IMG/VR virus record: IMGVR_UViG_3300049844_000277
Location: 36,520 to 100,519 of that record
Reading direction: 5' to 3' (one strand)
Source of the DNA: a virus
Length of the DNA stretch: 64,000 nucleotides
Shown: piece by piece, positions 1-64,000 of the stretch
How the letters are laid out: each line of letters begins with the position of its first letter
Position numbering within the stretch: position 1 is the stretch's first letter
The notes under the pieces: generated by a model
Seen by the model: the letters and a program-made list of their open reading frames with translations, nothing else
Databases searched by the model: none
What the model was told of the DNA's origin: nothing
Translations under genes and position numbers: made by a program

Positions 1-1203
1 AAACATTCCCGTAGACCCGAGTTGCTCAAGAAGCTGTGGGTGCTGTGCGAATAGGTCAAAAATATGACCTTGCATAGCTATAATACCGTCCAGCACGTGG
101 TCTGGAATCTGGGTTCCGGGCGCTAACCGCTCCACAATCATCTTAACAAATTCAGGCGTAGTGAGAATAACGCCAGCAGCGGACAGCGTAGAAAGCACCT
201 GCGCGACGGGATACTTAGATAAAGACTTTAGCGTATCGTCGTCGAACGACGGCATTCGCTGAACCGCGGGAAGAATCATATCGCGGTAACGCTGAATACC
301 GACGGCTTCCTGTTCAGACAAGGGCGACGTTTTGTGGTCAACTGCTACGCCTCGCACAATTTTATCAATGTCCGCGATTTTACGAATAGCAGCGCGCTTC
401 TCGTCCATCGCGTCTAGGTACTCACCGAGTTCAGCGGAGGTGCGTATGTTATACGCATTCTCTTCGGCTACTTTTTTGATCATATAGCCCGTGAGATCAG
501 CTGGCTTGGTTACAAAACTCAAATCGAAGAACTTTGGAGATGGATTGAGAGCTCCAGCGCGCAAGCCGCTAGCGGTTACTTGTCGCATTCCAAACTTTAG
601 GTGATCACAATACTGTTTACGTGTCGGAGCTTTGTGACCACAAACTGTGCAAACATCGTAGGCTATACGGGTTCCCATGCTTACAGCCGGATATTCTCCA
701 TCCGCGATCCGTTCCGCCAAATCCGGCGCGAGCTCATTCCTAAGTCCTAGGAGCAGCTCAACTCGATGCATTTGGGAGTTCCAAAATGCTTTGAGAATGT
801 CGCCGCAAGATTTCAGCGGATCTTTATTAAGATGGTGCCTATAGATCTTCCCGTGCGTCTCAAAACGCTTGTAATGATTCGGTAGAACTTCTTCTTGCGT
901 GACCCACGCGCCATCCGCCTGACAACAACCGCAAGTAGGTTTGAAACCGGTCTTGTAGGGGAACTCGTTGAAGCCGTCGCCATTACGGTTTAAATCGTAG
1001 GTTTCGTACGCTCCTAGCGCGATAACAAGAACAATGCTTGTTCCAGGTTTCGGCTCCACCGCTTTGATGTACTCAGACGCCTCGCTAGCCGTCTTAGTGA
1101 ACTTTTCACGCAAAGGTCTACCGTTGGCACCCCATAGAAGTACCGGTTGAACCGTTGCTTCGCCTGTAGCGAAGTGCGTGTCTAGTTCATAGATTTTCTT
1201 CAC
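1..1203 (-). CDS. Prohead (capsid maturation) protease-like protein, possibly with scaffold-like C-terminal part; 3' end runs off the window
   Basis: Absent from the ORF track because it stays open to position 1. My translation from GTG at 1203 (GTGA overlap with the upstream stop) gives VKKIYELDTHFATGE...THGKIYRHHLNKDP...MHRVELLLGL...GEYPAVSMGTRIAYDVCTVCGHKA... The His ... Ser (VSMG) arrangement resembles HK97/S78-type prohead proteases. The remainder is helical. Confidence 0.4.
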   Translation of the reverse strand, partial: MKKIYELDTHFATGEATVQPVLLWGANGRPLREKFTKTASEASEYIKAVEPKPGTSIVLVIALGAYETYDLNRNGDGFNEFPYKTGFKPTCGCCQADGAWVTQEEVLPNHYKRFETHGKIYRHHLNKDPLKSCGDILKAFWNSQMHRVELLLGLRNELAPDLAERIADGEYPAVSMGTRIAYDVCTVCGHKAPTRKQYCDHLKFGMRQVTASGLRAGALNPSPKFFDLSFVTKPADLTGYMIKKVAEENAYNIRTSAELGEYLDAMDEKRAAIRKIADIDKIVRGVAVDHKTSPLSEQEAVGIQRYRDMILPAVQRMPSFDDDTLKSLSKYPVAQVLSTLSAAGVILTTPEFVKMIVERLAPGTQIPDHVLDGIIAMQGHIFDLFAQHPQLLEQLGSTGMF

Positions 1204-1592
1204 GCGAATAATCCTCGTAACAACTTTACCGCGTACTCCCGCCCTAGTAGCTGAACAGAACGGGTTGCGTCGTAATCGGCCCCAGACAATTTCTCAAGCT
1301 GCGCAGATAGCACATCATCAACGAGAGACGCGGCTGCCAGCTTGTGCATGAGCTCGTTAACGACAGTAGTATCCGAAGCTACCTTTTCACCAATTCCTTG
1401 GGCGGTGTTCCAAAGTTCCAAGAACGCCGTAACAGTATCCGATGACGCGCTCTTCACTGTCCCGAACAGATTATCGCACGTTGACGCCAATAGCTGCTGC
1501 GCTTCCGCTGACACTGAAGGGTCGTCACTCGCAGCCAGCTTCTCAAGCCCGGCCACGGTCTGTAGCGTCTTCCAGAACGTGGGGTAGTGCAT
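1200..1592 (-). CDS. Hypothetical protein
   Basis: ORF track 1200..1658. I prefer ATG at 1592 (MHYPTFWK...) because AAGGAG lies 6 nt upstream and it follows the upstream stop (1595-1597) by 2 nt. Confidence 0.5.
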   Translation of the reverse strand: MHYPTFWKTLQTVAGLEKLAASDDPSVSAEAQQLLASTCDNLFGTVKSASSDTVTAFLELWNTAQGIGEKVASDTTVVNELMHKLAAASLVDDVLSAQLEKLSGADYDATRSVQLLGREYAVKLLRGLFA

Positions 1593-1594
1593 AG

Positions 1595-1816
1595 CTACTC
1601 CTTGTCCGTTTCGGTCAGAGAAGTAAGCGCGCTCAGACCCTTCTGAATCTGACGCCACTCCGCCAAACGCGTCATCATCTTCGCACCAATAATCTCAGAC
1701 GCCGTCTTTGCGTCTATCTCTTCCACGCCATACATTTTAGCCGCTATCTTGTTAAAGCCGAAACGACGTACCGCCTCGTGGAATTCAGGCGCGATAAACT
1801 CAGTTAAGTCTTGCAT
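1595..1816 (-). CDS. Hypothetical small protein
   Basis: ORF track 1595..1846. ATG at 1816 (MQDLTEF...) is preceded by GGAGG and lies 1 nt after the upstream stop. Confidence 0.5.
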   Translation of the reverse strand: MQDLTEFIAPEFHEAVRRFGFNKIAAKMYGVEEIDAKTASEIIGAKMMTRLAEWRQIQKGLSALTSLTETDKE

Positions 1817-1817
1817 G

Positions 1818-2825
1818 TTAGTGCCCTCCGTACGTGGGCCGAGCATCCGCGATAGATCGCTCAGTATCCACTAAATTCTTGATAGTGGCATAATTTACGC
1901 CCGAGCCGCCAAGTACGGCTTCTCTAAGAAAAGACCTAACAGCATTAACATCTAAAGAAAGAGTAGGCGCGAATCTTACCATTGTACCGTAAGACTCTTT
2001 AAGCATCGACTTCGCCTCGGGATTACGCGAAATCGCGTCGCTTAGAACTGGGTCGGATTTGAGTAAAGTCTCGAATAGCGCTTTACGACGAGGTTCGACC
2101 ATAAAATGGTCTCTAAGCGCATCGAAACTCGTACCGATTCCGTGCGCCATTAAGCTAACCAGTGCTCCACCCGCTGACTGCCCTAAGCCTTTACCTAACC
2201 CTTCAACTACATTCTTTTGCGAAGATTCCCAGAACGTGGGTTCCGGCGGTAACGAACGTTTTACAGCACGGGACGCAGCTCTTGCGACAGCCGCTAAATC
2301 TTTTCTACGTTGTGCCCTTACTGCCGGAGGAATCTGGAAAGATGGTGTAGCTGCTTCCTTGGTCATCGAATGGAGCTCAGCTTTTTTCTCCAAAAACTTA
2401 TCCAGACTGGCGGTAATAACTCTCGTTGGATCCGCGTAAGCGTTCATGAGTTCTTCCTCATTTTGTCTCTGGGAAGCGTCAAAGGCTTTACCAAGTATAG
2501 GCGCTAAAAACGCAGTACCTATGGCGGCTCCAGCCAATCTAGGACGCTTGGAAAGAAAACCGTGTGCGCCCTGTAAACCTCGCGCTAAAACACCTGACTC
2601 GTTTGACGCAGGGGATAAAAATTTATCAATACCTCGACCAACGGTACCCGCTAAATTCTTAACACCTTCCGCGGTTCCCTTAGCGCTTTCAATAAGCGCA
2701 AGGCCACGACGTAGGTGTCCTCGTTGACCTTCGGGAAGCTCGGTGAGAACCTCGCGCGGATCTCTTCCGAGAGCCGTCTTCTCGAACAAAGCATCCACGT
2801 ATTCTTTAAAGAGTGCGTTATTCAC
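1818..2825 (-). CDS. Hypothetical protein (335 aa)
   Basis: Long ORF with GTG start 1 nt after the upstream stop, tightly packed in a co-oriented operon. No motif recognised. Confidence 0.55.
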   Translation of the reverse strand: MNNALFKEYVDALFEKTALGRDPREVLTELPEGQRGHLRRGLALIESAKGTAEGVKNLAGTVGRGIDKFLSPASNESGVLARGLQGAHGFLSKRPRLAGAAIGTAFLAPILGKAFDASQRQNEEELMNAYADPTRVITASLDKFLEKKAELHSMTKEAATPSFQIPPAVRAQRRKDLAAVARAASRAVKRSLPPEPTFWESSQKNVVEGLGKGLGQSAGGALVSLMAHGIGTSFDALRDHFMVEPRRKALFETLLKSDPVLSDAISRNPEAKSMLKESYGTMVRFAPTLSLDVNAVRSFLREAVLGGSGVNYATIKNLVDTERSIADARPTYGGH

Positions 2826-2826
2826 G

Positions 2827-3639
2827 TCAGCGCCCTAGAGCAGGCATGTTTTTATCGACCCAAGCTAACGCCTTCGTCATTTTCTCGTAGGTCTGCCGCT
2901 CGGCGCACGCTTCCTTCAAGAGCTTCAGTTCCGGTGTTTCATCGGTCACCACGCGCTCTTGTAAAAAAGCTACCTTTTCAAAATCGGGCGGCGTGTGCTT
3001 GACGCGTAACTCCTCATACAAGAAAGCCATTTCCGCGGAAGCATCTGCGCCTAATTCTGCCCATGCGTTCTTTTCAAATTCGCTGAACTTGGGTCCGTAT
3101 CCCGGTGCTTTCTTGAATGTGCGAGCCAGGGAAGCCAATTTCTCCTCCCACTTTGCTCCGGCGGAAATCTTTTCAAGCTTAAACTCTGTAGCCAACTTTC
3201 GAAGATTCATTACAACAATATCTTCGCGGGCAGGTTTTTCAGTATACTCGGCAGTCTTCTCTTCTAGAGGTCCATCGAACTTCCGACCCAAACGCTTTTC
3301 CCGCATCATGTCGGGAACTTCGTTAGCTAGCTTATCGTTATGAACGCTGGCCGGACGAGGAGGCTCATTAGCCGTATTTAGTAGATTTCGAATTACGGTC
3401 TCAGGATCCCCTGTATCGAATTCAATCATACGGTCAGGGGCTCCTTCTTTCGCCTTGAACATGTTTTGAAAAACATAAACATTGGCCAGGCGAACAAGCG
3501 TTCGAATCTCGTCCGGATTTAGCTTGTGCTCTGAAGCAAACTTTTCGCAGAGTTCGTTAAGACTCTTTTTCGATACGAGATGCTGCTCTGCGATTCCCTG
3601 CGCATTCTTAATAAACTCATTCTCAGACCAGCGTGGCAT
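2827..3639 (-). CDS. Hypothetical protein (270 aa)
   Basis: Long ORF in the co-oriented block. Charged and helical. No motif recognised. Confidence 0.55.
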   Translation of the reverse strand: MPRWSENEFIKNAQGIAEQHLVSKKSLNELCEKFASEHKLNPDEIRTLVRLANVYVFQNMFKAKEGAPDRMIEFDTGDPETVIRNLLNTANEPPRPASVHNDKLANEVPDMMREKRLGRKFDGPLEEKTAEYTEKPAREDIVVMNLRKLATEFKLEKISAGAKWEEKLASLARTFKKAPGYGPKFSEFEKNAWAELGADASAEMAFLYEELRVKHTPPDFEKVAFLQERVVTDETPELKLLKEACAERQTYEKMTKALAWVDKNMPALGR

Positions 3640-3701
3640 TGGAAAGCTCCTTGCGAAGTTGTGTCCAGCGCCACGCTGAGTAGAAGAAGTCGGCCATGGC
3701 G

Positions 3702-4394
3702 TTAGTGCAGAATATCATCGAGCGGAACGGGAGCTTTTTCAACTGGGATTGTTTCGTCCTTACCTTCCAAGGCAATCCGTAGCTCTTCGTAAGCTTGTTT
3801 CGCTTCTTGAGGCTCCATCTTCTCAAGAATCTCTGCGTTCTTGATAGCCGTGGTCCACCACTTCTGAGCCTCCTTGGCTACGCGACTTGTAAGGCTATTC
3901 CCCTTGTGCGACATTCCTCGATAAAAAGAATCGATCATCGTATGTCGAACAATGGTACGAGTATCCACGGCGTCGCGTCCGCCATACATCCAAACCAGAT
4001 AATCTGAGCCGACCATTACGCCCGTCTTCAACAGCTCTACTGCGTAAGGGTCTCCGTCATACATGGAAGCATAGCTAATTCTTTCCAACCGGTTTCTGAA
4101 AACCGTAACATCGAAAAAGAGGTACGTGTAAGTTAGTAAAACCGATACGGGAATACTAAGTACACGCGAAACCGTAGTCGGGTCTGCGTCAGACAAAATA
4201 AACGCATCCATGACTGCACGGTGATTGCTGTCTAAGTACAAGTCGTACGCGTACTCTACCGTCGGGCTCACTTCTCCTCGGTCAACTATGTACGCGTACA
4301 ATGACTTCTCTAACTCGCCTTCAGGCGCAGGCGCAGAAGTCTTTACCATTTCCAACACCGCCTCAAACCGATGGCGGGGAGATATCTGTCGCAT
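3702..4394 (-). CDS. Hypothetical protein (230 aa)
   Basis: Long ORF that starts 2 nt after the stop of the 927-aa gene. Confidence 0.55.
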   Translation of the reverse strand: MRQISPRHRFEAVLEMVKTSAPAPEGELEKSLYAYIVDRGEVSPTVEYAYDLYLDSNHRAVMDAFILSDADPTTVSRVLSIPVSVLLTYTYLFFDVTVFRNRLERISYASMYDGDPYAVELLKTGVMVGSDYLVWMYGGRDAVDTRTIVRHTMIDSFYRGMSHKGNSLTSRVAKEAQKWWTTAIKNAEILEKMEPQEAKQAYEELRIALEGKDETIPVEKAPVPLDDILH

Positions 4395-4396
4395 AA

Positions 4397-7180
4397 TTAC
4401 CCCCGATATACGCTAGGGTCGTTTTGATTTCGAAGAACCAGAGTATTCTGGTTAATCTTCAAAATTAAATCACCCATTCCGCGGAATGTCGAGCGCAGAT
4501 TATCTTCCAGGGAAACGTAAGCAATGTCTCCGACATCACCCTTAATTCGAGTCTCATCCATCCAAAGAGTGAGTAAAACCCGCCCTAAGTTATCCAGAGA
4601 TTTCTCAAGATTAGGGAGATAGCCGGCAACCATTTCCTTAATCGCCGGAGCTTGGGCCATTGATGCCAGCGCTGCAGCGTCAAACGTGCCCGCGTCGTTA
4701 AGCTGCCCCGCTTGCTCAATGAATTGCGGATTCACCTGAGACTGGACGGTATCCACCGAACCGTCATCCGCTGCCATCATAGCTTGCGGAGGCTGCTGCT
4801 GCGCCTGAGCATTAGGGTCAGCGGCCATTTGAGCATTAGGGTCCGCACCCATCTGCTGCTGCGGTGCAGCCATTCCTTGAACCGGCGCGCCTGCGCCCAT
4901 CATCGACGGGTCCATTGGACCACCCATCGCAGCTGCCGCTGCGGCGGGAGCAGCTCCGGCTCCCCCGCCACTAGCAATCATACTCGCCCGCTGCTGGATG
5001 GCTTGAACCATCTGCTGCATTTGCGTCAAAGCCTGCATCTGGCTTTGAATGTTCTGCATCTGTTCAGCGACCGCCATATCAACGGGCGACGGACCTTGCG
5101 GAGGCTGCATCTGCGCCATCTGCATCTGCTGCATCGCGGCCTCAGCGGGATCGGCTTGCTCAGGCTGCTTCTCGGCGGCGCTCTTAGCGCGGCTCCGGAA
5201 TCCGGATTCCATCTTAGCCATGCTGTTGAACCGCTCCCCTGCCTGACGTGATGTCTCGCTAGCGCCGGGCTTGGAGAGGCGGGCCGAGGGCTCTTGCATC
5301 TTGCGAAGAACCGCTGAATCAGCGCTGCGTACTTTTTCAGCGATTACTCGGGGATCCCTAATTGACGTACGGTTCTCAGCAACGCTCAGCCGAGCCGCCA
5401 CCTTCTCCAACTTCTCCGGCTCAATAATCCAGAAAGAATAGTTCCCCTTCTCCGCCGCTTGCTTCAGGGCAAACTCAGCGTCATCAACAGAGATGACCGC
5501 GTCCGTTGCCAGCTTACGCAACGCTGAAACGAAGTTTGGCGCGTACTCACCAGAGATATTGAAACCATTCTCTCCGGTGTACTTCGACACCTTCACCTTC
5601 TCCGCGCCTTCAGCCAACATAGCGTCGGTCGTCCAGCAGAAGATGCTCTTCGGCGTGGTGAGGAAATCGCGCTGCGTGAGCTCATTCTTGGTTGGAAACC
5701 AAACGAAGTTGCTCGGCAAATAGACAATGTCCCCGTGCGTAGGAATCATTAGCTTACTGCCAGGATATTTATCGTCAGTAACCAGCGTCTTCTTGCCCCA
5801 AGAACCAATCACATCGATCCGTCGACTACCCTCAAAATCAGAGGTAACTGAATCAATAGTAACCGGAGCCGTGGCAACAAACGATGCACCGCGACGCTGA
5901 ACAAAGATACCCTTCTGACCCTTGCGAGGACCTGCGGCAGACGCTTCACCAACAGCCTTCTTGAAGACCTCAGAGCCTTCAAGCTGACTCATCGCTACTT
6001 GCGTACCGAGAAGGTCCGTAGAATCTATGAGGTCGCCGTCTTCGGTAATACCGACGTAACGGTCAATATGAAACTCATCCCGATAGCCGTCCTTGCCAGG
6101 GACACGGTACCGCTCATTGTGGCCCTGCATCTCATTCGCAGGTGCTGCGTTTGAGGGACGGAAACGAATGTTACGCGAAGGAATTCGCTTACCTTCAGCA
6201 TCGCCGAATAGGTTGATGGGGTTCGCGATAACTAAAGCAACAACAGGCTTACCGTCGCGCTTCCATAACTTGTAAGCACCGGCATCCTTAGGCTCATGTA
6301 AATCAAGATACGGTTGAATCGCTACCGCGCGATTAACACGCTTACGGTCATCCTTGGCGTAATAGCCCTTTACCTTCACGCCTTGAAAAGCGGCGGGTGA
6401 CTTAGGCCCAAAGATGTCTTTGAATTCAGCGGACGTAGTCTTGTCGTCCGCGACATACAACGCGCCACCATGATTCTTGATTCCACCGCCGTAGTCAGCC
6501 GTTTTCAGCGCATCGACAAGCGGCTTTTCACCATAGAACCACACCGCTTGCTTGAGCAATCGGGGCCGCGTCTCAAGCATCTTGGCCGCAGCCTTCTTGA
6601 CGCGAGAGGGCGCATTGCTGAGGAAAGTTAAAAATGAAAGCTCAGGCTCAGTCTGATTTCGTGCTTCATCAAAGACACGACTCGCCTGCTTAACCGCACC
6701 AGAGACGTCCGAGGCATAGCTGTAACGTCCAGTCGTCGGAGGAACGACCGTATTACGAATGTCGACGTCCGTCGGCATCGTTGTGGGCGGAGTTACACCC
6801 TTGCCCATTTCACCCAGAGATTGCTTGTCCAACTCCTCCAACCAGTCTTTGGATAGTGGGACGAAGACATTCAGATTCTTGTAGTACAAAATGTCCAGCG
6901 GCTTAATCTGATTATCCGCCATCACAACAGGAACGTAGAGCGTCTGCCCTCGCCTAAGGATAACAAACGCGCCGACACCCGAGCCGTCATCGGGTGAAGT
7001 TTCCAGGACTTTGAATGTAACAACGTCCGGAGCAATATTGGGTAATTTCGAGAGGAGGACGTTGTACGCCATTTGGGAAAGACCTTGGTCGAACAAAGCT
7101 TTCGCTTGATCGCCGGTTCCTCCCAGCTGTCCCATCGCTTGCGTCCTAGGCGAAATCGCTGGCATGTCATCTCCCGACAA
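4397..7180 (-). CDS. Large hypothetical protein (927 aa) with Gln/Met/Ala-rich low-complexity segment; possibly virion-associated
   Basis: Uninterrupted 2.8-kb ORF. The segment near 4770-5180 encodes ...AMQQMQMAQMQPPQGP...QMQALTQMQQMVQAIQQ...GADPNAQMAADPNAQAQQQ... No enzymatic motif recognised. Confidence 0.6.
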   Translation of the reverse strand: MSGDDMPAISPRTQAMGQLGGTGDQAKALFDQGLSQMAYNVLLSKLPNIAPDVVTFKVLETSPDDGSGVGAFVILRRGQTLYVPVVMADNQIKPLDILYYKNLNVFVPLSKDWLEELDKQSLGEMGKGVTPPTTMPTDVDIRNTVVPPTTGRYSYASDVSGAVKQASRVFDEARNQTEPELSFLTFLSNAPSRVKKAAAKMLETRPRLLKQAVWFYGEKPLVDALKTADYGGGIKNHGGALYVADDKTTSAEFKDIFGPKSPAAFQGVKVKGYYAKDDRKRVNRAVAIQPYLDLHEPKDAGAYKLWKRDGKPVVALVIANPINLFGDAEGKRIPSRNIRFRPSNAAPANEMQGHNERYRVPGKDGYRDEFHIDRYVGITEDGDLIDSTDLLGTQVAMSQLEGSEVFKKAVGEASAAGPRKGQKGIFVQRRGASFVATAPVTIDSVTSDFEGSRRIDVIGSWGKKTLVTDDKYPGSKLMIPTHGDIVYLPSNFVWFPTKNELTQRDFLTTPKSIFCWTTDAMLAEGAEKVKVSKYTGENGFNISGEYAPNFVSALRKLATDAVISVDDAEFALKQAAEKGNYSFWIIEPEKLEKVAARLSVAENRTSIRDPRVIAEKVRSADSAVLRKMQEPSARLSKPGASETSRQAGERFNSMAKMESGFRSRAKSAAEKQPEQADPAEAAMQQMQMAQMQPPQGPSPVDMAVAEQMQNIQSQMQALTQMQQMVQAIQQRASMIASGGGAGAAPAAAAAAMGGPMDPSMMGAGAPVQGMAAPQQQMGADPNAQMAADPNAQAQQQPPQAMMAADDGSVDTVQSQVNPQFIEQAGQLNDAGTFDAAALASMAQAPAIKEMVAGYLPNLEKSLDNLGRVLLTLWMDETRIKGDVGDIAYVSLEDNLRSTFRGMGDLILKINQNTLVLRNQNDPSVYRG

Positions 7181-7194
7181 AAATCATTGTACTA

Positions 7195-7238
7195 CGTAAA
7201 GCGAAACGGCCGCCGGTCCATTAGGACCCAGCGGCCGT
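7195..7238 (-). terminator. Candidate rho-independent terminator after the 419-aa gene
   Basis: The minus strand reads ACGGCCGCTGGGTCC-TAAT-GGACCGGCGGCCGT (about 13 GC-rich bp with a small internal loop), followed by TTCGCTTT. Confidence 0.45.
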
Positions 7239-7268
7239 CGTGGGCCCACTAACTGGGAGCGAAGGAAC

Positions 7269-8528
7269 TTAGCTCGCCGAAGCCGCGATTTCTCGAATGC
7301 GACCCAGAAGAGCGCTCTCCTTCTTCTGAGCCTTACCCGATTCGTCCTCGTGCTCAACTTCCTTCTTCATCTTCTTGCCCTTCTCAGACTTCGACTCGTC
7401 GCCCTTCATACCTTCCGCGCAAGCCGCCTCTGCTGCCTTCTTCTCCGCATGCAGATGGTTTAAGTACTCCTGCCTCGCGGTGTGGTCGTACCCAATCATC
7501 CGGCTGATAGCCGCAACCTTCTCGTCATCGCTCATCTCCGGAAGGTACGGACCCACGTCTTCCGCGGTCTTCTTAAAGAGGACCAGGAAAGCATCTTCCT
7601 CTGAAGTCTTGGAAGCTTCAATGACCGAGTTCGTCCCAGCGGGGCTGTTCTTAGGCGCCTTAGGGTGCGGCATCTCAGTGCCGACATGGTGCGTCTGAGG
7701 CTCCGAGATGTTGGCGTTACCCATTCCAACTAGGTACGCCCCCTGAGGACGATTCTTTGCGTCAAGCTTCGCCACTGAATCTACCGAGTCGGTAAGCTTG
7801 TTCTTGTCCTTACCGTCATGTAGTCCAACGAGCTTATTCGCAATCTTCTTAAGCTCGGCATCAAGCCCCGCCGCCTTCGCCGAACCGGCGTCCTTCGCTA
7901 CCGAATTCGTACCAGCAGGCGTATTCGCTGGACCCTTGGGATTCTTGCTCAAGTCACCAACGTGACCCTGCATAGACTCGAGCTCAGTCTTGCCCATGCC
8001 GTGGTGATACATTCCCTCGGGTCGTTGCTTTTGGTCTAACGCAGCAACCTCCCCATTATGTGCAGCTTGCGCGGGGTCATTACCCTTGTCGCCACCGTGC
8101 ATGAGAGCGCCGCCGGATGCTTGCTTAACCTCTTCCGCAGCCTTGGTCATACAGGCAACAGCCTCTTCGCCCGCAAGAGACTCGTAGTCCGCTTGAGCAG
8201 CGGTCTTCGTAACTTCAGCAGCAGCTTTTGCTACCTCGGGGCTGGGAGGAGGAAGCGGCATACCGCCCTCACCCGGAGGACCACCGGCAGCGCCGGCCTG
8301 CTCCATGAGCGCGTGAGCAATTTCCATGAGCTTATTCGCCACAGCGGCAAGCTCTTCCGGCGAATGACCGCCCTCAGGAGAAACTTCCGGCATTGGCGCG
8401 GCTACCGGAGAATCGGCGACAGCATCCGCCGCCTCATCCATGGCTTCCTTTGACGGAAACGCGATGATCCCCTGGCGAACCAGTTCGTGTGCAACTCCCC
8501 GTGCTGCGGCGCGCTTAAAGAGTCCCAT
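7269..8528 (-). CDS. Acidic Ala/Lys-rich protein with an internal ~49-aa duplication (scaffold- or decoration-like by composition only)
   Basis: Residues 163-211 (ALDQKQRPEGMYHHGMG...PAGTNSV) and 254-302 (KLDAKNRPQGAYLVGMG...PAGTNSV) are paralogous. AAGGAG RBS, own candidate promoter upstream and terminator downstream. Confidence 0.6.
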   Translation of the reverse strand: MGLFKRAAARGVAHELVRQGIIAFPSKEAMDEAADAVADSPVAAPMPEVSPEGGHSPEELAAVANKLMEIAHALMEQAGAAGGPPGEGGMPLPPPSPEVAKAAAEVTKTAAQADYESLAGEEAVACMTKAAEEVKQASGGALMHGGDKGNDPAQAAHNGEVAALDQKQRPEGMYHHGMGKTELESMQGHVGDLSKNPKGPANTPAGTNSVAKDAGSAKAAGLDAELKKIANKLVGLHDGKDKNKLTDSVDSVAKLDAKNRPQGAYLVGMGNANISEPQTHHVGTEMPHPKAPKNSPAGTNSVIEASKTSEEDAFLVLFKKTAEDVGPYLPEMSDDEKVAAISRMIGYDHTARQEYLNHLHAEKKAAEAACAEGMKGDESKSEKGKKMKKEVEHEDESGKAQKKESALLGRIREIAASAS

Positions 8529-8562
8529 GAAAGTTTGCTCCTTTTACTTTTACTTTGGCCGG

Positions 8563-8591
8563 AGTGTAGGCCAATGGTTGAGATTTAACAA
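8563..8591 (-). promoter_or_regulatory. Candidate sigma-70-like promoter for the 419-aa gene
   Basis: The minus strand reads TTGTTA, a 17-nt spacer, then TACACT, about 35 nt upstream of the AAGGAG RBS. The host consensus is unknown, so this is weak. Confidence 0.25.
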
Positions 8592-8633
8592 TCAATGTAG
8601 TCGGTCGGCGCCGCTACGTACAACTTAGGAGAA

Positions 8634-9083
8634 TCACCCGCCTGAAACAACTTCAGGCTTTGTATCGAACTTGCGCCCCAGTTCGCGCCCAAGAGTTCCT
8701 AACAACATACCACCGCCAAGCTGTCCCGCAAATCCGCCCAAAGGAGCCCCTAACAGAGACCCTGTTAAATTTCCAATAGCTTGTCCTACTACTTCTCCGC
8801 GATATTCAGACGGTGTCGCCTTAGTTTGTAGTGCTGTAAACACCAAAGGAAGCGTAAGAGTTCGCGAAAGATCTCCGCCTGTACGCGGTAAACCTTGCGT
8901 GTATAATCCTGTCTCTGGGTGAAAAAGTGTGCCGTGGTATATTTGCTTTGCGGCCTCTATCGGTCTTCCAATCGCTGAAATGCGTGCCGCCGTAAGAAAA
9001 TCACGAAACGCTCCCGCGCACTTAGTAGCCTCGAAATCTCGTAGTGCGTTTGACGCGCCTGCTATATACGCCCAGTCACGCAT
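8634..9083 (-). CDS. Hypothetical protein with C-terminal glycine-zipper segment
   Basis: The C-terminus reads GQAIGNLTGSLLGAPLGGFAGQLGGGMLLGTLG (GxxxG repeats). The gene starts 2 nt after the beta' C-half stop. Confidence 0.5.
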   Translation of the reverse strand: MRDWAYIAGASNALRDFEATKCAGAFRDFLTAARISAIGRPIEAAKQIYHGTLFHPETGLYTQGLPRTGGDLSRTLTLPLVFTALQTKATPSEYRGEVVGQAIGNLTGSLLGAPLGGFAGQLGGGMLLGTLGRELGRKFDTKPEVVSGG

Positions 9084-9085
9084 AA

Positions 9086-10885
9086 TTAGTAACGCCCTTC
9101 CGGACCCATCCCAAATTCAGCCCCATAAGCATAGGCGGGTACCGGATGCGTACTGTGTAAATCAGACGCAGCGCCGGTTCGTGCCCCCTGCAGAAGGGAA
9201 TCCTTTAGATATCGGTGAGCCAAGCGCGCCATCCAGTCAGGATGTAGCAGTGGATTACGTGCCATCGGACGCATCAAAAATTCTACCCGAGGTAATGTAG
9301 TGGCGACAGATACTTCCGAAATTTTATGCTCATTCAATTTCTGTATAACTGATGGTGTTAACGGAGTTCCGGCGGTGAAGTGAAGAACTTCTTTACCGAG
9401 TACACCACCCTCCGCCTGCTTCAACGGAACAGATTTACTGTGCCGTGCTGCGGCATCTCTATACGTTGAGTAAGGAATAACCTCGCCCTTTACCAACGTA
9501 GGATGCTCATCAGTATGCTCGAGAACTTTGACGTGGTTGAGGTCCGCGCGGGCAACCAACTCAAGGTGCCGCTTGTCGACATTGAGTCCTTGTCCATGAT
9601 AGATGTCGTGCAATGTGTCCACGAGGTACTGTCGTCCGACACCAAAGCCCTTGTGATGAATGAGCTCGTCTGGTTTCGGAATTCCTTCTGATAAGACATC
9701 CCCCGCCTCTACTTTCTGTCCCACATGAACTAAGATTTTTAAGTTTGGTCCGGCGTAATGTTGTAAAGCATCAACATGCACGTATGTTCCACCGTGCGGA
9801 GCTGGGATTATTTTTGTAATAGTACCTGCGTGCTCTGCTAGCGGTGCTTTATTAATGAAGGTCTGGGGGATTTCCAAAAGCTGACGGATACCAGACATCC
9901 CCTCTAACTTGGGGGATGTACCTTTGAGTAACCGCATACCGTGCTTAGCGCCGAGCGCCATTTGAGTCAACGGTTCGGAGATAGACTGGGCGGCACGGAC
10001 TCCGACGTTAACACCGATAGCGTGCGGACGTCCTCGCTCATCTAGACCCTGGCACTTACGACAGACGCCATCCTTGGTGACGCAGGTCATTGGTGAACGC
10101 ACGTACACTGTACTGACCTTTGCCTGAAGCTTAGACGCCACTTCTTTTGTAACTAAATCATTCCGATGAAATCCAGCCTGGTCTCGAGATAAATAGCGGT
10201 CAACAATATTTCCATCGGAACTATTCATTGCGAGACCGTTATCAGTTCCGCAATCGTCCTGGGTAATAACCAGCGGATACATATTGTTGGTCATCACCTT
10301 AGACATATCGCCAGGCTCTGCGATGGCCGTATAGGTTTGTACGATGTTATGTCGCGCTTCGTTTCCTGCGGCCCAATGGTCAGCAGCGGACAACCCTTCG
10401 GCGTAGGACTTACTGATTAGCCAGGGATTTATCTCCCCTTTGCTTGTCGTAGTCGCAACCGGGGACGCAATGGTTTTCATCAGCTGCGGAATATTGCCGC
10501 GCGCACCCGACAATGCCATCGAGGTCATAGAACCTGGATGCTTTTTGGTGTGCTCAAGCATCTTCTTTTGTACATCTAAAATAATCTTCTCTTTGGCGTC
10601 TCTATTGTCCGCGTTTTTAATTGCGGCGACAGCGGGCTGCATGATGCTGTCGCGTTCTTTGTACTCCGGCGTAATGTCATCCAACCCTACAGAGACACCT
10701 TCAAGCGTAGAGATGTCGTCCCCTAAGGTTTTTAGCTTAGAGACAATTTCTACGTATTCGGCAGGATCTTCCTTGGCCAAGTCCAACATTTTCTGTTGGA
10801 ACTCTTTTTTATTTAGTGTGCCCGTAATGTGATGCTTCCCGGGCAGCAGGCTATTGACCAGAAACCTACCTAACGGCTGAGCCAT
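9086..10885 (-). CDS. rpoC: DNA-directed RNA polymerase beta' subunit, C-terminal half
   Basis: Motifs colinear with bacterial beta': GVSVGLDDI, SGARGNIPQLMKT, GLSAADHWAAGNEARHNIVQTYTAIAEPGDMSKV (bridge-helix region), GVNVGVRAAQSISEPLTQMALGAKHG (trigger-loop region). It continues where the 2836-aa ORF stops. Confidence 0.85.
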   Translation of the reverse strand: MAQPLGRFLVNSLLPGKHHITGTLNKKEFQQKMLDLAKEDPAEYVEIVSKLKTLGDDISTLEGVSVGLDDITPEYKERDSIMQPAVAAIKNADNRDAKEKIILDVQKKMLEHTKKHPGSMTSMALSGARGNIPQLMKTIASPVATTTSKGEINPWLISKSYAEGLSAADHWAAGNEARHNIVQTYTAIAEPGDMSKVMTNNMYPLVITQDDCGTDNGLAMNSSDGNIVDRYLSRDQAGFHRNDLVTKEVASKLQAKVSTVYVRSPMTCVTKDGVCRKCQGLDERGRPHAIGVNVGVRAAQSISEPLTQMALGAKHGMRLLKGTSPKLEGMSGIRQLLEIPQTFINKAPLAEHAGTITKIIPAPHGGTYVHVDALQHYAGPNLKILVHVGQKVEAGDVLSEGIPKPDELIHHKGFGVGRQYLVDTLHDIYHGQGLNVDKRHLELVARADLNHVKVLEHTDEHPTLVKGEVIPYSTYRDAAARHSKSVPLKQAEGGVLGKEVLHFTAGTPLTPSVIQKLNEHKISEVSVATTLPRVEFLMRPMARNPLLHPDWMARLAHRYLKDSLLQGARTGAASDLHSTHPVPAYAYGAEFGMGPEGRY

Positions 10886-10891
10886 GGGAAT

Positions 10892-11308
10892 CTATCTCGC
10901 CCCGTATGGGTCATTAGGAGGCGGAGGTTGTTGAGGTTGAGACGGTGTCATGGCCTGCTGTATGCCCATCATAGCTAGGGGAATAGACGCTTGAATCGCC
11001 ATATCCCGCCCAAAACTTTTTAAACCTGATTTCCAACCACCTGGCTCTTGGGCTGGCGTTGCGGGGACCTCAGGTGTCTTTGGTACAGTGTCCGCAGACG
11101 TCACTGCCGGATTGGCGGTACCACCAAAAATAGGCGGCTTGCCTGCTGGCTGCTGTACCGGCGCTGCTGGCGATGTCTTCGGCGTAACAGGTTTGCCCTT
11201 CTGACCCTTCGCGAAGCGCAGCATCTGAACGGGCGCAGGCGCAGCCGTTTTCGTAAACGTCATCCACGCATCAGTAGTTCCCACAGAATAAAAGATATCG
11301 GCAATCAT
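10892..11308 (-). CDS. Proline-rich hypothetical protein
   Basis: ORF of 138 aa that is Pro/Ala-rich throughout. No motif recognised. Confidence 0.4.
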   Translation of the reverse strand: MIADIFYSVGTTDAWMTFTKTAAPAPVQMLRFAKGQKGKPVTPKTSPAAPVQQPAGKPPIFGGTANPAVTSADTVPKTPEVPATPAQEPGGWKSGLKSFGRDMAIQASIPLAMMGIQQAMTPSQPQQPPPPNDPYGAR

Positions 11309-11664
11309 ATCGCAGCTCCGTCCCGACCAATGCCGGAGTAATCATACGTAGGCGAGCCGCCGCTCCAAGGACTTGATACTCCGCCCCATCGTACGGGGTT
11401 CCCAAAACGCTCGCGACGTTTATCACGCTCAGGGGAAATCCCCGGGTCCATGTCCGTAAGATGCTTAGCTAACCGCTCCGCGGCTACGTTCATATCCCCG
11501 TGCGGAATAGCATGCTGCATGGCATGAGCGGCGGTTCTCACGCCGAAATCTTCTTCTGCGCGAATTCTACCTTCAGCGTAAGCTAAATTCGTCATACGAA
11601 AACCTAGGCTACTCTCGCCCACTACGCAATCGATTAGGTGTAACAGCGTTCTCTTTCCAACCAA
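11305..11664 (-). CDS. Hypothetical protein (start uncertain)
   Basis: The track ORF starts at TTG. An internal ATG at 11595 (MTNLAYAEG...) is an alternative. A ~52-codon GTG ORF (from 11767) in another frame overlaps the 5' end. Confidence 0.35.
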   Translation of the reverse strand: MVGKRTLLHLIDCVVGESSLGFRMTNLAYAEGRIRAEEDFGVRTAAHAMQHAIPHGDMNVAAERLAKHLTDMDPGISPERDKRRERFGNPVRWGGVSSPWSGGSPTYDYSGIGRDGAAI

Positions 11665-11750
11665 CTAAAGCTTCGCGCTTTTTAACGGCATCCTTTAGTT
11701 TCTGCGCTAATTCTTCAGCGGCGATGCGCTGTCCTTCCTCGTAAGCGTAC

Positions 11751-12380
11751 TTAAGTACCGGCTCCACGGGAACCTCCTTCACAGAACATCATTCGCCGTA
11801 GGTCATCAGCATGCTGCTGGTCAGTAAGGACCATTTGCTCCAGCATGACCTTAAGCGACAAATTATCTCCGGCCATGTCTGACAGATGTCGTAACTCTTC
11901 AATCAATTGCTTCTCAGTTTGTAGAAGAGTCATGAAAATCTGGTGGAGGTCACTCATGTTCGGGATGACACCTACCTTAGGAATAGGTTCTCCGCCTAAC
12001 GCCGTAATCTTCATTGCGAGATGGTAGGCGTCCATCCGCTCTTCTTTGATGTGCTCTTTAAAGTGGTCGTAGATAACATCTCTAAAGTGCGCACGAATAC
12101 GATCGCCATAATTCATATACATGAAGATGATGGTATATTTGTAGCGCAGCAACTTATTACACTGAGCCACTACCTTATCCTGGGCAACCGCGAAGAATCC
12201 TTCCTCGGCCGATACAGCAAGAGGATGAGCACCAGCAGATGCTGTGGCAAGCGGAGGCATGGCGAACATCTCCTCCGTGTGCGGGGATGACTCCATTGTG
12301 TCCGCCATTGGACTGCTAGGAACTGGAAGACTCGAGCCACTCTCAGCCATGGAAGTACCCACTTTGTAGCGCTGCGTCAT
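11751..12380 (-). CDS. Dps/ferritin-like four-helix-bundle protein with ~70-aa N-terminal extension
   Basis: ...YMNYGDRIRAHFRDVIYDHFKEHIKEERMDAYHLAMKITALGGEPIP... and ...LLQTEKQLIEELRHLSDMAGDNLSLKVMLEQMVLTDQQHADDL... follow the Dps pattern (F..lH..f.e....d.iAERi.aLGG.P ... gD..t...l). Confidence 0.55.
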   Translation of the reverse strand: MTQRYKVGTSMAESGSSLPVPSSPMADTMESSPHTEEMFAMPPLATASAGAHPLAVSAEEGFFAVAQDKVVAQCNKLLRYKYTIIFMYMNYGDRIRAHFRDVIYDHFKEHIKEERMDAYHLAMKITALGGEPIPKVGVIPNMSDLHQIFMTLLQTEKQLIEELRHLSDMAGDNLSLKVMLEQMVLTDQQHADDLRRMMFCEGGSRGAGT

Positions 12381-15300
12381 GTACCCACCTCAACTCGAGT
12401 ATTGAGCGTAATCTCCCCGCGCTTATAGGCGGCGAGAGCTTCTTCTCTATTTTTGAAATGGCGTACTTTATCGTTCGCGGAACTCTCGGCTTTGGACGCC
12501 AAATGTACCCCAAGCATAGCTTCCATTCGTGGCGCTACCATCAAGCTATCTTTTTCACGGTCCGAGAATAGAAGGTTTGAGAGAGTCATCCCCTTCACTT
12601 CATCTATCGCGGGCTTCAGTACGGGAACGTGGATTTGGAATGTGTCCCAAACTACGAGGCCGTCGTTGACCGCGAAAATTTGTGTGTCAGGAACAATAAG
12701 GTCATAGACGGTTTCTTTTCTTAATACCTCGACCGACTCTACTAGATCCCAGGTAATTCCAACGTTCTCAACGATCCTTGCCCAAGCATCGACATCTGGT
12801 GTTTTGGCCGTCCGGAAAAAATGCAACATACGCCGAGCGTTTTGCCTCGTAACGTATGGAGCCTCTTTTCGTTTAGATCGTAGCGTAGCCAATGATGCGC
12901 AGAACGAACTATCTTCCGCGCACGGACCAGTACGGCTGGAGGCGAGGGTCATTAGATTTTTAGGAACAGGAACAATATCCACCTGATCCACAAGTTCATC
13001 AGCTTCTAGGAGGTTCAAAGCCTCCAAAGATTTAGAGTTGTTCCAAATTCCTCTACGAAGCCAGGACACGTTACGCTGGAGGTCTACGGTACTAATAGGT
13101 ATCGTATAAGCTACAGCTTTTTGGAGACGTCCCTCCTTCGGATATGCTTCGCTCACAGAACACCGGACGCCGATAGTTTGTAACAAAAAACGTAATGAAG
13201 CTGCTAACGCAGCAGACGACGTGTGAAGGGCGGCCATCACTTGAAGTTTTGCCTTACCGGCGCTGACAGTGAGTGTACCGTCACCGTTCAACATTCCGAT
13301 GAGCACACCCCACCGAGCCTCCTCAGACCAGTCCCCAAACGCTGGCACGCGTTTCGAGAGACAAGAGCGTCCGGGTACCCTCTCATCTAAGTAACAAGTC
13401 TTGAACAGCTCAACGCACTTCTGCGCACCACTAAAGTGGTCTTTGATACTTTGTCCTGTTATTCCGTTAGATGCGTCGTGTACCTCACGATACGTATTTC
13501 GCTTAATGAGCTTACCCTCAAACGCATTCACCGCGGCAGCAAAGCGTTCACGGTGCACGTCACTAACTTTCGTGTACCCGAAATAATGATCGGTTTCACC
13601 CAGTAAGAAACCGTCGGACAAGAATGCGCCGACCATCCATCCAAACTCAAAATCCCCCTGTGACCCCGTTAACGGTAAATGCCGCACAACCGGAGCTAAC
13701 TTTCCAACGGAATCCGAGGGCGCTGTTGCTTCGATCTGACCTGTTTCATGGTTATAAATACACAACGACTCATTCGTCGACGCCGTAACGCTTAAACCAC
13801 GACGCATTTCTACTTTCGCCACTTCGCATCCGTCTTCAATCGTAAGTCCTGTCACCGGGGACATTACTGATTTACTTGCGGAGTGGTCGTAAGAAAGAAC
13901 GCGAAAACCCTCCGGAACGGCGTAACTGCGAGCACCATTCTTGTCGATACTATAGGGCTCCTCAGCGTGTGGAATCTCTTGAAGCTCCGCTTCCACCAGC
14001 GCCTGTACCGCTGAGGTCCAACAAACACGAGTCTCTGCCGCGAATTTCATGGCTGTCTCCTTGGCTTCATCGCCAAGGAGCGCTTTACAAGCCGCACCTT
14101 CTGCTGTCAACACAACTTTCGTCGAACCCAAGAAACAGTTTCCATCGTAATCCGCATTGAAGCCAAGCTCTGCGAACGGATTTACGCGAATCGTCTTCCC
14201 CGCAACAGGGACGGCGTGAGCGCCAATAAACCCGTACCGGTGGAGAGTCGGAGCGCGATTCACCATCACCGGACGCTCCTTAATCTCCGCCATCAACGCG
14301 TCGTGCGCTGCCGGATGTTTCTTTTCCAACATCTCTTTCGCTTGAATGGCTCCGAAGCCGCGACGGATAAGGCGTGAGATAATAAACTTCCCGTACATGC
14401 CCCAAAGCATGTCTATCGGAATACCTATCTCATCCATGCTCAGAGAGCCGTCTGGAGCTATGGTTCCGCGGCCGGAGATATCTTGCTGCCGCTTCATTAT
14501 TCGTTTTTGGAAAAAGGAACTGTTCCCCGATACGGAAGGTTTACCGTTACGGCGAACAACTACAGTACCATTAGGGACTGTCACACAATACACGGTTCCT
14601 TTGTACGGGTACGCCTCGGTAAAAGAGCCCGACTCAATGGTGACATCAGAAAACCCCCGCACAGAAAAAAGATAATGCGGGAGATGGTGATCCTTAACTG
14701 GCGGACAAATTCCTCTAAAAATAACTTGGTAACCTATTTTTGCAGCGAGATGCTGTAGGTCATCAATTAATTGTAAACTAGCGGTACCGGCGTGAGCACT
14801 CAGCGGTTTACGCCGATAATGGGTTTTCGGGTTTTTCACGTTCTTCGCTAACGAAGGGTGAAGGGTTCCATCTCCACGCAGATATCCGCGCAATAATCCC
14901 TCTAACATAGCAGAAGGCCACGCTAAAATATCTGAAGATAAGTGTTTACTCTCGCACCCACGCCCGCAATGATGCGTTAACCAATCCGCCAGTGAGCGTA
15001 ACCTAATAGTCCACCAGATTACCTGGTATCCATCTTTACGCGTATATGTTTTGCGTACAAAGGGAATATCCAATTTTTTAAAGCACAAATCCACCGCGCG
15101 AACGTGTGGAGACGTTGCGGCTTGACACAAAGAAACCTGGGTTCCTGTTGTGGAAATCCAACCTTCCGCAATCCACCAACCTACAAACTCCGCAAAGGCC
15201 AAAGGATCTGGAGTAAATGTTCCTACTAAATTAGCCGTACGCCGTTTTTTGTTATCCGTAGAAACTTCACACGTATCTCCCGCGAAAACCAACTCCGGAA

Positions 15301-18300
15301 AAGTACCCTCCCACTCCTCAGCGCTAACCATTACCCTCCGGCGGTCCGTGCCTATAAAAGTATCCGCGCGTACCTTTTCCCACGGAGTCCAGACATAGAG
15401 CGCCTTACCGTTACTTACGCGCTTACGGCGATACGAGACTACATGTTCGTGGTTAGGTGTTACACATAAATCAAGTTCACGGCTGCGCGTATGTATCAGA
15501 TCTCCGTCGAACGGCATGGATACTAACGCGGTCGGCTTCTGCCATTCAAATTCCCGGGTGTCTAAGTTAACCGTAGCGACACGAGTTTTTCCGGTGTACT
15601 TAGAAAAACGAACCCACCCTTTTTCTGTAAGAATATCTGTTTGATCATCGTAACATTTTGGCGTAGTTTTCCCGGTAATATGCTCGAGAAATCCCTTTAC
15701 GTTTCTCTTTTGGAGTTTGGGGTTATCTGATTCGTGCGTACCAATCACGGCGCCTACCGCGTGAAACAAGTTCTGACGAAGCTTCGCTTGTTCATCCGGC
15801 GGAAGAATTGGAGATTCAATTTGCTTCCGTAATGACTGATTATGAAGGATAGCGCTTTGGTACAGGTAGTTCGAATCACCTACTACGAGCTCAGAGCCAC
15901 TCTTCCCCGGAAGAATGGGTCGCATTATTGGAGGAAGAACAGGCAACTTGGATAGGACGTACGCATCTCCCGGCTTGAGCTCCTGCCGATTCAGCGCCTC
16001 AAGGAACTTCAACTGCTTTACTGCGTCATCTAGCTTCGTACCGGAGAGCGACTTAATAGAGTTACGGAGCTCCGCGATACGCGCCTTAACGTCGATAGCG
16101 TTAAGCTTTTTCTTTACCGCAGCGCCACCATTCGTATGGTGATACTGGTCAAAATCTTTCGCGGTCATCCCCAGCAAGCGACGGGCAGGGTCGGCGAATA
16201 CAGGATTTACAACGGGCTCGGCGAGCTCAATGTGGCTCCACCGTGTTCCAGTGGTACCGCCAGTAACCGCGGGGTCAAACAATCCCCCACGTTCAGCGGC
16301 CAAATCTTTAGCGCGTACTAACTTCTCATTTTGTACTTCGCCAGATGACATCCGTAGAATGTCTTTATCGGTAAGCGGAGAGAGCGTGCTGATACTTCCA
16401 CGCGAATCAACTTTGACCCCTGCGCCATGCAGCATACCGATGAACTTGTCATAAACGAACGACGACTTGAGTGGAGGGAGAGGCAGTCCCAGCTGAATCG
16501 CCCGCCAGAACTCATCGTTCTTCTGGCTCTTAATAGCCGCCGTCTCTCGAAGCACGTTCCGCGCATTATGTGCAACGAGGGCATTGAACTCCATTTTACC
16601 GACGGCTTTCGCGCCTTCGTCACCGCCCTTAATTGGCTGCTGATTAACGTCGTACGCACCCGTACCGCGCGCGGCGTAGTTGGTCTCCGTGGTCTTAAAC
16701 AAGCGAAGTACGTATTGCGGCCCAACCAGGATTCCCGGAATCTTTTTACCCGACACAGGGTCTATCAGCGTTTCCTTGTCCTTGACCTTGTGCTCCTTCA
16801 GTAAATCCTTTGCCCACTGTACGTTGTCACGCCCTGAAAAGTTTTCAACGACAATAGGTTTACCGATTTTCTTGGCAACCTTAGCGACACACGTCTCTAG
16901 TATTTGCGACGGATTGATTCGGGAAATTACGCCAGCCGAGGTATACAAAACCTCAATCGGCTTACCCGTCTCATCTTGAAGCATCTTGTGATCGGGAACA
17001 ATAAGGGAAACAACGCCCTTGTTTCCGTGGCGTCCTGTGTTTCCGCACCATACTGATTTACCATTTCTGCGAACATACAAAACATGTCCAGGAACAGTTA
17101 CACAGTAAACTGGTGATTTGTACGAATCTACAAAACATTCCACCTGACCCTTCTGTCGTTTGATATGTCCATGATTCACAGTAGGTGTTAATTTCGAATT
17201 AATAATTCGTACCTGCCAATAATCACGACACCAAAAATCTTTACCTTTGATTGTTTGATACCCTTCAGCTTTCGCTAACGACACATTAGCAGCTTTACCA
17301 ATATGTAGTGCGAGACGCTGAACATCATCCGCCAAACGTTTGGATGTTGTTTTGTAGCATATCGGTTGGCCATTTTTAGTATGACCGTCACCCCACATCA
17401 ACCAGTTGAATAGCGTCTCTTGATCCGCTCGAGACCAAGCGAACACCTCAAGCGGGATAAATTTCTCGTAAGACTTACCGAACTGTTTAAAGTACTGCCA
17501 ATATTGCTTGGAATGAATACGAACCTTATCACCTGTGTCCGTGAATAAAATCCCTTCCTCACGAAGAAACTTTTCTAACTGTTTTCGATTTGGCTGATTA
17601 ATTTGCGTAATCTCTATGCCGTAAGTACCGGATTCTTCAATCGTAATGAGATTACCTTCAGATAAAAACGCACCGAGAAGAGCGGCTAAGGTTTTAGTCG
17701 GAAGCGCTTTATCATCTAAAACACGTAAACCCCGGCCCCCTTGTCCCGCGCGCACAGTTATCGAGTCAAATACAAACGACTCAGGAGAGTGCCCCACCCA
17801 AATCCCATCCTTCTTATAACTGACCCTTTTTCCTGCGATTTCATACGCCGGTAAAAGTTGGAAAGATTTCTCGTTGCGCGGTTGAACGTACATATGATGT
17901 CCGTCGGTCACAAACAAATCTACCTGTTGTGATTCGATGCGGTACATCCGTCCGCCTTCTGGATACGAATGAATTGCGTCGGGCTCTAGGTACTCGATAT
18001 TTTCGCCATTCTGTAACGTACAAATCTTATCCGTAATACGTACATCCGCTATCGGTTTCCACCCTTCCCACGTGAGAACCTCAGTCTCTGCATCATAACA
18101 GAGCTTGTCTCCGACGCGCATCGGCTCACGGGTCTTAACCGTTACAACGACACGCTTGTCCGTCACATAAACATCCATGACTTCACCTTCGAAGTCGTGG
18201 TCCCACGTACGAACAAGTTCCCGATACGGCGTAACTAACGTCTTCTTTAGGTTACCGAGAAGCGCATCAGACGCCGAAAGTTTACCTCGTGTGACTCCAG

Positions 18301-20887
18301 CGATGAGTATGTCGTGAGGCATAACCTTCATGCCCTTCTTCACGACACCATTGGGGTCAAGCTTACGATACTGCTCTGCGGTATACTTCGACCCGTAGTA
18401 CTGCTGATGGATATCCCTGCCAACCTTGGAGTCGCGATCTACTTCAACAACTTCCTTGTACATATGCTCTGACGTTAACTTCTCGGCGGCGCCAGAGGAG
18501 ATAACGACGGCATCGTTGGAGTTCATTCCGTAATACGGAACGTACCCTACCGTCATATTCGTACCGAGAGCGAAGGAACCGTTGCGGGTAAAATTAGACT
18601 CCGCGAGCGGCTGATCCGCTTCTACCTTATCACCAGGCTTCACCAGAATGTCGTGATGAAGGTGTGTCTTAGATGCGAACGGAAAATTATTCTCGTATGG
18701 AACCCGAATCAAATCTTTCTCAGCAGCTACCTTTTCCCGATTACGCTCGGAGAGGTAGTCCTCTTTAAACTCATCCCAGGTATACTCATCCATGGAACCG
18801 TAGCCCCAAGGAGGACCGTGCTTCTCGTAAGCGCTTTTAGCGGCCTCTTTGGAATCGAAGCCAAGCATGCACTTGTCTTCGTCGTGAGACCCATCCTTCT
18901 TGCGCTGATGTACGACGTAAACATTATCGAAAGAACCATCTTCCTTCAGATAAACGTCGACCGTTTCACCGTCGTCGCCGACGGTCTTAGGAATGTGTCC
19001 GTAGGCCACGGACATCTTCTTTTCCCACTTCTCTCCTTCGGCGTTAGTGCCGGTACGAATATCTCCCGGTTCAAGCTCAATCTTAACGAGCACACCTTGA
19101 ACAGTCTTTTGACGCTTGACCGCCCCGCCTCGTTTCTCGAAAGCGCTCTTCTCGCTTAAGAAATCTTCAGCGTGCTTCTTTCCGCTAGGGTCGATGTAGA
19201 TGTATTGCCCATCAACCTTCACTACTTTGCCCGCTACAGGTGCCGTAGGAAGAACCAGCCCCGCGAGCTCCTTCTCCCAGCTTGAATGCTCAACACCCTT
19301 CTCAGTCAACTTATTGGCGGCTGATTGTACAAGAGGTGCTTCGCGATGAACGAGAGGAAGGGCTTGTGTTTGAACCTTACCACCCATGATGGCACGGTTC
19401 CCCTGCATCGACTCAAGGAACGGGACAAGGTTAGTTGCCGGAGAATACAACTGAGCCACGTCGTACAACTGGTGAGTCACCTTTGCCGCTGGTACGTGCT
19501 CCAACTGCCCTTTGTTCATTGCGGTGACCATTCCCGTAAGCTTTTGCTTAGGGAACGCCACGACCGCCTCGGACATTTGAGCCGCAGACAGCATCTCATA
19601 CTTACCGGACTTAATGTTCTTAGCTGCGGTGTAGAGATTTCCCGTAGCATCCCGGTGCGCCATCATCGCCGTGCGAATATCAATACCAGCGCGGAAGGAC
19701 TCAGACGTACGAACGGGGTCCAGTATCCCTAGATGACTCGAATGAATAGTACGCGCTTCAGCGGGAATCGCGCGCTCATTCGGAATACCTCCTTCGCCGA
19801 GAGATGTAACACGCACAGCGTGGTCGATGGCCTCCATCGGGTTGATGTGCGTGGGAATCGAGCTCAGTTGTGAACCCGTAAGAAAACTTCGGATGCCGGG
19901 CGAAAAGGGCGACGAAGGAAGAATCGCACGGAGTTCAGTCTTATGTGTTGCGCGACCCTTTACCTTATTTGCCAGGGCACGTGCATCCAGCGTTATACGT
20001 TCCTTGATAAAATCGTCTACCGAATGATACGTCTTGAAACGTAAAGCGTCACGATCATCAGTATCCGCATTATCCCGGTACACCTGTAATAGCCGCTTCG
20101 ACGCAACGAGTAGTGCCTGCGGCGTAACCGATGAAAAAGCGTGCCCCAAGGTTTGTTGGTTAACCTCGGGATCCATAGACGTAACAGCGTAAGCTGCTCG
20201 AATAGCATCAAGCTGTGTCTCAGGATTAGTCGCAGCACGTTTAGCCGGATGCACTACTTTCTCGTAAAGCTTATTCAAATGCTTATCGTGCTTACCTTCG
20301 AAAGCCGCCTCATTTTGATGAGCGACATCCGAGCCCCAATGAGTAGAAATATCAGCGTGCGGAACGCCTAATTTTCGAAGTACGGGGTAAAGCGGAATAG
20401 ATGTCGTCCCATACTCGATGTATGGATGTCCTTGGGCAGGGTCTAACGAAAGTCGAAAATTGGTTCCCTTCGACAAGTTAAAGGCGGCCTCTAGTTCCTC
20501 ATTTCCACGTCGCCGCGTATAGACGCCAGGCTTGAGCCGAAGTTGATTTGATACGTTGTACTCGTTACCGTCCAAAATAAAAGTATGCCGTCCTGTGAAA
20601 TAAGGAAGACTCAATAACGTAAAGTTCTTAACTTTCTCAACTTCTTTACCGGAAGCATCACGTAGTGTGACGGTTCCTTTTATCGGCTCAGAAAGAGAAC
20701 CACCGCTCAATAGCGCGTGCTTTTGATCGTTTGGGCCAAAGTCCTTTTCATGGACCTTCAGGTCACTGACCTCAATACTCTTATCCCGCAATGTCAGTGG
20801 AAAAGCGTTTCGCAACGCATCGAGCGCCTTTGCACGAATTTGAACTCGACGGGACTCGGCATCGGTAAGCACGGGAGTGAGCGACAT
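12377..20887 (-). CDS. rpoBC: DNA-directed RNA polymerase beta subunit fused to the N-terminal half of beta', interrupted by three inteins
   Basis: Beta motifs: FILDGNEYNVSNQLRLKPGVY, GEGGIPNERAIPAEARTIHSSHLGILDP, GNRAIMGGKVQTQALPL, VGDKL|TGRHGNKGVVS, GKMEFNALVAHNA. In the same frame follow beta' motifs: RWSHIELAEPVVNPVF, LPVLPPIMRPI, VNRAPTLHRYG, FNADYDGN|TFQIHVPV. Removing the three inteins (354+378+498 aa) leaves about 1606 aa. Confidence 0.9.
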   Translation of the reverse strand: MSLTPVLTDAESRRVQIRAKALDALRNAFPLTLRDKSIEVSDLKVHEKDFGPNDQKHALLSGGSLSEPIKGTVTLRDASGKEVEKVKNFTLLSLPYFTGRHTFILDGNEYNVSNQLRLKPGVYTRRRGNEELEAAFNLSKGTNFRLSLDPAQGHPYIEYGTTSIPLYPVLRKLGVPHADISTHWGSDVAHQNEAAFEGKHDKHLNKLYEKVVHPAKRAATNPETQLDAIRAAYAVTSMDPEVNQQTLGHAFSSVTPQALLVASKRLLQVYRDNADTDDRDALRFKTYHSVDDFIKERITLDARALANKVKGRATHKTELRAILPSSPFSPGIRSFLTGSQLSSIPTHINPMEAIDHAVRVTSLGEGGIPNERAIPAEARTIHSSHLGILDPVRTSESFRAGIDIRTAMMAHRDATGNLYTAAKNIKSGKYEMLSAAQMSEAVVAFPKQKLTGMVTAMNKGQLEHVPAAKVTHQLYDVAQLYSPATNLVPFLESMQGNRAIMGGKVQTQALPLVHREAPLVQSAANKLTEKGVEHSSWEKELAGLVLPTAPVAGKVVKVDGQYIYIDPSGKKHAEDFLSEKSAFEKRGGAVKRQKTVQGVLVKIELEPGDIRTGTNAEGEKWEKKMSVAYGHIPKTVGDDGETVDVYLKEDGSFDNVYVVHQRKKDGSHDEDKCMLGFDSKEAAKSAYEKHGPPWGYGSMDEYTWDEFKEDYLSERNREKVAAEKDLIRVPYENNFPFASKTHLHHDILVKPGDKVEADQPLAESNFTRNGSFALGTNMTVGYVPYYGMNSNDAVVISSGAAEKLTSEHMYKEVVEVDRDSKVGRDIHQQYYGSKYTAEQYRKLDPNGVVKKGMKVMPHDILIAGVTRGKLSASDALLGNLKKTLVTPYRELVRTWDHDFEGEVMDVYVTDKRVVVTVKTREPMRVGDKLCYDAETEVLTWEGWKPIADVRITDKICTLQNGENIEYLEPDAIHSYPEGGRMYRIESQQVDLFVTDGHHMYVQPRNEKSFQLLPAYEIAGKRVSYKKDGIWVGHSPESFVFDSITVRAGQGGRGLRVLDDKALPTKTLAALLGAFLSEGNLITIEESGTYGIEITQINQPNRKQLEKFLREEGILFTDTGDKVRIHSKQYWQYFKQFGKSYEKFIPLEVFAWSRADQETLFNWLMWGDGHTKNGQPICYKTTSKRLADDVQRLALHIGKAANVSLAKAEGYQTIKGKDFWCRDYWQVRIINSKLTPTVNHGHIKRQKGQVECFVDSYKSPVYCVTVPGHVLYVRRNGKSVWCGNTGRHGNKGVVSLIVPDHKMLQDETGKPIEVLYTSAGVISRINPSQILETCVAKVAKKIGKPIVVENFSGRDNVQWAKDLLKEHKVKDKETLIDPVSGKKIPGILVGPQYVLRLFKTTETNYAARGTGAYDVNQQPIKGGDEGAKAVGKMEFNALVAHNARNVLRETAAIKSQKNDEFWRAIQLGLPLPPLKSSFVYDKFIGMLHGAGVKVDSRGSISTLSPLTDKDILRMSSGEVQNEKLVRAKDLAAERGGLFDPAVTGGTTGTRWSHIELAEPVVNPVFADPARRLLGMTAKDFDQYHHTNGGAAVKKKLNAIDVKARIAELRNSIKSLSGTKLDDAVKQLKFLEALNRQELKPGDAYVLSKLPVLPPIMRPILPGKSGSELVVGDSNYLYQSAILHNQSLRKQIESPILPPDEQAKLRQNLFHAVGAVIGTHESDNPKLQKRNVKGFLEHITGKTTPKCYDDQTDILTEKGWVRFSKYTGKTRVATVNLDTREFEWQKPTALVSMPFDGDLIHTRSRELDLCVTPNHEHVVSYRRKRVSNGKALYVWTPWEKVRADTFIGTDRRRVMVSAEEWEGTFPELVFAGDTCEVSTDNKKRRTANLVGTFTPDPLAFAEFVGWWIAEGWISTTGTQVSLCQAATSPHVRAVDLCFKKLDIPFVRKTYTRKDGYQVIWWTIRLRSLADWLTHHCGRGCESKHLSSDILAWPSAMLEGLLRGYLRGDGTLHPSLAKNVKNPKTHYRRKPLSAHAGTASLQLIDDLQHLAAKIGYQVIFRGICPPVKDHHLPHYLFSVRGFSDVTIESGSFTEAYPYKGTVYCVTVPNGTVVVRRNGKPSVSGNSSFFQKRIMKRQQDISGRGTIAPDGSLSMDEIGIPIDMLWGMYGKFIISRLIRRGFGAIQAKEMLEKKHPAAHDALMAEIKERPVMVNRAPTLHRYGFIGAHAVPVAGKTIRVNPFAELGFNADYDGNCFLGSTKVVLTAEGAACKALLGDEAKETAMKFAAETRVCWTSAVQALVEAELQEIPHAEEPYSIDKNGARSYAVPEGFRVLSYDHSASKSVMSPVTGLTIEDGCEVAKVEMRRGLSVTASTNESLCIYNHETGQIEATAPSDSVGKLAPVVRHLPLTGSQGDFEFGWMVGAFLSDGFLLGETDHYFGYTKVSDVHRERFAAAVNAFEGKLIKRNTYREVHDASNGITGQSIKDHFSGAQKCVELFKTCYLDERVPGRSCLSKRVPAFGDWSEEARWGVLIGMLNGDGTLTVSAGKAKLQVMAALHTSSAALAASLRFLLQTIGVRCSVSEAYPKEGRLQKAVAYTIPISTVDLQRNVSWLRRGIWNNSKSLEALNLLEADELVDQVDIVPVPKNLMTLASSRTGPCAEDSSFCASLATLRSKRKEAPYVTRQNARRMLHFFRTAKTPDVDAWARIVENVGITWDLVESVEVLRKETVYDLIVPDTQIFAVNDGLVVWDTFQIHVPVLKPAIDEVKGMTLSNLLFSDREKDSLMVAPRMEAMLGVHLASKAESSANDKVRHFKNREEALAAYKRGEITLNTRVEVGT
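12644..14137 (-). mobile_element. Intein 3 (498 aa, LAGLIDADG type) inside the catalytic NADFDGD-type motif of beta'
   Basis: Junctions are FNADYDGN|CFLGSTKVVLTAEG... and ...VYDLIVPDTQIFAVNDGLVVWD|TFQIHVPV. Dodecapeptide motifs are MVGAFLSDGF and LIGMLNGDGT. The C-terminus is atypical (Trp-Asp instead of His-Asn). Confidence 0.75.
14522..15655 (-). mobile_element. Intein 2 (378 aa, LAGLIDADG type) in beta' N-half
   Basis: Junctions are ITGKTTPK|CYDDQTDILTEKGW... and ...VVVRRNGKPSVSGN|SSFFQKRIMKR. The site corresponds to the bacterial LLGKRVDYSGRS region. Dodecapeptide motifs are FVGWWIAEGW and LRGYLRGDGT. Confidence 0.8.
17039..18100 (-). mobile_element. Intein 1 (354 aa, LAGLIDADG homing-endonuclease type) in beta, inside the GDK..GRHGNKG motif
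   Basis: Junctions are VGDKL|CYDAETEVLTWEGW... and ...LYVRRNGKSVWCGN|TGRHGNKG. Dodecapeptide motifs are LLGAFLSEGN and WLMWGDGH. Confidence 0.85.
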
Positions 20888-21053
20888 GTTCGTAAGTATA
20901 GACCCTTATTTTGGTATCAGTATATGAGTCACATGCTGTGGCTCATAGAGGGAAGTACCATCACCACCACCAGAGGGGAAGTACAGTGAAAGTGGCAAGG
21001 GTACAGAAGAGGGGTGTAGTAAAAGTAACAACGAGAAAGGAAGTGAGGGCGAG

Positions 21054-21725
21054 ATGTTCCGACAGGAACTAAAGCTCCCCCTCCCCCCAATCCCGTTGCT
21101 ACGGGAAGCGCTCATCTGCGCCGTGGATGACCCTCGAAGATGGGGACAGCCAGGAACTCCGGGTGAAACAATGCCCGAAGCCAAGCAGATGAACATTCTC
21201 GCAGAAATCGCCGCCGACCTCTGCAGGGGTACGCGGTGTTTCTTCTGCGGGAGACAGCAACCGGAGACTCCTCTCGAGGATGTATACCGGTTCAATCCCA
21301 ACACCCCGCTGTGCGAATGTCTTACGCCGTATAGGCGTATGGCGTTCGATTACATCGAGGGATGGGATTGTGAGGAAGGGAAGAAGTCCATCCTCACGCA
21401 AGTGGAGAAGGGAACGATGGACCCGCAGACAAAAGTCTATCAGTATATCTGTAAGTGCGGGACGTTGGCGGTAGTCACCGCTAAAACGCTCGCGAGTGGG
21501 TTGCGAACCTATCAAAAGCACAAGAGACGTAACTTGTGCGATAGGTGCTACAAAGAGCAGGGTAGAAAGCTGGCCGCAGCTATGGTTATGGCTGCGAGGT
21601 CCAAGCATGGGGCGGAGCAAGGTCCGCATGCTAAAATTAATAAAACACCCACCCTACTGAAACCATCAGTAGATACCACAAACATAGTTGTAAATGCACC
21701 GGGGGTAGTAATCCCTCAGTGCTAG
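21054..21725 (+). CDS. Cys-rich hypothetical protein (223 aa), divergent from the RNAP gene
   Basis: GAGG-type RBS before ATG 21054; an alternative ATG lies at 21171. Cys pairs: CRGTRCFFCG, CECL, CKCG, CDRC. A hairpin terminator follows. Confidence 0.45.
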   Translation: MFRQELKLPLPPIPLLREALICAVDDPRRWGQPGTPGETMPEAKQMNILAEIAADLCRGTRCFFCGRQQPETPLEDVYRFNPNTPLCECLTPYRRMAFDYIEGWDCEEGKKSILTQVEKGTMDPQTKVYQYICKCGTLAVVTAKTLASGLRTYQKHKRRNLCDRCYKEQGRKLAAAMVMAARSKHGAEQGPHAKINKTPTLLKPSVDTTNIVVNAPGVVIPQC

Positions 21726-21800
21726 AAGGGACCGGTACTTGAACATCAAGTACGTCGCTTTGGTCGCCCTGATTCTGCTCGGGGTTTAAGGCCAAGGCAG

Positions 21801-21847
21801 CTCTCTCGTGGGAGGTATCTCTCACGAGAGAGTCTTGGTCTTGTTTC
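21801..21847 (+). terminator. Candidate rho-independent terminator
   Basis: CTCTCTCGTGGGAG-GTAT-CTCTCACGAGAGAG forms a ~14-bp stem, followed by TCTTGGTCTTGTTTC. It sits between convergent genes. Confidence 0.5.
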
Positions 21848-22343
21848 AAATATCAGGCTCTGGCGCAGTCCCGTCTACGCGAGGTTCCGGCTTCTTTTTT
21901 TTCGTCGGAATCTTCTCATACCAGCGTAACGAGATAATTACAGAACCATCCTTCTGCGGAATCTCTTGCTCCGAACCAAAGAGCATCTTACCCGCCAGAA
22001 TCGCATTGATTGTCTCTTCGTACTCAGGACGAGTTACGTGCGGGCACTCGTAATCGCCTGTGTCCGGTAAATTCGCTGCGCCAGAAGCGAAATCATTTCC
22101 GCAGCGGGAGCACGATTCCCATGGGCGGAAAATAGTAAACACTTTACGATGAATCTTGAAGTCATACGCCGTAACTCCGGCTATACCATCGGCCTCTGTA
22201 TCTATGACGCGATGCTTGTCGTTAAATGGTAACGGAAAACCATCTGGAAGGTCTCTTCCACGCTCATCAGGCTCAGATGGCCCCTGCATCGCGGCGCTGA
22301 GTACAGATGCGAAGTCAGAACCTACTTCAGCTTTTAACGGCAT
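21846..22343 (-). CDS. Hypothetical protein (165 aa)
   Basis: ORF directly downstream of the portal-like gene. Contains CSRCGN...ECPH. No family recognised. Confidence 0.5.
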   Translation of the reverse strand: MPLKAEVGSDFASVLSAAMQGPSEPDERGRDLPDGFPLPFNDKHRVIDTEADGIAGVTAYDFKIHRKVFTIFRPWESCSRCGNDFASGAANLPDTGDYECPHVTRPEYEETINAILAGKMLFGSEQEIPQKDGSVIISLRWYEKIPTKKKKPEPRVDGTAPEPDI

Positions 22344-22362
22344 TAATCACTCCCGAAGATAT

Positions 22363-25300
22363 TTATACAGGCTGATTTTGTTGCGCCATTTGCGCCTTCG
22401 CCTGCTGTCCTTGTTGGTTCTGAAGATCTTCCAGGCGTTGAATGACAACCGCATGCATCACAGCGTCTTCCTTACTTAAGCTATCCAACTGTGAACGCCT
22501 AGAACCAACATCCAGCCCCATGAGCTGCTGCACTATCTGGTCAGCCTGCGCGATGACCGCCTGCTGGTCGTAGTTGAGCCCAGGAGTACCTTGAGCCTGT
22601 AGCTGAACCTGCTGGGACAAGTTATTCTGTAGTTTTCGTAGCTCATTCTGGACGCGCTGATTGTGCCGCGCCTCATCAAGAGTTTCTTGTAGACGCTTCT
22701 CTCGTTCTGCGTCCAAATCAATGTCGAGTCGCTCTAGTATGGTAGTCATTGAGACGTACGAGGGACCCGCTTGCCCGGTAGCCATGCTGAGCAGTAATTG
22801 TTTAGACTCAGTGTCATCGACCATCTTCAAAGGCGTAAGTTTCGCCTCTATCTTCTCCCAGCCAAGATACCGGGACATCTGGTCGCTGTACCACTGTAGT
22901 AGGTCATTCATATCATCCGCGTGCCCTTGCGTTTGATTCTGAATGAGCCGGAGAGTTGCCTCCATGCCTGCTTTAGTTAGTCCACCGTAGAGGAACTCCT
23001 GCGGAATACCTAACGCAGCCATAATGCTCTTCTCAGCTTCTTGAAGCTCACCGAGCGTTAACATCGCCCGTCCATCGCCACCAAGATTGGATACACCAAG
23101 AGCTACTGGTGCCATCATTATGTGTAAGGGGTCACGTCGCCAGCGACGAATATTTTGTTTCATTTCATCTTGCCAACGCGCAAGAGAAATCATTTGCGTA
23201 AAATCTTGCTGTCCGTTTTGTGCGGGATGCAAGATACGCATTGGCACGACGTGCTCCAGCGCGATCGAATTTTTAGTAGCCCCACCCGCGATACAAAACG
23301 TGGAATCCTCCGCGATCTTGAAGTCAATGTATTGTTCCTCTTCCGACTCCTCTACCACGCTCACTCTCGCCGCAAAATAATCTTTCCAGAAAAAGCCACT
23401 CTTGCCGATGGTAATCTCTTCCGCATCCTCCCAATTCCATAGCGCGTAAAGCCGCTCTTGGGACGCACCGCTAACCCGTACGTGGTAACTCGGTCCGTTT
23501 GGGGTAATAACACGCCCATCAGCAAGCGCGTGAATCGGGGTAATGTGCTCACGAATCGTCGCAATACATCCTACGTGAAGGAGCATACGGTAAACATCAT
23601 ACGCAAGGCCCGCACTGGAGGTGGCGAGAGTATCTTGCCCTTCCCGCGTGTGACCATCCGCCTCCCAGAGACCTTTCAAGAATGCGAGCTTTACAGAATC
23701 CGGCGCATGAAATACTTCCGAAGGAACGCGCTTAACGCGCGCGGTTCCCGGAACCATGCCCTTGATGAGAGCCTTCACAATCACATCACACAAGGTAACC
23801 ATGCTACAGTTACCTCTCTGATTGTATCCACCGCACTCCAAGCCAAACTCTCGCCGAATTGCTTCCCGGAGGGGCTCTTCCGTCTTACTGCCCATCGCAA
23901 TCATAACGGTACGCTGGTTACAGGAACCATTTCCAACGTAATGCCCGAGGATATACGCGAAGTCCTCTGTCATCGGGCGCGTCGCGGGGAGGCGTTTTGG
24001 AACGGACCCTTCTTTCAGCTTCCTACGCGCAATCTTCCCAGGGACTCCCTTCACATGCTCACCGGCGCTCTCCGCCTCAAACGCCTGCGCGGAGGGTAAT
24101 GACATCGCGCTGTAAACGTAATTCTCGGTGTTCGCGAAACCGGTGTACTTAGCAACATCTACCTGCTGCGGCTCCGACGGAATTGTCCGGGGGTAGAGGA
24201 TATAATCACCCTTCTCGAACTGTTCCGCGGGACACATCACCTCTTCGTACAAATGCGGATTCTGAAGAATCTCCGACGACGTCTGCTTGTCTTTCGTATC
24301 CGACCGACGTGCGTCGCTTGTCCGTCGAAGGGTAAGGATGGGATGGTGCGGGGAAAATACCCCGCTGAGATGCCGAAGCCCCGAAAGCGTAATACGGCAT
24401 CCGATTTCATCATCCTTCGCATCCCGATACCACTTCTGCTCGACTGGACGCCACCGCCCGAGGTGTGTTCTCACCAAGTCGCCAACACGTACATCATCCG
24501 CGGGCACGAGACCGGTAGACGTCTCAATGAGTGTATCGAGACTGACGCACTCGTTCGCCTTCCTTAGCGTCATGGTGTAGAGGAAGAGCTTGATTGTCGA
24601 CGCAAGCGGAGGAAATCCCCACTGCTGGTCAATACCCGAAGGACTTGGAACCTTGATATGAAAAAGAGCGTCCTTCTCAAAACGAAACGTCTTGTTGTCT
24701 CGAATGTTTTCCAAGAACTCCATAGGCATCGAATTAATAAGATGCTTTGACCCCGATTTAACTTGGTCCTTAACGTCCTGCGGGATGTTATAGTAGTATA
24801 CAGATTGTCCCGTAATCGGATTGTAATCTATATCCATTAGCTTGGGATCCCACCGAATAATATGGACCCGGCTAGCAGCTAGAATCTTACGGTCAACGAC
24901 TGTACCACGCACATCTCGCTTGCAATGCAGGCAGTGGTAGGTGAAAGCCAGCGATTTCAGCTCAAACTTGTAATCAGTGTGCTGAATAGCAACGAGTTGC
25001 TGACAACTAGGACACTTCAGACTACGAACGAACGGCTTATAAATTGATGTAAAATGATTGCCATATATGTGCTTATCGAGCGACGCCATGAGAAGCGCAC
25101 TCTTAATCTTCAAAGTTTTTTCAAAAAGACGGCGATAGTTGCGCCGGAGTGCTTCATTCGATGTTCCGTACTCGAGGTCAGTTACGACGAGCTCTCCAAA
25201 TTTACGCAGAGCCGCGTAAACATGTGCACTATTATACATCAAATATTCGCACCATTTAAAGAGATCTTTTAGCTTTCTTGGTACAAAACCCGTTAGGAAG

Positions 25301-25374
25301 TCATGTGCAGGGTTTGGGTGTGAAGCCGCCCGGTCAAAAACGGACATTGTATCAGTGTTAGGAAGGTCAGCCAT
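22363..25374 (-). CDS. Portal-like protein interrupted by an intein
   Basis: The extein is about 576 aa. N-terminal Zn-ribbon-like CPSCQQ...CLHCKR. The central part reads ...EKSIMAALGIPQEFLYGG.... The long Gln-rich helical C-terminus is reminiscent of podovirus portal barrels. It is the first gene of the large minus-strand block. The assignment is tentative. Confidence 0.45.
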   Translation of the reverse strand: MADLPNTDTMSVFDRAASHPNPAHDFLTGFVPRKLKDLFKWCEYLMYNSAHVYAALRKFGELVVTDLEYGTSNEALRRNYRRLFEKTLKIKSALLMASLDKHIYGNHFTSIYKPFVRSLKCPSCQQLVAIQHTDYKFELKSLAFTYHCLHCKRDVRGTVVDRKILAASRVHIIRWDPKLMDIDYNPITGQSVYYYNIPQDVKDQVKSGSKHLINSMPMEFLENIRDNKTFRFEKDALFHIKVPSPSGIDQQWGFPPLASTIKLFLYTMTLRKANECVSLDTLIETSTGLVPADDVRVGDLVRTHLGRWRPVEQKWYRDAKDDEIGCRITLSGLRHLSGVFSPHHPILTLRRTSDARRSDTKDKQTSSEILQNPHLYEEVMCPAEQFEKGDYILYPRTIPSEPQQVDVAKYTGFANTENYVYSAMSLPSAQAFEAESAGEHVKGVPGKIARRKLKEGSVPKRLPATRPMTEDFAYILGHYVGNGSCNQRTVMIAMGSKTEEPLREAIRREFGLECGGYNQRGNCSMVTLCDVIVKALIKGMVPGTARVKRVPSEVFHAPDSVKLAFLKGLWEADGHTREGQDTLATSSAGLAYDVYRMLLHVGCIATIREHITPIHALADGRVITPNGPSYHVRVSGASQERLYALWNWEDAEEITIGKSGFFWKDYFAARVSVVEESEEEQYIDFKIAEDSTFCIAGGATKNSIALEHVVPMRILHPAQNGQQDFTQMISLARWQDEMKQNIRRWRRDPLHIMMAPVALGVSNLGGDGRAMLTLGELQEAEKSIMAALGIPQEFLYGGLTKAGMEATLRLIQNQTQGHADDMNDLLQWYSDQMSRYLGWEKIEAKLTPLKMVDDTESKQLLLSMATGQAGPSYVSMTTILERLDIDLDAEREKRLQETLDEARHNQRVQNELRKLQNNLSQQVQLQAQGTPGLNYDQQAVIAQADQIVQQLMGLDVGSRRSQLDSLSKEDAVMHAVVIQRLEDLQNQQGQQAKAQMAQQNQPV
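23269..24549 (-). mobile_element. Intein 4 (427 aa, LAGLIDADG type) in the portal-like gene
   Basis: Junctions are TLRKANE|CVSLDTLIETSTGLV... and ...STFCIAGGATKN|SIALEHVVP. Dodecapeptide motifs are ILGHYVGNGS and LKGLWEADGH. Confidence 0.8.
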
Positions 25375-25430
25375 TTGCGGCCCTCAGTCGTTCTTGTTTA
25401 CGCATCCTCAGTATAGCCTTTGGAGAAGGC

Positions 25431-27488
25431 ATGCCGGAAATTTCCCTCGAACAAATAAACGGAACCGCCGTATTCACTTCGGCGGGTATGCTTCCGGGTC
25501 TAGAACGCGTTCACGCAGGAATGCTGGATGTAGATAAAAAACGCTGGTGGTTTCCAGCGTATCCTCCGTTCGGACTTCTAGCAATTAACGACCTAAAAAA
25601 AATCATAAAAGGAGTCTCGTTCTCGAAAGAAGCGATACAACAAATTGACTTCTTGGAATCCGTCCCAGAGAGATTAACAAAACGTACCCTACCAGAGGGC
25701 TTTCAATTTATCACGCAGCCGTTCGAGCACCAGATTGACGTTCTCACACACGCGCTTCACTATCCGCGCTTCGCCCTCTATCTCGATCCGGGAACCGGTA
25801 AAAGCAAGATAATGGTTGACCTCAAACGCTGCTTCCCGGACGAGCGTATGTTGGTCATCACACCCAAAGTTACTGTAGTCAATTGGGTTAGAGAAGCAGC
25901 TCAACATTCTGGAAATACTCTTAAAGCCGTAGCGCTTCAAGGTACTCCAGAACAAAAAAGAGATATCATTCGAAGGTATAAGGAGTACGATATAATCATA
26001 GCATCTTATGGAACAGCAAGGAACTTGGGATATCCCCGACTGTATCCTGAAACCTTAAAAGCGTTGAAGGCGGCTACGGAAGCAGGAACCCCTCTCACAG
26101 AGAGCGGCCTTGCAACGTTGGTAAGGGGGATTCGTTTTATTTCGGATCCAGGTAGACAATTTGATTTAGCTTTGGCGTGGGCACTCGGTGCTCCAATAGC
26201 ACGAGTATGTGCGTGGGCTGAGGAAGAATCAAAAAAAGAACCACAGTGGTTGAAAGATATTGACTTCAAAATAATAGTAGCGGACGAAAGTCAAAACCTT
26301 AACAATACGTCAGCTGACCAAACAAAAGCCGCACTAGCGTTATCTAAGCAAGCGCCGCGAAGATATTTGATGTCAGGTACTCCAACTCTCGGAGACCCGC
26401 GACATCTCTACGCGCAGATGAAGTTTCTTTCGCCGGCCATCATTCCGGAAAACTGGTTACAGTTTTCAGATATGTTCTTAGTGCGAAGCACCTACAACAA
26501 AAAAATCGTAACAGGGTTCAAGAATATAAATATCCTGAACGAGCGCGTAAACAGAGTAGCAATTCGTAAGACAAAAGAGGAGTGTCTCGATCTTCCTCCG
26601 AGAACAATCATCGACGTTCCGGTGGACTTGTCGAACGAGCAGAAAAAGCTTTACAACAAGATGGTCGAAGAGATGCAGATTGATTTGCAGGATTTCTTCG
26701 ACTCAGAAAGTACTTTAGCTGTACAAAATGCTGCGGTTCTCTTGAACAAGTTGGCACAAGTTACGTCGGGTTTTATCATCGACAGCCAGCGTAAAACTGA
26801 CCTCTGCGACACCTGTATTCACCTAGTAAAGTGCGTCGATTCAAACATCCAGCCATATACAGAACGTTGCCAGGTTGTACAAAAGAGTCCGCCTGGAAGT
26901 GTGAATCTTCTTAAAGAAAACCCAAAGCTAACTATCCTCGACGGACTGCTGGATGAAATCTTAGTGAATGAAACCTCAAAAGTAATTATTTGGGGCCAAT
27001 ATCACGCCGAACTCGATTCAATAGAGGAGCTATTACAAAAGAAGAAAATTACTCTGGTGCGTGGTGGAGAAGGGAATATTCAGAAGAGAATAGATACGTT
27101 CAACCTCGACCCAGACTGTCGCGTATACCTCAGTCACGTAGCAACTGGTGTAGGTATTACTCTGAACTCTGCCGCGTACATGATTTTTTATGCGCTCCCT
27201 TGGTCACTGGGACATTATCTTCAAGCTATCGACCGAAACTTCAGAGCCGGACAGAAGATGAAGACCGTCGTATATAGGTTGATCGCCGCAGATACTGTAG
27301 ATTACTTCAAAGCATTAGCGCTCTCTGAGAAAAAAGATTTGAGCGCTATGTTGACCAATAAGATCGCGTGCGCTACGTGCACTCACGCGCAGAAATGCCT
27401 GCAAAACAATATTGAGGTATTTGAACCTGGCTGCATATATCAACGAAACGTCAAACGTACTATAGCGAAGGCGAGGGTACTCGAATGA
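25431..27488 (+). CDS. SNF2-family DNA helicase/translocase
   Basis: Walker A reads LDPGTGKSKIM. DExQ box reads IVADESQNLNN. C-terminal helicase motifs read GVGITLNSAAYMIFYALPWSLGHYLQAIDRNFRAGQ. GGAGAAGG RBS. Confidence 0.85.
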   Translation: MPEISLEQINGTAVFTSAGMLPGLERVHAGMLDVDKKRWWFPAYPPFGLLAINDLKKIIKGVSFSKEAIQQIDFLESVPERLTKRTLPEGFQFITQPFEHQIDVLTHALHYPRFALYLDPGTGKSKIMVDLKRCFPDERMLVITPKVTVVNWVREAAQHSGNTLKAVALQGTPEQKRDIIRRYKEYDIIIASYGTARNLGYPRLYPETLKALKAATEAGTPLTESGLATLVRGIRFISDPGRQFDLALAWALGAPIARVCAWAEEESKKEPQWLKDIDFKIIVADESQNLNNTSADQTKAALALSKQAPRRYLMSGTPTLGDPRHLYAQMKFLSPAIIPENWLQFSDMFLVRSTYNKKIVTGFKNINILNERVNRVAIRKTKEECLDLPPRTIIDVPVDLSNEQKKLYNKMVEEMQIDLQDFFDSESTLAVQNAAVLLNKLAQVTSGFIIDSQRKTDLCDTCIHLVKCVDSNIQPYTERCQVVQKSPPGSVNLLKENPKLTILDGLLDEILVNETSKVIIWGQYHAELDSIEELLQKKKITLVRGGEGNIQKRIDTFNLDPDCRVYLSHVATGVGITLNSAAYMIFYALPWSLGHYLQAIDRNFRAGQKMKTVVYRLIAADTVDYFKALALSEKKDLSAMLTNKIACATCTHAQKCLQNNIEVFEPGCIYQRNVKRTIAKARVLE

Positions 27489-27931
27489 GATTAATCCTAG
27501 AAAAAAACGAAATCGTCGCCATCTTGGGAAAACATTTCGACGTTGAACTAGACCCCGAAAAAGTAATCATCAAAACAGACCCGCTAGAAATCGAAGTAAG
27601 CGGAATTCCCATGACCGACGCACAACCACGAGAAGAAACGAATGTTGTAACGCTAAGGTCTGGACCAGGAACATATTCAGCGGTGAAGAGCTCTGCGGTG
27701 GATCCAACGGACATCGTCAAAAAGCGAGATGACCCCGACGCTACGACGGAACCGCCTACACCAGGAGACGATGACTTGGGCGGTCCGGGACAAGACTTAC
27801 ACCCGGCAGCAGTCCTTGCGGCATCAAAAGCTCTCGAGCGACAACTCGAACAAGAGAATCCCCTCCTTAAGAGACGAGCCGGACGAGGAACCTCTCGCGC
27901 ACCTGAAGGATTTGAAAACGAGATTACGTGA
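27485..27931 (+). CDS. Hypothetical acidic protein
   Basis: ATGA start/stop overlaps on both sides, so it is operon-embedded. No motif recognised. Confidence 0.5.
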   Translation: MRLILEKNEIVAILGKHFDVELDPEKVIIKTDPLEIEVSGIPMTDAQPREETNVVTLRSGPGTYSAVKSSAVDPTDIVKKRDDPDATTEPPTPGDDDLGGPGQDLHPAAVLAASKALERQLEQENPLLKRRAGRGTSRAPEGFENEIT

Positions 27932-28833
27932 TGACCAAAGGCAACGTTCTGGAACAACCTCACGCGACGGGCCCGAAACCCTCACGTACACAAAAACTGT
28001 TACATCAATTAAACGTTAAGGAAGACTTTCTAGACCTTAAGCTACCCAAAGGTTTTTTCTCAAACTCGCAGTACAACAGCTGGCTAATTTGCGGTCGAGC
28101 ATACGAGTTTAAGTACGTAGAGCAAGTTCCTACGCCTGAGTACGCCTCAACAAGCCGTGGAAACGCTGTGCACGCGGGCGTAGAGCACATGCTTCGAGCG
28201 AAGCTCGCTAGCAAGCACACGACAGTAGAGGAAGGTAGAGAAGTAGTAAGTAAGGTATTCGACGAAAAAGCAAAAGGCGTTGTTGATTGGGGCGAAGAAG
28301 AACCCGGTAAGATTAAAGACGTAGCCATACGACTATTTAACACCTACGCAACATACGGATTACCGAAGGTCAATCCCATAGGGATCGAAGAAGGATTCGC
28401 GAAAAAAGTAGGTGACGTACCGATGGTTGGGTGGGTAGATTTAATCGACGAACAACCCGCCGTAGTAACCGCCAACATGGCGGAAGAGGATGCCGCACTA
28501 GCTCCAACACGCTTAATCACCGCAGACCTAAAAACCGGAAAAGCGAAATGGAGCGAAAAGGAAGTAGCACTTGACCCACAGCTGACTCTGTACTCATACG
28601 TAGTCGGAACACCTTATGTGCGTGTCGACCAACTCATCGACCACAAAAAGGCACCGACATTTCTTCAAGCTAACAGCACAAGAACTCCCCGAGATGCTGA
28701 AATTTTGGTAGAGCACGTCAACGAAGTAGCTGACTTCGTAAGAAAAGGAATCTTCCCAAAAACACACATTGATAATTGGGCATGCGACTCCGGGCATTGT
28801 TCGTTCTGGGATCTGTGTAGAGGAAAAAGATAA
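27928..28833 (+). CDS. PD-(D/E)XK (Cas4/RecB-like) exonuclease with Cys cluster
   Basis: Motifs are GNAVHAGVEH, VGWVDLIDEQ, ADLKTGKAKW and QLTLYSY, plus one N-terminal Cys and C-terminal CDSGHCSFWDLC. Confidence 0.7.
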   Translation: MMTKGNVLEQPHATGPKPSRTQKLLHQLNVKEDFLDLKLPKGFFSNSQYNSWLICGRAYEFKYVEQVPTPEYASTSRGNAVHAGVEHMLRAKLASKHTTVEEGREVVSKVFDEKAKGVVDWGEEEPGKIKDVAIRLFNTYATYGLPKVNPIGIEEGFAKKVGDVPMVGWVDLIDEQPAVVTANMAEEDAALAPTRLITADLKTGKAKWSEKEVALDPQLTLYSYVVGTPYVRVDQLIDHKKAPTFLQANSTRTPRDAEILVEHVNEVADFVRKGIFPKTHIDNWACDSGHCSFWDLCRGKR

Positions 28834-28836
28834 GAG

Positions 28837-29439
28837 ATGTACTGTGCTACATGTAATACTGACTTACCAGAATCCGCGTTCGGAGATAGAGCAGAAACAG
28901 CCTCTGGAAAACGATATTATTGTCGAAAATGCGGAACCAAGAAAAACGTACACTGGCGAAAAAAGAAAGCGGCAGAAGGTTTCTGCTATTCATGCGGTAA
29001 GCGAAAACCTCTTAAAAATAAAACACGGTGTAGGCGTTGCATAGCAATAGCGAAAAAAAGATATCTTGAGAAAACACCTGAAATGCACGCGGAAGCGAAC
29101 CTGAAACAACGAACCAGGTTGGCCGCATTAAAACGGGAAGTTTACGCCGCGTACGGCGGTTATCGCTGCGCCTGTTGTGGTGAAAAACACGAAGAATTCT
29201 TGAGTATTGATCACATAGAAGGAAACGGTAAGCAGCACCGGAAGGAAGTAGGCAGTGGGGGACGCGGTAGTGCGTTGTACAGGTGGCTAAAGAAAAATAA
29301 TTTTCCACCGGGGTTCCAGATTCTGTGCATGAACTGTAACTTTGCGATAGGACACTACGAATCGTGCCCACACAACCCCACGGTAAAAAGAGTAGTTAAA
29401 CGCAGAAGAACCAGGGAACACACATGGCCATCAAGATGA
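28837..29439 (+). CDS. HNH endonuclease (free-standing, homing-type)
   Basis: Zn-ribbon pairs (CATC, CRKCG, CYSCG, CRRC) and an HNH core reading CACCGEKHEEFLSIDHIEGNG...LCMNCNFAIGH. Confidence 0.75.
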   Translation: MYCATCNTDLPESAFGDRAETASGKRYYCRKCGTKKNVHWRKKKAAEGFCYSCGKRKPLKNKTRCRRCIAIAKKRYLEKTPEMHAEANLKQRTRLAALKREVYAAYGGYRCACCGEKHEEFLSIDHIEGNGKQHRKEVGSGGRGSALYRWLKKNNFPPGFQILCMNCNFAIGHYESCPHNPTVKRVVKRRRTREHTWPSR

Positions 29440-29789
29440 GCATGAAGTGTACTCGTTGTCACCGCGAAGACATCCTCGAGCTGGAGACGCTCGCGGAAGC
29501 CACTGCTCTGGAGGAGCACCAGAAGCGTAAGGCGGTTGTGCTGAAGAAGCTCAAGGACTTCGTAGGAAGTCTTCCCGCAGAAGACCTCCCGGATTTCTTC
29601 GCGGTCCTAGGGGACAAGGTTCTGATTCACGACTACCTGTGCGACCCACAGGATGACTCAAAGCGCTCCTGCGCTAGTCGCGTAAGTGACTTGCTCGCGG
29701 GTGTGAACGAACTCGGCGAGCGTAAGCCGAGAACGAAGAAGGAAAAGGAAAAGGAAAAGGAAAAGGAAAAGACTCCGCAAGCGGCGTAA
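29424..29789 (+). CDS. Hypothetical protein with C-terminal (Lys-Glu)n tail
   Basis: ORF of 121 aa ending ...RKPRTKKEKEKEKEKEKTPQAA. Confidence 0.45.
   Translation: MAIKMSMKCTRCHREDILELETLAEATALEEHQKRKAVVLKKLKDFVGSLPAEDLPDFFAVLGDKVLIHDYLCDPQDDSKRSCASRVSDLLAGVNELGERKPRTKKEKEKEKEKEKTPQAA
29741..29770 (+). repeat. (GGAAAA)x5 microsatellite inside the coding sequence
   Basis: Five perfect hexamer units encode the KE repeat. Confidence 0.9.
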
Positions 29790-29793
29790 GCGT

Positions 29794-30003
29794 ATGAAAG
29801 AGAGGATCCCTGTGCCGGATACTGAAAAATATGGCGTTGAAGAAGTAGAAAACGCGGAAAAGCTGGCGGAGGAAAACCTAAATACGTGTCCTCGATGCCG
29901 GAGTAAACTTCGTCCGCGCGACGTCACAGGGATCCTCTTGTGTTTGAAATGTGGTACCTTACCTTTTGAGGCTACGGACCATGGCACTCCGAAGTCTCGC
30001 TAA
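29794..30003 (+). CDS. Small zinc-ribbon protein
   Basis: CPRCRS ... CLKCG in 69 aa. Confidence 0.45.
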   Translation: MKERIPVPDTEKYGVEEVENAEKLAEENLNTCPRCRSKLRPRDVTGILLCLKCGTLPFEATDHGTPKSR

Positions 30004-30235
30004 AAATTCGGCTAGAGTTCAGCGAAAACTAGCCGCGCAGCAGCATCTCATCTACAAGCTCAAAGCCATACGAGCTTTATGGGTTACAGCCCATAATACG
30101 CCGCAGGCGATTGAGAAAATGGAACGAGAGTTTCTTTTTCTTGTAGGTGAGATAGTGGAAGGTACCCCTGTAGAAAAACTTGTTATGATCAACATAAACA
30201 AGTCAGCCTTTCTACGGGAATTTAACGACGGATAG
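29981..30235 (+). CDS. Hypothetical small protein (start uncertain)
   Basis: Track ORF 29951..30235. An ATG at 29981 reduces the overlap with the upstream gene. Confidence 0.35.
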   Translation: MALRSLAKNSARVQRKLAAQQHLIYKLKAIRALWVTAHNTPQAIEKMEREFLFLVGEIVEGTPVEKLVMININKSAFLREFNDG

Positions 30236-30275
30236 CGTTCCCATTCAGCTAAAACACCGTACATGGAGGAGCCAC

Positions 30276-31250
30276 ATGGCTGCCGCCGAAAAACCTGTAT
30301 TGCCTACGTGGACCAAACCGAACCTCGTGACTATTGAACCAACACCGAGGAACCCTCCGAAGCTCATTGAACTCGCGGTCAAGGATATCCTCACGAAAGC
30401 GGGAGACAATATCCGAACAGGAGAACTTCCCGATATTGAAGAGCTTGCCAAGAGTATCAAAGCCGAAGGATTGCTAGAACCAATCATCGTTACTGCCGCA
30501 GAGACGCCGGGAAAGTACTCGGTGATTGCAGGGCACCGCCGACTGACCGCCGTTCGAAGCTTGGGCGAAGAATCTGTCCCTGCGTTGGTAGTAGATGCGG
30601 ATAGCAATCGACGCATCAAGCTAGCGCTCATCGAAAACATCCAACGAAAGGACATGGCTCCGTTGGATAAAGCGAAGGCGTTCGCGAAGCTCATCAAAAA
30701 TACAGGGCTGGAGCAGCAGCAAGTGGCTCAGGCTATCGGAGTTGCCCCAGGATACGTCTCACAATATTTGACTCTCCTCGCGCTACCGGAATCAGCTATC
30801 TCTGCGCTTCGAGATGAAACGCTTTCATTCACACAAGCGCGAGTTCTTTGCCGACTACTTCCGCACATAAAAGAAATCGACGCCCTAGTACTCGAAGCCT
30901 CCAACCTTACCGCTGCCGCGATGGAGACAAAGGTTGCGCATATCCTTGGGACGCTCAAAGCATCGAAAGCTGAAGCTGAAGCTGAAGCCGATGCTGAAGA
31001 TGATAAGGTAAACCCTGAGGATGCGGACGGACGTCCGAAGAAGAAGAGAGTAGCTAAGACCGTGGTACCCGATAAAGCAGTCGAGTATTACGCCGAAGCG
31101 GACTTCCATCCGCTCAAGAAAGAAGACATTCGGGAACTGATGGTCAGCTACAAGCGAAAAGAAGTAAACGCTGAGAGCGAGAAAAAGAGAGAAGAGTATC
31201 GCCTGATTCTCAAGGGAATCACGTTAGCAGCGGATCTTCGTCTTAAGTGA
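30276..31250 (+). CDS. ParB-like nuclease-domain / partition-family DNA-binding protein
   Basis: GLLEPIIVT...YSVIAGHRRLTAVRSLG and ALIENIQRKDMAPLDKAKAF, with an HTH reading LEQQQVAQAIGVAPGYVSQYLTL. GGAGGAG RBS. Confidence 0.8.
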   Translation: MAAAEKPVLPTWTKPNLVTIEPTPRNPPKLIELAVKDILTKAGDNIRTGELPDIEELAKSIKAEGLLEPIIVTAAETPGKYSVIAGHRRLTAVRSLGEESVPALVVDADSNRRIKLALIENIQRKDMAPLDKAKAFAKLIKNTGLEQQQVAQAIGVAPGYVSQYLTLLALPESAISALRDETLSFTQARVLCRLLPHIKEIDALVLEASNLTAAAMETKVAHILGTLKASKAEAEAEADAEDDKVNPEDADGRPKKKRVAKTVVPDKAVEYYAEADFHPLKKEDIRELMVSYKRKEVNAESEKKREEYRLILKGITLAADLRLK

Positions 31251-31259
31251 AGAGATTCA

Positions 31260-32093
31260 CTACTCAAGAAAAACATCTTGAGACGTTTCTACTTGATTTG
31301 CCAATAAGTATGTCTTGATTTGCGCGAGAGTGTCCTTCTTAATCTGCCGGACACGTTCAGAAGATAAATCTACTCTTCTGGAAATCTGCCGGAGATTTTT
31401 AGGCTCTTCTCTCGCGCCGTAATACGCCAGGACAATATATTTATCTCGTTCGCGTAGAGATAAGTTATCTAACGCACGACGTAACATAGTAAGGCCGTAC
31501 GTATTCACTAAATCACGTTCTAAGCTCACATCGCAGTGTCCAGCTACGTCAATAGCGCCAACAGCATCCAACGTAACGTGCGGCTGCTCTACATCAACAC
31601 CGCCACCACTCTTACGTTGCGCTCTTAACGCTTTCTGCTTATGGGCAGGGACACGAATAATTCCTTGACTATCTAACTCCTCTAGTATTTTCTCGCGAAC
31701 CCACCACGCAGCGTATGTAAGAAACTTAGTATTGCGTGAGGTATCAAAACGATCCGCCGCGACTAGAAGTCCTACGTTACCGGCGGATATCAGTGACGTC
31801 AATAGTTCGTTGTCGAACTTTGGTCCCTTAGTGCGATAAGCATATTCTTTCGCTACTTTCACAACAAAGCGAAGGGCTCCCGAAATAAGTCGATCACGCG
31901 CTTTAAAGTTTCGCGGAGTATTACACCTAGGACATCGGGTAGCTGAAGATCCCAAGCTATACGAAGACCTGCACGCAGAACAAGTGCGGTAGGCCTTTAC
32001 TAGATCGCGTTCCTCTCGTTGAGGAATGAATTCATTACCACGTAAATCAGCGAAATAAGCCGAGACTACACGGTCATTGTCCATTGGGTTCAT
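31260..32093 (-). CDS. Sigma-70-family RNA polymerase sigma factor with N-terminal Zn-ribbon insertion
   Basis: Region 2: LISAGNVGLLVAADRFDTSRNTKFLTYAAWWVREKI. Region 3-like: IRVPAHKQKALR. Region 4: LSLRERDKYIVLAYYG...NLRQISRRVDLSSERVRQIKKDTLAQIK. N-terminal CSACRS...CPRCNT. Confidence 0.85.
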   Translation of the reverse strand: MNPMDNDRVVSAYFADLRGNEFIPQREERDLVKAYRTCSACRSSYSLGSSATRCPRCNTPRNFKARDRLISGALRFVVKVAKEYAYRTKGPKFDNELLTSLISAGNVGLLVAADRFDTSRNTKFLTYAAWWVREKILEELDSQGIIRVPAHKQKALRAQRKSGGGVDVEQPHVTLDAVGAIDVAGHCDVSLERDLVNTYGLTMLRRALDNLSLRERDKYIVLAYYGAREEPKNLRQISRRVDLSSERVRQIKKDTLAQIKTYLLANQVETSQDVFLE

Positions 32094-32206
32094 TTTTAAA
32101 CGATCCTCGTTTTAGTGCTGGAAATAGTCAGAAGCTGGGAGTAAGGTGCCCGAGCAATCAACGCAACGAAACCAACAACTAATCCACAAATCAAGAAAGC
32201 ATAACA

Positions 32207-33250
32207 ATGGCTAAGAACAAAGACGTGACCCCCGCCGCGGAACCGGCCGTAATCGTTAATCCGCCGAACGCGACTTCCGCTATCGTCAAAACTGAAGAAA
32301 GCGGGTCTTCGGAGTTCGCTGCGCGCAAAGCTTTGGCCATGCGACTACCCGAAGCCATTCGACCTCGGGCCATGATGTTGAAGCGTCCTACGCCGAATGA
32401 GCTCATGGAGATTGTCATGAACCTTCCTGAGAATAGCCAGGAAGCGATGATGACTCTGGTGGCCAAGACTAACCCAGAGAAGCAGGGGTTGCACACCTCG
32501 TCTAGCGGCTTCGAGCCAACCGCGTTGAAGGTTTACCACGGTACCGGTAACGACCCCATTAGACCCCGACAAACGCTCCCAGGTCAATTCTACTCCGCGG
32601 ACTCTCGGGTTATCGGTGAGAAGTTCAACGCCGTTCCTCTGGCAATCTATGAGGGACACATCCTATGGCCAGAGAAGACCAAGGATTCCAACGAGAGTAA
32701 AGCACCTATCTGCGTTTCAGTCGACCGTAGGATGGGGAGCAAATACGGAAACTGCGACGCTTGTCCGCTTCACCCAAACCTTCGTCCGTATGCGCAGGGT
32801 GGGTGCATGCGAGAAATAACTGTGTACCTCCTCGACCAAGACATGACGTCCATCTACGAGCTCAAGTTCAGTAAGACGAGCGAGGGTGCCGGTAAGGCGC
32901 TCATGGGTGTCATGAAGAAGTCCAACTTCCTCTGGGAGCGCTGGTTTACCTTCGAGGCGAAGGAGCGAGTCGACAAGGGTAACAAGTGGTACATCATTCA
33001 GTCTAGTCCTGTTGCCGATGCTACAAAGGCAATCACGGATACGAAGTTCCATCCGCTATTCAACGCGCTCTCAAAGGTCATTGACGCGGACATCTACTAC
33101 ACGCAGATGGCGAACATCTATGACCGCGCTCGTAACAGTCCTGACTCGAGTGAATCGGTGGTAAACGCCACCCCGGTCGTAGCGTTCGATGAGAAGGCGT
33201 TTCTGAAGAGCGATACCGACGCCGTCCCGGATTACTCCAAGAACGTCTAA
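32207..33250 (+). CDS. Hypothetical protein; possible ssDNA-binding/annealing partner of the adjacent nuclease (position-based guess only)
   Basis: ORF of 347 aa with CDACP. It lies immediately upstream of a Cas4-like exonuclease. No family recognised. Confidence 0.5.
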   Translation: MAKNKDVTPAAEPAVIVNPPNATSAIVKTEESGSSEFAARKALAMRLPEAIRPRAMMLKRPTPNELMEIVMNLPENSQEAMMTLVAKTNPEKQGLHTSSSGFEPTALKVYHGTGNDPIRPRQTLPGQFYSADSRVIGEKFNAVPLAIYEGHILWPEKTKDSNESKAPICVSVDRRMGSKYGNCDACPLHPNLRPYAQGGCMREITVYLLDQDMTSIYELKFSKTSEGAGKALMGVMKKSNFLWERWFTFEAKERVDKGNKWYIIQSSPVADATKAITDTKFHPLFNALSKVIDADIYYTQMANIYDRARNSPDSSESVVNATPVVAFDEKAFLKSDTDAVPDYSKNV

Positions 33251-33288
33251 GCAATTATCGTCGTAACTAACAGGAGGGCGGGGCTCAT

Positions 33289-34128
33289 TTGAGCTCCGCT
33301 CTACCTGTCTGTGTCATTACAAAGGACGCGCACATGTCTTTACCCCTGCCCGAGTACGTACTGAAAGGCATGCCGTGGTCCATCTCTAAGGCGGGGGTAG
33401 TATCTAAGTGCTCCCAGCAATACGAATACAAATACGGCCCGCTAAGAAGAACGTACATTGAAGAAACGTCTTCTTCTGAGGAGAGCCGTATCGGAATCGC
33501 AGTACACCAAGCACTAGAGTTCAGCTTAGACAGGATTCCTGTAAAGCAAGCCTTCCAATTCGCCGCCGACAAGAATGAGCTCACGACTAACGAAGTAGAA
33601 AAGATCAAAAGTTTCTACGACCAAGTCACTCGCTTCGTCGCGTTCATCGAACGCTTTAAGGCAAAGTACGGAGTAAAGCCACAAAACGTACTCATCGAAT
33701 ACCGGATGGGGTTATCTCCGGAGTTCAAGCATACGTCATTCAACGATGACAGCGGACTATTCCGGGGCGTAATAGATTTGATGATGATAACCGAACAAGG
33801 TGACGCGGTAATCATCGACCACAAAACCGGAAAACAAAAAGAGATGTCGATGTACGAGGACCAGTGCAAAGCTTACTGCATCCTTGCTTTAGCCCTGCGC
33901 CCTGAACTCAAGGGAGTTCAAACAGCGATCAACTTCGTACAAACCGACCAGGTTAAGTGGAACTCCCGAGTAACCGCGGAAACTATCCGTGAAAAGTACT
34001 ACCCATGGCTCGTCGATTTCCTAACGCAAGCCTGTGCTGCGCTACAGAATCCTCCCCAGCCTAATGAGGGTTGGTGGTGTGGCTGGTGTGGATACAAAGA
34101 TACGTACTGCCCCAAATTCAAAAAATAA
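33289..34128 (+). CDS. PD-(D/E)XK (Cas4-like) exonuclease, second copy
   Basis: Motifs are GIAVHQALE, GVIDLMMITEQGDAVIIDHKTGKQK and QCKAYCIL, with a canonical C-terminal CGWCGYKDTYC and one N-terminal Cys. TTG start (AGGAGG upstream) or ATG at 33334. Confidence 0.75.
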   Translation: MSSALPVCVITKDAHMSLPLPEYVLKGMPWSISKAGVVSKCSQQYEYKYGPLRRTYIEETSSSEESRIGIAVHQALEFSLDRIPVKQAFQFAADKNELTTNEVEKIKSFYDQVTRFVAFIERFKAKYGVKPQNVLIEYRMGLSPEFKHTSFNDDSGLFRGVIDLMMITEQGDAVIIDHKTGKQKEMSMYEDQCKAYCILALALRPELKGVQTAINFVQTDQVKWNSRVTAETIREKYYPWLVDFLTQACAALQNPPQPNEGWWCGWCGYKDTYCPKFKK

Positions 34129-34167
34129 CCGCACGAGCTACTCGTGCCCACAACCCGAGGAGCTCTC

Positions 34168-37100
34168 ATGGAGAAGCCCGCAGAAATCTGCAGCGGATGT
34201 CCTCGAGAAATCGAGACAGAGACCCATCCCTACGGTTATGTTGAATCGTGGATTGATTCAAACGCCGAACTCATCATCATAGCGGAAGCTCCTGTCTGCG
34301 ATCGCCACGGTAACGTTCCTAGCTCTTTCGACGATGACAGCGGTAAAATCATTCGAACCGCCGTATCCGAGCTACGTAACTTACCTTCGCACAGTAAGCT
34401 AGCGGTCTCGTATACGTACGCAGTACTCTGTACAAGCAACCAGGGCGACAAAGACCCCGAAAAAGCCGTACTGCAACGGTGCCGTACGCTGCTCCAAGCT
34501 GACTTACGTCGCGCAAACAAGAACGCCGTCCTGCTGGTAATGGGTATGTCTGCCCTTCGCGCACTAGAAATAAAAGCCGCGAAGTTGAAGGACATGCAGG
34601 GGCGATTACTCCAAAAGCAGAAAATTGGAGAAGGTGATGACGCTCCGATATTCGATGTCGTCGTAACCGTCTCGACAAAACAGTTGTTCGCGATGCCGGG
34701 AATCTACACGACGTTCGTAGCGGACCTGCGACGAGCTGCGGACGCTGCGAGCGCAGGTGGATTAACACACGTTACCCCACTCGAAAAACTAACCGAAAAA
34801 TACGTAATCCCGAAAACAATCGAAGAAGTACGCCAAATCTGTCGCGAAATACTGAATTATCAAGAAGGTAAAGTATCTGCAGATAACTGGCCTATCTCTG
34901 TAGACACCGAGACAAACACCAAGTTTCCACACCGAGAAAACTTGAAAGTATTGGCGGTGTCCTTCGCATGGGCGGAGGGTAAAGCTACTGCAATTCCATT
35001 AGAGCACCCCACTACACCCTACGCGTACCAAGACGCGATACCGTACGTACGCGAAGTCTTAGCGAGCAAGAAGCCGAAGTTCCTTCATAATGCTAAGTTC
35101 GACCTTAAAGTCTTCATGAAAGCGGGCTGGCCGATTAACGGGTTCGCTTGGGATAGCATGCTAGGGGAACATGCTCTCGAAGAAGATAAAAAGGGACAGT
35201 ACGGATTAAAGCAGTTGACCCGTACTTTCTTCCCGGAATTCGCGACATACGCCGACTCTCTTCAAGAAATGCTCACGCACGAAGAGGGCGACTCGCAGCT
35301 CGACAACCTGAGGAAAGCGCCAAAAGCTTCAACTTCGAAAGATGGGGGATTTGAAAGTATCCCACTTCCCACGCTATTGCTTTATGCGGCAGTCGATGCA
35401 GATATGACACGGCGGCTAGTGTTACTGCAGGAAAAAAGAATTACCGACGAGCAGAACAGAGTAATCGTAGAAACGAATATAACGAAGAGAGAGCAGGCGC
35501 TGGCGATTTCGGCGAGGAAGAAAATACGGCTGAGAATTGCGCCGCTACATAGTGAGACGGAGATGTTGAAGAAGTACATGGTGCTCTACCCCGTCCCAGA
35601 ACTCTGTTCCGCTGATAAGCCGGTAAGACAACTAGTACTGAACAACGTATTCCCCGTTACCCCAGCTCTCGCGAGAATGGAGTTTAAGGGCATACGGATA
35701 GACAGACCGTACCTAACTACGTTGCGTGAAGCGTTGGGAAAAGTCGTCACAGAAACCGCTGCAGAGCTACAGGATATGGCGGGCAGAGAGATAACTCTCA
35801 ATAGTCCGGCAGAGATAGCTGAAATCCTGTTCAACAGCGGGTTTATACATCCAACAACTCACGCCCCCACGACTTATCCCCTCACAGGCATCGGTAAGAC
35901 AAAAACGGGACAGATACAAACCACCGAGAAAGTGATGCAGTACTTGGTGGCGAAGTATCAGTGCCCCTTTGCAGCTAAAAAACTAATCTACGCCAAGGCA
36001 TATAAAGCGAAAAATACGTTCTGTCAGAATGTGTGGGATCTCTCGGAGCTCGACGGGTATCTACACACGAACTACAACCAGCACGGCACAAATTCGGGTA
36101 GACTGTCCTGTGTCGCGGGAGAAACCGTACTAGATACTAATTACGGAAAAATCGAGATACAGAATCTCGATCTGGAGAAGATGCCGGGGATTACCATCCA
36201 GACCCACGAACTCCGCGAACAACCGATTCTACGTAAAATAGAAAAAGGCATTGAAGAAATGTTCGAGGTCGAACTCGAAGACGGGCGCACCATCACCGTG
36301 ACTAAAAAACATCGCTTCTTGACGCCGACGGGGTGGAAACGACTCGAGGAACTGTCAGAAAATGCCGAAATACTCTGCGCCGCCTCCGTGGGTAGTGGAC
36401 CAAATATGCGACTCGTTACAACCCGGATAAAAAGCATACGTCCCGTAGGTCCTAAGAAAGTCTGGGACCTCACAGTAGCGGTCGATCACTCTTACATCGC
36501 CCACGGATTTGTTAACAAAAATTCCAACGATGAAAACATGCAAAACATCCCCAAGAAATTGGCGGGTGTTAACATTAAGAAAGTGTTCCTCCCGGACGAT
36601 GATTCGTATGTCTTCGTCAACGCTGATGCGAAGGGTGCCGAAGTACGAATCCTAACCGCCTACTGCCGAGACCAAGCGCTCATACAATCGCTCAACGCGG
36701 GGCAGGACACGCATTGTTTCATCGCGTCCAAGATTGTTGAAATCGTACGTCAGAGTCCTGGTGCAACGGCGGTTCTCGGAAGCATGAATCTAAGCGATGA
36801 GTATCCTCTGACGTACGAAGACTTCGCGGCTAGAGACAAGCTAAAAGAAACCAATAGTAAGTACGGGGCGATGCTCGACAAATTCAGAACCGCTGTCAAA
36901 CGCGTAGTGTTCGGTATTCTGTACGGCGCCGGTCCTCAGAAAATTGCGGAAACTATTGGTATCAGTCTAGAGCAAGCACAACAGCTCATTCACACTCTGT
37001 TCGCTTTGTTTCCGTCCATCAAGACGTACATGGCGCAGACAAAGTGGGAACTACAACAATTTAATTTAGTCGAAACGTTCTTCGGTAGACGCCGTAGATT

Positions 37101-37527
37101 TAGTGTATCGGGAGCGCCGAAGTATCAAATAGGGAGAGCTGAACGTCAGACAGTTAATTTTAAAATCCAAAGCACAAGCTCTGATATCGTAATGGGACGA
37201 TTACTAGCAATCGAAGAACCTCTCAAAGATTTGGGAGGTAGACTTCTATTGACAGTGCACGACAGCCTTGGGTTTCAAATCAAGAAAAAATATATCCGAC
37301 AGCTACCTGATTTCATTTATACGTATTTGGAGAAGGGTGCAGCAGACGCCCATCCATGGCTCCCAGTCGCATTTAAATGGGACTACGAAGTTGGGTCATC
37401 ATACGGCGAACTCAAATCACTGGAATCCTACCTTGCCAACACGAAAATAGAGGAATACTCGAACGATGCCTACGTCGCCGAGGCTTTCACAGAAGAAGAC
37501 GCAAGAACCTCCCTCTCCGAACCCTGA
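34168..37527 (+). CDS. polA: Family-A DNA polymerase with N-terminal UDG-family-4-like domain and 3'-5' exonuclease domain, interrupted by a mini-intein
   Basis: UDG-like: LIIIAEAPVCDRHGNVPSSFDDDSGKII. Exo I/II/III: SVDTETN, HNAKFDLKVF, YAAVDADMT. Pol motif A: VFVNADAKGAEVRIL; motif B: RTAVKRVVFGILYGAG; motif C: LTVHDSLGF. ATG 34168 follows GAGGAG; the track ORF begins at GTG 34144. Confidence 0.9.
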   Translation: MEKPAEICSGCPREIETETHPYGYVESWIDSNAELIIIAEAPVCDRHGNVPSSFDDDSGKIIRTAVSELRNLPSHSKLAVSYTYAVLCTSNQGDKDPEKAVLQRCRTLLQADLRRANKNAVLLVMGMSALRALEIKAAKLKDMQGRLLQKQKIGEGDDAPIFDVVVTVSTKQLFAMPGIYTTFVADLRRAADAASAGGLTHVTPLEKLTEKYVIPKTIEEVRQICREILNYQEGKVSADNWPISVDTETNTKFPHRENLKVLAVSFAWAEGKATAIPLEHPTTPYAYQDAIPYVREVLASKKPKFLHNAKFDLKVFMKAGWPINGFAWDSMLGEHALEEDKKGQYGLKQLTRTFFPEFATYADSLQEMLTHEEGDSQLDNLRKAPKASTSKDGGFESIPLPTLLLYAAVDADMTRRLVLLQEKRITDEQNRVIVETNITKREQALAISARKKIRLRIAPLHSETEMLKKYMVLYPVPELCSADKPVRQLVLNNVFPVTPALARMEFKGIRIDRPYLTTLREALGKVVTETAAELQDMAGREITLNSPAEIAEILFNSGFIHPTTHAPTTYPLTGIGKTKTGQIQTTEKVMQYLVAKYQCPFAAKKLIYAKAYKAKNTFCQNVWDLSELDGYLHTNYNQHGTNSGRLSCVAGETVLDTNYGKIEIQNLDLEKMPGITIQTHELREQPILRKIEKGIEEMFEVELEDGRTITVTKKHRFLTPTGWKRLEELSENAEILCAASVGSGPNMRLVTTRIKSIRPVGPKKVWDLTVAVDHSYIAHGFVNKNSNDENMQNIPKKLAGVNIKKVFLPDDDSYVFVNADAKGAEVRILTAYCRDQALIQSLNAGQDTHCFIASKIVEIVRQSPGATAVLGSMNLSDEYPLTYEDFAARDKLKETNSKYGAMLDKFRTAVKRVVFGILYGAGPQKIAETIGISLEQAQQLIHTLFALFPSIKTYMAQTKWELQQFNLVETFFGRRRRFSVSGAPKYQIGRAERQTVNFKIQSTSSDIVMGRLLAIEEPLKDLGGRLLLTVHDSLGFQIKKKYIRQLPDFIYTYLEKGAADAHPWLPVAFKWDYEVGSSYGELKSLESYLANTKIEEYSNDAYVAEAFTEEDARTSLSEP
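36109..36522 (+). mobile_element. Intein 5 (138-aa mini-intein, no endonuclease domain) in DNA polymerase
   Basis: Junctions are TNSGRLS|CVAGETVLDTNYGKI... and ...HSYIAHGFVNKN|SNDENMQNIPK. The spliced sequence restores the PolA (T/S)GRLSS....QNIP motif. Confidence 0.8.
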
Positions 37528-37528
37528 T

Positions 37529-37792
37529 GTGGTAGTGCACACGCCTCTAGCGCTACACACCAAGAACCTCAAAGAAGCTGTAGGTACCCTCGTCATCTTT
37601 TACCTCGTAAACAACGGAAGACCTCTTCGAGGAATTTTGTTGGAATATGACGATGAGACAGTAGTTATCGCTCCTAAAACTACAATTCCCCGCGAAAAGA
37701 TAGTAGCCTTCTATCAGGCCAAAAATGCTCCTCCCAAAAACAAAGAAGTTCCAAGATCTTCTGTTCGTCGATACAGAAACGACGGGACTTGA
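37529..37792 (+). CDS. Small protein with possible Sm-like fold (start uncertain)
   Basis: GTLVIFYLVNNGRPLRGILLEYDDETVVIAPKT..IPREKIVAFY resembles an Sm1-type beta-strand pattern. GTG lies right after the polA stop; the track ORF starts at 37466. Confidence 0.3.
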   Translation: MVVHTPLALHTKNLKEAVGTLVIFYLVNNGRPLRGILLEYDDETVVIAPKTTIPREKIVAFYQAKNAPPKNKEVPRSSVRRYRNDGT

Positions 37793-38297
37793 CCCTACTA
37801 AGCATGAGATACTCGAGGTCGCGGCGATACGTACAACGCCTGATGCGAAGCAGGTGCTGACGACGTATCACGCGAAAATAAAGCCACTACGTATCGAAAC
37901 CGCGGAACCAAAGGCTCTTGAGATAAACAAGTATTCCGCGGAGGAGTGGACCTTTGACAAGTGCGTCAATCCTGAGGTTGTGGTAAGAGCCCTAATGGCT
38001 ATGTCGCACAATACGGTGCTAGTAGGGCACAACGTATCGTTCGATGAGGGATTTCTTACGGCTTTATTGCGTCAATTCTACGCGACAGTTCCGTGGGGAT
38101 ACCATAAGATCGATACAGTCGCACTCGCGTGGCCCCTATTCATGTACACTCCCGCTGAAGGAGTGAGCTTAGAAAAGGTTTGTAGATATCTCGGTACTAC
38201 AAACAAACCTGAGCATCGAGCAATGAACGATGCCCTCGCGTGCAGGGATGTGTATTTAAGTCTGATGTCTCGTTGGGAAAAAGCTTGTGAAGCGTAA
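37725..38297 (+). CDS. DEDDh (DnaQ-like) 3'-5' exonuclease
   Basis: LLFVDTETTGLDP, LVGHNVSFDEGFL and HRAMNDALACRDVY. Confidence 0.8.
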   Translation: MLLPKTKKFQDLLFVDTETTGLDPTKHEILEVAAIRTTPDAKQVLTTYHAKIKPLRIETAEPKALEINKYSAEEWTFDKCVNPEVVVRALMAMSHNTVLVGHNVSFDEGFLTALLRQFYATVPWGYHKIDTVALAWPLFMYTPAEGVSLEKVCRYLGTTNKPEHRAMNDALACRDVYLSLMSRWEKACEA

Positions 38298-38311
38298 CCT
38301 GTAGATACGTA

Positions 38312-38413
38312 AAATCTTTGTTCCAGTACATCTGGAGTCAGCGTAGCGCTGACATGCTTCCCAGAGCTCTTAGTTTGGTAGCCTAGCTAACAAATATAAG
38401 GTCAATGGCCGCC
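38312..38413 (+). repeat. Copy A of a ~100-nt block-conserved repeat containing a GTCAGCG-TAG-CGCTGAC hairpin
   Basis: Blocks shared with copy B: ATCTTT, GGAGTCAGCGTAG(C/T)GCTGACAT, TTAG, AGCCTAGCT, AAGGTCA, GGCCGCC. Confidence 0.7.
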
Positions 38414-38480
38414 GGGGAAAAATGAACTCCCTGAACCCCACCGAGCTCGAGCAAACAATAAATATATAGTAGAACATAGA

Positions 38481-38590
38481 AAGATCTTTCCTGCCCGGTA
38501 CCATTTCGGAGTCAGCGTAGTGCTGACATATGGCCCGATGTTAGCGCGAAGCCTAGCTTCAAGCTAAGAGAAGGTCATTATGGGCCGCCT
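38481..38590 (+). repeat. Copy B of the block-conserved repeat
   Basis: Same ordered blocks as copy A. The single stem difference (C to T) preserves pairing as G-U. Confidence 0.7.
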
Positions 38591-38793
38591 CCGCCTCAAG
38601 GGCAATATCCTTAAGTATGTGGCGCCTATATTGGACATTCCGCGGAATCATAGAACTAAGAGGAAAGACGTAGGGAGCGTAGGGATTCGAGCTGTAAACA
38701 CAGCGCCCGCGTAGTGCGGGCAGCCGTAAGCTGTTCAGATAAGCTATGAGATAAGCTTGAAATCAACCATATCCTCACTGAATGAGGAATCCC

Positions 38794-40398
38794 TTACGCG
38801 TAGAATTTCAGGTCATTAGACACAAGCTTATGTGCAAACCATCCGAACAGTTGTGCATGAAGACAATCGTCAGGTAATTGGGGACTGTGTCGCCAAACCT
38901 TTTTACCTGACGACGTAACTTCTTCATAGACGTTCAGAATATCTTTAATCGCTTCACGTGATTCTTCTCGTGGCGGATATACAACCGAACCCCGCTTCAG
39001 AAACATGAGATAGTTATCAATCATCGTCGTGCGGTCAGCGAGATACCTGTCCAAGCCATTGTGCTTTATCGGCTGACCTAACGCTCCGTACTGCATCATG
39101 TGCACGCGGTGAGCGCCTAGACGGTCTCGTAGCGTCGCATTAGGTAGTGCGCCTTCGCCAGCGTCACCGATGACCATCGCAACAGCGTAATGCTGGCAAA
39201 TCGCAGCGATATTCTCGACATCTGCGACGGCGTTGCTTCCTGGGTAAATTCGGAAGTAGAGCGTACGTAACTTCTGTGTTGCGGGATGAAAGCCCCACAC
39301 CCATAGGACCGTACGGCTAACGCCCGTCGTTCCGCCGCCCGACCAATCAACGCCGGCAACAGTAATCGAACAGCCTTCCAAATTTTTACCTGGCGTAGGG
39401 GATATCTGGGGGCCTGTGCACAGTGCTTCGAGCTCCTCCAGTGAAATAAGTCTACGACCTACGGCATCTGATACACCCAAGACCTCATTGCGGAACTTAG
39501 CCGCGGAAAACATGTCATGGTCACGGAGGATATCATCCCAACGCGCCTGAGCGTCCTCGACTGCACTCGGCTTTTCGGGCGTATTTTTTACACACGACGG
39601 GATGTTCAGCGGCATAATCAATTGAGAAATGTGAAAGCCTTTAATGGAGTGTTTTCCAGTACCCTTGTCGGCAATACGCATATCGATCCACTGCCCTGCG
39701 CGGGGATTTAAAACCTTCCCACAATTAAGACAAATGGGGCCGTGTTTACCGAGAGACTTCTCACTAATAACGAAGTTGTATTTACTACACCCCTCGCACT
39801 TCATCACCCATTCGCTCTGAGAAGACTGATCCCACAAAAATTGAATGGAGTTCTCCATAGTTTTCGGAGTTCCGGCGTAAGTTTCGAACCGGTACGCGGA
39901 ATTCTTCATACACGCCAAAATTACGGGAATGACACTGTCGTATAATACGTCCTGTACTTCGTCAAACAAACAACGGTCAGCGGAAAAACCACGCGCACGA
40001 TCCGCGTCATCGGTCGCGTACGTGAACCCGTTCTCTGACCCGTTCGTATACGACCGATGTAATACGCGATCCGCGTGATCTGGAGATAAGAAGTATTTCT
40101 TAATCAACGGCGAATACGACAATGTTTTACCAACACGCGTGTTAGAGAACAAGAGAGTTTGCTCGCGTGAAGGACTGGAATAGTAACTCTTGAAAAATGG
40201 GCGAGAAACAGATTCAGATATAATAAAGTTAGCCAGAGATGTGCTTTTACTGACCTGACGCGCAGTCATCAGAAGCGTCGATTTATAACCTCCGTCATAT
40301 ATCGATTTGAAAAATGGATAGTCTGTAAGACTAAAGGGAGCGCCGTCTAGCCATAATAGACGCTCAGCCACTTCCGAAAGACGTTTACTTCCAATCAC
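38794..40398 (-). CDS. terL: Terminase large subunit
   Basis: N-terminal ATPase with deviant Walker A (LMTARQVSKSTSL) and Walker B (DRCLFDEVQD). C-terminal RNase-H-like nuclease acidic motifs (VAGVDWSGGG, MVIGDAGEG). Zn-ribbon CEGCSK...CLNCGK. GTG start. Confidence 0.65.
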   Translation of the reverse strand: MIGSKRLSEVAERLLWLDGAPFSLTDYPFFKSIYDGGYKSTLLMTARQVSKSTSLANFIISESVSRPFFKSYYSSPSREQTLLFSNTRVGKTLSYSPLIKKYFLSPDHADRVLHRSYTNGSENGFTYATDDADRARGFSADRCLFDEVQDVLYDSVIPVILACMKNSAYRFETYAGTPKTMENSIQFLWDQSSQSEWVMKCEGCSKYNFVISEKSLGKHGPICLNCGKVLNPRAGQWIDMRIADKGTGKHSIKGFHISQLIMPLNIPSCVKNTPEKPSAVEDAQARWDDILRDHDMFSAAKFRNEVLGVSDAVGRRLISLEELEALCTGPQISPTPGKNLEGCSITVAGVDWSGGGTTGVSRTVLWVWGFHPATQKLRTLYFRIYPGSNAVADVENIAAICQHYAVAMVIGDAGEGALPNATLRDRLGAHRVHMMQYGALGQPIKHNGLDRYLADRTTMIDNYLMFLKRGSVVYPPREESREAIKDILNVYEEVTSSGKKVWRHSPQLPDDCLHAQLFGWFAHKLVSNDLKFYA

Positions 40399-40426
40399 AA
40401 GTTAAACCGTGGTAGGAAATGATTAA

Positions 40427-40627
40427 ATGAGCAACGTTGGACAGGAAAAAACTGTACAAGGCGAAAATTATTGGGACCGCTGCGTTATGCCACGGATTAC
40501 TCCGTACGAAGGATCGACTCTAAGCGTAGCATATAAGTGTTTCGAACTAGCCTGTAGAATCACACGATCCTTTCAACGCAAAAACATTCTTAGCGATAGT
40601 AGCGAATACGTAAGGGTCCTCGTGTAG
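40427..40627 (+). pseudogene. Relic/duplicate of the 5' end of the AAA ATPase gene
   Basis: MSNVGQEKTVQGENYWDRCVMPRITPYEGSTL aligns without gaps to the start of 41213..42496, MSNTAQNSVATTESYWDKYGIPRVTLHEALAQ (12/32 identical). Similarity ends where the oppositely oriented endonuclease gene begins (40547). Confidence 0.4.
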
Positions 40628-41185
40628 TAAGCCGAAAGCAGCATTACAATTACCGTGCGCTAACCCCCGAACAACGCCTGTAGTGTGGTCATGGTCAATT
40701 TTCGGAACCTCAAAAAGAGGGCGATCGCATAACCAACAACGTCCCGACTGAGCGATAAGTAACGTATGCCATCGGGAAAGAGTTAGTCCGTAGGTGTGAC
40801 GTGCACGGTGTCCTGGATTAGCGAGACGCCACGCTTTTGTACGCGCTTTCGCCGTTGCCGAATTAGCACGGTAGTACGCAGCTTGATACTCTCTAATCTT
40901 ATCGCGGTTACTAGCGTAATATTTCGAAGCACGAGCCTTTACTTTCTGCGGATTAGCTTTACGGTAGTCAGCTCTTTGTAATCGGATCTCTTCCGCGTGC
41001 TCCTCCCTATAATTCTTACTGTACTTCTTAATCCGAGGCGCATTCTTCTTACTATATTTTTTCTGCTGTGCGCGAATTTCCTCACGATGCGCGTAATAGT
41101 ACTGAGCCGCCAATATTCTCGAGCAGGGCGCGCATCGCCCATCTTTGCGTTTCTCCGTACTCCCACACTTGTTACATTTTCCCAT
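40547..41185 (-). CDS. Endonuclease-VII-family (HNH-like) homing endonuclease
   Basis: CWLCDRPLFEVPKIDHDHTTGVVRGLAHGNCNAAFGLL, plus N-terminal Zn-ribbon CNKCGS...CAPCS and repeated YY..NRE.IR helices. Confidence 0.75.
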   Translation of the reverse strand: MGKCNKCGSTEKRKDGRCAPCSRILAAQYYYAHREEIRAQQKKYSKKNAPRIKKYSKNYREEHAEEIRLQRADYRKANPQKVKARASKYYASNRDKIREYQAAYYRANSATAKARTKAWRLANPGHRARHTYGLTLSRWHTLLIAQSGRCWLCDRPLFEVPKIDHDHTTGVVRGLAHGNCNAAFGLLHEDPYVFATIAKNVFALKGSCDSTG

Positions 41186-41212
41186 TTACACAATATACAC
41201 TAGAGCAAACAT

Positions 41213-42496
41213 ATGAGCAATACCGCGCAAAACAGCGTAGCCACCACAGAAAGTTATTGGGATAAGTACGGGATTCCTAGAGTAACACTTCACGAAGCCC
41301 TTGCACAAATTGAACTCTCCATTATCTACAATCAAACAAGAGGAGTTTTTTGTTTAATCTCAGAAGCTGGAGAAGGAAAATCGCAAGGAATTCACCAACT
41401 AGCTCGAAAACACCGAAGGCGTGTGGTGGACATCCGAACATCGCAATTTTCTATGATTGGCGCAGGTGTTCCCCAGAGAGCAGACGAAACAGGGCACTTC
41501 AAAATCGCCATCCCAAATGATTACCCGAAACCGGGAGAAAAGTGCCTACTAGTATTCGATGAAATCAACCAAGGGCAACAACACGCCGTAGCGCTATTTT
41601 TCAAACTATTGGAAGATCGAGGAATCTACGACTACACACTCCCCAACGATTGCATCATCGTTGCTTTGATGAACCCCTCGACCGCGAACTACTCAGTCAC
41701 TAAAATTGAAACTAATTCAGCTTTTAACAGACGACTACAAAAACTCTACGTATACAACACTTTCTCCGATTGGAAGAAGCACGCACAAACAAACGACTTC
41801 CACTACACAGATGGGCTTCAGAAGCCCTGCCATCCGATGGTTGTACGGTTGCTCACAGCTACTCCCGCCATGCTGTATACCGCCAAGGATAGAGACGGGA
41901 ATAAGCAGTATGCCTGTCCCGCAACCTGGCAGACCGTATCTCTGTCGCTCTACAACCTCGCCGATGCGGGCGTGGACCTCACAAGTGAGCGAGCGGAGAA
42001 TCGAATCGCCGCGTCTATCAATATCGTCAACGCGCGGATGCTCGTGGAGTTCATCAAGAACAACGAGATACTCATCGGCCCGGAAGAAGTTCTGTTCAAG
42101 TACAAGCCGAAGAGCAAGCTTCGAGAGCGAGTGCTCGAAATACAAAAGGAGCCCGGCGGTACGTACACGCAGCTCGTAGAAGATGTCGCGCAATACATCT
42201 TCCGCGAGAGACCGGAAGCCGAAGTCATCGCGCCCAACCTCGTTCAGTTCTGGCACGATATGCCGGTCGAACAAGCGCAGCCGTTCTACCAAATGCTAGA
42301 TGCTGCCTGTCAGGCACACGGCGGTATCAAGGAGCCCAAGAACGTTCAGTACATGCAGGCGCTCACCACCGCGAATCGTCAGTATCCGCTGTGGAAAGAA
42401 ATCAACGACAGAATCAACCGCATTCACGACGAGGTCGAGAAGAAGATTCATGGGCGAGGGGTCGGGAAAGACCCCATGCTCAGTGCTCAAATGTAG
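41213..42496 (+). CDS. AAA (MoxR/dynein-related-like) ATPase
   Basis: Walker A reads LISEAGEGKSQG. Walker B reads CLLVFDEINQG. Also VALMNPS...FNRRL. Confidence 0.65.
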   Translation: MSNTAQNSVATTESYWDKYGIPRVTLHEALAQIELSIIYNQTRGVFCLISEAGEGKSQGIHQLARKHRRRVVDIRTSQFSMIGAGVPQRADETGHFKIAIPNDYPKPGEKCLLVFDEINQGQQHAVALFFKLLEDRGIYDYTLPNDCIIVALMNPSTANYSVTKIETNSAFNRRLQKLYVYNTFSDWKKHAQTNDFHYTDGLQKPCHPMVVRLLTATPAMLYTAKDRDGNKQYACPATWQTVSLSLYNLADAGVDLTSERAENRIAASINIVNARMLVEFIKNNEILIGPEEVLFKYKPKSKLRERVLEIQKEPGGTYTQLVEDVAQYIFRERPEAEVIAPNLVQFWHDMPVEQAQPFYQMLDAACQAHGGIKEPKNVQYMQALTTANRQYPLWKEINDRINRIHDEVEKKIHGRGVGKDPMLSAQM

Positions 42497-43223
42497 CGAG
42501 CTCTCGACGCAGATGCTTGGTTCTATCTTCGACGTAACGCCAAGCAACAGCTAACCGGCCAAGCTGCGCCCCCAAGGCGGAAATATCGAACGTACGTGCT
42601 TTTCGTTCGAGCTCCTCCTTGGGGAGCGCTTGCCAAGCCGCTTCGGTTTCTTTTTGAAGCACTAAGGAATCCGCGCTCAATTTACTCGTCAACTCTTCCA
42701 ACGCGAATCCCAAGCCGACGGGTGGAAGTACTAGTCCCTCGTCGAAGAGAGATACACCGACGTACGCAGCGACGCTCTCGTCATATTCAGGTCGAGTAGA
42801 TTCACCATCAGTCAGCGCAAACAAGAGCTCCGCCTCAAAAGCGGCCCACGCCATCTGCGCTGAATCACACTTCGGCACGTCGTTCGGACTTACCATCTCC
42901 TGCGTCAAGGCGTGCGTCGTTGCGCCGAATACGCGGTAATCCCAGTAAAAGCTGGGAGTCAGCGCGAGCGCAACACCCGCCATTAATTTATCTCGATTCG
43001 AGGTGTGGATGGGTAGTTCGTGCCATAGCGTTTCAGGCTCGTAAGCCGTGAAATGTGGACCCAGTAAATAACGGGCTGATACAAGTAAGGCTGTTGCAGA
43101 CGTATCTGCGTTTTGTAGCAACTCTTTAGCGGTCTGCTCGTGTACGGACGTAGGGATGCGGAAATATGCCGCATAGGCTTCCTTTACTGCGAGACGTTGT
43201 AGCTCAGAAAGCGTCATCGACAA
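42480..43223 (-). CDS. Hypothetical protein (247 aa)
   Basis: Long ORF, translationally coupled to the upstream gene. No motif recognised. Confidence 0.5.
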   Translation of the reverse strand: MSMTLSELQRLAVKEAYAAYFRIPTSVHEQTAKELLQNADTSATALLVSARYLLGPHFTAYEPETLWHELPIHTSNRDKLMAGVALALTPSFYWDYRVFGATTHALTQEMVSPNDVPKCDSAQMAWAAFEAELLFALTDGESTRPEYDESVAAYVGVSLFDEGLVLPPVGLGFALEELTSKLSADSLVLQKETEAAWQALPKEELERKARTFDISALGAQLGRLAVAWRYVEDRTKHLRRELATFEH

Positions 43224-44239
43224 TGCGCCCTCAACTGAAGCTTCAAATCCAGAGGAAGCGTATCGACTACAACAGCAAGCTTGGATTGGTCAACTTCACC
43301 CCCGGGTGCTACCTCATCTCGAAGTTCCTTGCCGCCTAAATCTTCCCAGAAAGAAGCGGGAAGCGCTGCTATCTTCTTCATCGGAACAAACGTACCACCC
43401 AAATCAACAGAATGGGCCGCCTGCTTTTCCGTATTGAACACCGTCCTCACGGCATCCGGAAGATTTCGGTCGTAGTGCTTATCTAAACCTGACTGCTCGT
43501 CGAGCTCCGCGAGAACCGACGCAAACTTCATCAAGCCTTTTCGATCAAAAATTTCTACAGGCTTCTGCTTCAAGCCGTCCGCCAAAGTTTGATACGCTAG
43601 CTTAAATACCTTCGCATCTTCGGGAAGCTTGTTTGCACGGGCCTCAACCCAATCCCGCGCGGTCTTCGTATTCGAGACTACGAGTCCCGCGAGTTGTAGG
43701 ACCTCAGGGCGGAGCTCGACGTTAAGCTCATCTGCTCGCTTCACCAACTCCGCGCAGGCCGAGACACGGTGCTCCATATCCAACTTGGGCAAGGACTCTA
43801 CCAGTTCTTCTTGTGCCCGCTTACACTGCTCAGGATTCGTCACACGAAACAGCCTAAGAGTTGGTAAAAGATATTGATTATCCTCCGAAGCTACCTTCGC
43901 CGTCTCCTCTTGGAAGATAGATTCAGGAACGGCGTATACCTCTAACGCCTGCGCGATATTCGCGCGTACCTCCTCAGGAAGCTCCGAAGCTACCTTTGAG
44001 TACGCGTAGCTCAGCATGGCGTGCTCAGGTGTATGAAGAGGAAATTTTCGCTCCGACGGCCAAGCAAAGGCCGAATCGGGAAGCGCATCAGCTTCACTCG
44101 GCTCTATCGTCGCCTGCTTAACAAACTCCTCCATAGCAGGCATACGGTTGATCTGCCGGTACAAGGTACCAAATGCGGTATCGGAAAATTGGTCAATCGC
44201 TGACATTGTTGACCTCTGCAAGAGAAGACGTCGCGTCAA
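43214..44239 (-). CDS. Hypothetical protein (341 aa)
   Basis: Long ORF. No motif recognised. Confidence 0.5.
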   Translation of the reverse strand: MTRRLLLQRSTMSAIDQFSDTAFGTLYRQINRMPAMEEFVKQATIEPSEADALPDSAFAWPSERKFPLHTPEHAMLSYAYSKVASELPEEVRANIAQALEVYAVPESIFQEETAKVASEDNQYLLPTLRLFRVTNPEQCKRAQEELVESLPKLDMEHRVSACAELVKRADELNVELRPEVLQLAGLVVSNTKTARDWVEARANKLPEDAKVFKLAYQTLADGLKQKPVEIFDRKGLMKFASVLAELDEQSGLDKHYDRNLPDAVRTVFNTEKQAAHSVDLGGTFVPMKKIAALPASFWEDLGGKELRDEVAPGGEVDQSKLAVVVDTLPLDLKLQLRAHCR

Positions 44240-44251
44240 GAGTATAGGCGG

Positions 44252-45946
44252 ATGTTGGGAAGTGAGCCAGCATACTTCTTAAAGGATATCCAAAAAATGT
44301 CAAACCAGCCTGAACAAGAAAATGCACTCCAGAAATCGATGGTTTTCTGGGTGTCCCGCCGAGGAGCCTCTAACTACTGGGCCTCGGTCGTGAATGGAAT
44401 GAATAAGAGGTTCTCTAACGACGAAGGAACAATGTCGGTGCAGCTCACAGAGAACTGGAAATATATCCTCACCTGCCATCTTCCAGCGTTCGAATCGTGG
44501 TCGCCGAGAATGCGACTACTTGCTCTCGTTCACGAATGCGCTCACGTAGTTCTTCAGCACATTCCCCGGCTGTTCAAGATGTTGGCCAATTGTACAGACC
44601 CGTTCGTACGCACAGCCATCACATCGACGTTCAACTTCGCAGCAGACTTCGCGGCGAATGACGCAATCGTTCGACTTGAAGACGGATTCACAGAAGCGCA
44701 CAAAGCCTTCATGCACGTCAGTCCAGACGGAAAGCCGATTCCTCTCTCCAAAGAAGAAGAGGAGAAACTTCCCGGTGAATGGCCATTTCTTTTGCCAGAA
44801 GAATTTGGACTACCTCGTGGAAAGACAATGGAAGAGTACTTCGTGCTCATCCTCAAGGACCTCCCGAAGTTCAAACAACACGTCGAGGAGATGATGAAAA
44901 ACCTCGAACGTATTCTGAGTGAAATGGGGGAAGACTCCGAAGGAGAAGGAGAGGGAGAATCAGAGGATGGAAGTGGCGGCCAGGGAAAATCTCCCTCCCG
45001 TCGAAACATTCCACCTAAAGGGATTCCCGGCATTCCCGACGAAATCGTCAAGCACGCTCTCAACTCACCAGAGACCTTCGAGATGTTGCAGAAGGCCTTT
45101 GATAAGATTTCCAGTAAAGCACACAAGCAGTGGAACGAAAAAGCAAAGGAGATGACACCTGAGGAAGCAATCTCTGCGGGCAATAAGCTCAAGAAGCACG
45201 CGCAGACGATGGTCAGGGCCGCGAATGACCGCGTAAAGAGAGACCGCGGATTCATGCCCGGCGGAGTCCAGAAGATAATTGACGCGCTGATGGAGCCGGA
45301 CCAGATTCCCTGGGATTCAATTCTTCGAGACATCATTCACGGAGCAATAAGCGCTCGCGTTCAAGAGGAGATGGTCTCTCCGAATCTGTCTCTCATCAAC
45401 GAAGACTACTTGGAGCCGTGGCCTGGGCAAACATTGGAATTTGGCTTCAACATCACCTGGATGACCGATACCTCTGGTTCGATGGGTGATAGTGAATACG
45501 CGCGGGCGTGTAACTGCATGAACTCGCTGCTTGCGCAGAACAAGTTCGTATCCGTCACATACTGCGAGTGTGACGCCATCATGCAAAAGGAGGTGAAAGT
45601 CACAAACATCGAACCGCTCACAGAGGAATACTTGAGCGAGCTCCGTACACGCCGAGGATATGGAGGAACTGTCTATACGCCGTTCTTCAAGCGCGTAATG
45701 GGTGCGGATGAACCTCGGGATTGGATTGATGGCGCACCACGACTAGAGGATGCGCATCCCAAACCGGACTTAATGGTAATCTGCACGGATGGTGGCGTTC
45801 GTCTCATGGGAGAATGCTTCCCGAAGTATCGGCCAGAATGTCCCATCATCTGGTTGTTGATGCCAGGCTGCCATGCTACGACCGGAATGGATGATGTCGC
45901 GCCGGACCGGTTGATTCAGATGTATAAAATGCGGGAGGAGGAGTAG
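44252..45946 (+). CDS. HExxH metallopeptidase-like (DUF2201_N-type) plus VWA-like domain protein
   Basis: LALVHECAHVVLQH (HExxH). MIDAS-like WMTDTSGSMGD. GYGGTVYTPFF and LMVICTDGG. An acidic linker lies between the domains. Alternative start at ATG 44297. Confidence 0.65.
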   Translation: MLGSEPAYFLKDIQKMSNQPEQENALQKSMVFWVSRRGASNYWASVVNGMNKRFSNDEGTMSVQLTENWKYILTCHLPAFESWSPRMRLLALVHECAHVVLQHIPRLFKMLANCTDPFVRTAITSTFNFAADFAANDAIVRLEDGFTEAHKAFMHVSPDGKPIPLSKEEEEKLPGEWPFLLPEEFGLPRGKTMEEYFVLILKDLPKFKQHVEEMMKNLERILSEMGEDSEGEGEGESEDGSGGQGKSPSRRNIPPKGIPGIPDEIVKHALNSPETFEMLQKAFDKISSKAHKQWNEKAKEMTPEEAISAGNKLKKHAQTMVRAANDRVKRDRGFMPGGVQKIIDALMEPDQIPWDSILRDIIHGAISARVQEEMVSPNLSLINEDYLEPWPGQTLEFGFNITWMTDTSGSMGDSEYARACNCMNSLLAQNKFVSVTYCECDAIMQKEVKVTNIEPLTEEYLSELRTRRGYGGTVYTPFFKRVMGADEPRDWIDGAPRLEDAHPKPDLMVICTDGGVRLMGECFPKYRPECPIIWLLMPGCHATTGMDDVAPDRLIQMYKMREEE

Positions 45947-45958
45947 AATAGGCGCACT

Positions 45959-46264
45959 ATGCCAACCGTCACTCCTCCAATAACTGATGACTCGGATTGC
46001 AGGGGCTACAAAGTACGATTCAACGAATCTTGGGAAGGGTCTATCTACAAAGCGAACCGTCATTGCTGGATGGCTACGCTAACCAAGAAACAGAAGAATC
46101 GCGCGCTTGTCATTCGTCCCGGAAAAAATTTTCCAAATCCTACGGAAGCGAAGAAATGGTGTGAAGAACAATTTGAACTAGAAGAAAAATCAGCGGTCCC
46201 ATACGAACAAAAACTTCGAGACGTACTCGTCGCAATCCGTAAACAAATAGAAGAAACCCTATAA
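45959..46264 (+). CDS. Hypothetical small protein
   Basis: ORF of 101 aa, tightly spaced in the operon. Confidence 0.45.
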   Translation: MPTVTPPITDDSDCRGYKVRFNESWEGSIYKANRHCWMATLTKKQKNRALVIRPGKNFPNPTEAKKWCEEQFELEEKSAVPYEQKLRDVLVAIRKQIEETL

Positions 46265-46265
46265 C

Positions 46266-46652
46266 ATGTCGCTATACAACTCGCTTTTCGGCCAAGAAAC
46301 TCTGGCCCCAGTTCTCCTAAACGCGCTGAACCTGTCTCGAGAAACCGTCGGAAGATATCGAGACTGTTATCTGGCGAAGGGGGAAGACTTAGGAATGCGC
46401 ATCATCGTATTCACGCGAAACGGTGGCGGTAATCGTGAAGACTACGAAGAAGTAACTCGCTATCTTCAAGCACATCCCCTGTACGTTCGCGACTGGGATG
46501 AAGAGTACGATTGTACTTACGCGTCGTACGAGTTTCGCGTACCAGAGTCGCTAGCCAAGGCCTTGGAAAAATTTGATGAGGAAGAACTCATGCCGCAGTA
46601 CGCACCGATGGAAAAATTCAAAGCGGTAATTGAGAAGCTCAACAGTCAGTAA
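46266..46652 (+). CDS. Hypothetical protein (128 aa)
   Basis: The ORF starts 2 nt after the upstream stop and is followed by a strong terminator. Confidence 0.5.
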   Translation: MSLYNSLFGQETLAPVLLNALNLSRETVGRYRDCYLAKGEDLGMRIIVFTRNGGGNREDYEEVTRYLQAHPLYVRDWDEEYDCTYASYEFRVPESLAKALEKFDEEELMPQYAPMEKFKAVIEKLNSQ

Positions 46653-46682
46653 CAGTCCTCCTCCCCCTCCCCTTCCCCCTCT

Positions 46683-46721
46683 AGGGCTTCTACGTACGCG
46701 TAGGAGCCCTTTCTTTTTCTT
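46683..46721 (+). terminator. Rho-independent terminator
   Basis: AGGGCTTCTACG-TACG-CGTAGGAGCCCT forms a 12-bp stem with one G-U pair, followed by TTCTTTTTCTT. Confidence 0.7.
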
Positions 46722-46728
46722 AGGTACC

Positions 46729-47331
46729 ATGGACCTCTACTGTCTTCGTGTTCGTAGGAACATCGCTGGACGTAAATTTCCCTTCGATAGAGTGTATCTC
46801 GCGAAATACGGGGATCACGTTATATTCAAAAGATTATTCAGGTATGCCTTCATCCTTCCCGTTGAAGGCGTACTAAAGGAAACGCTGTACTGTCTCCCCA
46901 TTGAAGACAGCATGACGCACGCATTCGACAGAGTAGAAACGCCTGAGAAAATTCCAGATGTAGAGTGGAAGACGCTCATCGACTCGACGGACTGGGTACT
47001 CGCGGTACCGATTCTATCGAAGTACGTGACCGCTAACATGCCGAGATATATTATTGCCAAGTCCACGGTGCCCCGAAGAGACAAGAAAAACTCTAACGCG
47101 TGCGCAAACCCGTTTCCAAACATGACGTACTTGCAGACACCCGAGCAAAACATTCGGCCAATATGTGTCGCATGTCCGAACTTTATCCAGCATCAGAACG
47201 GTCACTGCGAACTTGGAGATAAGCTCTGCTACGACTCTCTTTCCCTGGGAATCCGAAATCACTTTGAAGAAGGCATGATGGTTCCTCCTGCCCCGGAAAA
47301 AGAACAAGTGACTGAGGAGGGGAACGACTAA
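46729..47331 (+). CDS. Hypothetical Cys-containing protein, first gene of the RT operon
   Basis: ATG at 46729 (MDLYCLRVRR...) lies just after the terminator; the track ORF start 46630 would read through the hairpin. Contains CVACPNFIQHQNGHCELGDKLC. TAATG overlap with the RT start. Confidence 0.5.
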   Translation: MDLYCLRVRRNIAGRKFPFDRVYLAKYGDHVIFKRLFRYAFILPVEGVLKETLYCLPIEDSMTHAFDRVETPEKIPDVEWKTLIDSTDWVLAVPILSKYVTANMPRYIIAKSTVPRRDKKNSNACANPFPNMTYLQTPEQNIRPICVACPNFIQHQNGHCELGDKLCYDSLSLGIRNHFEEGMMVPPAPEKEQVTEEGND

Positions 47332-48467
47332 TGCCTGTCTACAAACAAAATTTCCTTGAGCGAATTGAAGTACGCGAGCCACTCATCAAAGGCGTACCCC
47401 TTATCGTCGATGACTGGAGTCTGGCATTCCAGCTAGGTTTTACGGGTAAGACCGCGTGGTACATCATCCATGAACGCGCCAGTATGTACCGGGAGTTCAT
47501 GCTGAAAAAGAAGTCTGGGGGTCTCCGTAGAACGTTTGATCCAACTAACCTCCTGCGCATTTTCCAGAAACAACTACGCGCACGCATTCTGTTCCCGCTC
47601 GTATCTCGCCTAGGTCCGCACGTAGCCGCGTATCAGGTCGGTAAGAGCACGCTTGATGCGGCAAACTGGCACCTGCGCGAGTGTAAAATCTGCGACGACA
47701 CGACCCGTCCCGGCACGAGTCCTGTGAAACATGAGTGTCCTCGACGGGGTGTGAAGTTCAAAATGGATTTGAAGGATTTCTTTCTATCGACTCGTCGGTC
47801 CTGGATACGACAGTATTTCCACGAAGTCGTCGGATACAATCACTACGTCTCGTCGATTCTGGGGCACCTACTGACGACGAGTTATAAAGATGAGCGGAGA
47901 AAAGACAGGAACGGCGTTCCGCCAGGCGCATTAACAGCTGGCGATATTTGTAATCTCATCTGTGATTGGAAGATAGATCAACCGCTTATGGCGGCACTAC
48001 CCACAGGCTGGAAGTACACACGGTACGCCGATGACTTGTATTTCTCGTACGACGCACCCCTTCCATCAAAAGAAGTAAACAAGATAATCCGACTAGCCTC
48101 GGACACCATCACCGGCTCCGGTTACCGGGTAAATTGGAAAAAGCTCCAAGTGCAACACTGGAGCCGGCCCCAGCGAGTACTAGGTATCAATATCAACAGA
48201 AAACTAAACATCCCTGCGACTGAGTACCGTCGAATGCACATGATTCTGTATAAAGCAAAGAAGCATGGATTCCAGGCGCAACTTACGTGGGCAAAGAAAG
48301 CCGATGTTCCGGAACTTCACGCCTGGATAACCGGCAAACTGAATTACTACGCGCGATTCGCACCAGATAAAACCAATAAACTACAACGGCTTTATCAAGA
48401 AGCGAAGGACGCGAATCCAAGCGAAGAGGCCGCGGTGTTCAACTTTGGAACCGGTGCAAACCCATGA
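47331..48467 (+). CDS. Reverse transcriptase, retron/Abi-like
   Basis: YREFMLKKKSGGLRRTFDP (RT1/2), AAYQVGKSTLDAANWH (NAxxH-like), KMDLKDFFLST (RT3), GVPPGALTAGDICN (RT4), YTRYADDLYFSY (YADD, RT5), RVLGININ (RT7, VTG-like). There is a Cys-containing ~25-aa insertion between NAxxH and RT3. GAGGAGG RBS. Confidence 0.8.
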   Translation: MPVYKQNFLERIEVREPLIKGVPLIVDDWSLAFQLGFTGKTAWYIIHERASMYREFMLKKKSGGLRRTFDPTNLLRIFQKQLRARILFPLVSRLGPHVAAYQVGKSTLDAANWHLRECKICDDTTRPGTSPVKHECPRRGVKFKMDLKDFFLSTRRSWIRQYFHEVVGYNHYVSSILGHLLTTSYKDERRKDRNGVPPGALTAGDICNLICDWKIDQPLMAALPTGWKYTRYADDLYFSYDAPLPSKEVNKIIRLASDTITGSGYRVNWKKLQVQHWSRPQRVLGININRKLNIPATEYRRMHMILYKAKKHGFQAQLTWAKKADVPELHAWITGKLNYYARFAPDKTNKLQRLYQEAKDANPSEEAAVFNFGTGANP

Positions 48468-49840
48468 ACATGTACACGGTTTGCCACGCGTACGATGCAC
48501 GTAACGCAAGGTCAGATGCACTTGCGCTTTTGTTCAATACTCCCGACACTAAAAAAATAGCAGGAATCCCTGAGCTCTCCGAAATATATCCCAACGGATA
48601 TTTCGTCACTAGTATCTCCGACATAAAATCAGGAGACCCCTACAGACACTCATACTACCAAAGACAAAGATACTCCCACAATCCTGCTCCTTACACGATG
48701 GTATCCATTTTCGCTACGTACCCCCGTCCAGATGAGGCAAAACTAAACAGCGAAGATATTTGCTTCTTCGTAAATGGAAAAACATATCAGGTTAATCTAC
48801 GTACCCGCTACAACCACTGCCTGTCGTTGTTCAAAGCGGTAGGTTGTGCGCAATGCCCTGATAACGGGCTCCCCTGCGTATCCCAGGAAGCCGAAGAGCT
48901 AATCGAGCTTGATAAGAAACTCACCGACGCCGAAAGGCCTGTGTATTTCAACGAGACAGCGTTCTCGAACAATACCGAGTTCTTGAACGATATCGACGAC
49001 ATAGAGTTCTTAAAGTACCTACAAAGAAAGCACCCGTCCCTCGGTGACTTCAAACTTGTCAAACCCGGATCAACAAGTCCACGTTCGTTCCATAGTACTT
49101 TCCGCCCGTACTGGGACCACGACTTTTCGCTAGTTCCACGTAATGAAAAAGAAAAGTCAGACGCGGCATCTCGAGCAGCACGGACACGTAAGTTCAAGAA
49201 GGAAGAATGTCCTCAGTGCGTCATCAAAGATAGCTGCTCGAATGCATCCCGGTGTGATGGTAGATATCCGCCACAGGAGACGATTATCAAGCAGGCGAAT
49301 GCGGAGCTTACTGCGGCGATAGCCGGGTCGATACTTCCCGAGTGGGCGATATGGGAAGTTGCTCGAGGCGCGGGACAAACAGCAAAACATTCCAGGTGGC
49401 ACATCATGCTCACCGGAATACTATTAGACCGATATGGAAATGGGTCTCTCCGCGCTACAGTTCACCGCGCAAAAACAGACATCGATGAGTACAAAAGACT
49501 CAATACGTACGAAGAAATCGCTGAAGTATTTAACTTAGCGAAAACGGAAAAAGATGTGCCGCCCGAGCGTGGACCACTGAGGAGCTTTGAGCTCCGCGCA
49601 GTTTGGTGGTTGGCGCTTCTTGCTCGCTCAACCGCTCGAAGGGCTACAGGTTGGGGAGGTTCCCGGTACGTCGTAAGTATCGGTGTAGATGAGAAGACCG
49701 GTATCTCGCTCGAATGGACAAACGGGCGAGATATATCCCACTGGCACAGCAACAATCTACGTAAGATTGAAGATGTATCGAGGTGCCTCACGCCGAATAG
49801 TTTGTACGGCGTAGCTAAGGAACAATTCGTTCAGCGGTAG
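48464..49840 (+). CDS. Hypothetical protein (458 aa), third gene of the RT operon
   Basis: ATGA overlap with the RT stop. Several Cys pairs (CAQCPDNGLPC, CPQCVIKDSCSNASRC). No family recognised. Confidence 0.55.
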   Translation: MNMYTVCHAYDARNARSDALALLFNTPDTKKIAGIPELSEIYPNGYFVTSISDIKSGDPYRHSYYQRQRYSHNPAPYTMVSIFATYPRPDEAKLNSEDICFFVNGKTYQVNLRTRYNHCLSLFKAVGCAQCPDNGLPCVSQEAEELIELDKKLTDAERPVYFNETAFSNNTEFLNDIDDIEFLKYLQRKHPSLGDFKLVKPGSTSPRSFHSTFRPYWDHDFSLVPRNEKEKSDAASRAARTRKFKKEECPQCVIKDSCSNASRCDGRYPPQETIIKQANAELTAAIAGSILPEWAIWEVARGAGQTAKHSRWHIMLTGILLDRYGNGSLRATVHRAKTDIDEYKRLNTYEEIAEVFNLAKTEKDVPPERGPLRSFELRAVWWLALLARSTARRATGWGGSRYVVSIGVDEKTGISLEWTNGRDISHWHSNNLRKIEDVSRCLTPNSLYGVAKEQFVQR

Positions 49841-50918
49841 GACACACTTCCTGGTACGCAAGGAAGGCTTCTGTATCTGCGAGGAGGGCGGCCGACTGAG
49901 CTTCGTCGGCTGCTCTCTTCGCTGTCGCCGCTTCGGCGGCAGCCGTATCTGCGTCTTTCTTTTTTTGGCTCGTAATGGACACTTCACCGAGCTTATTAGT
50001 ACAGGTGAGCGCCATATCGCTTCTAAACGCTTCGAGGACTGACTGTCCGTTCGTAACTTCATCCACGACCGCTGCATCCATGGCAGTCTTAGCGGCGTCC
50101 CAGATGGCTTTCGCGCTGGTGTAGGCGCTCTTTGCGGCGTCGTAGGTAGCATTATCTGCGGTACCTGCTCGATAGGCGTCGGCCACACTAACGAACGTAG
50201 TAACTGCGTTGGTGTAGGTAACCGACGCTGAAATAAAGTTGTTGACGCTTGCCCGGTACGTGCTAATAGCCGTGTTCCCGGAGTTGAAGCGCCCCAGCAT
50301 CGCGCTACACTTCTGGCTCTCACTTAACGCCGTGACGTTGTCTTCGTTCGCCGCTGAAGCTGCGGCTGCGGTTACGGTAGCGTCCGTCGTTGCTTCGGCT
50401 GCCGTCACTTTGCTAGCCAGGTACTCGGCGTGCGCCGTAGTGTACTCGGACTCCCGTTCCGCAACGATGCCCGCGGTGAGGGGCATTGAAATCGTCGAGT
50501 AGTCTGGCGGCGAGGTAAGAGGCGCCAAAAACTGCTCGTTGTAGGTATGCCAATCGGCAATCAGATTGTCGACACGTTGTTGAATGAGAAGCTTGGCGCT
50601 CGAGGCCGTAGCAATGTCATCATAAACAACCGTGAAGTTCGTGCTGAGATAAAGGGTCTGATTTAAGCCGACCGCCGTTTCTCGGCCTAAGGACAGCGTC
50701 GTCAAATCAGCTACGTTAGCGACGCGAAGAAAAGTATCTGACTTTGGATCAACTGAGTTAACTATCTGATGGACAAAAATATTTGACGTGTACGGAGAAG
50801 GCCCGTATAGGGGGAGATCTCCTGCCTCGACCGAGTCGATGCTCGAATCAATCTTGAAGCGTTGAATACTAGCTTCGTCGAGAAATACAGTGCAACGTTG
50901 TCCAAGAGTGGTAGGCAT
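49815..50918 (-). CDS. Ala/Thr-rich fibre-like or coiled-coil hypothetical protein
   Basis: ORF of 367 aa. The C-terminal two thirds are Ala/Thr/Ser-rich and helical. The 3' end overlaps the convergent 48464..49840 gene by 26 nt. Confidence 0.45.
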   Translation of the reverse strand: MPTTLGQRCTVFLDEASIQRFKIDSSIDSVEAGDLPLYGPSPYTSNIFVHQIVNSVDPKSDTFLRVANVADLTTLSLGRETAVGLNQTLYLSTNFTVVYDDIATASSAKLLIQQRVDNLIADWHTYNEQFLAPLTSPPDYSTISMPLTAGIVAERESEYTTAHAEYLASKVTAAEATTDATVTAAAASAANEDNVTALSESQKCSAMLGRFNSGNTAISTYRASVNNFISASVTYTNAVTTFVSVADAYRAGTADNATYDAAKSAYTSAKAIWDAAKTAMDAAVVDEVTNGQSVLEAFRSDMALTCTNKLGEVSITSQKKKDADTAAAEAATAKRAADEAQSAALLADTEAFLAYQEVCPTAERIVP

Positions 50919-50945
50919 TTTTTGTTTTTCTTGTTTCCCTTGTTC

Positions 50946-51311
50946 TTACGGCACCGTAACGGCGGTAGTGCCAATCACGAACGAGGTCGCGATTATATCA
51001 TACTCTTGCGCCAAGCTCGTCAAGCGTGACTCGATGGTCGCCGCAAAGTCGATAGCCTGATTCGCCGCAGTATACAACTGGGTAACAGTGTTTTGTCGGT
51101 AAAAGGGAATGGCGGGCGTTGCTACGTCGGGATACGTCTGCACGTCAAGCACGGTGGCTATATGGTCATAGAGGCCGTCGCTGTACCGGTACACAAACAC
51201 AGCGTCATCGATATTAACCGTACTGGTGACCGTAGCCGCAACGCTGTATTGCGCCGGTGGACCAGTAATCGTCGACTGAACCAGATTGTACGTGATGCTA
51301 GTAGCGGCCAT
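50946..51311 (-). CDS. Hypothetical protein (121 aa)
   Basis: ATG at 51311 (MAATSITYNLV...) follows GGGAG. The track ORF starts further upstream at 51395. Confidence 0.45.
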   Translation of the reverse strand: MAATSITYNLVQSTITGPPAQYSVAATVTSTVNIDDAVFVYRYSDGLYDHIATVLDVQTYPDVATPAIPFYRQNTVTQLYTAANQAIDFAATIESRLTSLAQEYDIIATSFVIGTTAVTVP

Positions 51312-51427
51312 GGTGCTCCCAGTATAGGCCGCACATCTATCCATGTCTAAACAACTTCGAATCGGCCTTTGGGATGTGCAGAAGACCATCCCCATTCTCT
51401 ATTTCTACCGTGTAAACCCCCGAACTG

Positions 51428-51937
51428 TTGATGACGACAAACTCAGATTATTGGCTGAGATGGGCAAGCGCCCAAGGAGCTACGATGCCGGCACACTCCC
51501 GAGGTCAAAGTCAAAGTCAAATCCAAAACCCAAATCTGGACGTGTTTCTAGAAGGTGACGTATATACGACGAATTGTCGATGCTCTGATTGTGGGAACAA
51601 TCACAGGAAAACAGAAAGAAAAGAATATTACTGGGCCACGGTCTCGAACTGCCACCGTGAATTAGCTCGAGCAGCAGAGGTTTACACGGCGGTCTGGGAG
51701 CCGAACACGGCGGGGTCTACCGTCGCAAAGCAGCTCATCGTTCCGCTGACCATCGGCCTCGCGGAGCTTGAAGTTCATCCTGAAAAATTTGAGAGCATCG
51801 CTCGTCGAAGCGTGTGTGCTCCGTACGGGGGATATCAATCCTTCGTGCATTTCATCCAAGGCTATCTGCAAGCGTGCATCGAGTACCCTGACGCCACCGT
51901 GCGGGTATCTACGCATAATTGGGGGCTACGTGATTGA
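51428..51937 (+). CDS. Hypothetical protein (169 aa)
   Basis: ORF with CRCSDCGN. It contains a (GTCAAA)x3 microsatellite near 51503-51520. Confidence 0.45.
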   Translation: MMTTNSDYWLRWASAQGATMPAHSRGQSQSQIQNPNLDVFLEGDVYTTNCRCSDCGNNHRKTERKEYYWATVSNCHRELARAAEVYTAVWEPNTAGSTVAKQLIVPLTIGLAELEVHPEKFESIARRSVCAPYGGYQSFVHFIQGYLQACIEYPDATVRVSTHNWGLRD

Positions 51938-52250
51938 TCTAATCGAGCAGCTAACTCGGCAGAAGGAGTTCTCTCTTAGGACCTTTGGGCCCGGCGATTC
52001 ACGCGAGAGATTCGCTGGATTGCGGGAGCATATTGAGAAGGAACTGAGAGAGCTGGAGTCCGCCCCGTACGACTTGGAAGAGTGGATAGACATCATCTTG
52101 TTGGCGCTGGACGGCGCATGGAGGACCGGCGCAAGTCCAGCAGAGATAATCGCAATGCTCCAATACAAGCAACGAAAGAACGAAGAAAGAAAGTGGCCCC
52201 GCTGGCAAGACGTTTCGTTTGAGCGAGCGATGGAACACATCAAGGACTAA
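51930..52250 (+). CDS. MazG-like / DUF550-type nucleotide pyrophosphohydrolase
   Basis: LREHIEKELRELESAPYDLEEWIDIILLALDGAWRTGASPAEIIAML. GTG 51930 follows GGGGG and overlaps the upstream stop by 8 nt; the track ORF begins at 51768. Confidence 0.4.
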   Translation: MIDLIEQLTRQKEFSLRTFGPGDSRERFAGLREHIEKELRELESAPYDLEEWIDIILLALDGAWRTGASPAEIIAMLQYKQRKNEERKWPRWQDVSFERAMEHIKD

Positions 52251-52275
52251 CTGCGTAGTATCCCTCCCCACGACT

Positions 52276-52614
52276 ATGTCTGACTGCTCTTCTTCTTCCC
52301 TTCCCTCCCCTTCTTCCCTTCCCTCTTCTTCTTCCCCTTCTTTTGACGCCGACATTCTGGCCGATGCCGAATCACGCGAGTACAACGAGTTCCTTCGCCG
52401 CGCTTACCTCCGCCGACGAATAGATAAACCTGGCTCTCGGTTAATCGGATACGGCGGCATGCCGAAGAATGACCAGCAAGCGAGATTCGGGCCCGCGATT
52501 TGGGAGTTTACGCCGGAGATCGCCAATATGGCGGCGCGGTATGCTTCTTATGTGCAGGGTCGGTACCTCCGATATCTCCGCGTCCGTCTTCCCCCACGAC
52601 ATCGGGAGTCATAG
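52276..52614 (+). CDS. Hypothetical protein (start uncertain; the 5' part is a Ser/Pro-rich translation of a C/T tract)
   Basis: Track ORF 52219..52614. The 5' ~90 nt is a polypyrimidine tract that may be non-coding. Confidence 0.3.
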   Translation: MSDCSSSSLPSPSSLPSSSSPSFDADILADAESREYNEFLRRAYLRRRIDKPGSRLIGYGGMPKNDQQARFGPAIWEFTPEIANMAARYASYVQGRYLRYLRVRLPPRHRES

Positions 52615-52619
52615 TCACA

Positions 52620-53651
52620 ATGGAACGTGCGTACGGCGTAGCAATTGCCTCCATCTATTTGGAGAAGCTGAAGTATCACGTCTTTCCTATTCGGCAGATA
52701 CTCGGAATAACGACTGGAGAACCCCGCTGTGACTGTACGGATGAAACGTGTCCGAACGTCGGAAAACATCCGCGAGTAGCGTGGTCTAAGAATACTGCGA
52801 CCGCGTCTGCTTGGGAACGTTGGCCAAATGACGGCTTTGGAATCGCAACAGGTGCGCGTTCGGGTATTTGGGTCTTGGATGTCGACCCGAAGAATAACGG
52901 TCCGGAGACACTACGGGTGCTCGAGCAGGCTCCAGGGCACGCTCCATTACCCAGGACAATAACCGTAAAGACGGGCTCGGGAGGGGAACATTACTACTTC
53001 CGATATCCTGGTCCGAATTACCGTAACACCGCCGGTGCGCTCGGGTTGGGACTAGACACGCGTGGTGACGGTGGATTCGTCGTTGGGCCTGGGTCACTGC
53101 ACAAGAGCGGGCGACGGTACACGTGGAAGCATGGGCCCGCCGATGCGCCGCTCGCCGATCCGCCTGAGTGGTTGCTCAAGTTGGTGAAGCAAACAGCCAA
53201 ATACCGGCGAGACGTGAACGTTGAAAAACAAGGGCTGCACACAGCACCTGTCCCACGCGCAGAGGCGGAATATCTTCTCGAAATAATGTTGGACCCGGAC
53301 TGCAGGCTAACGCAGTGGATGCGCACGTCTCCCGACGACGTCAGCCGAGAAACGTGGCGAGGATTTGCGACAAACCTCGCTTGCGCTGTAGTCGATCATC
53401 CTGAGTTGATCGAAAAAGCCTGCGAAGCGTTCCACGAAATCTCGTCCGGATATTCGCGCTATAAGGTTTCTGAAACGGAGCGAGTATTTAGAGATTCCGT
53501 AACAGTTGCACGGGTTTACGGCCCAATGTCGTTCGAGCACATGGTGAGGTCAGGAATGCCCTCAGAGCACGCTATTCCTCCCCACGCAAAAAACTTGTTG
53601 CACTCCGCGCAGTTGGAGATGCGGAGAAAAAGGCCTCGCAAGTCGGATTGA
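52620..53651 (+). CDS. Bifunctional primase-polymerase (Prim-Pol, archaeo-eukaryotic primase superfamily)
   Basis: YHVFPI...GKHPRVAW...GFGIATGARSGIWVLDVDPKNNG...TVKTGSGGEHYYFRYP...GLDTRGDGGFVVGPGSLHKSGRRYTW. ATG 52620 lies right after the upstream stop and a GGGAG. Confidence 0.8.
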   Translation: MERAYGVAIASIYLEKLKYHVFPIRQILGITTGEPRCDCTDETCPNVGKHPRVAWSKNTATASAWERWPNDGFGIATGARSGIWVLDVDPKNNGPETLRVLEQAPGHAPLPRTITVKTGSGGEHYYFRYPGPNYRNTAGALGLGLDTRGDGGFVVGPGSLHKSGRRYTWKHGPADAPLADPPEWLLKLVKQTAKYRRDVNVEKQGLHTAPVPRAEAEYLLEIMLDPDCRLTQWMRTSPDDVSRETWRGFATNLACAVVDHPELIEKACEAFHEISSGYSRYKVSETERVFRDSVTVARVYGPMSFEHMVRSGMPSEHAIPPHAKNLLHSAQLEMRRKRPRKSD

Positions 53652-53826
53652 AAAGTGGAATCCTCTCCGCTTCACACTTCACGCTTCGCGTCCGCGGCGC
53701 CTTCGAAAAACCTCGCCACACCCTTGCCGTCCGAACACATAAGCGGGTCTTCCCGTACCCACTCAGTCAAAGACGGCAAGGATGTGACGTAGGCGCCCCA
53801 CCATCCCCCACGGAAAGAGGAGCATA

Positions 53827-55728
53827 ATGCTGCTGCCTAGTCCTGCTGAGGTCAAAGAACTAATCGTCTCTGCAGCCTTTCAAAGCGATGCGTTCATCGT
53901 GGCAAAAGGCGAAAAGACGCAAACAATGAAGGATATAGAAGCTGAAAAAGCGGCCCACGCAATGGCGGCCCGTCAGTCTAGTGGTCTACCACAAAGTACA
54001 AACGCACTTCAAACTTCGCCAAACCCGGACCCTGCGCCACCTCCCGTAGTGGAGAAGTTGGCCGGGGTTCTTAAGTTCCTAATCCAGAATGACCCCGTAC
54101 TGCTAGCAAAAACGAAGATTGAATTCAAAAAGCATTTCACAGGAGTCCTGACAAAGGGAAAGCTCATCTTAGAGCCTCTTTGTGACTCCCTCTTCGATTC
54201 AGCATCGGCCGAAGACATCACCTACAAAGAATTACGTAAGTTGGGAATGCATCGGGGCGGGCAGATACCCGGCGTGGAGACGTTGGGCCGGTGGATTCGA
54301 AGTGAAGCGTATAGCCAGTGCGTACCCAACGGACCACTGACCGATGACTACGTCTCCTTAATAGTCTTACTCACGCTCGACCCTGAGCTTCTAAAGGGCA
54401 AGCTGGAGTGGGACGATATGAACAAGGCTATTACGATTAACAGAGAACCTATTGATTTAGCAAAGACAGTAAGTCGAATCCGTACGCAGATAGGGGATAC
54501 TTACTCTCAGGAAGTCGGACGCTTACGTAAAATGCGTCGAATCGTCCCCTCACATCAATCTGTAGAGCAAGCCCTGGAAGCCCTGGCGAAGGAAAATCCG
54601 TTCCACGCAACGAAAGAATGGATGGACGCGCTCCCTGCGTGGGACGGCGTCGACCGCATGCTTCCGCTCCTAAAGGCTATCAGAGGCTGGGTGGATACGT
54701 CTGCCATTGACATGCCGCAACATATAAAAGAAGAGCACGAAAGGATAAACAACCTAGCGCTGAAACAGCTAACCAAAACACTCATCGGCACGGTAGCTAG
54801 AACATACGAGCCCGGGTGTCAGATGGACACGATGTTAGTGTTAAAATCCAAGCAGGGGACCAAGAAATCCACATTATTCCGCGTACTGGCACCAGCAGGT
54901 AGGTTCTCGGCATCGCACGGTGAATTCGGGACTAAAGACTCCCGAATGGTATACACGAAGAATACCTGGGTAGAGATTGCGGAACTGAGTGGGATGCAAC
55001 GCAAAGAAATACAAACAATCAAAGCTGAAATCAGTGACCGCAGTGATGACTTCCGACCACCGTACGCTAAAGCTATCATCAATAACCCTAGGTGGTGCGT
55101 GCTCGTAGGGTCTACGAACGACGATAAGTTCCTGAAAGACCAGTCGGGGTCGCGTCGATTCTGGATTATCGTCATAGGAGACGACACGAAGGCGGATATG
55201 GTCTTCGTGGAGAACAATAAGCCACAGCTATGGGCACAGGCGGTGGCTCTCTATAAGGCTGCCCCTATGTGCCAGGACTGCCTCGCGCGGGCCGATGGGG
55301 AGACCCGCTGCCCGACGCACCGCTGGTGGCTTACCGACGAGGAGGACAGCTTCAGAGAGAAGTACAACGAGAACTTCACGGAAGTGGAACCCTACGTAGA
55401 GGCGCTCAGGGACTGGATGAGCAGCGCAATCTCGGACCGTCGTTCGTCGAAACAGGGGCTACACACGGCGGTAAAAAATACCGACCACATGACGGTCGCG
55501 CAATTTCTTCAGGAGGTCATTATGCTACCGCCAGAGAAGGTTTTTGATCGAATCCAGCAGGATAGAATGGCCCGAGCACTCAAAATTTGCGGATACACTA
55601 AAAAACACACAGAACACGGAAATATTTGGATAAGTCCAGGAATGCGCAATAGACCAGATTTGAAATTAGTCGCTAAAGAAAAAACAGAGGCGGTATCGGA
55701 GAATTTGACAAAAACGTCGGAACAATGA
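53827..55728 (+). CDS. VirE / D5-like primase-associated P-loop helicase
   Basis: Walker A reads LKSKQGTKKSTLF. Also WVEIAELSGM, FRPPYAKAIINNPRWCVLVGSTNDDKFLKDQSGSRRFWII. AAGAGGAG RBS. Confidence 0.75.
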   Translation: MLLPSPAEVKELIVSAAFQSDAFIVAKGEKTQTMKDIEAEKAAHAMAARQSSGLPQSTNALQTSPNPDPAPPPVVEKLAGVLKFLIQNDPVLLAKTKIEFKKHFTGVLTKGKLILEPLCDSLFDSASAEDITYKELRKLGMHRGGQIPGVETLGRWIRSEAYSQCVPNGPLTDDYVSLIVLLTLDPELLKGKLEWDDMNKAITINREPIDLAKTVSRIRTQIGDTYSQEVGRLRKMRRIVPSHQSVEQALEALAKENPFHATKEWMDALPAWDGVDRMLPLLKAIRGWVDTSAIDMPQHIKEEHERINNLALKQLTKTLIGTVARTYEPGCQMDTMLVLKSKQGTKKSTLFRVLAPAGRFSASHGEFGTKDSRMVYTKNTWVEIAELSGMQRKEIQTIKAEISDRSDDFRPPYAKAIINNPRWCVLVGSTNDDKFLKDQSGSRRFWIIVIGDDTKADMVFVENNKPQLWAQAVALYKAAPMCQDCLARADGETRCPTHRWWLTDEEDSFREKYNENFTEVEPYVEALRDWMSSAISDRRSSKQGLHTAVKNTDHMTVAQFLQEVIMLPPEKVFDRIQQDRMARALKICGYTKKHTEHGNIWISPGMRNRPDLKLVAKEKTEAVSENLTKTSEQ

Positions 55729-55788
55729 ACTTATTAAAAAACAATAGGTGTAAGCAAGTTTCGGGCCAACAAACTTTTTCAAAAATTC

Positions 55789-56125
55789 CTGAAAGGGGCG
55801 TTCAGCCGCAAATGTCCGTAATTACTAAAACTCGAAGAAAAACCTGAACAGGCTGAATGCCCTGACATGGTGCTTCTTATATAAGCATGGAGTAACAGGG
55901 GTATTACTGACCCACCCTGGGTCATTTTTGACGGACACTGGGTATAAAGTTCAGAAACATATTCAGGGTATTCAGGTATTCAGTTATCCAATAAAATCAA
56001 GTACTTAGAACGAAAAATGGCTGAATACCCCCTGAATATCCCCCCCTATGGCACCAGAATTGCTTGTGCGGTCAAAATCGAACTTTCTGGGCTATTTTCT
56101 GGGCTATTATTTTGTTCAGTATTCC
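55789..56125. repeat. Iteron-like array built on a TTCAG/CTGAA core
   Basis: Three direct (A/G)TATTCAG units lie at 55959-55983. Two inverted units, CTGAATAC and CTGAATAT, lie at 56021-56039 across an AT-rich spacer. CTGAACAGG-CTGAATGCC-CTGACATGG lies at 55844-55870, and further TTCAG/CTGAA copies lie at 55789, 55801, 55950 and 56115. Confidence 0.6.
56085..56108 (+). repeat. Perfect tandem duplication TTCTGGGCTATT x2
   Basis: Read directly at 56085-56096 and 56097-56108. Confidence 0.9.
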
Positions 56126-56436
56126 TTTTAACCAAATGCCCGAACTGGCGAACATTGATCACGTGCCATCCCGCGCGCCCAACATTGATCCCGTGCTGTC
56201 CGAGCCGACCCTCAGCGGGGTCAAGCTCCCGTGCTGTCCGCGCCAGCCTCCGGCCGGCCCCGCTTCCGCAAGGGAAACCTTCCCGACGTCCCGACGAAGA
56301 CTATACCCTAGCCTAGCCTTATCCTCCACCCCCGTCCCCACTCTCGCTGTAGCCGTAGATTTCCTGGCAAGTCTCGCCAAAGGCCTCCAGCGGGCCGTAG
56401 GACCGACGAACCGGCGTAACCCGGTCCGACCCCTTG

Positions 56437-56482
56437 CCCGACCCCCGAACGTCGCTCCTGCGCCCGCCTAGGCCCCTTCCCG
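56437..56482 (+). repeat. 46-bp exact direct repeat, copy 1 (C-rich island)
   Basis: CCCGACCCCCGAACGTCGCTCCTGCGCCCGCCTAGGCCCCTTCCCG. Confidence 0.9.
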
Positions 56483-56561
56483 CCGGTCCGCCGAATCCGC
56501 CTCAAACCGCCCTGAGTGGCCTCCAGGCGCTCAAACGCCCCAGACCCGACCCAAGACCCTA

Positions 56562-56607
56562 CCCGACCCCCGAACGTCGCTCCTGCGCCCGCCTAGGCCC
56601 CTTCCCG
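56562..56607 (+). repeat. 46-bp exact direct repeat, copy 2
   Basis: Identical 46-mer located 125 bp downstream of copy 1. Confidence 0.9.
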
Positions 56608-56645
56608 GCCTAGACTCGAGGGGAACTCTCGCCGGGAGAAGACCC

Positions 56646-56870
56646 TTGAAGCCCCTACCCGCCCTGACGCTTCGCGACGTCCTCAAGAACGAAATTGAAA
56701 ACGATCGACGGAACGTCGAACAGATTTCCGTCTCTCGCCAGGATTCAGTTAACCGTTCAATCGCCATATGTGCGCGCCGGTACATCGAAGCGCTGGACTT
56801 TGGCGATGAAACGTTGTTGTTTGATGCCGAAGATAATTTGCGGCTTGCGCTTGATAACGTTCGTTCTTGA
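56646..56870 (+). CDS. Hypothetical small protein (TTG start, uncertain)
   Basis: ORF of 74 aa with protein-like composition (…RDVLKNEIENDRRNVEQISV…). It contains no ATG. Confidence 0.3.
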   Translation: MKPLPALTLRDVLKNEIENDRRNVEQISVSRQDSVNRSIAICARRYIEALDFGDETLLFDAEDNLRLALDNVRS

Positions 56871-56888
56871 TTATTCGCTTACTTCAAA

Positions 56889-57446
56889 ATGTTATTTCTC
56901 GGAGTCGATCAATCACTACGCAGCTCCGGAGTGGCTGTCATTTCCGAGGAACAAGAATCTGTCTATCTTGGGCGTATAGCCCCTGCTAAGCTTTCAGATG
57001 CACCAAGGTTGGCTGCAATAAGAGACGCATTACAGACACTCATTACTACAACACCAGACATCCGCTTTGCCGCGCTAGAAGGGTACGCGTATGACGTTGG
57101 CGCTGGTAGAGTGTTTGAGCTGGGTGAAGTTGGCGCTGTTGTTAAGTTGGCGCTTTATGACGCTAAAATCCCGTTTATCGTCGTTCCGCCGGCCTCTCTA
57201 AAGCAATTCGTAGCTGACCACGGCAACGCCAATAAGACGCAAATGCGGATATCTGTATTACGTCGTTGGGGTTATGACATTACCCAGGACGACGAATGTG
57301 ATGCCTTTGGTTTGGCGCAAGTCGCTAGAGCTGTACACCTTAACAAGGGCACGACTCGCTCCGAACTCGAAGTACTGAAGAAGCTACGTACAACAGACAA
57401 GAAGGTTTCTTTAGTCAGCTTCAAGACCCGATTCCCTTCCATCTAA
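56889..57446 (+). CDS. RuvC-like Holliday junction resolvase (phage type)
   Basis: MLFLGVDQSLRSSGVAVI (first Asp), ALEGYAY (Glu), DECDAFGLAQVA (Asp..Asp). Confidence 0.7.
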   Translation: MLFLGVDQSLRSSGVAVISEEQESVYLGRIAPAKLSDAPRLAAIRDALQTLITTTPDIRFAALEGYAYDVGAGRVFELGEVGAVVKLALYDAKIPFIVVPPASLKQFVADHGNANKTQMRISVLRRWGYDITQDDECDAFGLAQVARAVHLNKGTTRSELEVLKKLRTTDKKVSLVSFKTRFPSI

Positions 57447-57458
57447 GAGAATAAGAAT

Positions 57459-57659
57459 ATGCGTTGCTCCAACTGCGAATCCCCGATGAAGGATGTCGAC
57501 GGTATGACTGTTCGGCTTAATAAGGACAATACAGCCCTCACGCATCTCTGCGGTGAGTGTATCTCAGGAGTTTTGACGCTTAAGATTGTCTTGTCCCGTC
57601 AGCGGGCGCAGGATTCGTTTACGTTTTCTGGTTATTTGCCGGTAGCGTCGGAGAGGTGA
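57459..57659 (+). CDS. Small zinc-ribbon protein
   Basis: CSNCES ... CGEC in 66 aa. Confidence 0.4.
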   Translation: MRCSNCESPMKDVDGMTVRLNKDNTALTHLCGECISGVLTLKIVLSRQRAQDSFTFSGYLPVASER

Positions 57660-57886
57660 GTGAGAGTGAGGAGCTTATGAGCAAGAGACGTTGCATCGAG
57701 TGCGAAGAAATAATTCCACCGGATTCTCTTTTTTACCGAGTGACTCGCCCAGGAGACCAAGCCATTGAGAGCTGCTGTGCGCGATGTGTTCCGAGCTTAC
57801 GGGCTCGCGTGAAGGCCGCCAATGCTTTGTACGTGGAATTCGGTCGCGCCGATGAGGTGGCTCCTTTACCGCAGCCGGTGAACTGA
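57656..57886 (+). CDS. Small zinc-ribbon protein
   Basis: CIECEE ... CCARC. GTGA overlap with the upstream gene; alternative ATG at 57677. Confidence 0.4.
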   Translation: MSESEELMSKRRCIECEEIIPPDSLFYRVTRPGDQAIESCCARCVPSLRARVKAANALYVEFGRADEVAPLPQPVN

Positions 57887-57889
57887 ACG

Positions 57890-58375
57890 ATGCCTCTTTT
57901 ACCGAGTACATTGTCGTCCGGACTCATAAAGCTCGACGACCCGAGTGGTCCCAATCCCAAGAACATCCCTGCGGTAGCGCAGGCTTGGTTTAATCTTTGG
58001 TGGGACTATGCGCAGAACATGACGTACTTGGTTCCTGGAGGCGGCGGACGGCCTCTCGTCGAAAGTTCGTTCAAATCAATTTTGATGGGCGGGCTTTCAC
58101 CGGTTCCTGTGCCGATAACTTTCTTTGTAGCTTTGGGCACAGCGATGTTGGCGGCGTGGGCGACGCTAGGAACTCCGGCGACTCTCACACCGCCGATTGT
58201 ATCCCTGATTCCGCAGCCCGTACCGTTTGCACCAGCGGGCGTCGCAATAGTTCCAATCGGGATGGCATCAAAAGATAAGAAGCTTCCTCGGGCGGCGCTA
58301 GCGACGCTCATTCATACGTGGACAATCACAGCGCAGGCCGTTGGTCCCAGCGGTCCTGTGGGGCCTATCTCGTAG
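57890..58375 (+). CDS. Hydrophobic/membrane-like hypothetical protein
   Basis: Hydrophobic stretches include FFVALGTAMLAAWATLG and AGVAIVPIGM. Confidence 0.4.
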   Translation: MPLLPSTLSSGLIKLDDPSGPNPKNIPAVAQAWFNLWWDYAQNMTYLVPGGGGRPLVESSFKSILMGGLSPVPVPITFFVALGTAMLAAWATLGTPATLTPPIVSLIPQPVPFAPAGVAIVPIGMASKDKKLPRAALATLIHTWTITAQAVGPSGPVGPIS

Positions 58376-58699
58376 GTGACCGGGATGATTATCAGTGAAC
58401 GCGACGGGTGGGTAAACCCACGCCACGCATCCGTTGTTTATGATTTGTTCTGCCGCAACTGCTGTTTACCACGCTCGAAGCACGTCGACGGTAAGTGCTT
58501 ATTTGATTCTACCTCTTTCGAGTTTGCATCTCTGGAGCGACAAATATCACTCGCTTGCGCGCAGATGTTTGAAGGTAGGCCGGCTACTGAGCGTACGCTG
58601 GATATAGTCCAGCAGTACGCAGCTTATTTGCGAAGGGATTTATGTCTCTTGGGGTTTACAGAAAAGAATCCAACTGGAATACAGTTTAAACATGTCTGA
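58376..58699 (+). CDS. Hypothetical protein (107 aa)
   Basis: ORF contiguous with its neighbours. No motif recognised. Confidence 0.4.
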   Translation: MTGMIISERDGWVNPRHASVVYDLFCRNCCLPRSKHVDGKCLFDSTSFEFASLERQISLACAQMFEGRPATERTLDIVQQYAAYLRRDLCLLGFTEKNPTGIQFKHV

Positions 58700-58943
58700 T
58701 ACTTCCGATGCGGTTGCGTATTTTCGAGACCGAGAGAAATTTTTATTCAAGCGTAGTTTGAATGAACTCTTCTCCGAGCAGGAAGCAGTGTGGGAACGCC
58801 ACTCTCGCACACTCGACCGATTCAATAGATTGACCGACGTAACGGCGGTGACCAGTGAAAATACAGTAAATATGGTAGCGGTTGATGTGTCGGGGAAGGG
58901 AATCTATTCCTCGGATGTTGGGGTATTTTTTCTAAGTCGTTAA
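58692..58943 (+). CDS. Hypothetical protein (83 aa)
   Basis: The ORF overlaps the upstream stop by 8 nt. Confidence 0.4.
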   Translation: MSDTSDAVAYFRDREKFLFKRSLNELFSEQEAVWERHSRTLDRFNRLTDVTAVTSENTVNMVAVDVSGKGIYSSDVGVFFLSR

Positions 58944-58955
58944 AGGAGTCTTAAA

Positions 58956-59867
58956 ATGTCTGCTCAAATTGTTCCGTTTCAGTTCGAAGGCGAAGAAGAA
59001 GTTCGAGTCATCATGAAGAACGGAGAGCCGTGGTTCGTTGCTTCAGACCTGTGTCGGGTCCTGGACATCAAGGACGTCTCCGTCGCCGTACGTAACTTCC
59101 CGGAATCACTGATTGGTCGGTGTTTAACACCGACGAGCGCGGGGGAGCGAGAAGCCATTACCCTCAGCGAAGCCGGCATGTGGCGGCTGGTCATGCGCTC
59201 CGACAAGCCCAAGGCCCTCGAGCTCCAACAGTGGCTTTCGGAGCACGTACTTCCGAGTATTCGTAAGACCGGTGTGTACTTTGCCGGGATTTCTCCTGAA
59301 TCGCTGAAAAGCCAGCGCGTTCAGCACGCTATTCAGCTCGTACACCTCACTGCTGAATTCGAGTTAGCACAGGAGCAACTTAACGAACATACCCGGCAAC
59401 TGATTCGGCAGAATCAGGCTCTCAATAAGCATGAACAACAGTTGAAGACCCTCGAAGAGACAACGGCCATCATCGACGACTACGTCACCATTAAGGGAGC
59501 CGCAAAGAAGCTCGGGGTACGCATCGATTCAACTCTCGCTGGAATGATGGGTAAAGTCGCAGCGACCCGAACTAAGCAGCGGGGGTTACTCATTCGAGAT
59601 GTTGCTGATTTACAACACGGAACAGTGCACGCATATCCTCGAGAAATCGCGGAAGAGGCAGTGCTGTTTGTAACGGCGAATGAACCACAGCGGCTCATCG
59701 AAAAACAAGAAGCCGCAGCGAAGAGGGAAGCGAAGAAGCTTGAGCAGATGAAGGAGGAAGCTAGCGCAGTTCCTACTTCTAACGGAGCGTCGAAGCATAG
59801 GCTCCAATTTATCGATCTTCCGGATGACGCATTTTTGAAGGAAGATGATAAGTCGACCATACAATGA
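58956..59867 (+). CDS. BRO-N domain protein (antirepressor-like)
   Basis: QIVPFQFEGEEEVRVIMKNGEPWFVASDLCRVLDIKD...WRLVMRSDKPKALELQQWL. AAAGGAG RBS. Confidence 0.7.
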   Translation: MSAQIVPFQFEGEEEVRVIMKNGEPWFVASDLCRVLDIKDVSVAVRNFPESLIGRCLTPTSAGEREAITLSEAGMWRLVMRSDKPKALELQQWLSEHVLPSIRKTGVYFAGISPESLKSQRVQHAIQLVHLTAEFELAQEQLNEHTRQLIRQNQALNKHEQQLKTLEETTAIIDDYVTIKGAAKKLGVRIDSTLAGMMGKVAATRTKQRGLLIRDVADLQHGTVHAYPREIAEEAVLFVTANEPQRLIEKQEAAAKREAKKLEQMKEEASAVPTSNGASKHRLQFIDLPDDAFLKEDDKSTIQ

Positions 59868-59946
59868 GCTAGGAACGCCCGTGCCTATTTCGGCGGATCT
59901 CGATGTTGAATAGTTCTGAAGAGACGATTATTTTACGGGGAATCTA

Positions 59947-60339
59947 GTGAGTATTAAGGAACAGTTAAAGAAGTACACAAAGGCGCATCACCGGTTGGAA
60001 TGGTTAGCCCGGGTTGAGGTTATACAGGAAGAGGCAGCTAAGGACGCGTATGGAGCTGCGGAGGAGATTCGTACTCGTCAGTTAGAAGTAATAACCCATT
60101 TGCTAAAGGCTGAATCTAGTAGCAAGCTCATTACGGAGCTGAAGCAGATTCGCGAACAGCGCGCGAATGACGATGATTGCGCGGATGAGACGGGAATGGA
60201 GACGTTGTGGGAGTTGGTTACGCATGGGGCTGCAGGACTTCATCACGATTTGGATTTCTCCAATAGGCGGAAACTGGACGCGTATGTTCGCGTTCTCAAC
60301 GGGATTCTTCGTATGGCTACGAAGGGGTCTGAGTACTGA
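59947..60339 (+). CDS. Hypothetical helical protein
   Basis: ORF of 130 aa with GTG start. Confidence 0.4.
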   Translation: MSIKEQLKKYTKAHHRLEWLARVEVIQEEAAKDAYGAAEEIRTRQLEVITHLLKAESSSKLITELKQIREQRANDDDCADETGMETLWELVTHGAAGLHHDLDFSNRRKLDAYVRVLNGILRMATKGSEY

Positions 60340-60376
60340 GTTCCCGGGAATCACTTTTTATTGAAAGGAGTTTTAC

Positions 60377-60691
60377 GTGGCTCTATCGACCGCATCACAC
60401 CAGTTTCAGGATTTGGGCGAGGTACGTACGGTGGTTAAGCAGGGAGAACCGTGGTTTGTCGCGGAAGATTTGTGTCAGATGCTGGGGGTAGAGGATGTTC
60501 CAGGAGCTGTTGCGCTCATTCCACGTGTTTTAAGGGAGACTGTGGAGGTTGAGACTTTAGATGGGCCGGAGCAGGCGGTGGTTCTTCGTGAATCTGGTAT
60601 GCATTTATTGGTGCAAAGAGCCAATTCGATTAATTCACTGCCCCTTCGTACGTGGTTGAAAGAAACCATTATTCCGAGCATTGAAGTGTGA
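60377..60691 (+). CDS. BRO-N domain protein, short paralogue
   Basis: FQDLGEVRTVVKQGEPWFVAEDLCQMLGVEDV...LRTWLKETIIPSI. AAAGGAG RBS with GTG start. Confidence 0.65.
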   Translation: MALSTASHQFQDLGEVRTVVKQGEPWFVAEDLCQMLGVEDVPGAVALIPRVLRETVEVETLDGPEQAVVLRESGMHLLVQRANSINSLPLRTWLKETIIPSIEV

Positions 60692-60972
60692 GCAAAGAAC
60701 AGCAGCTCCAGGGAATTACGCCGTACGTACTTAGATTGAGCGCTCACTACGCTGCGTTGGGCATCGGTACGTATTACCCAAAGGGCTATAGCCAGTTCGA
60801 TCGTGTTGAAGTAGGTGTCAAGCAACCTTGGCAACCAGGCAAGCTCTTCACCGAGTCTTGTCTGATTCTCGAGGTTGCTTTTTTTAGCTCTAACGAGATG
60901 CTTCGCTACGTGGAGTTCGCACTGACGCCGGCTGGGTTTGGTGGGCGGCCGATCGTCAAAGAGATTAAGTGA
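60688..60972 (+). CDS. Hypothetical protein (94 aa)
   Basis: GTGTGA start/stop overlap with the BRO-N gene. It competes with an antisense ORF at 60475..61011. Confidence 0.35.
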   Translation: MSKEQQLQGITPYVLRLSAHYAALGIGTYYPKGYSQFDRVEVGVKQPWQPGKLFTESCLILEVAFFSSNEMLRYVEFALTPAGFGGRPIVKEIK

Positions 60973-60979
60973 GTTATCG

Positions 60980-61396
60980 CTATAATCCGAACACGCTACT
61001 CGCCGCATCATATCCTTGTCGGTAAGCAGCAGGGTCTCCCGCCTTCTTCACCTCTTCGTAGAGCCCGCGGACCTTCTTGTCGCTCTTGTTCGCCTCGTCG
61101 TGCGCGGTCTCGTAGTTCATCCCACGGTTCTTCATCAGACGATGCTCGATGGCCTCGTGAATGACCGTTGAGACGCGGTCCTTAGGGGAGAGGTTCTTCT
61201 CCACCCACATCTCGCCTTTCGGGATGTACGAGTACCGCGAAGGGTTCCCGCCCATCGTGAAGTCGGTGTCGATGTCGTCCCGGACCTTCGTTCCGTCCAC
61301 CGTCTTTATTTTTAGCTCGTCGGGGCCTGAACGGGGCGCAGTGTCGCGGCGTTTTTCATCTGCTATTTTGGTGAGGTTCGTTGTTCTCGTAACCAT
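60980..61396 (-). CDS. Small HExxH-motif protein (possible minimal metallopeptidase)
   Basis: STVIHEAIEHRLM in a 138-aa ORF. Nothing else recognised. Confidence 0.35.
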   Translation of the reverse strand: MVTRTTNLTKIADEKRRDTAPRSGPDELKIKTVDGTKVRDDIDTDFTMGGNPSRYSYIPKGEMWVEKNLSPKDRVSTVIHEAIEHRLMKNRGMNYETAHDEANKSDKKVRGLYEEVKKAGDPAAYRQGYDAASSVFGL

Positions 61397-61561
61397 TTCT
61401 TAGTTTAGTTCATTTTGAGTAGGCTTAATTCCTTGGCGACTGTTACGGAATATCCTGAAATTCTTGTCCGGTACCCGCGACGTTGACAACTTCATGCCGC
61501 TGCCCGGTTAGGTTTGTGATGGATAGTCGTACCATGTAGAGAGTATAGCTATACTCCCTCC

Positions 61562-62122
61562 ATGCGCGTCGCCATCTATGATAAAAATCCAGGGTATGGT
61601 CTGTGGCAACACTTCCTCGCCTTAACCTGGCGCATCGGCTGCTGCATCCACTGGGTGTTCGGTAAGCTTGATGCGTATTACGGCGCATCATCGTGGGATG
61701 ATGCTTTTAAGTGGCTTGAGTCGAGGCCGGGGATGCTCACATCAGTTCAGTATTGGGGGCACGGAAGTCCCGGCACGGCGTGGCTTGCCGGGAAGCCGAT
61801 CGACGTCACCCAATTTAAACGTATCCAACATAAAGTAGTTCCGGCTACCGTCCTTTGGTTTCGTACGTGTTCGACGTTTCAAGGCGAGAGCGGACACACG
61901 GTATCGAAGTACCTGACTAACCTGCTAGGCTGTACCGTAGCCGCGCATACTCGAATCATCGGCGTATTTCAGGGCGGCTTACACACTCGACGTCCCGGCG
62001 AAGAACCAAGTTGGCCTGTGACGGAAGGCGAATTCCCGAATTCCAAATTGGCGCAGCTAGGACTTAAGTGGGGCAACAACACTGTCCTGTGCTTGGCGGC
62101 GAGAATTCCTAAGGGTTGGTAA
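61562..62122 (+). CDS. Hypothetical protein (186 aa)
   Basis: Isolated plus-strand ORF containing SVQYWGHGSPGTAWL. No family assigned. Confidence 0.45.
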   Translation: MRVAIYDKNPGYGLWQHFLALTWRIGCCIHWVFGKLDAYYGASSWDDAFKWLESRPGMLTSVQYWGHGSPGTAWLAGKPIDVTQFKRIQHKVVPATVLWFRTCSTFQGESGHTVSKYLTNLLGCTVAAHTRIIGVFQGGLHTRRPGEEPSWPVTEGEFPNSKLAQLGLKWGNNTVLCLAARIPKGW

Positions 62123-62183
62123 TAGTCTCGACTTCACTAAACCGTCTGCTTCACCAGCGCGGTAGACCTTGGGGTTTAGTGAA

Positions 62184-62256
62184 CTCCCCGAGTAGGACTC
62201 GAACCTACGACCTAGCGATTAACAGTCGCTCGCTCCACCAGCTGAGCTATCGGGGA
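62184..62256 (-). tRNA. tRNA-Asn (anticodon GTT)
   Basis: The reverse complement folds as TCCCCGA-TA-GCTC-AGCTGGTG-GAGC-G-AGCGA-CTGTTAA-TCGCT-AGGTC-GTAGG-TTCGAGT-CCTAC-TCGGGGA-G. The 7/4/5/5-bp stems are perfect, the T-loop is TTCGAGT, and CCA is not encoded. Confidence 0.9.
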
Positions 62257-62261
62257 AGATG

Positions 62262-62459
62262 TTACTCTTTTTCTTTTTTAGCTTTTTCGCGGGAGATAAT
62301 CAGATTCGACGACATCGGAGTTAGTCCGTGTTTGGCGGCGAGCTTCTCTCTTACGTCTTTTGCCGCATCCATGAAACTCTTGAGAAGCTTGTTCTGCGTG
62401 AATCCATTCTTCTTTTGCAGGAATGTGATTTCCCAAGTGAACTTGACGATATCACTCAT
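62262..62459 (-). CDS. Hypothetical small protein
   Basis: ORF of 65 aa between the tRNA and the membrane-protein pair. Confidence 0.35.
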   Translation of the reverse strand: MSDIVKFTWEITFLQKKNGFTQNKLLKSFMDAAKDVREKLAAKHGLTPMSSNLIISREKAKKEKE

Positions 62460-62466
62460 TTAGAGA

Positions 62467-62910
62467 TTACCGAGTAACGTAGACACCTAATACCACGCCC
62501 GCTATTACTCCGACGGCGAGGCCGACCCCGCCCGCGATGGCCCACGCTGGAAAAGGTCCGGGGCGTGCCTCTGCAGCGGTAGCGCGCGTCGTCTCAAGTG
62601 TGAGCAGGAAGTTCAGCCTCTCGTTATTTGATTGCAGAGTACTACACGCAGTCTTCTCGGCGTTCAGCGCTTCCTTAAGCTTGCTTACCGCTTTTTCGTG
62701 TTCTACTTTGATTTCGGCGTGCTTATTCTCCAGTTTAGTCAGCCTGTCTATTTCCAAATCCAGCGCAATCAACTTCCAAGCATCGTTGAACTCATAGCAC
62801 GCCTTATCGCCGCACATCTTCCACTTGGGGATGTACTTCAACTCGTTAGCATGCGCGGGTACAGAGAGACAGACGATGATAGTGATAGCGCCGAAGGGTC
62901 TACGGTTCAC
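62467..62910 (-). CDS. Secreted/lipoprotein-like coiled-coil protein with C-terminal TM helix (unimolecular-spanin-like topology)
   Basis: N-terminal signal reads MNRRPFGAITIIVCLSVPAHA. The central part is helical. The C-terminal TM reads FPAWAIAGGVGLAVGVIAGVVLGVYV. Confidence 0.35.
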   Translation of the reverse strand: MNRRPFGAITIIVCLSVPAHANELKYIPKWKMCGDKACYEFNDAWKLIALDLEIDRLTKLENKHAEIKVEHEKAVSKLKEALNAEKTACSTLQSNNERLNFLLTLETTRATAAEARPGPFPAWAIAGGVGLAVGVIAGVVLGVYVTR

Positions 62911-63305
62911 AGCTTAACTCCCGCAAGCTTGTTGAGCGCCGTCCAGTCTTTATTTGCTACGGCTTGTAAGAGCTTCATCTGAGTTCGATGTTCTTCTTCG
63001 ATGAGATTGAGCTCTTCCTCTTTTCGCCGGACGGCTTTCAGAGATTCCTCGGCTACAACCTCGGCGACCATCCTTCGCTGCAGATTCGTCTCGACTTTCG
63101 CAGCAACGGCGGCCTGTTCAGCATCGAGCTTCCATCGATTGATTTCGTCTCGACGGATAGCCAATTCAGCGGCCCGCTTCTTAAGCAAACGATGAATCTG
63201 CACAACCATGACGGCAAGAAGTATTCCGCCTAGCAGTTTCCACCACCAGCTAGGCGGGTTCTTCACCTTCTTGGCGAGCTCGAGGATGCGGGATTTGATG
63301 GTCAC
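62907..63305 (-). CDS. Type-II membrane coiled-coil protein (i-spanin- or holin-like topology)
   Basis: TM reads WWWKLLGGILLAVMVVQI, followed by a long charged helix. 4-nt overlap with the downstream gene. Confidence 0.35.
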   Translation of the reverse strand: MTIKSRILELAKKVKNPPSWWWKLLGGILLAVMVVQIHRLLKKRAAELAIRRDEINRWKLDAEQAAVAAKVETNLQRRMVAEVVAEESLKAVRRKEEELNLIEEEHRTQMKLLQAVANKDWTALNKLAGVKL

Positions 63306-63323
63306 GGTTTGTTTACGTAGCTG

Positions 63324-63614
63324 TTAGGCGTCTACTGTCTCTGTTGTATCTTCTTTGGCTTCGTCGTTGGTTTCAGATTCGTCGTCGGCTTTTTCTTTAA
63401 TTTTTGGCAATACGTCGACTGTGAACGTTAGTGTCATAGGGATCGGCGTACTGTTGTTCGCATACTCGTCTACAAGCGTAGCGAGGAATACGAGCTTTAA
63501 TCTGCGTGTAGCATCCTCGGATGTGCTTCCCAAAGCCCACGCCCAGTTCAGTCCTGGGACGAAGGCTTTGTGTGTACCATCGAGCTGCTCTTCGATTCCG
63601 ATGCGGATTAGCAT
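63324..63614 (-). CDS. HicB/UPF0150-like fold protein with acidic tail
   Basis: IRIGIEEQLDGTHKAFVPGLNWAWALGSTSEDATRRLKLVFLATLVDEY...TPIP follows the HicB N-domain pattern. Confidence 0.35.
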   Translation of the reverse strand: MLIRIGIEEQLDGTHKAFVPGLNWAWALGSTSEDATRRLKLVFLATLVDEYANNSTPIPMTLTFTVDVLPKIKEKADDESETNDEAKEDTTETVDA

Positions 63615-63623
63615 TTAATAGGC

Positions 63624-64000
63624 TCAAGGAGGACTGATTGTGATCGTTCTCACTGTTCCACCGATTTTTATTTTGAGCGCGGAGCCGGTGACCCAGATGT
63701 CTCCGTCTTGTGGACTTCCTGGATCTCCTGTACGTGGTGCTATGCGTATAGTACCTCGGTTTGAGTTTATCGCAGAGAATATCGCCGCTAAGCCTGTATT
63801 TGCAATATTTTGACCATAGAAGCAGGTATGTGTACCGTTGTTACTCGTATTCGAATCAATGGAGGAGTAATAGCCTATATGCGCTGATGAGCCATTACTA
63901 GGATAGCTATAGGTGGAGAAAGCGTATCCGTCAGAACAAGATCCGATTACCGCGGCCGTCTCCGGGGAGTTTACAGTTGATGACGCGTAAATCCCGCTCG
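63624..64000 (-). CDS. Tail-fibre-like protein, C-terminal end (5' part outside the window)
   Basis: Absent from the ORF track. My translation of the minus strand gives ...SSIDSNTSNNGTHTCFYGQNIANTGLAAIFSAINSNRGTIRIAPRTGDPGSPQDGDIWVTGSALKIKIGGTVRTITISPP*. The P..GDIW...LK.. ending is common in phage fibre C-termini. Confidence 0.4.
   Translation of the reverse strand, partial: SGIYASSTVNSPETAAVIGSCSDGYAFSTYSYPSNGSSAHIGYYSSIDSNTSNNGTHTCFYGQNIANTGLAAIFSAINSNRGTIRIAPRTGDPGSPQDGDIWVTGSALKIKIGGTVRTITISPP

Follow-up and report, generated by a model that had tools for sequence, protein, structure and literature searches.

A phage multisubunit RNA polymerase (RNAP) gene in the window, i.e., the whole 64-kb stretch of viral DNA analysed here, is interrupted by an intein (intein 3) that splits the NADFDGD-type catalytic motif of β′ and is preceded by Asn where the third metal-binding Asp is expected. 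We favor a reading in which intein 3 is a functional, mobile, non-canonical LAGLIDADG intein and Asn(−1) a masked Asp, such that D-x-D-G-D would be regained after splicing; judged from the sequences and their relatives, we give this reading a probability of roughly 0.45. The inteins of this type (type A, below) would then perform or trigger a residue conversion, in which the encoded Asn(−1), a “pro-aspartate”, is deamidated during splicing and the triad is canonical in the mature polymerase, a possibility that we place somewhat below even odds.

The host gene is a 2836-aa open reading frame (ORF) on the minus strand (12377..20887) encoding a fusion of RNAP β with the N-terminal half of β′ (Pfam RNA_pol_Rpb2_6, Rpb2_3, Rpb1_1, Rpb1_2, InPase and LAGLIDADG_3). 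Three inteins and an InPase-like domain interrupt the fusion, and the Pfam Intein_splicing match is weak. The C-terminal half of β′ (Rpb1 domain 5; Pfam Rpb1_5) is encoded by a separate minus-strand gene (9086..10885) and completes the polymerase interrupted by intein 3; the Rpb1-type active-site domains are thus present as Rpb1_1 and Rpb1_2 in the fusion and Rpb1_5 in the separate gene. The 8.5-kb ORF is intact, with 2836 uninterrupted codons, and is the sole carrier of the β′ catalytic motif in the 64-kb window, within which no second polymerase that could make the gene dispensable was found. Its exteins are 74–86% identical to those of intein-free relatives. A search of 50,697 GenBank phage records returned no near-identical match to the window DNA and no match to the intein protein, and the phage RNAP relatives in GenBank are only distant and intein-free (Salmonella phage Arash, 37%).

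The N-extein ends with the metal-A loop N-A-D-Y-D-G-N (14138..14158, minus strand; codons AAT GCG GAT TAC GAT GGA AAC from 14158 to 14138), with Asn(−1) encoded by AAC at 14140..14138. Intein 3 (12644..14137, minus strand) comprises 498 residues (aa 2251–2748 of the ORF), from the N-terminal nucleophile Cys1 (TGT, 14135..14137) to the end of block G (12644..12649), where Trp497 (TGG, 12649..12647) and Asp498 (GAC, 12646..12644) occupy the canonical His-Asn positions. The 88-aa C-extein (12380..12643, minus strand) starts from Thr+1 (ACA, 12643..12641). The encoded arrangement is therefore ...NADYDGN↓C-(498-aa intein)-VVWD↓TFQIHVPV, arrows marking the junctions. Intein-free homologues read NADYDG-D-TFQIHVPV without a gap in two sets (25/25 and 80/80), so the insert is exactly bounded and the Asn stands at the expected Asp position. 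The insertion is in frame, at a conserved host site, and absent from relatives as close as 74–86% identity. The codons (AAC and GAC) and residues of the original prediction are confirmed on the minus strand, as are its claims that an intein splits the motif and that Asn replaces the third metal-binding Asp.

In this loop all three Asp residues of the triad ligate Mg-A, the third ligates Mg-A only, and the literature treats NADFDGD as conserved universally (PMC13198411). Replacing a residue of the triad does roughly as much harm as deleting the trigger loop (PMC3105419). As encoded, the window gene departs from this invariant triad, reading NADYDGN, whereas DGD is found in 105/105 intein-free homologues, including the relatives 74–86% identical. 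Neither IMG/VR nor 241 million metagenome records yielded an intein-free RNAP allele with DGN, against at least 120 matches with DGD.

Profile matches to the DnaB, TFIIB, RadA and CDC21 mini-inteins and to PI-PkoII show that intein 3 has a HINT fold. In the PDB, the profile search matched PI-PkoII, PI-SceI and the DnaB mini-intein; a single-sequence PDB search with intein 3 gave no match. An AlphaFold2 model based on a 12-sequence alignment reached a pLDDT of 82.9 (only 52 with a 3-sequence alignment), and its top Foldseek match is PI-PfuI (E 9e-18), followed by TliVMA, PI-PkoII and PI-SceI, with full-length inteins spanning E 9e-18 to 1e-10 and TM-scores up to 0.69. Foldseek also matches I-SceI and I-OnuI-type enzymes through the endonuclease domain. 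The predicted fold thus matches the HINT-plus-LAGLIDADG architecture of intein homing endonucleases. The LAGLIDADG domain (12758..13660, minus strand, limits approximate) is delimited by family conservation, by the endonuclease-domain matches to PI-PkoII and PI-SceI and by the Foldseek matches, and contains two predicted motifs, GAFLSD175G and MLNGD286G, whose acidic residues Asp175 (13613..13615) and Asp286 (13280..13282) are conserved in 131/143 and 145/148 family members, respectively.

Its splicing motifs set intein 3 apart from canonical class 1 inteins and from classes 2 and 3. Cys1 and Thr+1, the nucleophiles, are present and conserved family-wide, and block F, D479-L-I-V-P-D-T-Q486 (12680..12703, minus strand; the Ssp DnaB mini-intein matches query residues 459–497), retains the class 1 Asp at F:4 (Asp479, 12701..12703; conserved in 150/155). 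Because Cys1 is present and F:4 is Asp rather than Cys, intein 3 belongs neither to class 2 (Ala1, direct attack by Cys+1) nor to class 3 (no residue-1 nucleophile, Cys at F:4, WCT triplet). However, two class 1 hallmarks are missing, i.e., the His-Asn terminus, replaced by Trp497-Asp498, and the block-B His at B:10. Block B reads S120-T-N122-E123-S124 (13780..13766, minus strand), in which the canonical T-x-x-H has become S-x-N-E and Glu123 aligns on the His of PI-PkoII “ITSGHSL”; this loss had escaped the original prediction. Residue 101, Glu in the window (GAA, 13835..13837, minus strand), is Glu or Asp in type A and His in types B and C. Comparison of the sequences shows a rebuilt catalytic set, with Glu for the block-B His, Glu101 for a second His, a penultimate aromatic residue and a C-terminal Asp.

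Relatives of intein 3 were collected through an exhaustive search of 1.84 billion protein representatives, needed because β′ words swamped a word-indexed search, whether run with the intein and its flanks or with the family profile, and left only P0028 and P0035 as matches. The family comprises 558 proteins at E<1e-3 and 129 at E<1e-30, and falls into three types at the same site. Type A, to which intein 3 belongs, is the commonest (122 versus 17 among the best matches) and has Asn(−1) and Cys1 in all 85 members with a visible N-junction, nearly all of which end [W/Y/F]-Asp↓Thr(Ser). Recurrence of N↓C...[W/Y/F]D↓T in all 85 relatives, at 22–55% intein identity, is far beyond chance; the median identity is 33% among type-A inteins and about 39% among their exteins. 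Type B keeps Asp(−1), reading DFDGD↓S...[W/Y]D↓T with the same terminal Asp, and type C follows DFDGD without a residue-1 nucleophile and ends with a canonical Ser-Asn↓Thr; position −1 is always Asp in both. Across the family the terminal residue is Asp in 143/151, preceded by W/Y/F. Residue +1 is Thr or Ser in 150 of the 151 intein-bearing alleles (~99%), and in intein-free alleles is Thr in 49, Ala in 28 and Ser in 3 (65% Thr/Ser). Mini-intein derivatives keep the junction residues, one member (P0136) looks degraded, and intein-bearing alleles are sporadically interleaved with empty ones. Apparently, this large family at the Mg-binding-loop site of phage multisubunit RNAP β′ has no published description: our literature search found no report of an intein within the NADFDGD motif or rpoC, and nothing relevant on intein-linked deamidation.

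The family data bear directly on how the junction residues arose. The Trp-Asp end that had been predicted is indeed observed, in the form [W/Y/F]-D, throughout the family. The proposal of a reciprocal Asn/Asp swap, one nucleotide at each site away from DGD↓C...HN↓T, does not hold: the terminal Asp and penultimate aromatic residue are traits of the whole family, type B included, and since type B has Asp at both positions, a swap from a canonical ancestor is rejected. No close canonical ancestor is visible. A sequencing or assembly error at the two codons is refuted as well. Although the canonical residue is a single transition away at each site, the same residues recur in the fragment P0022 (99% identical), in P0028, which is 48% identical and encodes the Asp by another codon, and in some 85–140 further independent sequences, and the arrangement persists at the low median identity of the family with synonymous variation in both codons (AAC/AAT for Asn(−1), GAC/GAT for the terminal Asp), leaving error a negligible chance.

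Position −1 covaries with the interior of the intein. Asn(−1) covaries perfectly with Cys1, Glu101, Asn122 and a non-His residue, mostly Glu, at 123, and the block-B His, near-invariant in inteins, is absent from all type-A members. By contrast, Asp(−1) pairs with Ser1 (Cys1 in two), His101, Asp122 (His in two) and His123, and in an ectopic relative Glu(−1) is paired with Gln at B:10. Asn(−1) also covaries with Lys at the block-F His position; the window copy, with Gln486 (12680..12682) at this position where type A normally has Lys, departs from its family, an observation that speaks against the favored reading. The covariation argues for an intein that has adapted to the −1 side chain or depends on it, and in our best reading intein 3 would require Asn(−1). 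Since the Asn codon abuts the intein, it would probably be co-converted with the intein during homing.

Any splicing here must proceed by non-canonical chemistry, as one reading of the original prediction had it, and a plausible pathway can be drawn. It would open with an N-to-S acyl shift at Asn(−1)-Cys1, assisted by Glu123 in place of His; the covariation suggests that Glu123 probably hydrogen-bonds the Asn(−1) carboxamide. Transesterification to Thr+1 would follow, after which Asp498 would cyclise to an anhydride, replacing the usual Asn-to-succinimide step and freeing the C-extein, and an O-to-N shift would restore the peptide bond. C-terminal Asp and Gln inteins are indeed known to splice by cyclisation (PMC4031507). 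In the favored reading the precursor would need Asn(−1), which would then be deamidated while splicing proceeds or immediately afterwards, possibly via an imide or isoimide formed at the activated −1 carbonyl, Glu serving as general acid/base, or alternatively with the amide nitrogen passing to the terminal Asp of the intein. We know of no intein that changes an extein residue. From Asn(−1), the standard routes of acyl shift and cyclisation all lead to Asn-Thr, so obtaining Asp would need an extra hydrolytic step with loss of NH3, for which there is no known precedent. Regeneration is nevertheless the outcome we favor, as an inference, because all 105 intein-free alleles examined have Asp and none with DGN turned up in the two collections searched; the ligation of Mg-A by the whole triad, the damage done by triad substitutions and the horizontal spread of the intein into diverse polymerases, which suggests that it must be harmless by itself, are counted on the same side. 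The missing DGN “scar” alleles are weak evidence, because intein loss may run mainly through recombination with empty DGD alleles rather than through precise deletion. It also weighs against regeneration that Asn is itself able to ligate Mg2+ through its carbonyl oxygen.

The same Cys1/Thr+1/Asp-cyclisation splicing could instead leave Asn(−1) in place, the type-A intein being unable to splice next to Asp(−1), and the polymerases would then function with a D-x-D-G-N metal-A site, if perhaps at reduced efficiency. We regard this as possible but less likely than regeneration. The Mg2+-ligating ability of Asn speaks for it, and the −1 covariation, if it reflects a requirement of the intein, would lock Asn in; selfish homing elements, moreover, can spread despite a moderate cost. 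Known intein chemistry predicts no outcome other than retention (PMC4031507), and the third Asp, the residue that would be missing, ligates Mg-A only (PMC13198411). Yet it must be reconciled with an Asp that never varies among the 105 intein-free alleles or within types B and C, with two very large collections in neither of which an intein-free DGN allele occurs, and with the universal conservation of the motif (PMC13198411) and the severity of triad substitutions (PMC3105419). Furthermore, the intein entered polymerases that were recently DGD, as their relatives at 74–86% identity show, leaving no time to compensate, and type A is still the commonest type.

The remaining alternatives do away with ordinary ligation, with the assigned junctions or with splicing itself. 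Cleavage without ligation, in which Asn(−1), after an acyl shift, would form a C-terminal succinimide and Asp498 an anhydride, would release the intein and leave β′ in two pieces; if the succinimide were hydrolysed to isoasparagine (the Asp α-amide), the N-fragment would once more end in an Asp-like carboxylate. The symmetrical Asx↓Cys/Ser/Thr pattern at both junctions (N↓C and D↓T) in types A and B, the lost block-B His, the tolerance of these polymerases for a split β′ and the hydrolysis of succinimide to Asn/isoAsn that is standard for excised inteins (PMC4031507) all fit this scheme. It is quite improbable all the same, since a chain break in the buried catalytic loop would be unprecedented, hydrolysis would yield a mixture of Asn and isoAsn, and the 88-aa C-extein would need to assemble alone; in sequence data the scheme looks the same as ordinary splicing. 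An inactivating or merely tolerated insertion that does not splice, in a polymerase gene that is decaying or catalytically dead, could account for the three missing canonical residues (block-B His, penultimate His and terminal Asn), for the absence of the family Lys from the window copy and for the degraded look of P0136. This reading, also raised in the original prediction, is very unlikely given the intact ORF with its close extein identity and the only β′ catalytic motif of the window, the family-wide conservation of Cys1, Thr+1, Asp479 and Asp498, the enrichment of Thr/Ser at +1 and the junctions retained by mini-inteins; a 55-kDa domain left in the buried Mg loop would, judged from RNAP structure, be incompatible with an active enzyme. 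Finally, the junctions could be shifted by one residue, such that excision removes N-C...W and the extein keeps the terminal Asp as its third Asp, giving DYDG-D-TFQ with no residue changed. This would regenerate the DNA-level empty site GGN↓GAC ACN at the 3′ junction (GGA (AAC TGT...TGG) GAC ACA) and yield DFDGD-T for types A and B alike. Such a register would, however, place Cys at 2, Asp at +1 and Thr at +2, acting via 8-membered transition states, whereas the Thr/Ser enrichment beside the Asp fits Thr as +1, and type C, ending Ser-Asn↓Thr after DFDGD, fixes the register; we consider the shift hardly credible.

Whichever of the two leading readings is right, it would be new. With Asn kept, multisubunit RNAPs with a D-x-D-x-N metal-A site would exist in nature and have succeeded in evolution, contrary to the invariance accepted for the NADFDGD triad. 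With Asp regenerated, inteins would edit an extein residue, which would be new protein chemistry and the first protein-splicing product to differ in sequence from its encoded exteins, and would open a route to proteins that keep an essential carboxylate masked until they are spliced. In both cases the intein active site has undergone a large, coordinated re-engineering, with no catalytic His, Glu at B:10, a terminal Asp and a coevolving extein residue, and the three mechanistic variants at one insertion site offer a natural experiment on the evolution of splicing mechanisms.

Intein 3 shares its fold and domain order with the class 1 LAGLIDADG inteins PI-PfuI, PI-SceI (Sce VMA1), TliVMA and PI-PkoII, which likewise sit in frame at a highly conserved active-site position, have Cys1, a Thr+1 nucleophile, the block-F Asp and two LAGLIDADG motifs, and show a sporadic distribution consistent with homing. 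Unlike them, the window type has Glu for the block-B His, Trp/Tyr/Phe for the penultimate His and Asp for the terminal Asn, and its −1 position is a catalytic residue that differs from all intein-free alleles. Inteins ending in Asp, Gln or Glu are known (Amitai, Dassa & Pietrokovski 2004, J Biol Chem 279:3121), e.g., CIV RNR and Pab/Mma Pol II (PMC4031507). As proposed for intein 3, their non-Asn terminus can still cyclise, cleaving the C-junction, and some also lack the penultimate His; however, they keep the block-B His and leave extein residues unaltered, neither of which would apply to the window family, where the terminal Asp is fixed family-wide and combined with loss of both His residues. 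The Tko CDC21-1 intein is one of only two reported without the block-B His (PMC4031507). Its N-junction, as would be the case in intein 3, is activated without His B:10 via compensating residues. In work from 2012, Tori et al. reportedly ascribed this compensation to another intein residue, a Lys. The window family instead has Glu at B:10, which covaries with the −1 side chain (Asn/Glu, Asp/His and Glu/Gln for −1/B:10).

Class 2 and class 3 inteins, such as Mja KlbA and the mycobacteriophage Bethlehem DnaB intein (PMC2807308), respectively, provide a precedent for lineages, many of them in phages, that re-engineer the splicing pathway. Like the type C sisters they lack a residue-1 nucleophile, whereas intein 3 has Cys1. 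Inteins have also been described in other RNAP subunits: those of eukaryotic and viral RPA2, RPB2 and RPC2 interrupt the second-largest subunit, and their junction residues are ordinary (PMC1635734). Both these and intein 3 occupy highly conserved positions lining the RNAP active-site cleft. Archaeal RpolA inteins are listed in InBase. Unlike the RPA2, RPB2 and RPC2 inteins, intein 3 lies within the β′ NADFDGD motif itself, with Asn at −1.

Intein 3, a 498-residue insert (12644..14137, minus strand), interrupts the NADFDGD-type metal-A loop of a phage RNA polymerase (RNAP) whose ORF spans 2836 codons (12377..20887, minus strand). As originally predicted, the N-extein ends in F-N-A-D-Y-D-G-N (Asn(-1), AAC at 14140..14138), the intein ends in G-L-V-V-W-D (Trp, TGG at 12649..12647; Asp, GAC at 12646..12644), and the C-extein starts with Thr+1 (ACA at 12643..12641) followed by FQIHVPV; Cys1 is encoded by TGT at 14137..14135. 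Comparison with homologous polymerases shows that the third position of the motif, Asn in the window, is Asp in 105/105 intein-free alleles, which read NADYDG-D-T/A without gaps in 25/25 proteins (47-82% identity) and 80/80 IMG/VR loci (49-83% identity). The nearest relatives, ~190-kb viral contigs with polymerases 74-86% identical, lack all three RNAP inteins, and their DNA reads GGN GAC ACN versus GGA AAC|TGT...TGG GAC|ACA in the window. By these alignments, intein 3 is a precisely bounded insert.

In fold, position and nucleophiles, intein 3 qualifies as an intein. Its family profile matches the structures of PI-PkoII (E 1.6e-12), PI-SceI, the Ssp DnaB mini-intein and the TFIIB, RadA and CDC21 inteins, and an AlphaFold2 model built from a 12-sequence alignment (pLDDT 82.9, pTM 0.81) finds full-length inteins as its best PDB matches, namely PI-PfuI (E 9e-18, TM 0.62/0.69), TliVMA, PI-PkoII and PI-SceI. 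Intein 3 has the aspartates of both LAGLIDADG motifs, and these are conserved in the family. It nevertheless lacks the block-B His and a terminal His-Asn, two features that define canonical class 1 inteins, and belongs to neither class 2 nor class 3. In the PI-PkoII alignment, Glu123 falls on the block-B His (position B:10), described as the most conserved intein residue, with only two inteins known to lack it (Mills, Johnson and Perler 2014, PMC4031507).

An exhaustive search of 1.84 billion protein representatives recovered 558 relatives of intein 3 (129 at E<1e-30), most of them within fused polymerases of 2000-3400 aa, while 50,697 GenBank phage records contained no member of the family. 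Among the best 150 of the 558, D-x-D-G-N|C occurs in 85/85 sequences of the window's type (type A) with a visible N-junction, and nearly all have the C-junction [W/Y/F]-D|T(S). P0028, a related protein from a separate, unrelated sequencing run, carries an intein 48% identical to intein 3 with the junctions DYDGN|CFIGST...GLVVWD|TLQVHAP and a terminal Asp codon of GAT, versus GAC in the window; the Asn(-1) codon likewise differs between members (AAC or AAT). A consensus or sequencing error at the two codons is therefore ruled out by P0028, the 85/85 family junctions and the synonymous codons. Type-A inteins have a median pairwise identity of 33% (minimum 22%), their host polymerases diverge down to ~39%, and endonuclease-less derivatives retain identical junction residues, indicating strong purifying selection on these residues.

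Three homologous intein types occupy this RNAP site. Type A (122 of the best hits) combines Asn(-1) with Cys1, Thr99-x-Glu101, block B S-x-N-E-S, Lys at the block-F His position, a penultimate aromatic residue, C-terminal Asp and Thr+1. Type B (17 of the best hits) has Asp(-1) in a canonical DFDGD, Ser1 (Cys1 in two), Ser99-x-His101, block B S-x-D-H-S and a variable block-F position, yet the same [W/Y]-Asp|Thr end. The C-terminal Asp is thus common to both types whatever the -1 residue, and the Asn/Asp swap originally proposed for the two junctions is no swap, type B having Asp at both ends. What does track Asn(-1) is Cys1 together with two His-to-Glu changes and one Asp-to-Asn change within the intein, without exception (85/85 versus 10/10). 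P0117, an 806-aa metagenomic protein that is not a polymerase, bears a type-A-like intein (GTPDFDGE|CVIGDTE...RGIIVWD|TQLR) with block B T-K-N-Q-S; it looks like an ectopic transposition into a DFDG-x|T look-alike, with B:10 re-adapted to the new -1 residue. Types A and B and P0117 together give the -1/B:10 pairs Asn/Glu, Asp/His and Glu/Gln, a pattern that would be expected of hydrogen-bonding side chains. Type C (five members, P0157, L086-L088 and L092) has Asp(-1) and non-nucleophilic Leu, Gln or Phe at residue 1; its block B is T-D-D-D, with no His, its block F carries GHETF, F:4 is Asp rather than Cys (Asp479 in intein 3), and its end is the canonical Ser-Asn|Thr. It fits the definition of neither class 2 (Ala1/+1 Cys) nor class 3 (F:4 Cys), and its N-terminal cleavage may involve the extein Asp(-1).

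Which residue the mature polymerase carries depends in part on the junction register. Excision of N-C...W, leaving the terminal Asp in the extein, would yield DFDG-D-T for types A and B alike, but demands nucleophiles displaced by one residue at both ends. Moreover, the position following the third Asp holds Thr, Ala or Ser (49, 28 and 3) in intein-free alleles, versus Thr/Ser after the C-junction in 150/151 intein-bearing ones. A Thr or Ser there is thus needed as the +1 nucleophile, placing the C-junction at D|T, and type C (DFDGD|...SN|T) sets the register in the same way. We consider the shifted excision hardly probable at all. In the D|T register, known intein chemistry (N-to-S shift, transesterification, terminal-residue cyclisation and O-to-N shift; PMC4031507) joins Asn(-1) to Thr+1, giving D-Y-D-G-N. 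That the polymerase simply tolerates such a D-D-N site is nonetheless somewhat unlikely. All three aspartates of the motif, whose conservation is described as universal, ligate Mg-A (PMC13198411), substituting triad residues does roughly as much damage as trigger-loop deletion (PMC3105419), and the third Asp is invariant in the 105/105 empty alleles as well as in types B and C. Searches for "scar" alleles, i.e., polymerases with DGN but no intein, returned from IMG/VR two matches to NAD[FY]DGN-T, both out-of-frame and non-polymerase (versus at least 120 for NAD[FY]DGD-T and five for the type-A junction NAD[FY]DGN-C), and from 241 million metagenome records 34 matches to D[FY]DGN-T-x3-H-x-P, none in a polymerase; the test is weak in that intein loss may proceed mostly via recombination with empty alleles.

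Asn(-1) thus appears to be required wherever a type-A intein is present and is never found without one. The type-A intein has also entered polymerases that were recently DGD, and a horizontally moving element must be harmless by itself. Together with the triad invariance and the lack of scar alleles, these considerations favor regeneration of Asp over a tolerated D-D-N, and we assign a probability of about 0.45-0.5 to a mature enzyme that regains Asp at the third position. Regeneration would proceed by deamidation of Asn(-1) during or after splicing, through an imide involving the backbone nitrogen of Cys1, through an isoimide arising at the thioester stage, or by passing the amide nitrogen on to the terminal Asp of the intein, with Glu123 or Glu101 as acid/base in each case; such routes would be without precedent. 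Cleavage without ligation, leaving an N-fragment that ends in isoasparagine, chemically an Asp side chain, is very unlikely.

The original prediction also entertained a non-splicing, inactivating insertion. Opposing this, the 8.5-kb RNAP ORF is intact, its exteins are conserved to the same degree as in empty alleles, Cys1, Asp479, Asp498 and Thr+1 are conserved, and the endonuclease motifs are intact. Empty and occupied alleles also interleave when ranked by extein identity to the window (86, 84, 84 and 78% empty; 71% occupied; 70% empty; 66% occupied; 63-57% empty; 56% occupied). Collectively, these features favor an element predicted to splice and home over a dead insertion. At the block-F His position (12680..12682, minus strand), 113 of ~122 type-A members have Lys, as does P0028; the window's copy has Gln and may splice less well than typical type-A members.

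Individually, the deviations of intein 3 have precedents: isolated inteins with C-terminal Asp/Gln, Tko CDC21-1 for the missing block-B His, and inteins lacking the penultimate His. The polymerase inteins of PMC1635734 lie in the second-largest subunit, whereas intein 3 lies in beta'. New are the combination of these deviations, its fixation across a large family and, most importantly, a recoded host catalytic residue co-varying with intein residues; our literature search found no description of any of the three.

The genome is unusually intein-rich. Intein 1 (17039..18100, minus strand; LAGLIDADG_3 match) splits the beta GDK..RHGNKG motif (GDKL|C...WCGN|TGRHGNKG) and intein 2 (14522..15655, minus strand) lies in beta' (TTPK|C...VSGN|SSFFQ); both have block-B T-x-x-H and terminal Asn but Gly for the penultimate His, and both are absent from the relatives 74-86% identical. 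A fourth intein of 427 aa (23269..24549, minus strand; RKANE|CVSLDT...GGATKN|SIALEH; LAGLIDADG_3 and weak Hint_2 matches) splits a 1003-aa ORF (22363..25374), portal-like judging by sequence alone.

In the RNAP ORF, Pfam finds beta Rpb2_3 and Rpb2_6, then beta' Rpb1_1 and Rpb1_2, as well as a LAGLIDADG domain, a weak Intein_splicing match and an InPase-like insert in the beta part (PF18823 'Inorganic Pyrophosphatase', aa 590-709, 18761..19120, minus strand; E 1.6e-32), a pyrophosphatase-type module that would be suggestive of PPi product removal. The beta' subunit is split, its C-terminal half (Rpb1_5) forming a separate ORF (9086..10885, minus strand), and no second beta' catalytic motif was found across the 64-kb window. 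Between the two genes lie a ferritin-like ORF (PF00210, 11751..12380, minus strand), with a 4-nt overlap at the RNAP stop, along with two small function-unassigned ORFs. Two large ORFs of 927 and 419 aa (4397..8528, minus strand), without Pfam matches, have long low-complexity tails rich in Ala/Gln/Pro/Met, e.g., MQQMQMAQMQPPQGP, and may encode virion or internal proteins.

Follow-up and report, generated by a model that had tools for sequence, protein, structure and literature searches.

A class-1-type LAGLIDADG intein in the portal gene of an uncultivated RNA-polymerase-encoding phage, predicted to splice and probably impaired in homing

A single unbroken open reading frame of 1003 amino acids, whose source annotation is 'hypothetical protein', lies on the minus strand of the 64,000-nucleotide stretch of viral DNA analyzed here (the window; positions 36,520 to 100,519 of IMG/VR record IMGVR_UViG_3300049844_000277). 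The locus raises the question of whether this frame encodes a phage portal protein, the ring by which DNA passes into the capsid, interrupted by an intein and, if so, whether the intein would still be capable of splicing and of homing. The host is a large (about 170-kb) uncultivated tailed phage encoding its own multisubunit RNA polymerase. On the evidence presented below, it is very likely that the portal gene contains a class-1-type LAGLIDADG intein that would splice from the 1003-aa precursor; the intein is probably impaired in homing and probably maintained by vertical inheritance together with recombination.

Precursor gene and insertion boundaries

The frame is divided into the following parts.

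22363..25374, minus strand: gene for the portal precursor (1003 codons and a stop), whose single frame spans the N-extein, intein, and C-extein
24550..25374, minus strand: N-extein, portal residues 1–275, with the C-terminal end ...LRKANE
23269..24549, minus strand: intein of 427 aa, precursor residues 276–702
22366..23268, minus strand: C-extein, spliced-product residues 276–576, starting at Ser+1 (SIALEHVVP...)

The start at Met1 of the precursor is backed by an N-terminus (MAD..D.MS.F) conserved across homologues; P0001 is identical to the window's product except that it begins at Met10. Translation of 23269..24549 on the minus strand gives 427 residues without stops (CVSLDTLIE...FCIAGGATKN), flanked by ...YTMTLRKANE and SIALEHVVPMR.... 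A preliminary description of this DNA had placed an intein at 23269–24549, strand unstated, between ...TLRKANE and SIALEHVVP..., and the interval proved exact to the base, with both flanks matching the translated frame. In the alignment with intein-free homologues (570–600 aa, 89–52% identical), the 427 intein residues correspond to exactly one clean gap; more than 100 homologues of 570–600 aa are without exactly these residues, and the insertion is absent in 117 of the 120 best homologues and in all 80 of the best IMG/VR loci. Judged from these alignments, the presence of an insertion is far beyond chance. The intein junction ranks first among the 564 host-protein junctions for conservation, and the GC content of the intein is 54.6% vs 48.2% for the extein.

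Host protein and its predicted fold

The extein sequence, queried both alone and as a profile of 59 sequences, gave no significant match in Pfam, PHROGs, or PDB; the portal family PHROG 64 reached only E=0.015. Therefore, the assignment as a portal rests on the fold search and on tblastn homologues annotated by others. The AF2 model of the spliced extein (pLDDT 70, with high confidence for residues 70–240) shows a portal-like order of elements: the alpha/beta N-terminal part is followed by a long helix, a short strand, another helix, a Gly-rich loop, a second long helix, and C-terminal helices. When this model was compared with PDB using Foldseek, the top 50 matches were all portals (E about 3e-7; probability, 1.0). 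Among the BFVD viral models, the first match was phage G Gp14 (E=1e-17), followed mostly by annotated portals, and the named viral-model matches were nearly all portals. In the tblastn search, the extein matched gp204 of Salmonella phage Arash, annotated as 'portal protein' (E=2e-78), and the portal of Bacillus phage G (E=9e-8); the gene order of portal, small gene, and RNA polymerase is common to Arash and the window. The identification of the host as a putative portal, for which a comparison of the predicted spliced extein with portal folds had been proposed as a check, is thus supported by the model-based search and by homology to annotated portals.

The gene has transcription and replication genes as neighbors, and the large terminase subunit is encoded about 13 kb away by a separate intein-free gene (38794..40398). 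This location, together with the lack of a significant sequence match in Pfam, PHROGs, and PDB, would fit a host that is some other large phage protein, in which case the reading as a structural gene would be wrong. However, the portal-only fold matches in PDB, the nearly uniform viral-model matches, the homology to the annotated Arash and phage G portals, and the portal-like order of elements in the model make such a host improbable in the extreme, and the protein is treated below as a portal.

Two further features of the extein were recognized.

24922..25014, minus strand: four invariant cysteines (CPxC...CxxC) in the N-extein, residues 121–151, from 59 sequences
23047..23088, minus strand: invariant GGDGRA loop in the C-extein, from the homologue alignment and the model

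The cysteines (C121, C124, C148, and C151) are invariant in the 59 sequences, and the extein profile shows a weak similarity to the bL33 zinc ribbon (E=2.1); the cluster probably marks an inserted zinc ribbon. The GGDGRA loop is probably the tunnel loop, and the C-extein also contains a C-terminal coiled coil. By reading of the monomer model, the intein insertion site appears to be located in the predicted stem helix beside the clip. For annotation, the true portal would be the 576-aa spliced product, which is missed by gene callers and profile searches.

Splicing elements, same-site alleles, and predicted processing

Within the intein, the elements listed below were assigned.

24175..24549, minus strand: N-terminal splicing region, from Pfam Hint_2 and alignment with the canonical intein P0123
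24472..24549, minus strand: block A with Cys1 (CVSLDTLIET..G), from alignment with P0123
24331..24363, minus strand: block B (GVFSPHHPILT), from alignment with P0123
23437..23994, minus strand: LAGLIDADG homing-endonuclease domain, from Pfam LAGLIDADG_3 and the TliVMA and PI-PkoII alignments
23923..23961, minus strand: LAGLIDADG motif 1, FAYILGHYVGNGS, with Asn (Asn208) at the catalytic Asp/Glu position
23650..23688, minus strand: LAGLIDADG motif 2, LAFLKGLWEADGH, with Asp present
23269..23436, minus strand: C-terminal splicing region, from alignments
23287..23334, minus strand: block F, QYIDFKIAEDSTFCIA, without the block F His, from alignment with P0123

The preliminary description had read the insert as a LAGLIDADG intein of the form C...ATKN/S, a reading borne out by Cys1, the S-x-x-H of block B, the terminal Asn, Ser+1, the LAGLIDADG_3 domain, and the matches to solved inteins. 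The intein profile alignment that it had suggested succeeded for the endonuclease, for which LAGLIDADG_3 (PF14528) scored above cutoff (E=6e-12), and fell short for the splicing domain, for which Hint_2 matched intein residues 1–53 below cutoff (E=2.4e-4; 21.9 bits against a cutoff of 28.4 bits). With phmmer, the intein was matched to the TliVMA and PI-PkoII inteins (best sequence E=4e-6); endonuclease matches include I-DmoI, PI-SceI, and TliVMA, and NCBIfam matches to intein-containing models cover only their intein portions. The AF2 model of the intein, built from an 8-row alignment, has a mean pLDDT of 56 and is unreliable in the C-terminal splicing region (<50), and was therefore used for the overall match to solved inteins only, with no residue-level claims; this low-confidence model aligned over its full length with TliVMA, PI-SceI, PI-PkoII, and PhoVMA (E from 3e-11 to 2e-7). 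These solved inteins, TliVMA and PhoVMA (PDB entries 7QSS, 7QSU, and 7QST), PI-SceI (1VDE and 1LWT), and PI-PkoII (2CW7), have the same overall layout, in which two LAGLIDADG motifs lie between the N- and C-terminal splicing regions, but share only 13–17% identity with the window intein, which differs from them in having Asn in motif 1, Lys at the penultimate position, no block F His, and Ser for Thr in block B. Altogether, the sequence comparisons support reading the insert as a class-1-type intein that carries a LAGLIDADG endonuclease domain.

The sequence S-P-H-H-P in block B aligns with TPDHP of the canonical intein, with Ser replacing Thr and the His kept. Block F reads EDSTF at the expected His position, and block G is GGATKN followed by Ser+1, so that the intein ends in Lys-Asn, in contrast to the canonical His-Asn. 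Both of the His residues missing here, the penultimate one and that of block F, normally help the cyclization of Asn. Among phage inteins, however, a non-canonical penultimate residue is common; Gly, Lys, and Ser are all documented at this position, and one intein with Gly has been spliced experimentally (PMC5050341), so the missing penultimate His is not disqualifying.

Three other types of element do not fit. The continuous frame and the intein-type junction residues exclude a group I intron or a free-standing endonuclease gene; Cys1, together with Asp instead of Cys at block F position 4, excludes a class 3 intein; and the endonuclease domain and +1 nucleophile exclude a bacterial intein-like (BIL) domain.

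Alleles with and without the intein were then compared. The intein-free P0009 (31 contigs) and the spliced form of the intein-bearing P0012 differ at 3 of 579 residues, two of which are the +1 and +2 positions (S276A and I277V). In the 117 intein-free homologues the +1 residue is mostly Ala (109/117) and occasionally Ser (6/117); it is Ser in all three intein-bearing homologues among the best 120, and Ser or Cys in all 11 same-site inteins of diverged portals. A word-indexed homologue search with the intein as the query found only 3 proteins, and the same-site relatives were revealed by an exhaustive HMMER scan. These inteins (P0151–P0166, P0121, and P0122), from the same phage group, are inserted at the identical point (...K[AS][NQ]E / C ... 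N / [SC][IV]A[LM][ED]H) and share the block architecture at 35–60% intein identity. Cys1 is found in 10/10 complete same-site sequences, and the S-x-x-H-P of block B, the terminal Asn, and the +1 nucleophile in all complete same-site alleles. Some of these relatives end in the canonical His-Asn and they retain the Asp of motif 1, neither of which is seen in the window intein. By these alignments, the element belongs to an intein lineage occupying one portal site across many diverged relatives.

From the conserved residues and the allele comparison, we infer that the intein splices. The gene would be translated as a 1003-aa precursor, in which Cys1 would form a thioester with Glu-1, the N-extein would be transferred to Ser+1, and the terminal Asn would cyclize, freeing the 427-aa intein. 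Ligation of the exteins would yield a 576-aa portal subunit (...LRKANE-SIALEH...) with ANESIALEHVVPMR as the predicted tryptic junction peptide; the expected sizes are about 63 kDa for the ligated product and about 47 kDa for the free intein. Because the insertion interrupts the most conserved segment, in the model the long stem helix before the clip, the unspliced precursor would be unlikely to join the dodecameric ring, and procapsid assembly and DNA packaging would therefore depend on prior splicing. That capsid assembly needs splicing can thus reasonably be supposed from the model.

It is conceivable that the element is instead a degenerate, non-splicing intein that the portal has retained as a permanent additional domain, as could be read from the absence of the penultimate and block F His residues, the altered endonuclease active site, and the sub-threshold Hint profile. 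Nevertheless, the residues essential for the three splicing steps are all kept across alleles saturated at synonymous sites, Ser+1 tracks the presence of the intein, and near-identical alleles without it exist; moreover, ring assembly could hardly accommodate a 427-aa domain that splits the best-conserved segment of the subunit. We consider a retained domain very improbable and treat the element as an intein that probably splices.

Endonuclease domain, homing, and related systems

The two LAGLIDADG motifs of the intein read LGHYVGNGS, with Asn at the active-site position, and LWEADGH, with Asp. The Asn of motif 1 is found in 3/3 close alleles, while Asp (GDG) is found in 7/7 readable same-site relatives outside this clade, which makes Asn a derived loss. 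The corresponding Asp-to-Asn changes in PI-SceI (D218) and I-CreI (D20N) abolish cleavage. Since the first active-site acid is replaced by Asn, homing is probably impaired in the window's clade, and the intein has therefore probably persisted through vertical inheritance and recombination between co-infecting phages. The comparison of L002 with L003, in which dS exceeds 1, gives a dN/dS of 0.08 over the full intein and of 0.06 over its endonuclease domain, and values for the endonuclease domain range from 0.03 to 0.08; by this measure, the intein is under strong purifying selection. The empty site at the junction, for which a consensus was derived, reads AAGGCGAACGAG/GCCATCGCGCTCGAGCAC, also written ...CGCAAGGCGAACGAG/GCCATCGCGCTCGAGCAC....

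The constraint on the endonuclease domain would also be expected if the enzyme were fully active and the intein were now spreading by homing, with Asn being tolerated or with a nickase still stimulating gene conversion. The sporadic distribution (3/120 close homologues and 0/80 IMG/VR loci) points in the same direction, as do the near-identical portals with and without the intein, in which the only nearby changes, at +1 and +2, may be a signature of co-conversion or resistance. Against active homing are the loss of cleavage upon the equivalent substitutions in PI-SceI and I-CreI and the derived nature of the Asn; recombination with an intein-free allele explains the polymorphism equally well. 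Active homing is thus the less likely reading, though one with an appreciable chance of being correct, and impaired homing is preferred. Far more speculative is the possibility that the intein has been recruited as a post-translational switch or timer, such that assembly of the portal ring, and hence procapsid initiation, awaits conditional splicing. This improbable idea is raised because the endonuclease site is broken yet the whole element is constrained and seated in the channel-forming portal core; if it were true, the up to four inteins in one 275-residue core of related portals would reflect selection, not only tolerance.

Several related portals hold two to four inteins, with further sites at profile positions of about 105, 303, 327, and 378. 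Counted over the profile, at least five sites are occupied in the portals of this lineage of RNA-polymerase-encoding environmental phages, and a single portal carries as many as four inteins. These portals are a hot spot for inteins, which repeatedly target the channel-forming core. Such targeting follows the general rule that, in essential proteins, inteins insert where conservation is highest and nucleic acid is contacted.

Six portal inteins have been described in cluster C1 mycobacteriophages (Kelley et al. 2016, PMC5050341), and five polyphyletic portal-intein groups in PhagesDB (bioRxiv 10.1101/2025.01.02.630785). The suggestion in the preliminary description that a portal insertion would be less common accordingly holds as regards rarity, but such an insertion is not new, as these actinobacteriophage cases were already published. 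The actinobacteriophage elements are likewise LAGLIDADG-endonuclease inteins interrupting the portal gene of tailed phages; the host portal family is different, with none of them matched in tblastn of the extein, as is the lineage, which here comprises environmental phages of about 170–200 kb encoding RNA polymerase. What is new is the phage lineage, its portal hot spot, and the Asn in motif 1 of the window's clade; the few portal inteins on record are extended beyond the actinobacteriophages. The inteins of the phage large terminases, in TerL of phiCbK (PMC3556154) and of crAss-like phages (PMC7886860), also reside in an essential component of head assembly and packaging, but in a different host protein, and the terminase of the window is free of inteins. 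The near-identical alleles with and without the intein, combined with the clade-specific loss of a catalytic residue, offer a compact natural system for the late homing cycle, while the current understanding of inteins or portals is unchanged by the finding.

The window also contains three RNA polymerase inteins and one DNA polymerase mini-intein. One of the RNA polymerase inteins is located, oddly, inside the catalytic NADFDGD motif, where insertions exist in a Cys1/Asn-1 form and in a Gln1 form; a literature search found nothing on an intein in NADFDGD, nor on Salmonella phage Arash. When viral contigs were scanned for this active-site intein, a single-sequence query returned nothing and a two-sequence alignment was successful.

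Position and host protein of the portal intein

The intein segment is open on the minus strand only, where it comprises 427 codons (CVSLDTLIETSTGLVPADDVRVGDLV ... EDSTFCIAGGATKN) enclosed in a single ORF. The portal-related features and the terminase gene are located as follows.

22363..25374 (-): ORF of the portal precursor, 1003 codons
23269..24549 (-): intein, 427 aa
24922..25014 (-): N-extein segment with four invariant cysteines
38794..40398: large terminase subunit, a gene distinct from that of the portal

Translation of the ORF reproduced exactly the coordinates, length, end residues, and flanks given for the intein in the preliminary description, which had left the strand unstated; the bordering residues are ...LYTMTLRKANE on the N-terminal side and SIALEHVVPMR... 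on the C-terminal side. A search with the spliced 576-residue sequence recovered 660 homologues, the best 120 of which are nearly all 570–613 residues long, with identity of up to 89% over the full length. In an alignment, proteins without the intein have a single clean gap that matches the 427 residues and is flanked by the invariant LRKANE and (A/S)IALEH. Only three of the 120 have the insertion (P0011, P0012, and P0001, the last being the window's own sequence called from Met10), and it is missing from all of the 80 best-matching IMG/VR loci. The intein-free allele P0009 occurs on 31 contigs, the longest of which is 182 kb. Compared with the spliced form of P0012, which has the intein, it carries three substitutions in 579 residues, S276A and I277V (positions +1 and +2) and N490S, showing that the gain or loss of the intein was recent and precise. 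All three homologues with the intein have Ser at +1; among the 117 without it, 109 have Ala at this position and 6 have Ser. The junction ranks first in conservation among all 564 junctions of the portal protein (mean entropy over ±6 residues), and the G+C content of the intein is 54.6%, versus 48.2% for the exteins.

Sequence-profile searches with the extein gave no identification. Structure prediction of the spliced extein, proposed earlier as a check on its portal nature, was performed with AF2 using a 59-sequence alignment of the spliced protein (pLDDT, 70); the top 50 PDB matches of the model were portals only (E about 3e-7; probability, 1.0), including those of HFTV1, G20c, 812, T4, lambda, P74-26, and 80alpha. 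Among viral models, the best match was Gp14 of Bacillus phage G (E = 1e-17), followed mostly by annotated portals. A tblastn search against isolated phages found gp204 of Salmonella phage Arash, annotated as 'portal protein' (31% identity; E = 2e-78), as well as three phages of Vibrio and, at E = 9e-8, the portal of phage G, and the window and Arash share the local gene order of portal, small gene, and fused beta/beta' RNA polymerase. Altogether, the intein in the portal gene is confirmed as an observation, and its interpretation is supported.

In the extein model, residues 275/276 lie near the end of a 28-residue helix (255–282) that presumably corresponds to the descending stem helix. A short strand comes next (presumed clip), then another long helix (presumed ascending stem helix), the invariant GGDGRA loop (presumed tunnel loop), and a helix of 37 residues (presumed long wing helix); we made these assignments from the topology typical of portals rather than by structural alignment. 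The four cysteines of the N-extein (KCPxC...(23 aa)...CxxC) probably form a zinc ribbon, an uncommon feature in portals.

Splicing elements and endonuclease

The intein matches Pfam LAGLIDADG_3 above the cutoff (E = 6e-12) and the start of the Hint domain below the cutoff (E = 2.4e-4). With phmmer, it matches two inteins of solved structure, TliVMA and PI-PkoII, in their endonuclease domains; where it matches NCBIfam models of proteins that contain inteins, it does so only over the intein portions. AF2 gave a poor model of the intein (pLDDT, 56, with the C-terminal 50 residues below 50); its best PDB matches are still full-length endonuclease-containing inteins (TliVMA, 3e-11, then PI-SceI, PI-PkoII, and PhoVMA). 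The splicing blocks were placed by alignment with the canonical intein of a cellular 2-oxoacid oxidoreductase (P0123): block A starts with Cys1, block B is SPHHP versus the canonical TxxH, block F is YIDFKIAEDSTF, without His, and block G is GGATKN/S (a slash marks an intein boundary), with Lys as the penultimate residue. This Lys is not disqualifying, because Gly, Lys, and Ser have been reported at the penultimate position in phage inteins, one with Gly having been shown to splice (Kelley et al., PMC5050341).

Splicing is expected to follow the standard class-1 pathway, in which an N–S acyl shift at Glu-1/Cys1 would be followed by trans-esterification to Ser+1, cyclisation of Asn427, and an O–N shift, yielding the 576-residue portal subunit and the free 427-residue intein. 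An extra domain of 427 residues in the stem helix would be expected to keep the subunits from assembling into a ring, and initiation of the procapsid therefore probably depends on splicing, as first proposed.

The second LAGLIDADG motif is intact (LWEADGH), whereas the first reads LGHYVGNGS in the window and both close alleles (loci L002 and L003), with Asn where the catalytic Asp/Glu belongs; all seven more distant inteins of the same portal site have GDG. The Asp-to-Asn change at this position is known to abolish cleavage (PI-SceI D218 and I-CreI D20N), and homing is therefore probably crippled in the window's clade, residual or nicking activity being rather unlikely. In the comparison of L002 with L003, where dS exceeds 1, the whole intein has a dN/dS of 0.08 and its endonuclease domain one of 0.06; synonymous sites are saturated between the window and either allele. 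The purifying selection still acting on the endonuclease domain could reflect splicing-coupled folding, DNA binding, or nicking.

Portal inteins in related phages

An exhaustive HMMER scan with the intein gave 2208 cluster representatives at E ≤ 1e-3, of which 26 reached E ≤ 1e-30. When the extein profile was searched locally with hmmsearch, 42 of the 149 best matches proved to be homologues of the window's portal. This portal family is a hot spot for inteins, which occupy five or more sites (profile positions about 105, 278, 303, 327, and 378) and number up to three or four per gene. Position 278, the window's site, is occupied in at least 16 representatives, and four of the five sites are clustered in a 100-residue segment that begins with the stem helix, includes the clip, and extends to the predicted tunnel loop and wing helix. 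Single portals carry several inteins, such as P0151 (2007 aa) with three; P0172 (2405 aa) has three insertions, one of which (913 aa) has a size that suggests two inteins, four in total. P0158 and P0167 are further intein-carrying relatives. Locus L165 (contig Ga0180431_10000032, 178,259 bp) encodes a diverged portal whose intein occupies the window's site. Inside this intein, an in-frame TAG (L165:2998-3000) replaces the codon that specifies Gln (CAG) in the window, splitting the gene call into 391 and 712 aa; the gene could be a pseudogene, the TAG could be an error of sequencing, or it could be translated as Gln.

Portal inteins have already been published, six in cluster C1 mycobacteriophages (PMC5050341) and five polyphyletic groups in actinobacteriophages (bioRxiv 10.1101/2025.01.02.630785). 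The present intein differs from those of actinobacteriophages in portal family and phage lineage, and what it adds to the published cases is limited to the altered endonuclease and the hot spot with its several sites. The lineage corresponds to the 'mReC' phages known from metagenomes, whose genomes include a beta/beta' RNA polymerase (PMC7481178); the paper describing them makes no mention of inteins.

Inteins in the polymerase genes

The 64-kb window contains at least five inteins. The RNA polymerase ORF (12377..20887 (-), 2836 aa) has three insertions relative to Arash gp206, and a family A DNA polymerase gene (34144..37527) has one.

17039..18100 (-): RNA polymerase intein, 354 aa, C...GN/T, canonical-looking
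14522..15655 (-): RNA polymerase intein, 378 aa, C...GN/S, canonical-looking, missing from the L002 homologue
12644..14137 (-): third RNA polymerase insertion, 498 aa, intein-like, two intact LAGLIDADG motifs
36109..36522 (+): DNA polymerase mini-intein, 138 aa, CVAGETVL...FVNKN/S

The mini-intein matches Pfam Intein_splicing at exactly its 35.8-bit cutoff and shares the Lys-Asn/Ser end, with penultimate Lys, with the portal intein. The 498-residue insertion interrupts the fused beta/beta' enzyme within its catalytic motif, NADFDGD, where the window reads NADYDGN/CFLGS...GLVVWD/TFQIHVP and intein-free homologues (82% identical) read NADYDGD/TFQIHVP; L002 has the same arrangement as the window. 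On a canonical reading, the intein would end in Asp, with Trp as the penultimate residue, and the spliced enzyme would have Asn for the third metal-binding Asp.

An insertion at the same point was found in about 35 of 78 related RNA polymerase loci from IMG/VR (L085-L118 and L136, with the motif near position 1000-1030 of each), and is about 400-525 aa long in the 15 readable end to end. Two forms occur, [Ser/Cys]1 ... [Trp/Tyr/Gln]-Asp/Thr or Cys, and [Gln/Glu]1 ... Ser-Asn/Thr, the latter always preceded by the catalytic Asp. With no nucleophile as its first residue, and with Asp instead of Cys at position 4 of block F, the second form matches, to our knowledge, none of the described intein classes; such insertions would either be non-splicing or be spliced in an undescribed way.

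Residues 590-709 of the RNA polymerase ORF, in its beta part, match Pfam 'InPase' (inorganic pyrophosphatase; E = 1.6e-32), a domain also called in L002 and in the P0009 contigs. These relatives also keep the arrangement of a ferritin-like protein gene (11751..12380 (-)) between the two RNA polymerase genes. A reverse transcriptase gene is located at 47331..48467 (+) (Pfam RVT_1, E = 2.4e-14).

Follow-up and report, generated by a model that had tools for sequence, protein, structure and literature searches.

A phage sigma-70-family factor with a Zn-ribbon insertion, encoded alongside a bacterial-type RNA polymerase of the same phage lineage

The sigma gene, the polymerase genes and their conserved neighbourhood

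The window studied here, by which we mean the whole 64-kb stretch of DNA, is phage DNA: it has a gene for a GpA-type terminase (TerL, PF05876), and its relatives are all found on contigs from metagenomes or from the viruses of IMG/VR, the longest of 196 kb. It also encodes an intein-bearing PolA, ParB, a SNF2 helicase, PD-(D/E)XK nucleases and a VapE primase-helicase. No DNA match to it was found among deposited phage genomes, and protein identity with these is 31% at most. The gene of interest is a minus-strand ORF of 277 codons (Table 1), the ATG of which is the first start codon past the upstream stop and is preceded by a GAGGA Shine-Dalgarno sequence. An initial annotation had proposed that it encodes a sigma-70-family factor with a Zn ribbon in its N-terminal part, and all the peptides quoted in support are found in the translation of this ORF.

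The family assignment was borne out by several types of comparison. Regions 2 and 4 are detected above the Pfam gathering cut-offs, with 36.5 bits against 24 for Sigma70_r2 (PF04542, aa 74-143) and 36.2 bits against 24.1 for Sigma70_r4 (PF04545, aa 212-260). The NCBIfam sigma-70 superfamily model TIGR02937 gives 70.5 bits for a cut-off of 42.9, and there is a match to PHROG 351, 'RNA polymerase sigma factor', at 1e-27. The nearest solved structures are those of RpoS, Mycobacterium tuberculosis SigB and the primary sigmas SigA/RpoD, the alignment spanning regions 2.1-3.0 and 4.2. When the AlphaFold model (pLDDT 78) was used as a Foldseek query, the matches were solely sigma chains of holoenzyme structures. 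The protein thus groups with RpoS, SigB and SigA and not with other HTH regulators, and it is the only sigma-like ORF within the window.

The gene was also said to accompany a phage RNA polymerase (RNAP) core, and such a core is indeed encoded nearby. At 10 kb from the sigma gene lies an ORF for a bacterial-type beta subunit fused to the N-terminal two-thirds of beta' (matches in the PDB: 4e-54 for beta and 2e-32 for beta'), and the C-terminal part of beta' is encoded by a separate ORF. The fused RNAP of the relatives is intein-free and 1605-1775 aa long. For alignment of beta' an intein was removed, at a junction confirmed by these intein-free relatives; the beta' part then aligns continuously to residues 174-464 of bacterial beta', clamp helices included (E = 2.6e-37). 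The catalytic loop, NADYDG(N/D), is at an intein junction, the boundary of which is approximate. Searches with Pfam and PHROGs recognised no homologue of alpha or omega in the window, and no other candidate initiation factor near the RNAP.

Scanning viral contigs turned up 58 sigma loci, and the gene block around them was tested by tblastn with the window's proteins. The block, in the order PolA-orf347-sigma (antisense)-ParB-SNF2-580-aa gene-fused beta/beta', is conserved in 40 loci, with sigma identity going down to 27%, and is absent around 21 unrelated phage sigmas. The odd orientation of the sigma gene, which had been remarked upon initially, is part of this arrangement: the gene is antisense to all its neighbours, in the 40 related loci as in the window. 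As for the RNAP, it is present in every syntenic locus long enough to reach it (19/19) and in 5 more, with no counter-example, and a co-occurrence as strict as that of the 19 informative loci favours, on comparative grounds, a functional coupling of the sigma with the phage enzyme.

Table 1. Positions of the genes, protein regions and candidate promoter elements in the window
Feature	Position	Strand	Basis or remark
Beta' C-terminal part, Rpb1 domain 5, 599 aa	9086..10885	-	
Fused beta-beta' RNAP gene, 2836 aa, with InPase insert and three inteins	12377..20887	-	
TCTATACTTA, candidate sigma-S-type extended -10	20893..20902	-	7 nt upstream of RNAP ATG; leaderless geometry
Second conserved element, TATACTGATACCAA	20911..20924	-	24 nt upstream of the -10-like hexamer; in 8/11 one-ribbon genomes
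CTATACT before 1003-aa intein-containing gene	25410..25416	-	35-nt leader with Shine-Dalgarno
Sigma-70-family gene, 277 aa	31260..32093	-	HMMs, structure alignments, model
Region 4 HTH, aa 212-265	31299..31460	-	PF04545; aligns with RpoS/SigB region 4.2
Linker in place of regions 3.1/3.2, aa 162-183, short and poorly conserved	31545..31610	-	Low pLDDT
Helix 3.0, aa 144-161, with invariant K154	31611..31664	-	Alignment to RpoS
Region 2 (2.1-2.4), aa 61-143, with 7-aa insert in 2.1/2.2 loop	31665..31913	-	PF04542, alignments
Zn-ribbon insertion, aa 37-60, CSAC-X12-CPRC	31914..31985	-	Cys conservation, model
Region 1.2, aa 8-36, VVSAYFADLRGNEFIPQREERDLVKAYRT	31986..32072	-	Helices aa 3-17 and 25-36 in model
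Divergent intergenic region sigma/orf347	32094..32206	.	Sigma promoter region and Shine-Dalgarno; no CTATACT
CTATACT heading operon 43214-44239 (-)	44241..44247	-	
CTATACT before gene 50946-51395 (-)	51321..51327	-	9 nt upstream of in-frame ATG (51311)
Perfect palindrome GAGTATAGCTATACTC, two back-to-back CTATACT	61541..61556	.	Each 6 nt before an ATG (61562 +, 61535 -)

Architecture of the sigma factor and of its Zn ribbon

Several residues of regions 1.2 and 2.3 are strongly conserved in the family. Y13, E28 and Y35 of region 1.2 are invariant, and the melting motif of region 2.3, TYAAWW, which aligns to TYATWW of RpoS, has T126, Y127, A128, A129 and W131 invariant and W130 conserved at 90% or more. 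Another stretch, 'LISAGN' in region 2.2, was considered as a signature of an altered core interface and rejected, because its 'SA' is also found in 28 ribbon-less representatives, as well as in many cellular sigmas of the PVC group, and the stretch is thus not specific to the clade. The initial annotation had listed regions 2, 3 and 4 as clearly present; this stands for regions 2 and 4, while region 3 is there only as helix 3.0. The Pfam model Sigma70_r3 (PF04539) has no match in the protein, so that by this criterion a complete sigma-3 domain is lacking, and helix 3.0 (IIRVPAHKQKALRAQ) is the sole part of region 3 that aligns to solved sigmas. In the AlphaFold model a single helix, aa 150-161, is followed by a disordered stretch, aa 164-183, with pLDDT below 50, and helix 3.0 and region 4 are separated by about 35 aa fewer than in RpoS. 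As modelled, the remainder of region 3 is a vestigial, disordered linker.

Which group of sigmas the protein belongs to was then judged from models and domain content. The best partial models are those for RpoS, cyanobacterial RpoD, RpoH and SigB, all far under their equivalog cut-offs; with 94 bits against 378.7 for the RpoS equivalog TIGR02394 (and 86.7 against 394 for NF004207), the phage sigma is not an RpoS orthologue. None of the top-scoring models (RpoS, RpoD, RpoH) is ECF-specific; an ECF (group 4) sigma would consist of sigma-2 and sigma-4 only, so that the presence of region 1.2 together with helix 3.0 excludes this assignment. The vestigial sigma-3 domain likewise rules out a typical group 1/2 architecture. 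Placement in a named sigma group through the nearest ribbon-less relatives failed too: these are orphan RpoS/RpoH/RpoD-like proteins, far under all equivalog cut-offs. Going by its sequence, we would call the protein a divergent, RpoS-like sigma outside the ECF type. Its family has no member among 185,579 species-representative genomes; most of the best cellular matches (25-35% identity) are to members of the PVC group (Planctomycetota, Verrucomicrobiota, Omnitrophota), the others to Latescibacterota, Gemmatimonadota and spirochaete MAGs.

The best NCBIfam and PDB matches are those to RpoS (sigma-S, group 2, Proteobacteria). The two proteins are of comparable size, 277 aa for the phage sigma and about 330 for RpoS, and share region 1.2, region 2, helix 3.0 and region 4. 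They differ in that a Zn ribbon separates region 1.2 from region 2.1 in the phage sigma, which also has reduced regions 3.1/3.2 and is absent from cellular genomes.

The ribbon has the form CxxC-X12-CxxC. Its four cysteines (C38, C41, C54 and C57) are 99-100% conserved in 118 homologues with identity down to 46%, and the segment is modelled by AlphaFold as short strands with a pLDDT of 88-93, which substantiates the CSAC...CPRC ribbon of the initial annotation; curated Zn-ribbon HMMs stay below threshold, the strongest being DZR with 14.4 bits against 27.3 (E = 0.044). When aa 37-60 were removed in silico, the alignment to solved sigmas gained about 20 residues on its N-terminal side (aa 11-23) and its score rose from 65 to 70.8 bits. 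In the nearest cellular sigmas, region 1.2 is joined to region 2.1 by a short loop, without a ribbon. From the longer alignment across the excision point and from these ribbon-free cellular sigmas it follows that the ribbon is a clean insertion into the connector between regions 1.2 and 2.1. This is where the non-conserved region (NCR) of primary sigmas sits. The NCR is likewise a lineage-specific insertion at the same topological site, but it is a large helical domain, whereas the phage insert is a four-Cys ribbon of 24 aa, duplicated in a sister clade.

The sigma orthologues of the clade occur in three forms: with one ribbon and about 277 aa, as in the window's subclade; with two ribbons at the same site and 315-351 aa; and without any ribbon. 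The ribbon is seen only inside this clade, being absent from the 21 unrelated phage sigmas examined. A copy number that varies from 0 to 2 among the orthologues marks it as an accessory module specific to the lineage, and the occurrence of ribbon-less orthologues in the same synteny shows it, as far as gene content can tell, to be dispensable for basic function. It would probably contribute an extra contact, made either with the phage core or with promoter DNA close to the spacer. We also considered whether it stands in for the zinc-binding domain (ZBD) of beta', which is missing from the phage RNAP, there being no Cys between GLFD and HIEL. For this comparison two of the relatives' contigs were extended by exact match. 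As a necessity the idea is unsupported, because beta' lacks the ZBD whether the sigma of the same contig has no ribbon, one or two, and there is thus no correlation. Literature searches for a Zn-ribbon sigma, or for a sigma from this phage lineage, found none, and a Zn ribbon at the NCR site is a sigma architecture undescribed in the literature searched.

Candidate promoters and the residue that may read them

A search for -35/-10 motifs shared by the phage operons, as suggested in the initial annotation, had a mixed outcome. The canonical type, TTGACA-N17-TATAAT, is not enriched in the window (10 against 16 ± 3.7), and no canonical -35/-10 promoter was found in the key intergenic regions; a cTATACT element, on the other hand, precedes the RNAP gene in all the one-ribbon genomes. 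In an unbiased k-mer scan of intergenic versus coding DNA, CTATACT was among the top 7-mers, at a level not significant after multiple-test correction, and no other enriched motif was found. The motif analysis was begun post hoc. There are 7 copies of CTATACT in the window for 4.4 expected overall, and 5 of the 7 are in the intergenic DNA, i.e. about 6% of the window, each pointing to a gene. The exact element alone is informative, one-mismatch variants of GNCTATACT being at chance level (36 vs 34). The copy before the 1003-aa intein-containing gene has orthologous counterparts in four relatives (L005, L007, L011 and L016). The palindromic copy (Table 1) could be an operator.

The relatives provide independent evidence. 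In 11 of 11 distinct one-ribbon genomes, cTATACT is followed, after 6-7 nt, by the RNAP ATG, which opens a conserved N-terminus (M-x-LTP), and the flanking DNA is unconserved. The C at -13 is invariant in these eleven candidate promoters, which have no TG extension, and no conserved -35-like element was found upstream of the TATACT motif. In two-ribbon genomes a leader of 24-28 nt, with the Shine-Dalgarno sequence GGAGG, comes after TATACT (TATAAT in L020), and two of these genomes (L022 and L027) have A or T at -13 instead of C. The 580-aa gene is likewise preceded by a TATACT-type element, with a leader of 21-35 nt and a Shine-Dalgarno sequence. Because its distance from the start codon is fixed and short where there is no Shine-Dalgarno sequence, and variable where there is one, the element behaves as a -10, and this geometry predicts a leaderless RNAP mRNA in the window's one-ribbon subclade. 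TATACT is depleted about 5-fold in deep coding DNA. In a control using this deep-coding definition of coding DNA, C(-13) accompanies 23 of the 36 non-deep-coding copies of TATACT as against 1 of the 9 deep-coding ones (p = 0.006). Any host primary sigma, too, would be served well by TATACT as a -10.

What links the sigma to these elements is its resemblance to sigma-S. The sigma-S extended -10 consensus is TCTATACTTAA, and its sigma-S-specific C(-13) is contacted by K173 in helix 3.0 of sigma-S (PMC3367168). The candidate promoter of the window's RNAP gene, TCTATACTTAc, matches this consensus at 10 of 11 positions, and, like the other candidates, does so without a -35. On the protein side, K154 of the phage sigma aligns with the K173 lysine of RpoS (HKQK vs HVVK) and is invariant across the phage family, whereas SigA and SigB carry Glu at this position. 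From this evidence, which is circumstantial but specific, we infer that the phage sigma, and not the primary sigma of the host, reads the C(-13)-TATACT candidate promoters.

The sigma gene itself has no CTATACT in its upstream region in the window's subclade, and in three relatives (L013, L014 and L016) it is preceded by a TATACT with A or G at -13. A lack of the C(-13) element is compatible with the sigma being first expressed by the host holoenzyme.

One could argue that the CTATACT elements are themselves early promoters, made for the primary or stationary-phase sigma of the host, and that the phage sigma and core read another class, that of middle or late genes. We regard this as a tentative alternative with a limited chance of being right. 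TATACT differs from TATAAT at just one of the six positions and shares A(-11) and T(-7) with it, one genome has TATAAT outright, the three sigma genes just mentioned do without C(-13), and early expression of an RNAP gene by the host holoenzyme would be the usual logic of a phage. What such a reading accommodates poorly is the invariance of C(-13) in the 11 one-ribbon RNAP promoters, devoid of TG extension and of -35, since this base fits the Lys-bearing helix 3.0 of the phage sigma and not the Glu-bearing one of a primary sigma; nor did the k-mer scan give a motif for another promoter class.

Proposed role and relation to known systems

We lean, on balance, to the view that the sigma is the subunit that confers promoter specificity on a transcription system belonging to the phage lineage itself. 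Built of region 1.2, a full sigma-2, helix 3.0, a minimal 3.2-like linker and a sigma-4 HTH, it would recognise sigma-S-type promoters with the sequence C(-13)-TATACT that need no -35; the base at -13 would be read by the invariant K154, and the -10 melted by the conserved residues Y/W/W. Such promoters would head the fused beta-beta' gene, transcribed as a leaderless mRNA, and a handful of other operons. The sigma would come first, expressed by the host from another promoter, and would then direct transcription of the phage RNAP operon. At that stage it would act with the host core, because the RNAP gene must be transcribed before there can be any phage core. Later it would serve as initiation factor of the phage core, the beta' clamp helices of which would dock sigma-2. 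The initial annotation had offered two options, a holoenzyme of the phage's own or a redirected host core, and both may apply. Several observations weigh against this view: the copies of CTATACT in the window are few, some two-ribbon genomes lack C(-13), TATACT would suit a host primary sigma, ribbon-less orthologues exist, the catalytic loop falls at an intein junction, and homologues of alpha and omega were not recognised. The comparisons establish the identity of the sigma, the conservation and insertion site of its ribbon, the synteny, the co-occurrence with the RNAP and the conservation and geometry of the motif, while the partner core, the ribbon function and the promoter assignment are points that we infer.

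Taken with all its parts, this becomes a self-contained minimal system, and as a whole we hold it only as a possible and still rather doubtful reading. It would consist of the fused beta-beta', the beta' C-terminal piece and the RpoS-like Zn-ribbon sigma; the core would do without alpha, omega and beta' ZBD, its promoters would be the -35-less C(-13)-TATACT elements, giving leaderless mRNAs, and the host core would be borrowed first and replaced by the phage core later, with the ribbon docking onto this unusual core.

Somewhat less credit goes to the proposal that the sigma binds the host core alone, as do T4 gp55, SPO1 gp28 and the sigmas of RNAP-less jumbo phages, and that the fused phage RNAP uses another initiation factor or none. 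Reviews do portray phage sigmas as redirectors of the host core (PMC7598289, PMC7824862), sigma-2 and sigma-4 are close to those of cellular sigmas, and an RNAP gene with a sigma-S-like promoter has to be transcribed before the phage core exists. But the sigma and the RNAP co-occur without exception, in fixed synteny and across deep divergence, the phage beta' retains its clamp helices, and near the RNAP no other candidate for an initiation factor was recognised. The RpoD-like sigmas of RNAP-less jumbo phages and cyanophages ('group 2' jumbo phages, Iyer et al. 2021), 24-31% identical to the sigma described here, are thought to redirect the host core (PMC7824862, PMC7598289), whereas in the present lineage the sigma always comes with a phage beta-beta'.

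We find it improbable that CTATACT serves mainly as the operator of a phage DNA-binding regulator instead of being a -10. There is a precedent in FliZ, a repressor that recognises sigma-S-like -10 sequences (PMC3367168), one of the copies is a perfect 16-bp palindrome and, 24 nt upstream of the copy at the RNAP gene, there is another element resembling TATAC; most copies, however, are single and oriented with the downstream gene, and their distance to the ATG, fixed at 6-7 nt if leaderless and variable with a Shine-Dalgarno sequence, is that of promoters. Finally, a mere decoy that sequesters the host core or competes with the host sigma, for which the vestigial region 3 might speak, is very hard to believe, because TYAAWW, helix 3.0 and the recognition helix of region 4.2 (SERVRQI) are under selection and would be needless in a decoy.

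Several known systems share one or another trait with the one described here. The mReC Caudovirales (Weinheimer & Aylward 2020, PMC7481178) are likewise uncultured large phages with cellular-type, deeply branching beta and beta'; in the window's phage, the two are fused. Sigma factors are mentioned 0 times in the main text of that study, and in the available portion of its supplement the sole 'sigma' match is the Pfam label Anti-sigma_N, with no Sigma70/PF04542 (PMC7481178). The mReC terminases typed in that same portion belong to PF03237, none to PF05876, the family of the window's TerL (PMC7481178). To the extent of this material, membership of mReC was rejected and the present phages are probably a separate lineage, because the terminase family differs. 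The non-virion RNAPs of AR9 and phiKZ, with gp226 and gp68, are also phage multisubunit enzymes in need of a phage-encoded specificity subunit, but they are split and highly divergent, and the sequence of their specificity subunit bears no similarity to that of sigma (PMC7598289); unlike them, the window's core and factor are clearly of the bacterial type. A Zn ribbon in a general initiation factor of a multisubunit RNAP is known from TFB/TFIIB (PMC6372665). This is an analogy without homology: the ribbon of TFB lies at its N-terminus and makes contact with the RNA-exit/dock region, whereas the phage ribbon is embedded beside sigma-2.

According to reviews, phages follow a dichotomy in which those with a multisubunit RNAP of their own have no sigma and those with a sigma have no RNAP (PMC7824862, PMC7598289). 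The window's lineage has both, in fixed synteny and of bacterial type, and so falls outside it. The protein is a genuine phage sigma and a new architectural variant, tied to a phage-encoded RNAP of bacterial type. How cellular-type RNAPs encoded by phages locate their promoters thereby becomes directly testable, since the factor, a candidate promoter of 10 bp and K154 as the residue predicted to set specificity are at hand, as are natural variants with 0, 1 or 2 ribbons. A core of two or three polypeptides that needs one sigma and a short -35-independent promoter would also be an attractive orthogonal expression system.

Start of the sigma gene

For a protein identical to the sigma (window 31260-32093, minus strand), one public (JGI) gene call places the start at an internal Met, giving a product of 200 aa (P0042) from which region 1.2 and the ribbon are lost. 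That the 277-aa form is the correct one is shown by the conservation of its N-terminal 77 aa.

Promoter-like and repeated DNA elements

Comparison of the region upstream of the RNAP gene in 11 distinct one-ribbon genomes revealed a second conserved element, TA(T/C)ACT(G/A)ATACCAA, 24 nt upstream of the -10-like hexamer TATACT in eight of them (orthologous sites are found in the related viral loci L001 and L009-L016). In L005, L007 and L017 its place is taken by CCTTATACC, located further upstream. The element occupies a -35-like position, yet it is unlike TTGACA. Elsewhere in the window, two copies of CTATACT, the candidate sigma-S-type extended -10 element, are found back-to-back in a perfect 16-bp palindrome, GAGTATAGCTATACTC, and each is followed after 6 nt by an ATG, that of a 186-aa ORF on the plus strand and that of a 30-aa ORF on the minus strand. 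The palindrome would be a very compact divergent leaderless promoter pair, or else an operator. Iteron-like repeats, both direct and inverted, of CTGAATAC/GGTATTCAG (four copies, none in coding DNA) lie in a divergent intergenic region directly downstream of the VapE primase-helicase gene; they could serve as an origin of replication or as an array of operators.

Other genes and inteins of the window

The remaining features are collected in the table below. The ATPase and DUF2201/VWA pair is similar to chaperone systems of the MoxR-vWA type, which have been described from jumbo phages (PMC7824862). Five inteins were found in the 64 kb, and their inferred lengths agree with the size gaps between the window proteins and relatives devoid of these inteins, in which the RNAP has 1605 aa, PolA 974 aa and the counterpart of the 1003-aa protein 578 aa.

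Coordinates of DNA elements, genes and inteins in the window
Feature	Position	Strand	Remarks
Ferritin-like protein	11751-12380	-	PF00210, 4e-11; adjoins fused RNAP gene downstream, 4-nt overlap
Fused RNAP, three inteins	12377-20887	-	approx. aa 930-1279, 1745-2122, 2251-2749; LAGLIDADG domains in two of three
TA(T/C)ACT(G/A)ATACCAA	20911-20924	-	
1003-aa protein, one intein	22363-25374	-	
PolA, mini-intein	34144-37527	+	
ATPase	41213-42496	+	PHROG 1297
DUF2201 metallopeptidase/VWA protein	44252-45946	+	
378-aa ORF	47331-48467	+	PHROG 'polymerase', 2.6e-32; weak match to reverse-transcriptase PHROG
Iteron-like repeats	55926-56063		
CTATACT palindrome	61541-61556		
tRNA-Asn (GTT)	62183-62257	-	single gene

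Make-up of the fused RNA polymerase

Fusion of beta and beta' is common to all clade members. The N-terminal zinc-binding domain (ZBD) of bacterial beta' is absent from the phage beta' moiety, where no Cys is present at aa ~1530-1550, and this absence is clade-wide (including the loci L077, L079 and L080). The phage GLFD-to-HIEL stretch is shorter than its bacterial counterpart, by ~30 aa as estimated from the ZBD positions in bacterial beta'. The catalytic loop (aa 2244-2251 and 2749-2757) reads NADYDG-N, then C(intein)...VVW-D-TFQIHVPV, and its intein does not have the usual terminal HN; splicing would yield either NADYDGD (active) or NADYDGN, according to where precisely the intein boundary falls. 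The beta moiety also carries an insert (aa 590-709) corresponding to the 'InPase' domain (PF18823), a predicted inorganic pyrophosphatase, which is kept in every relative examined. An RNA polymerase with such a built-in, predicted pyrophosphatase is unusual.
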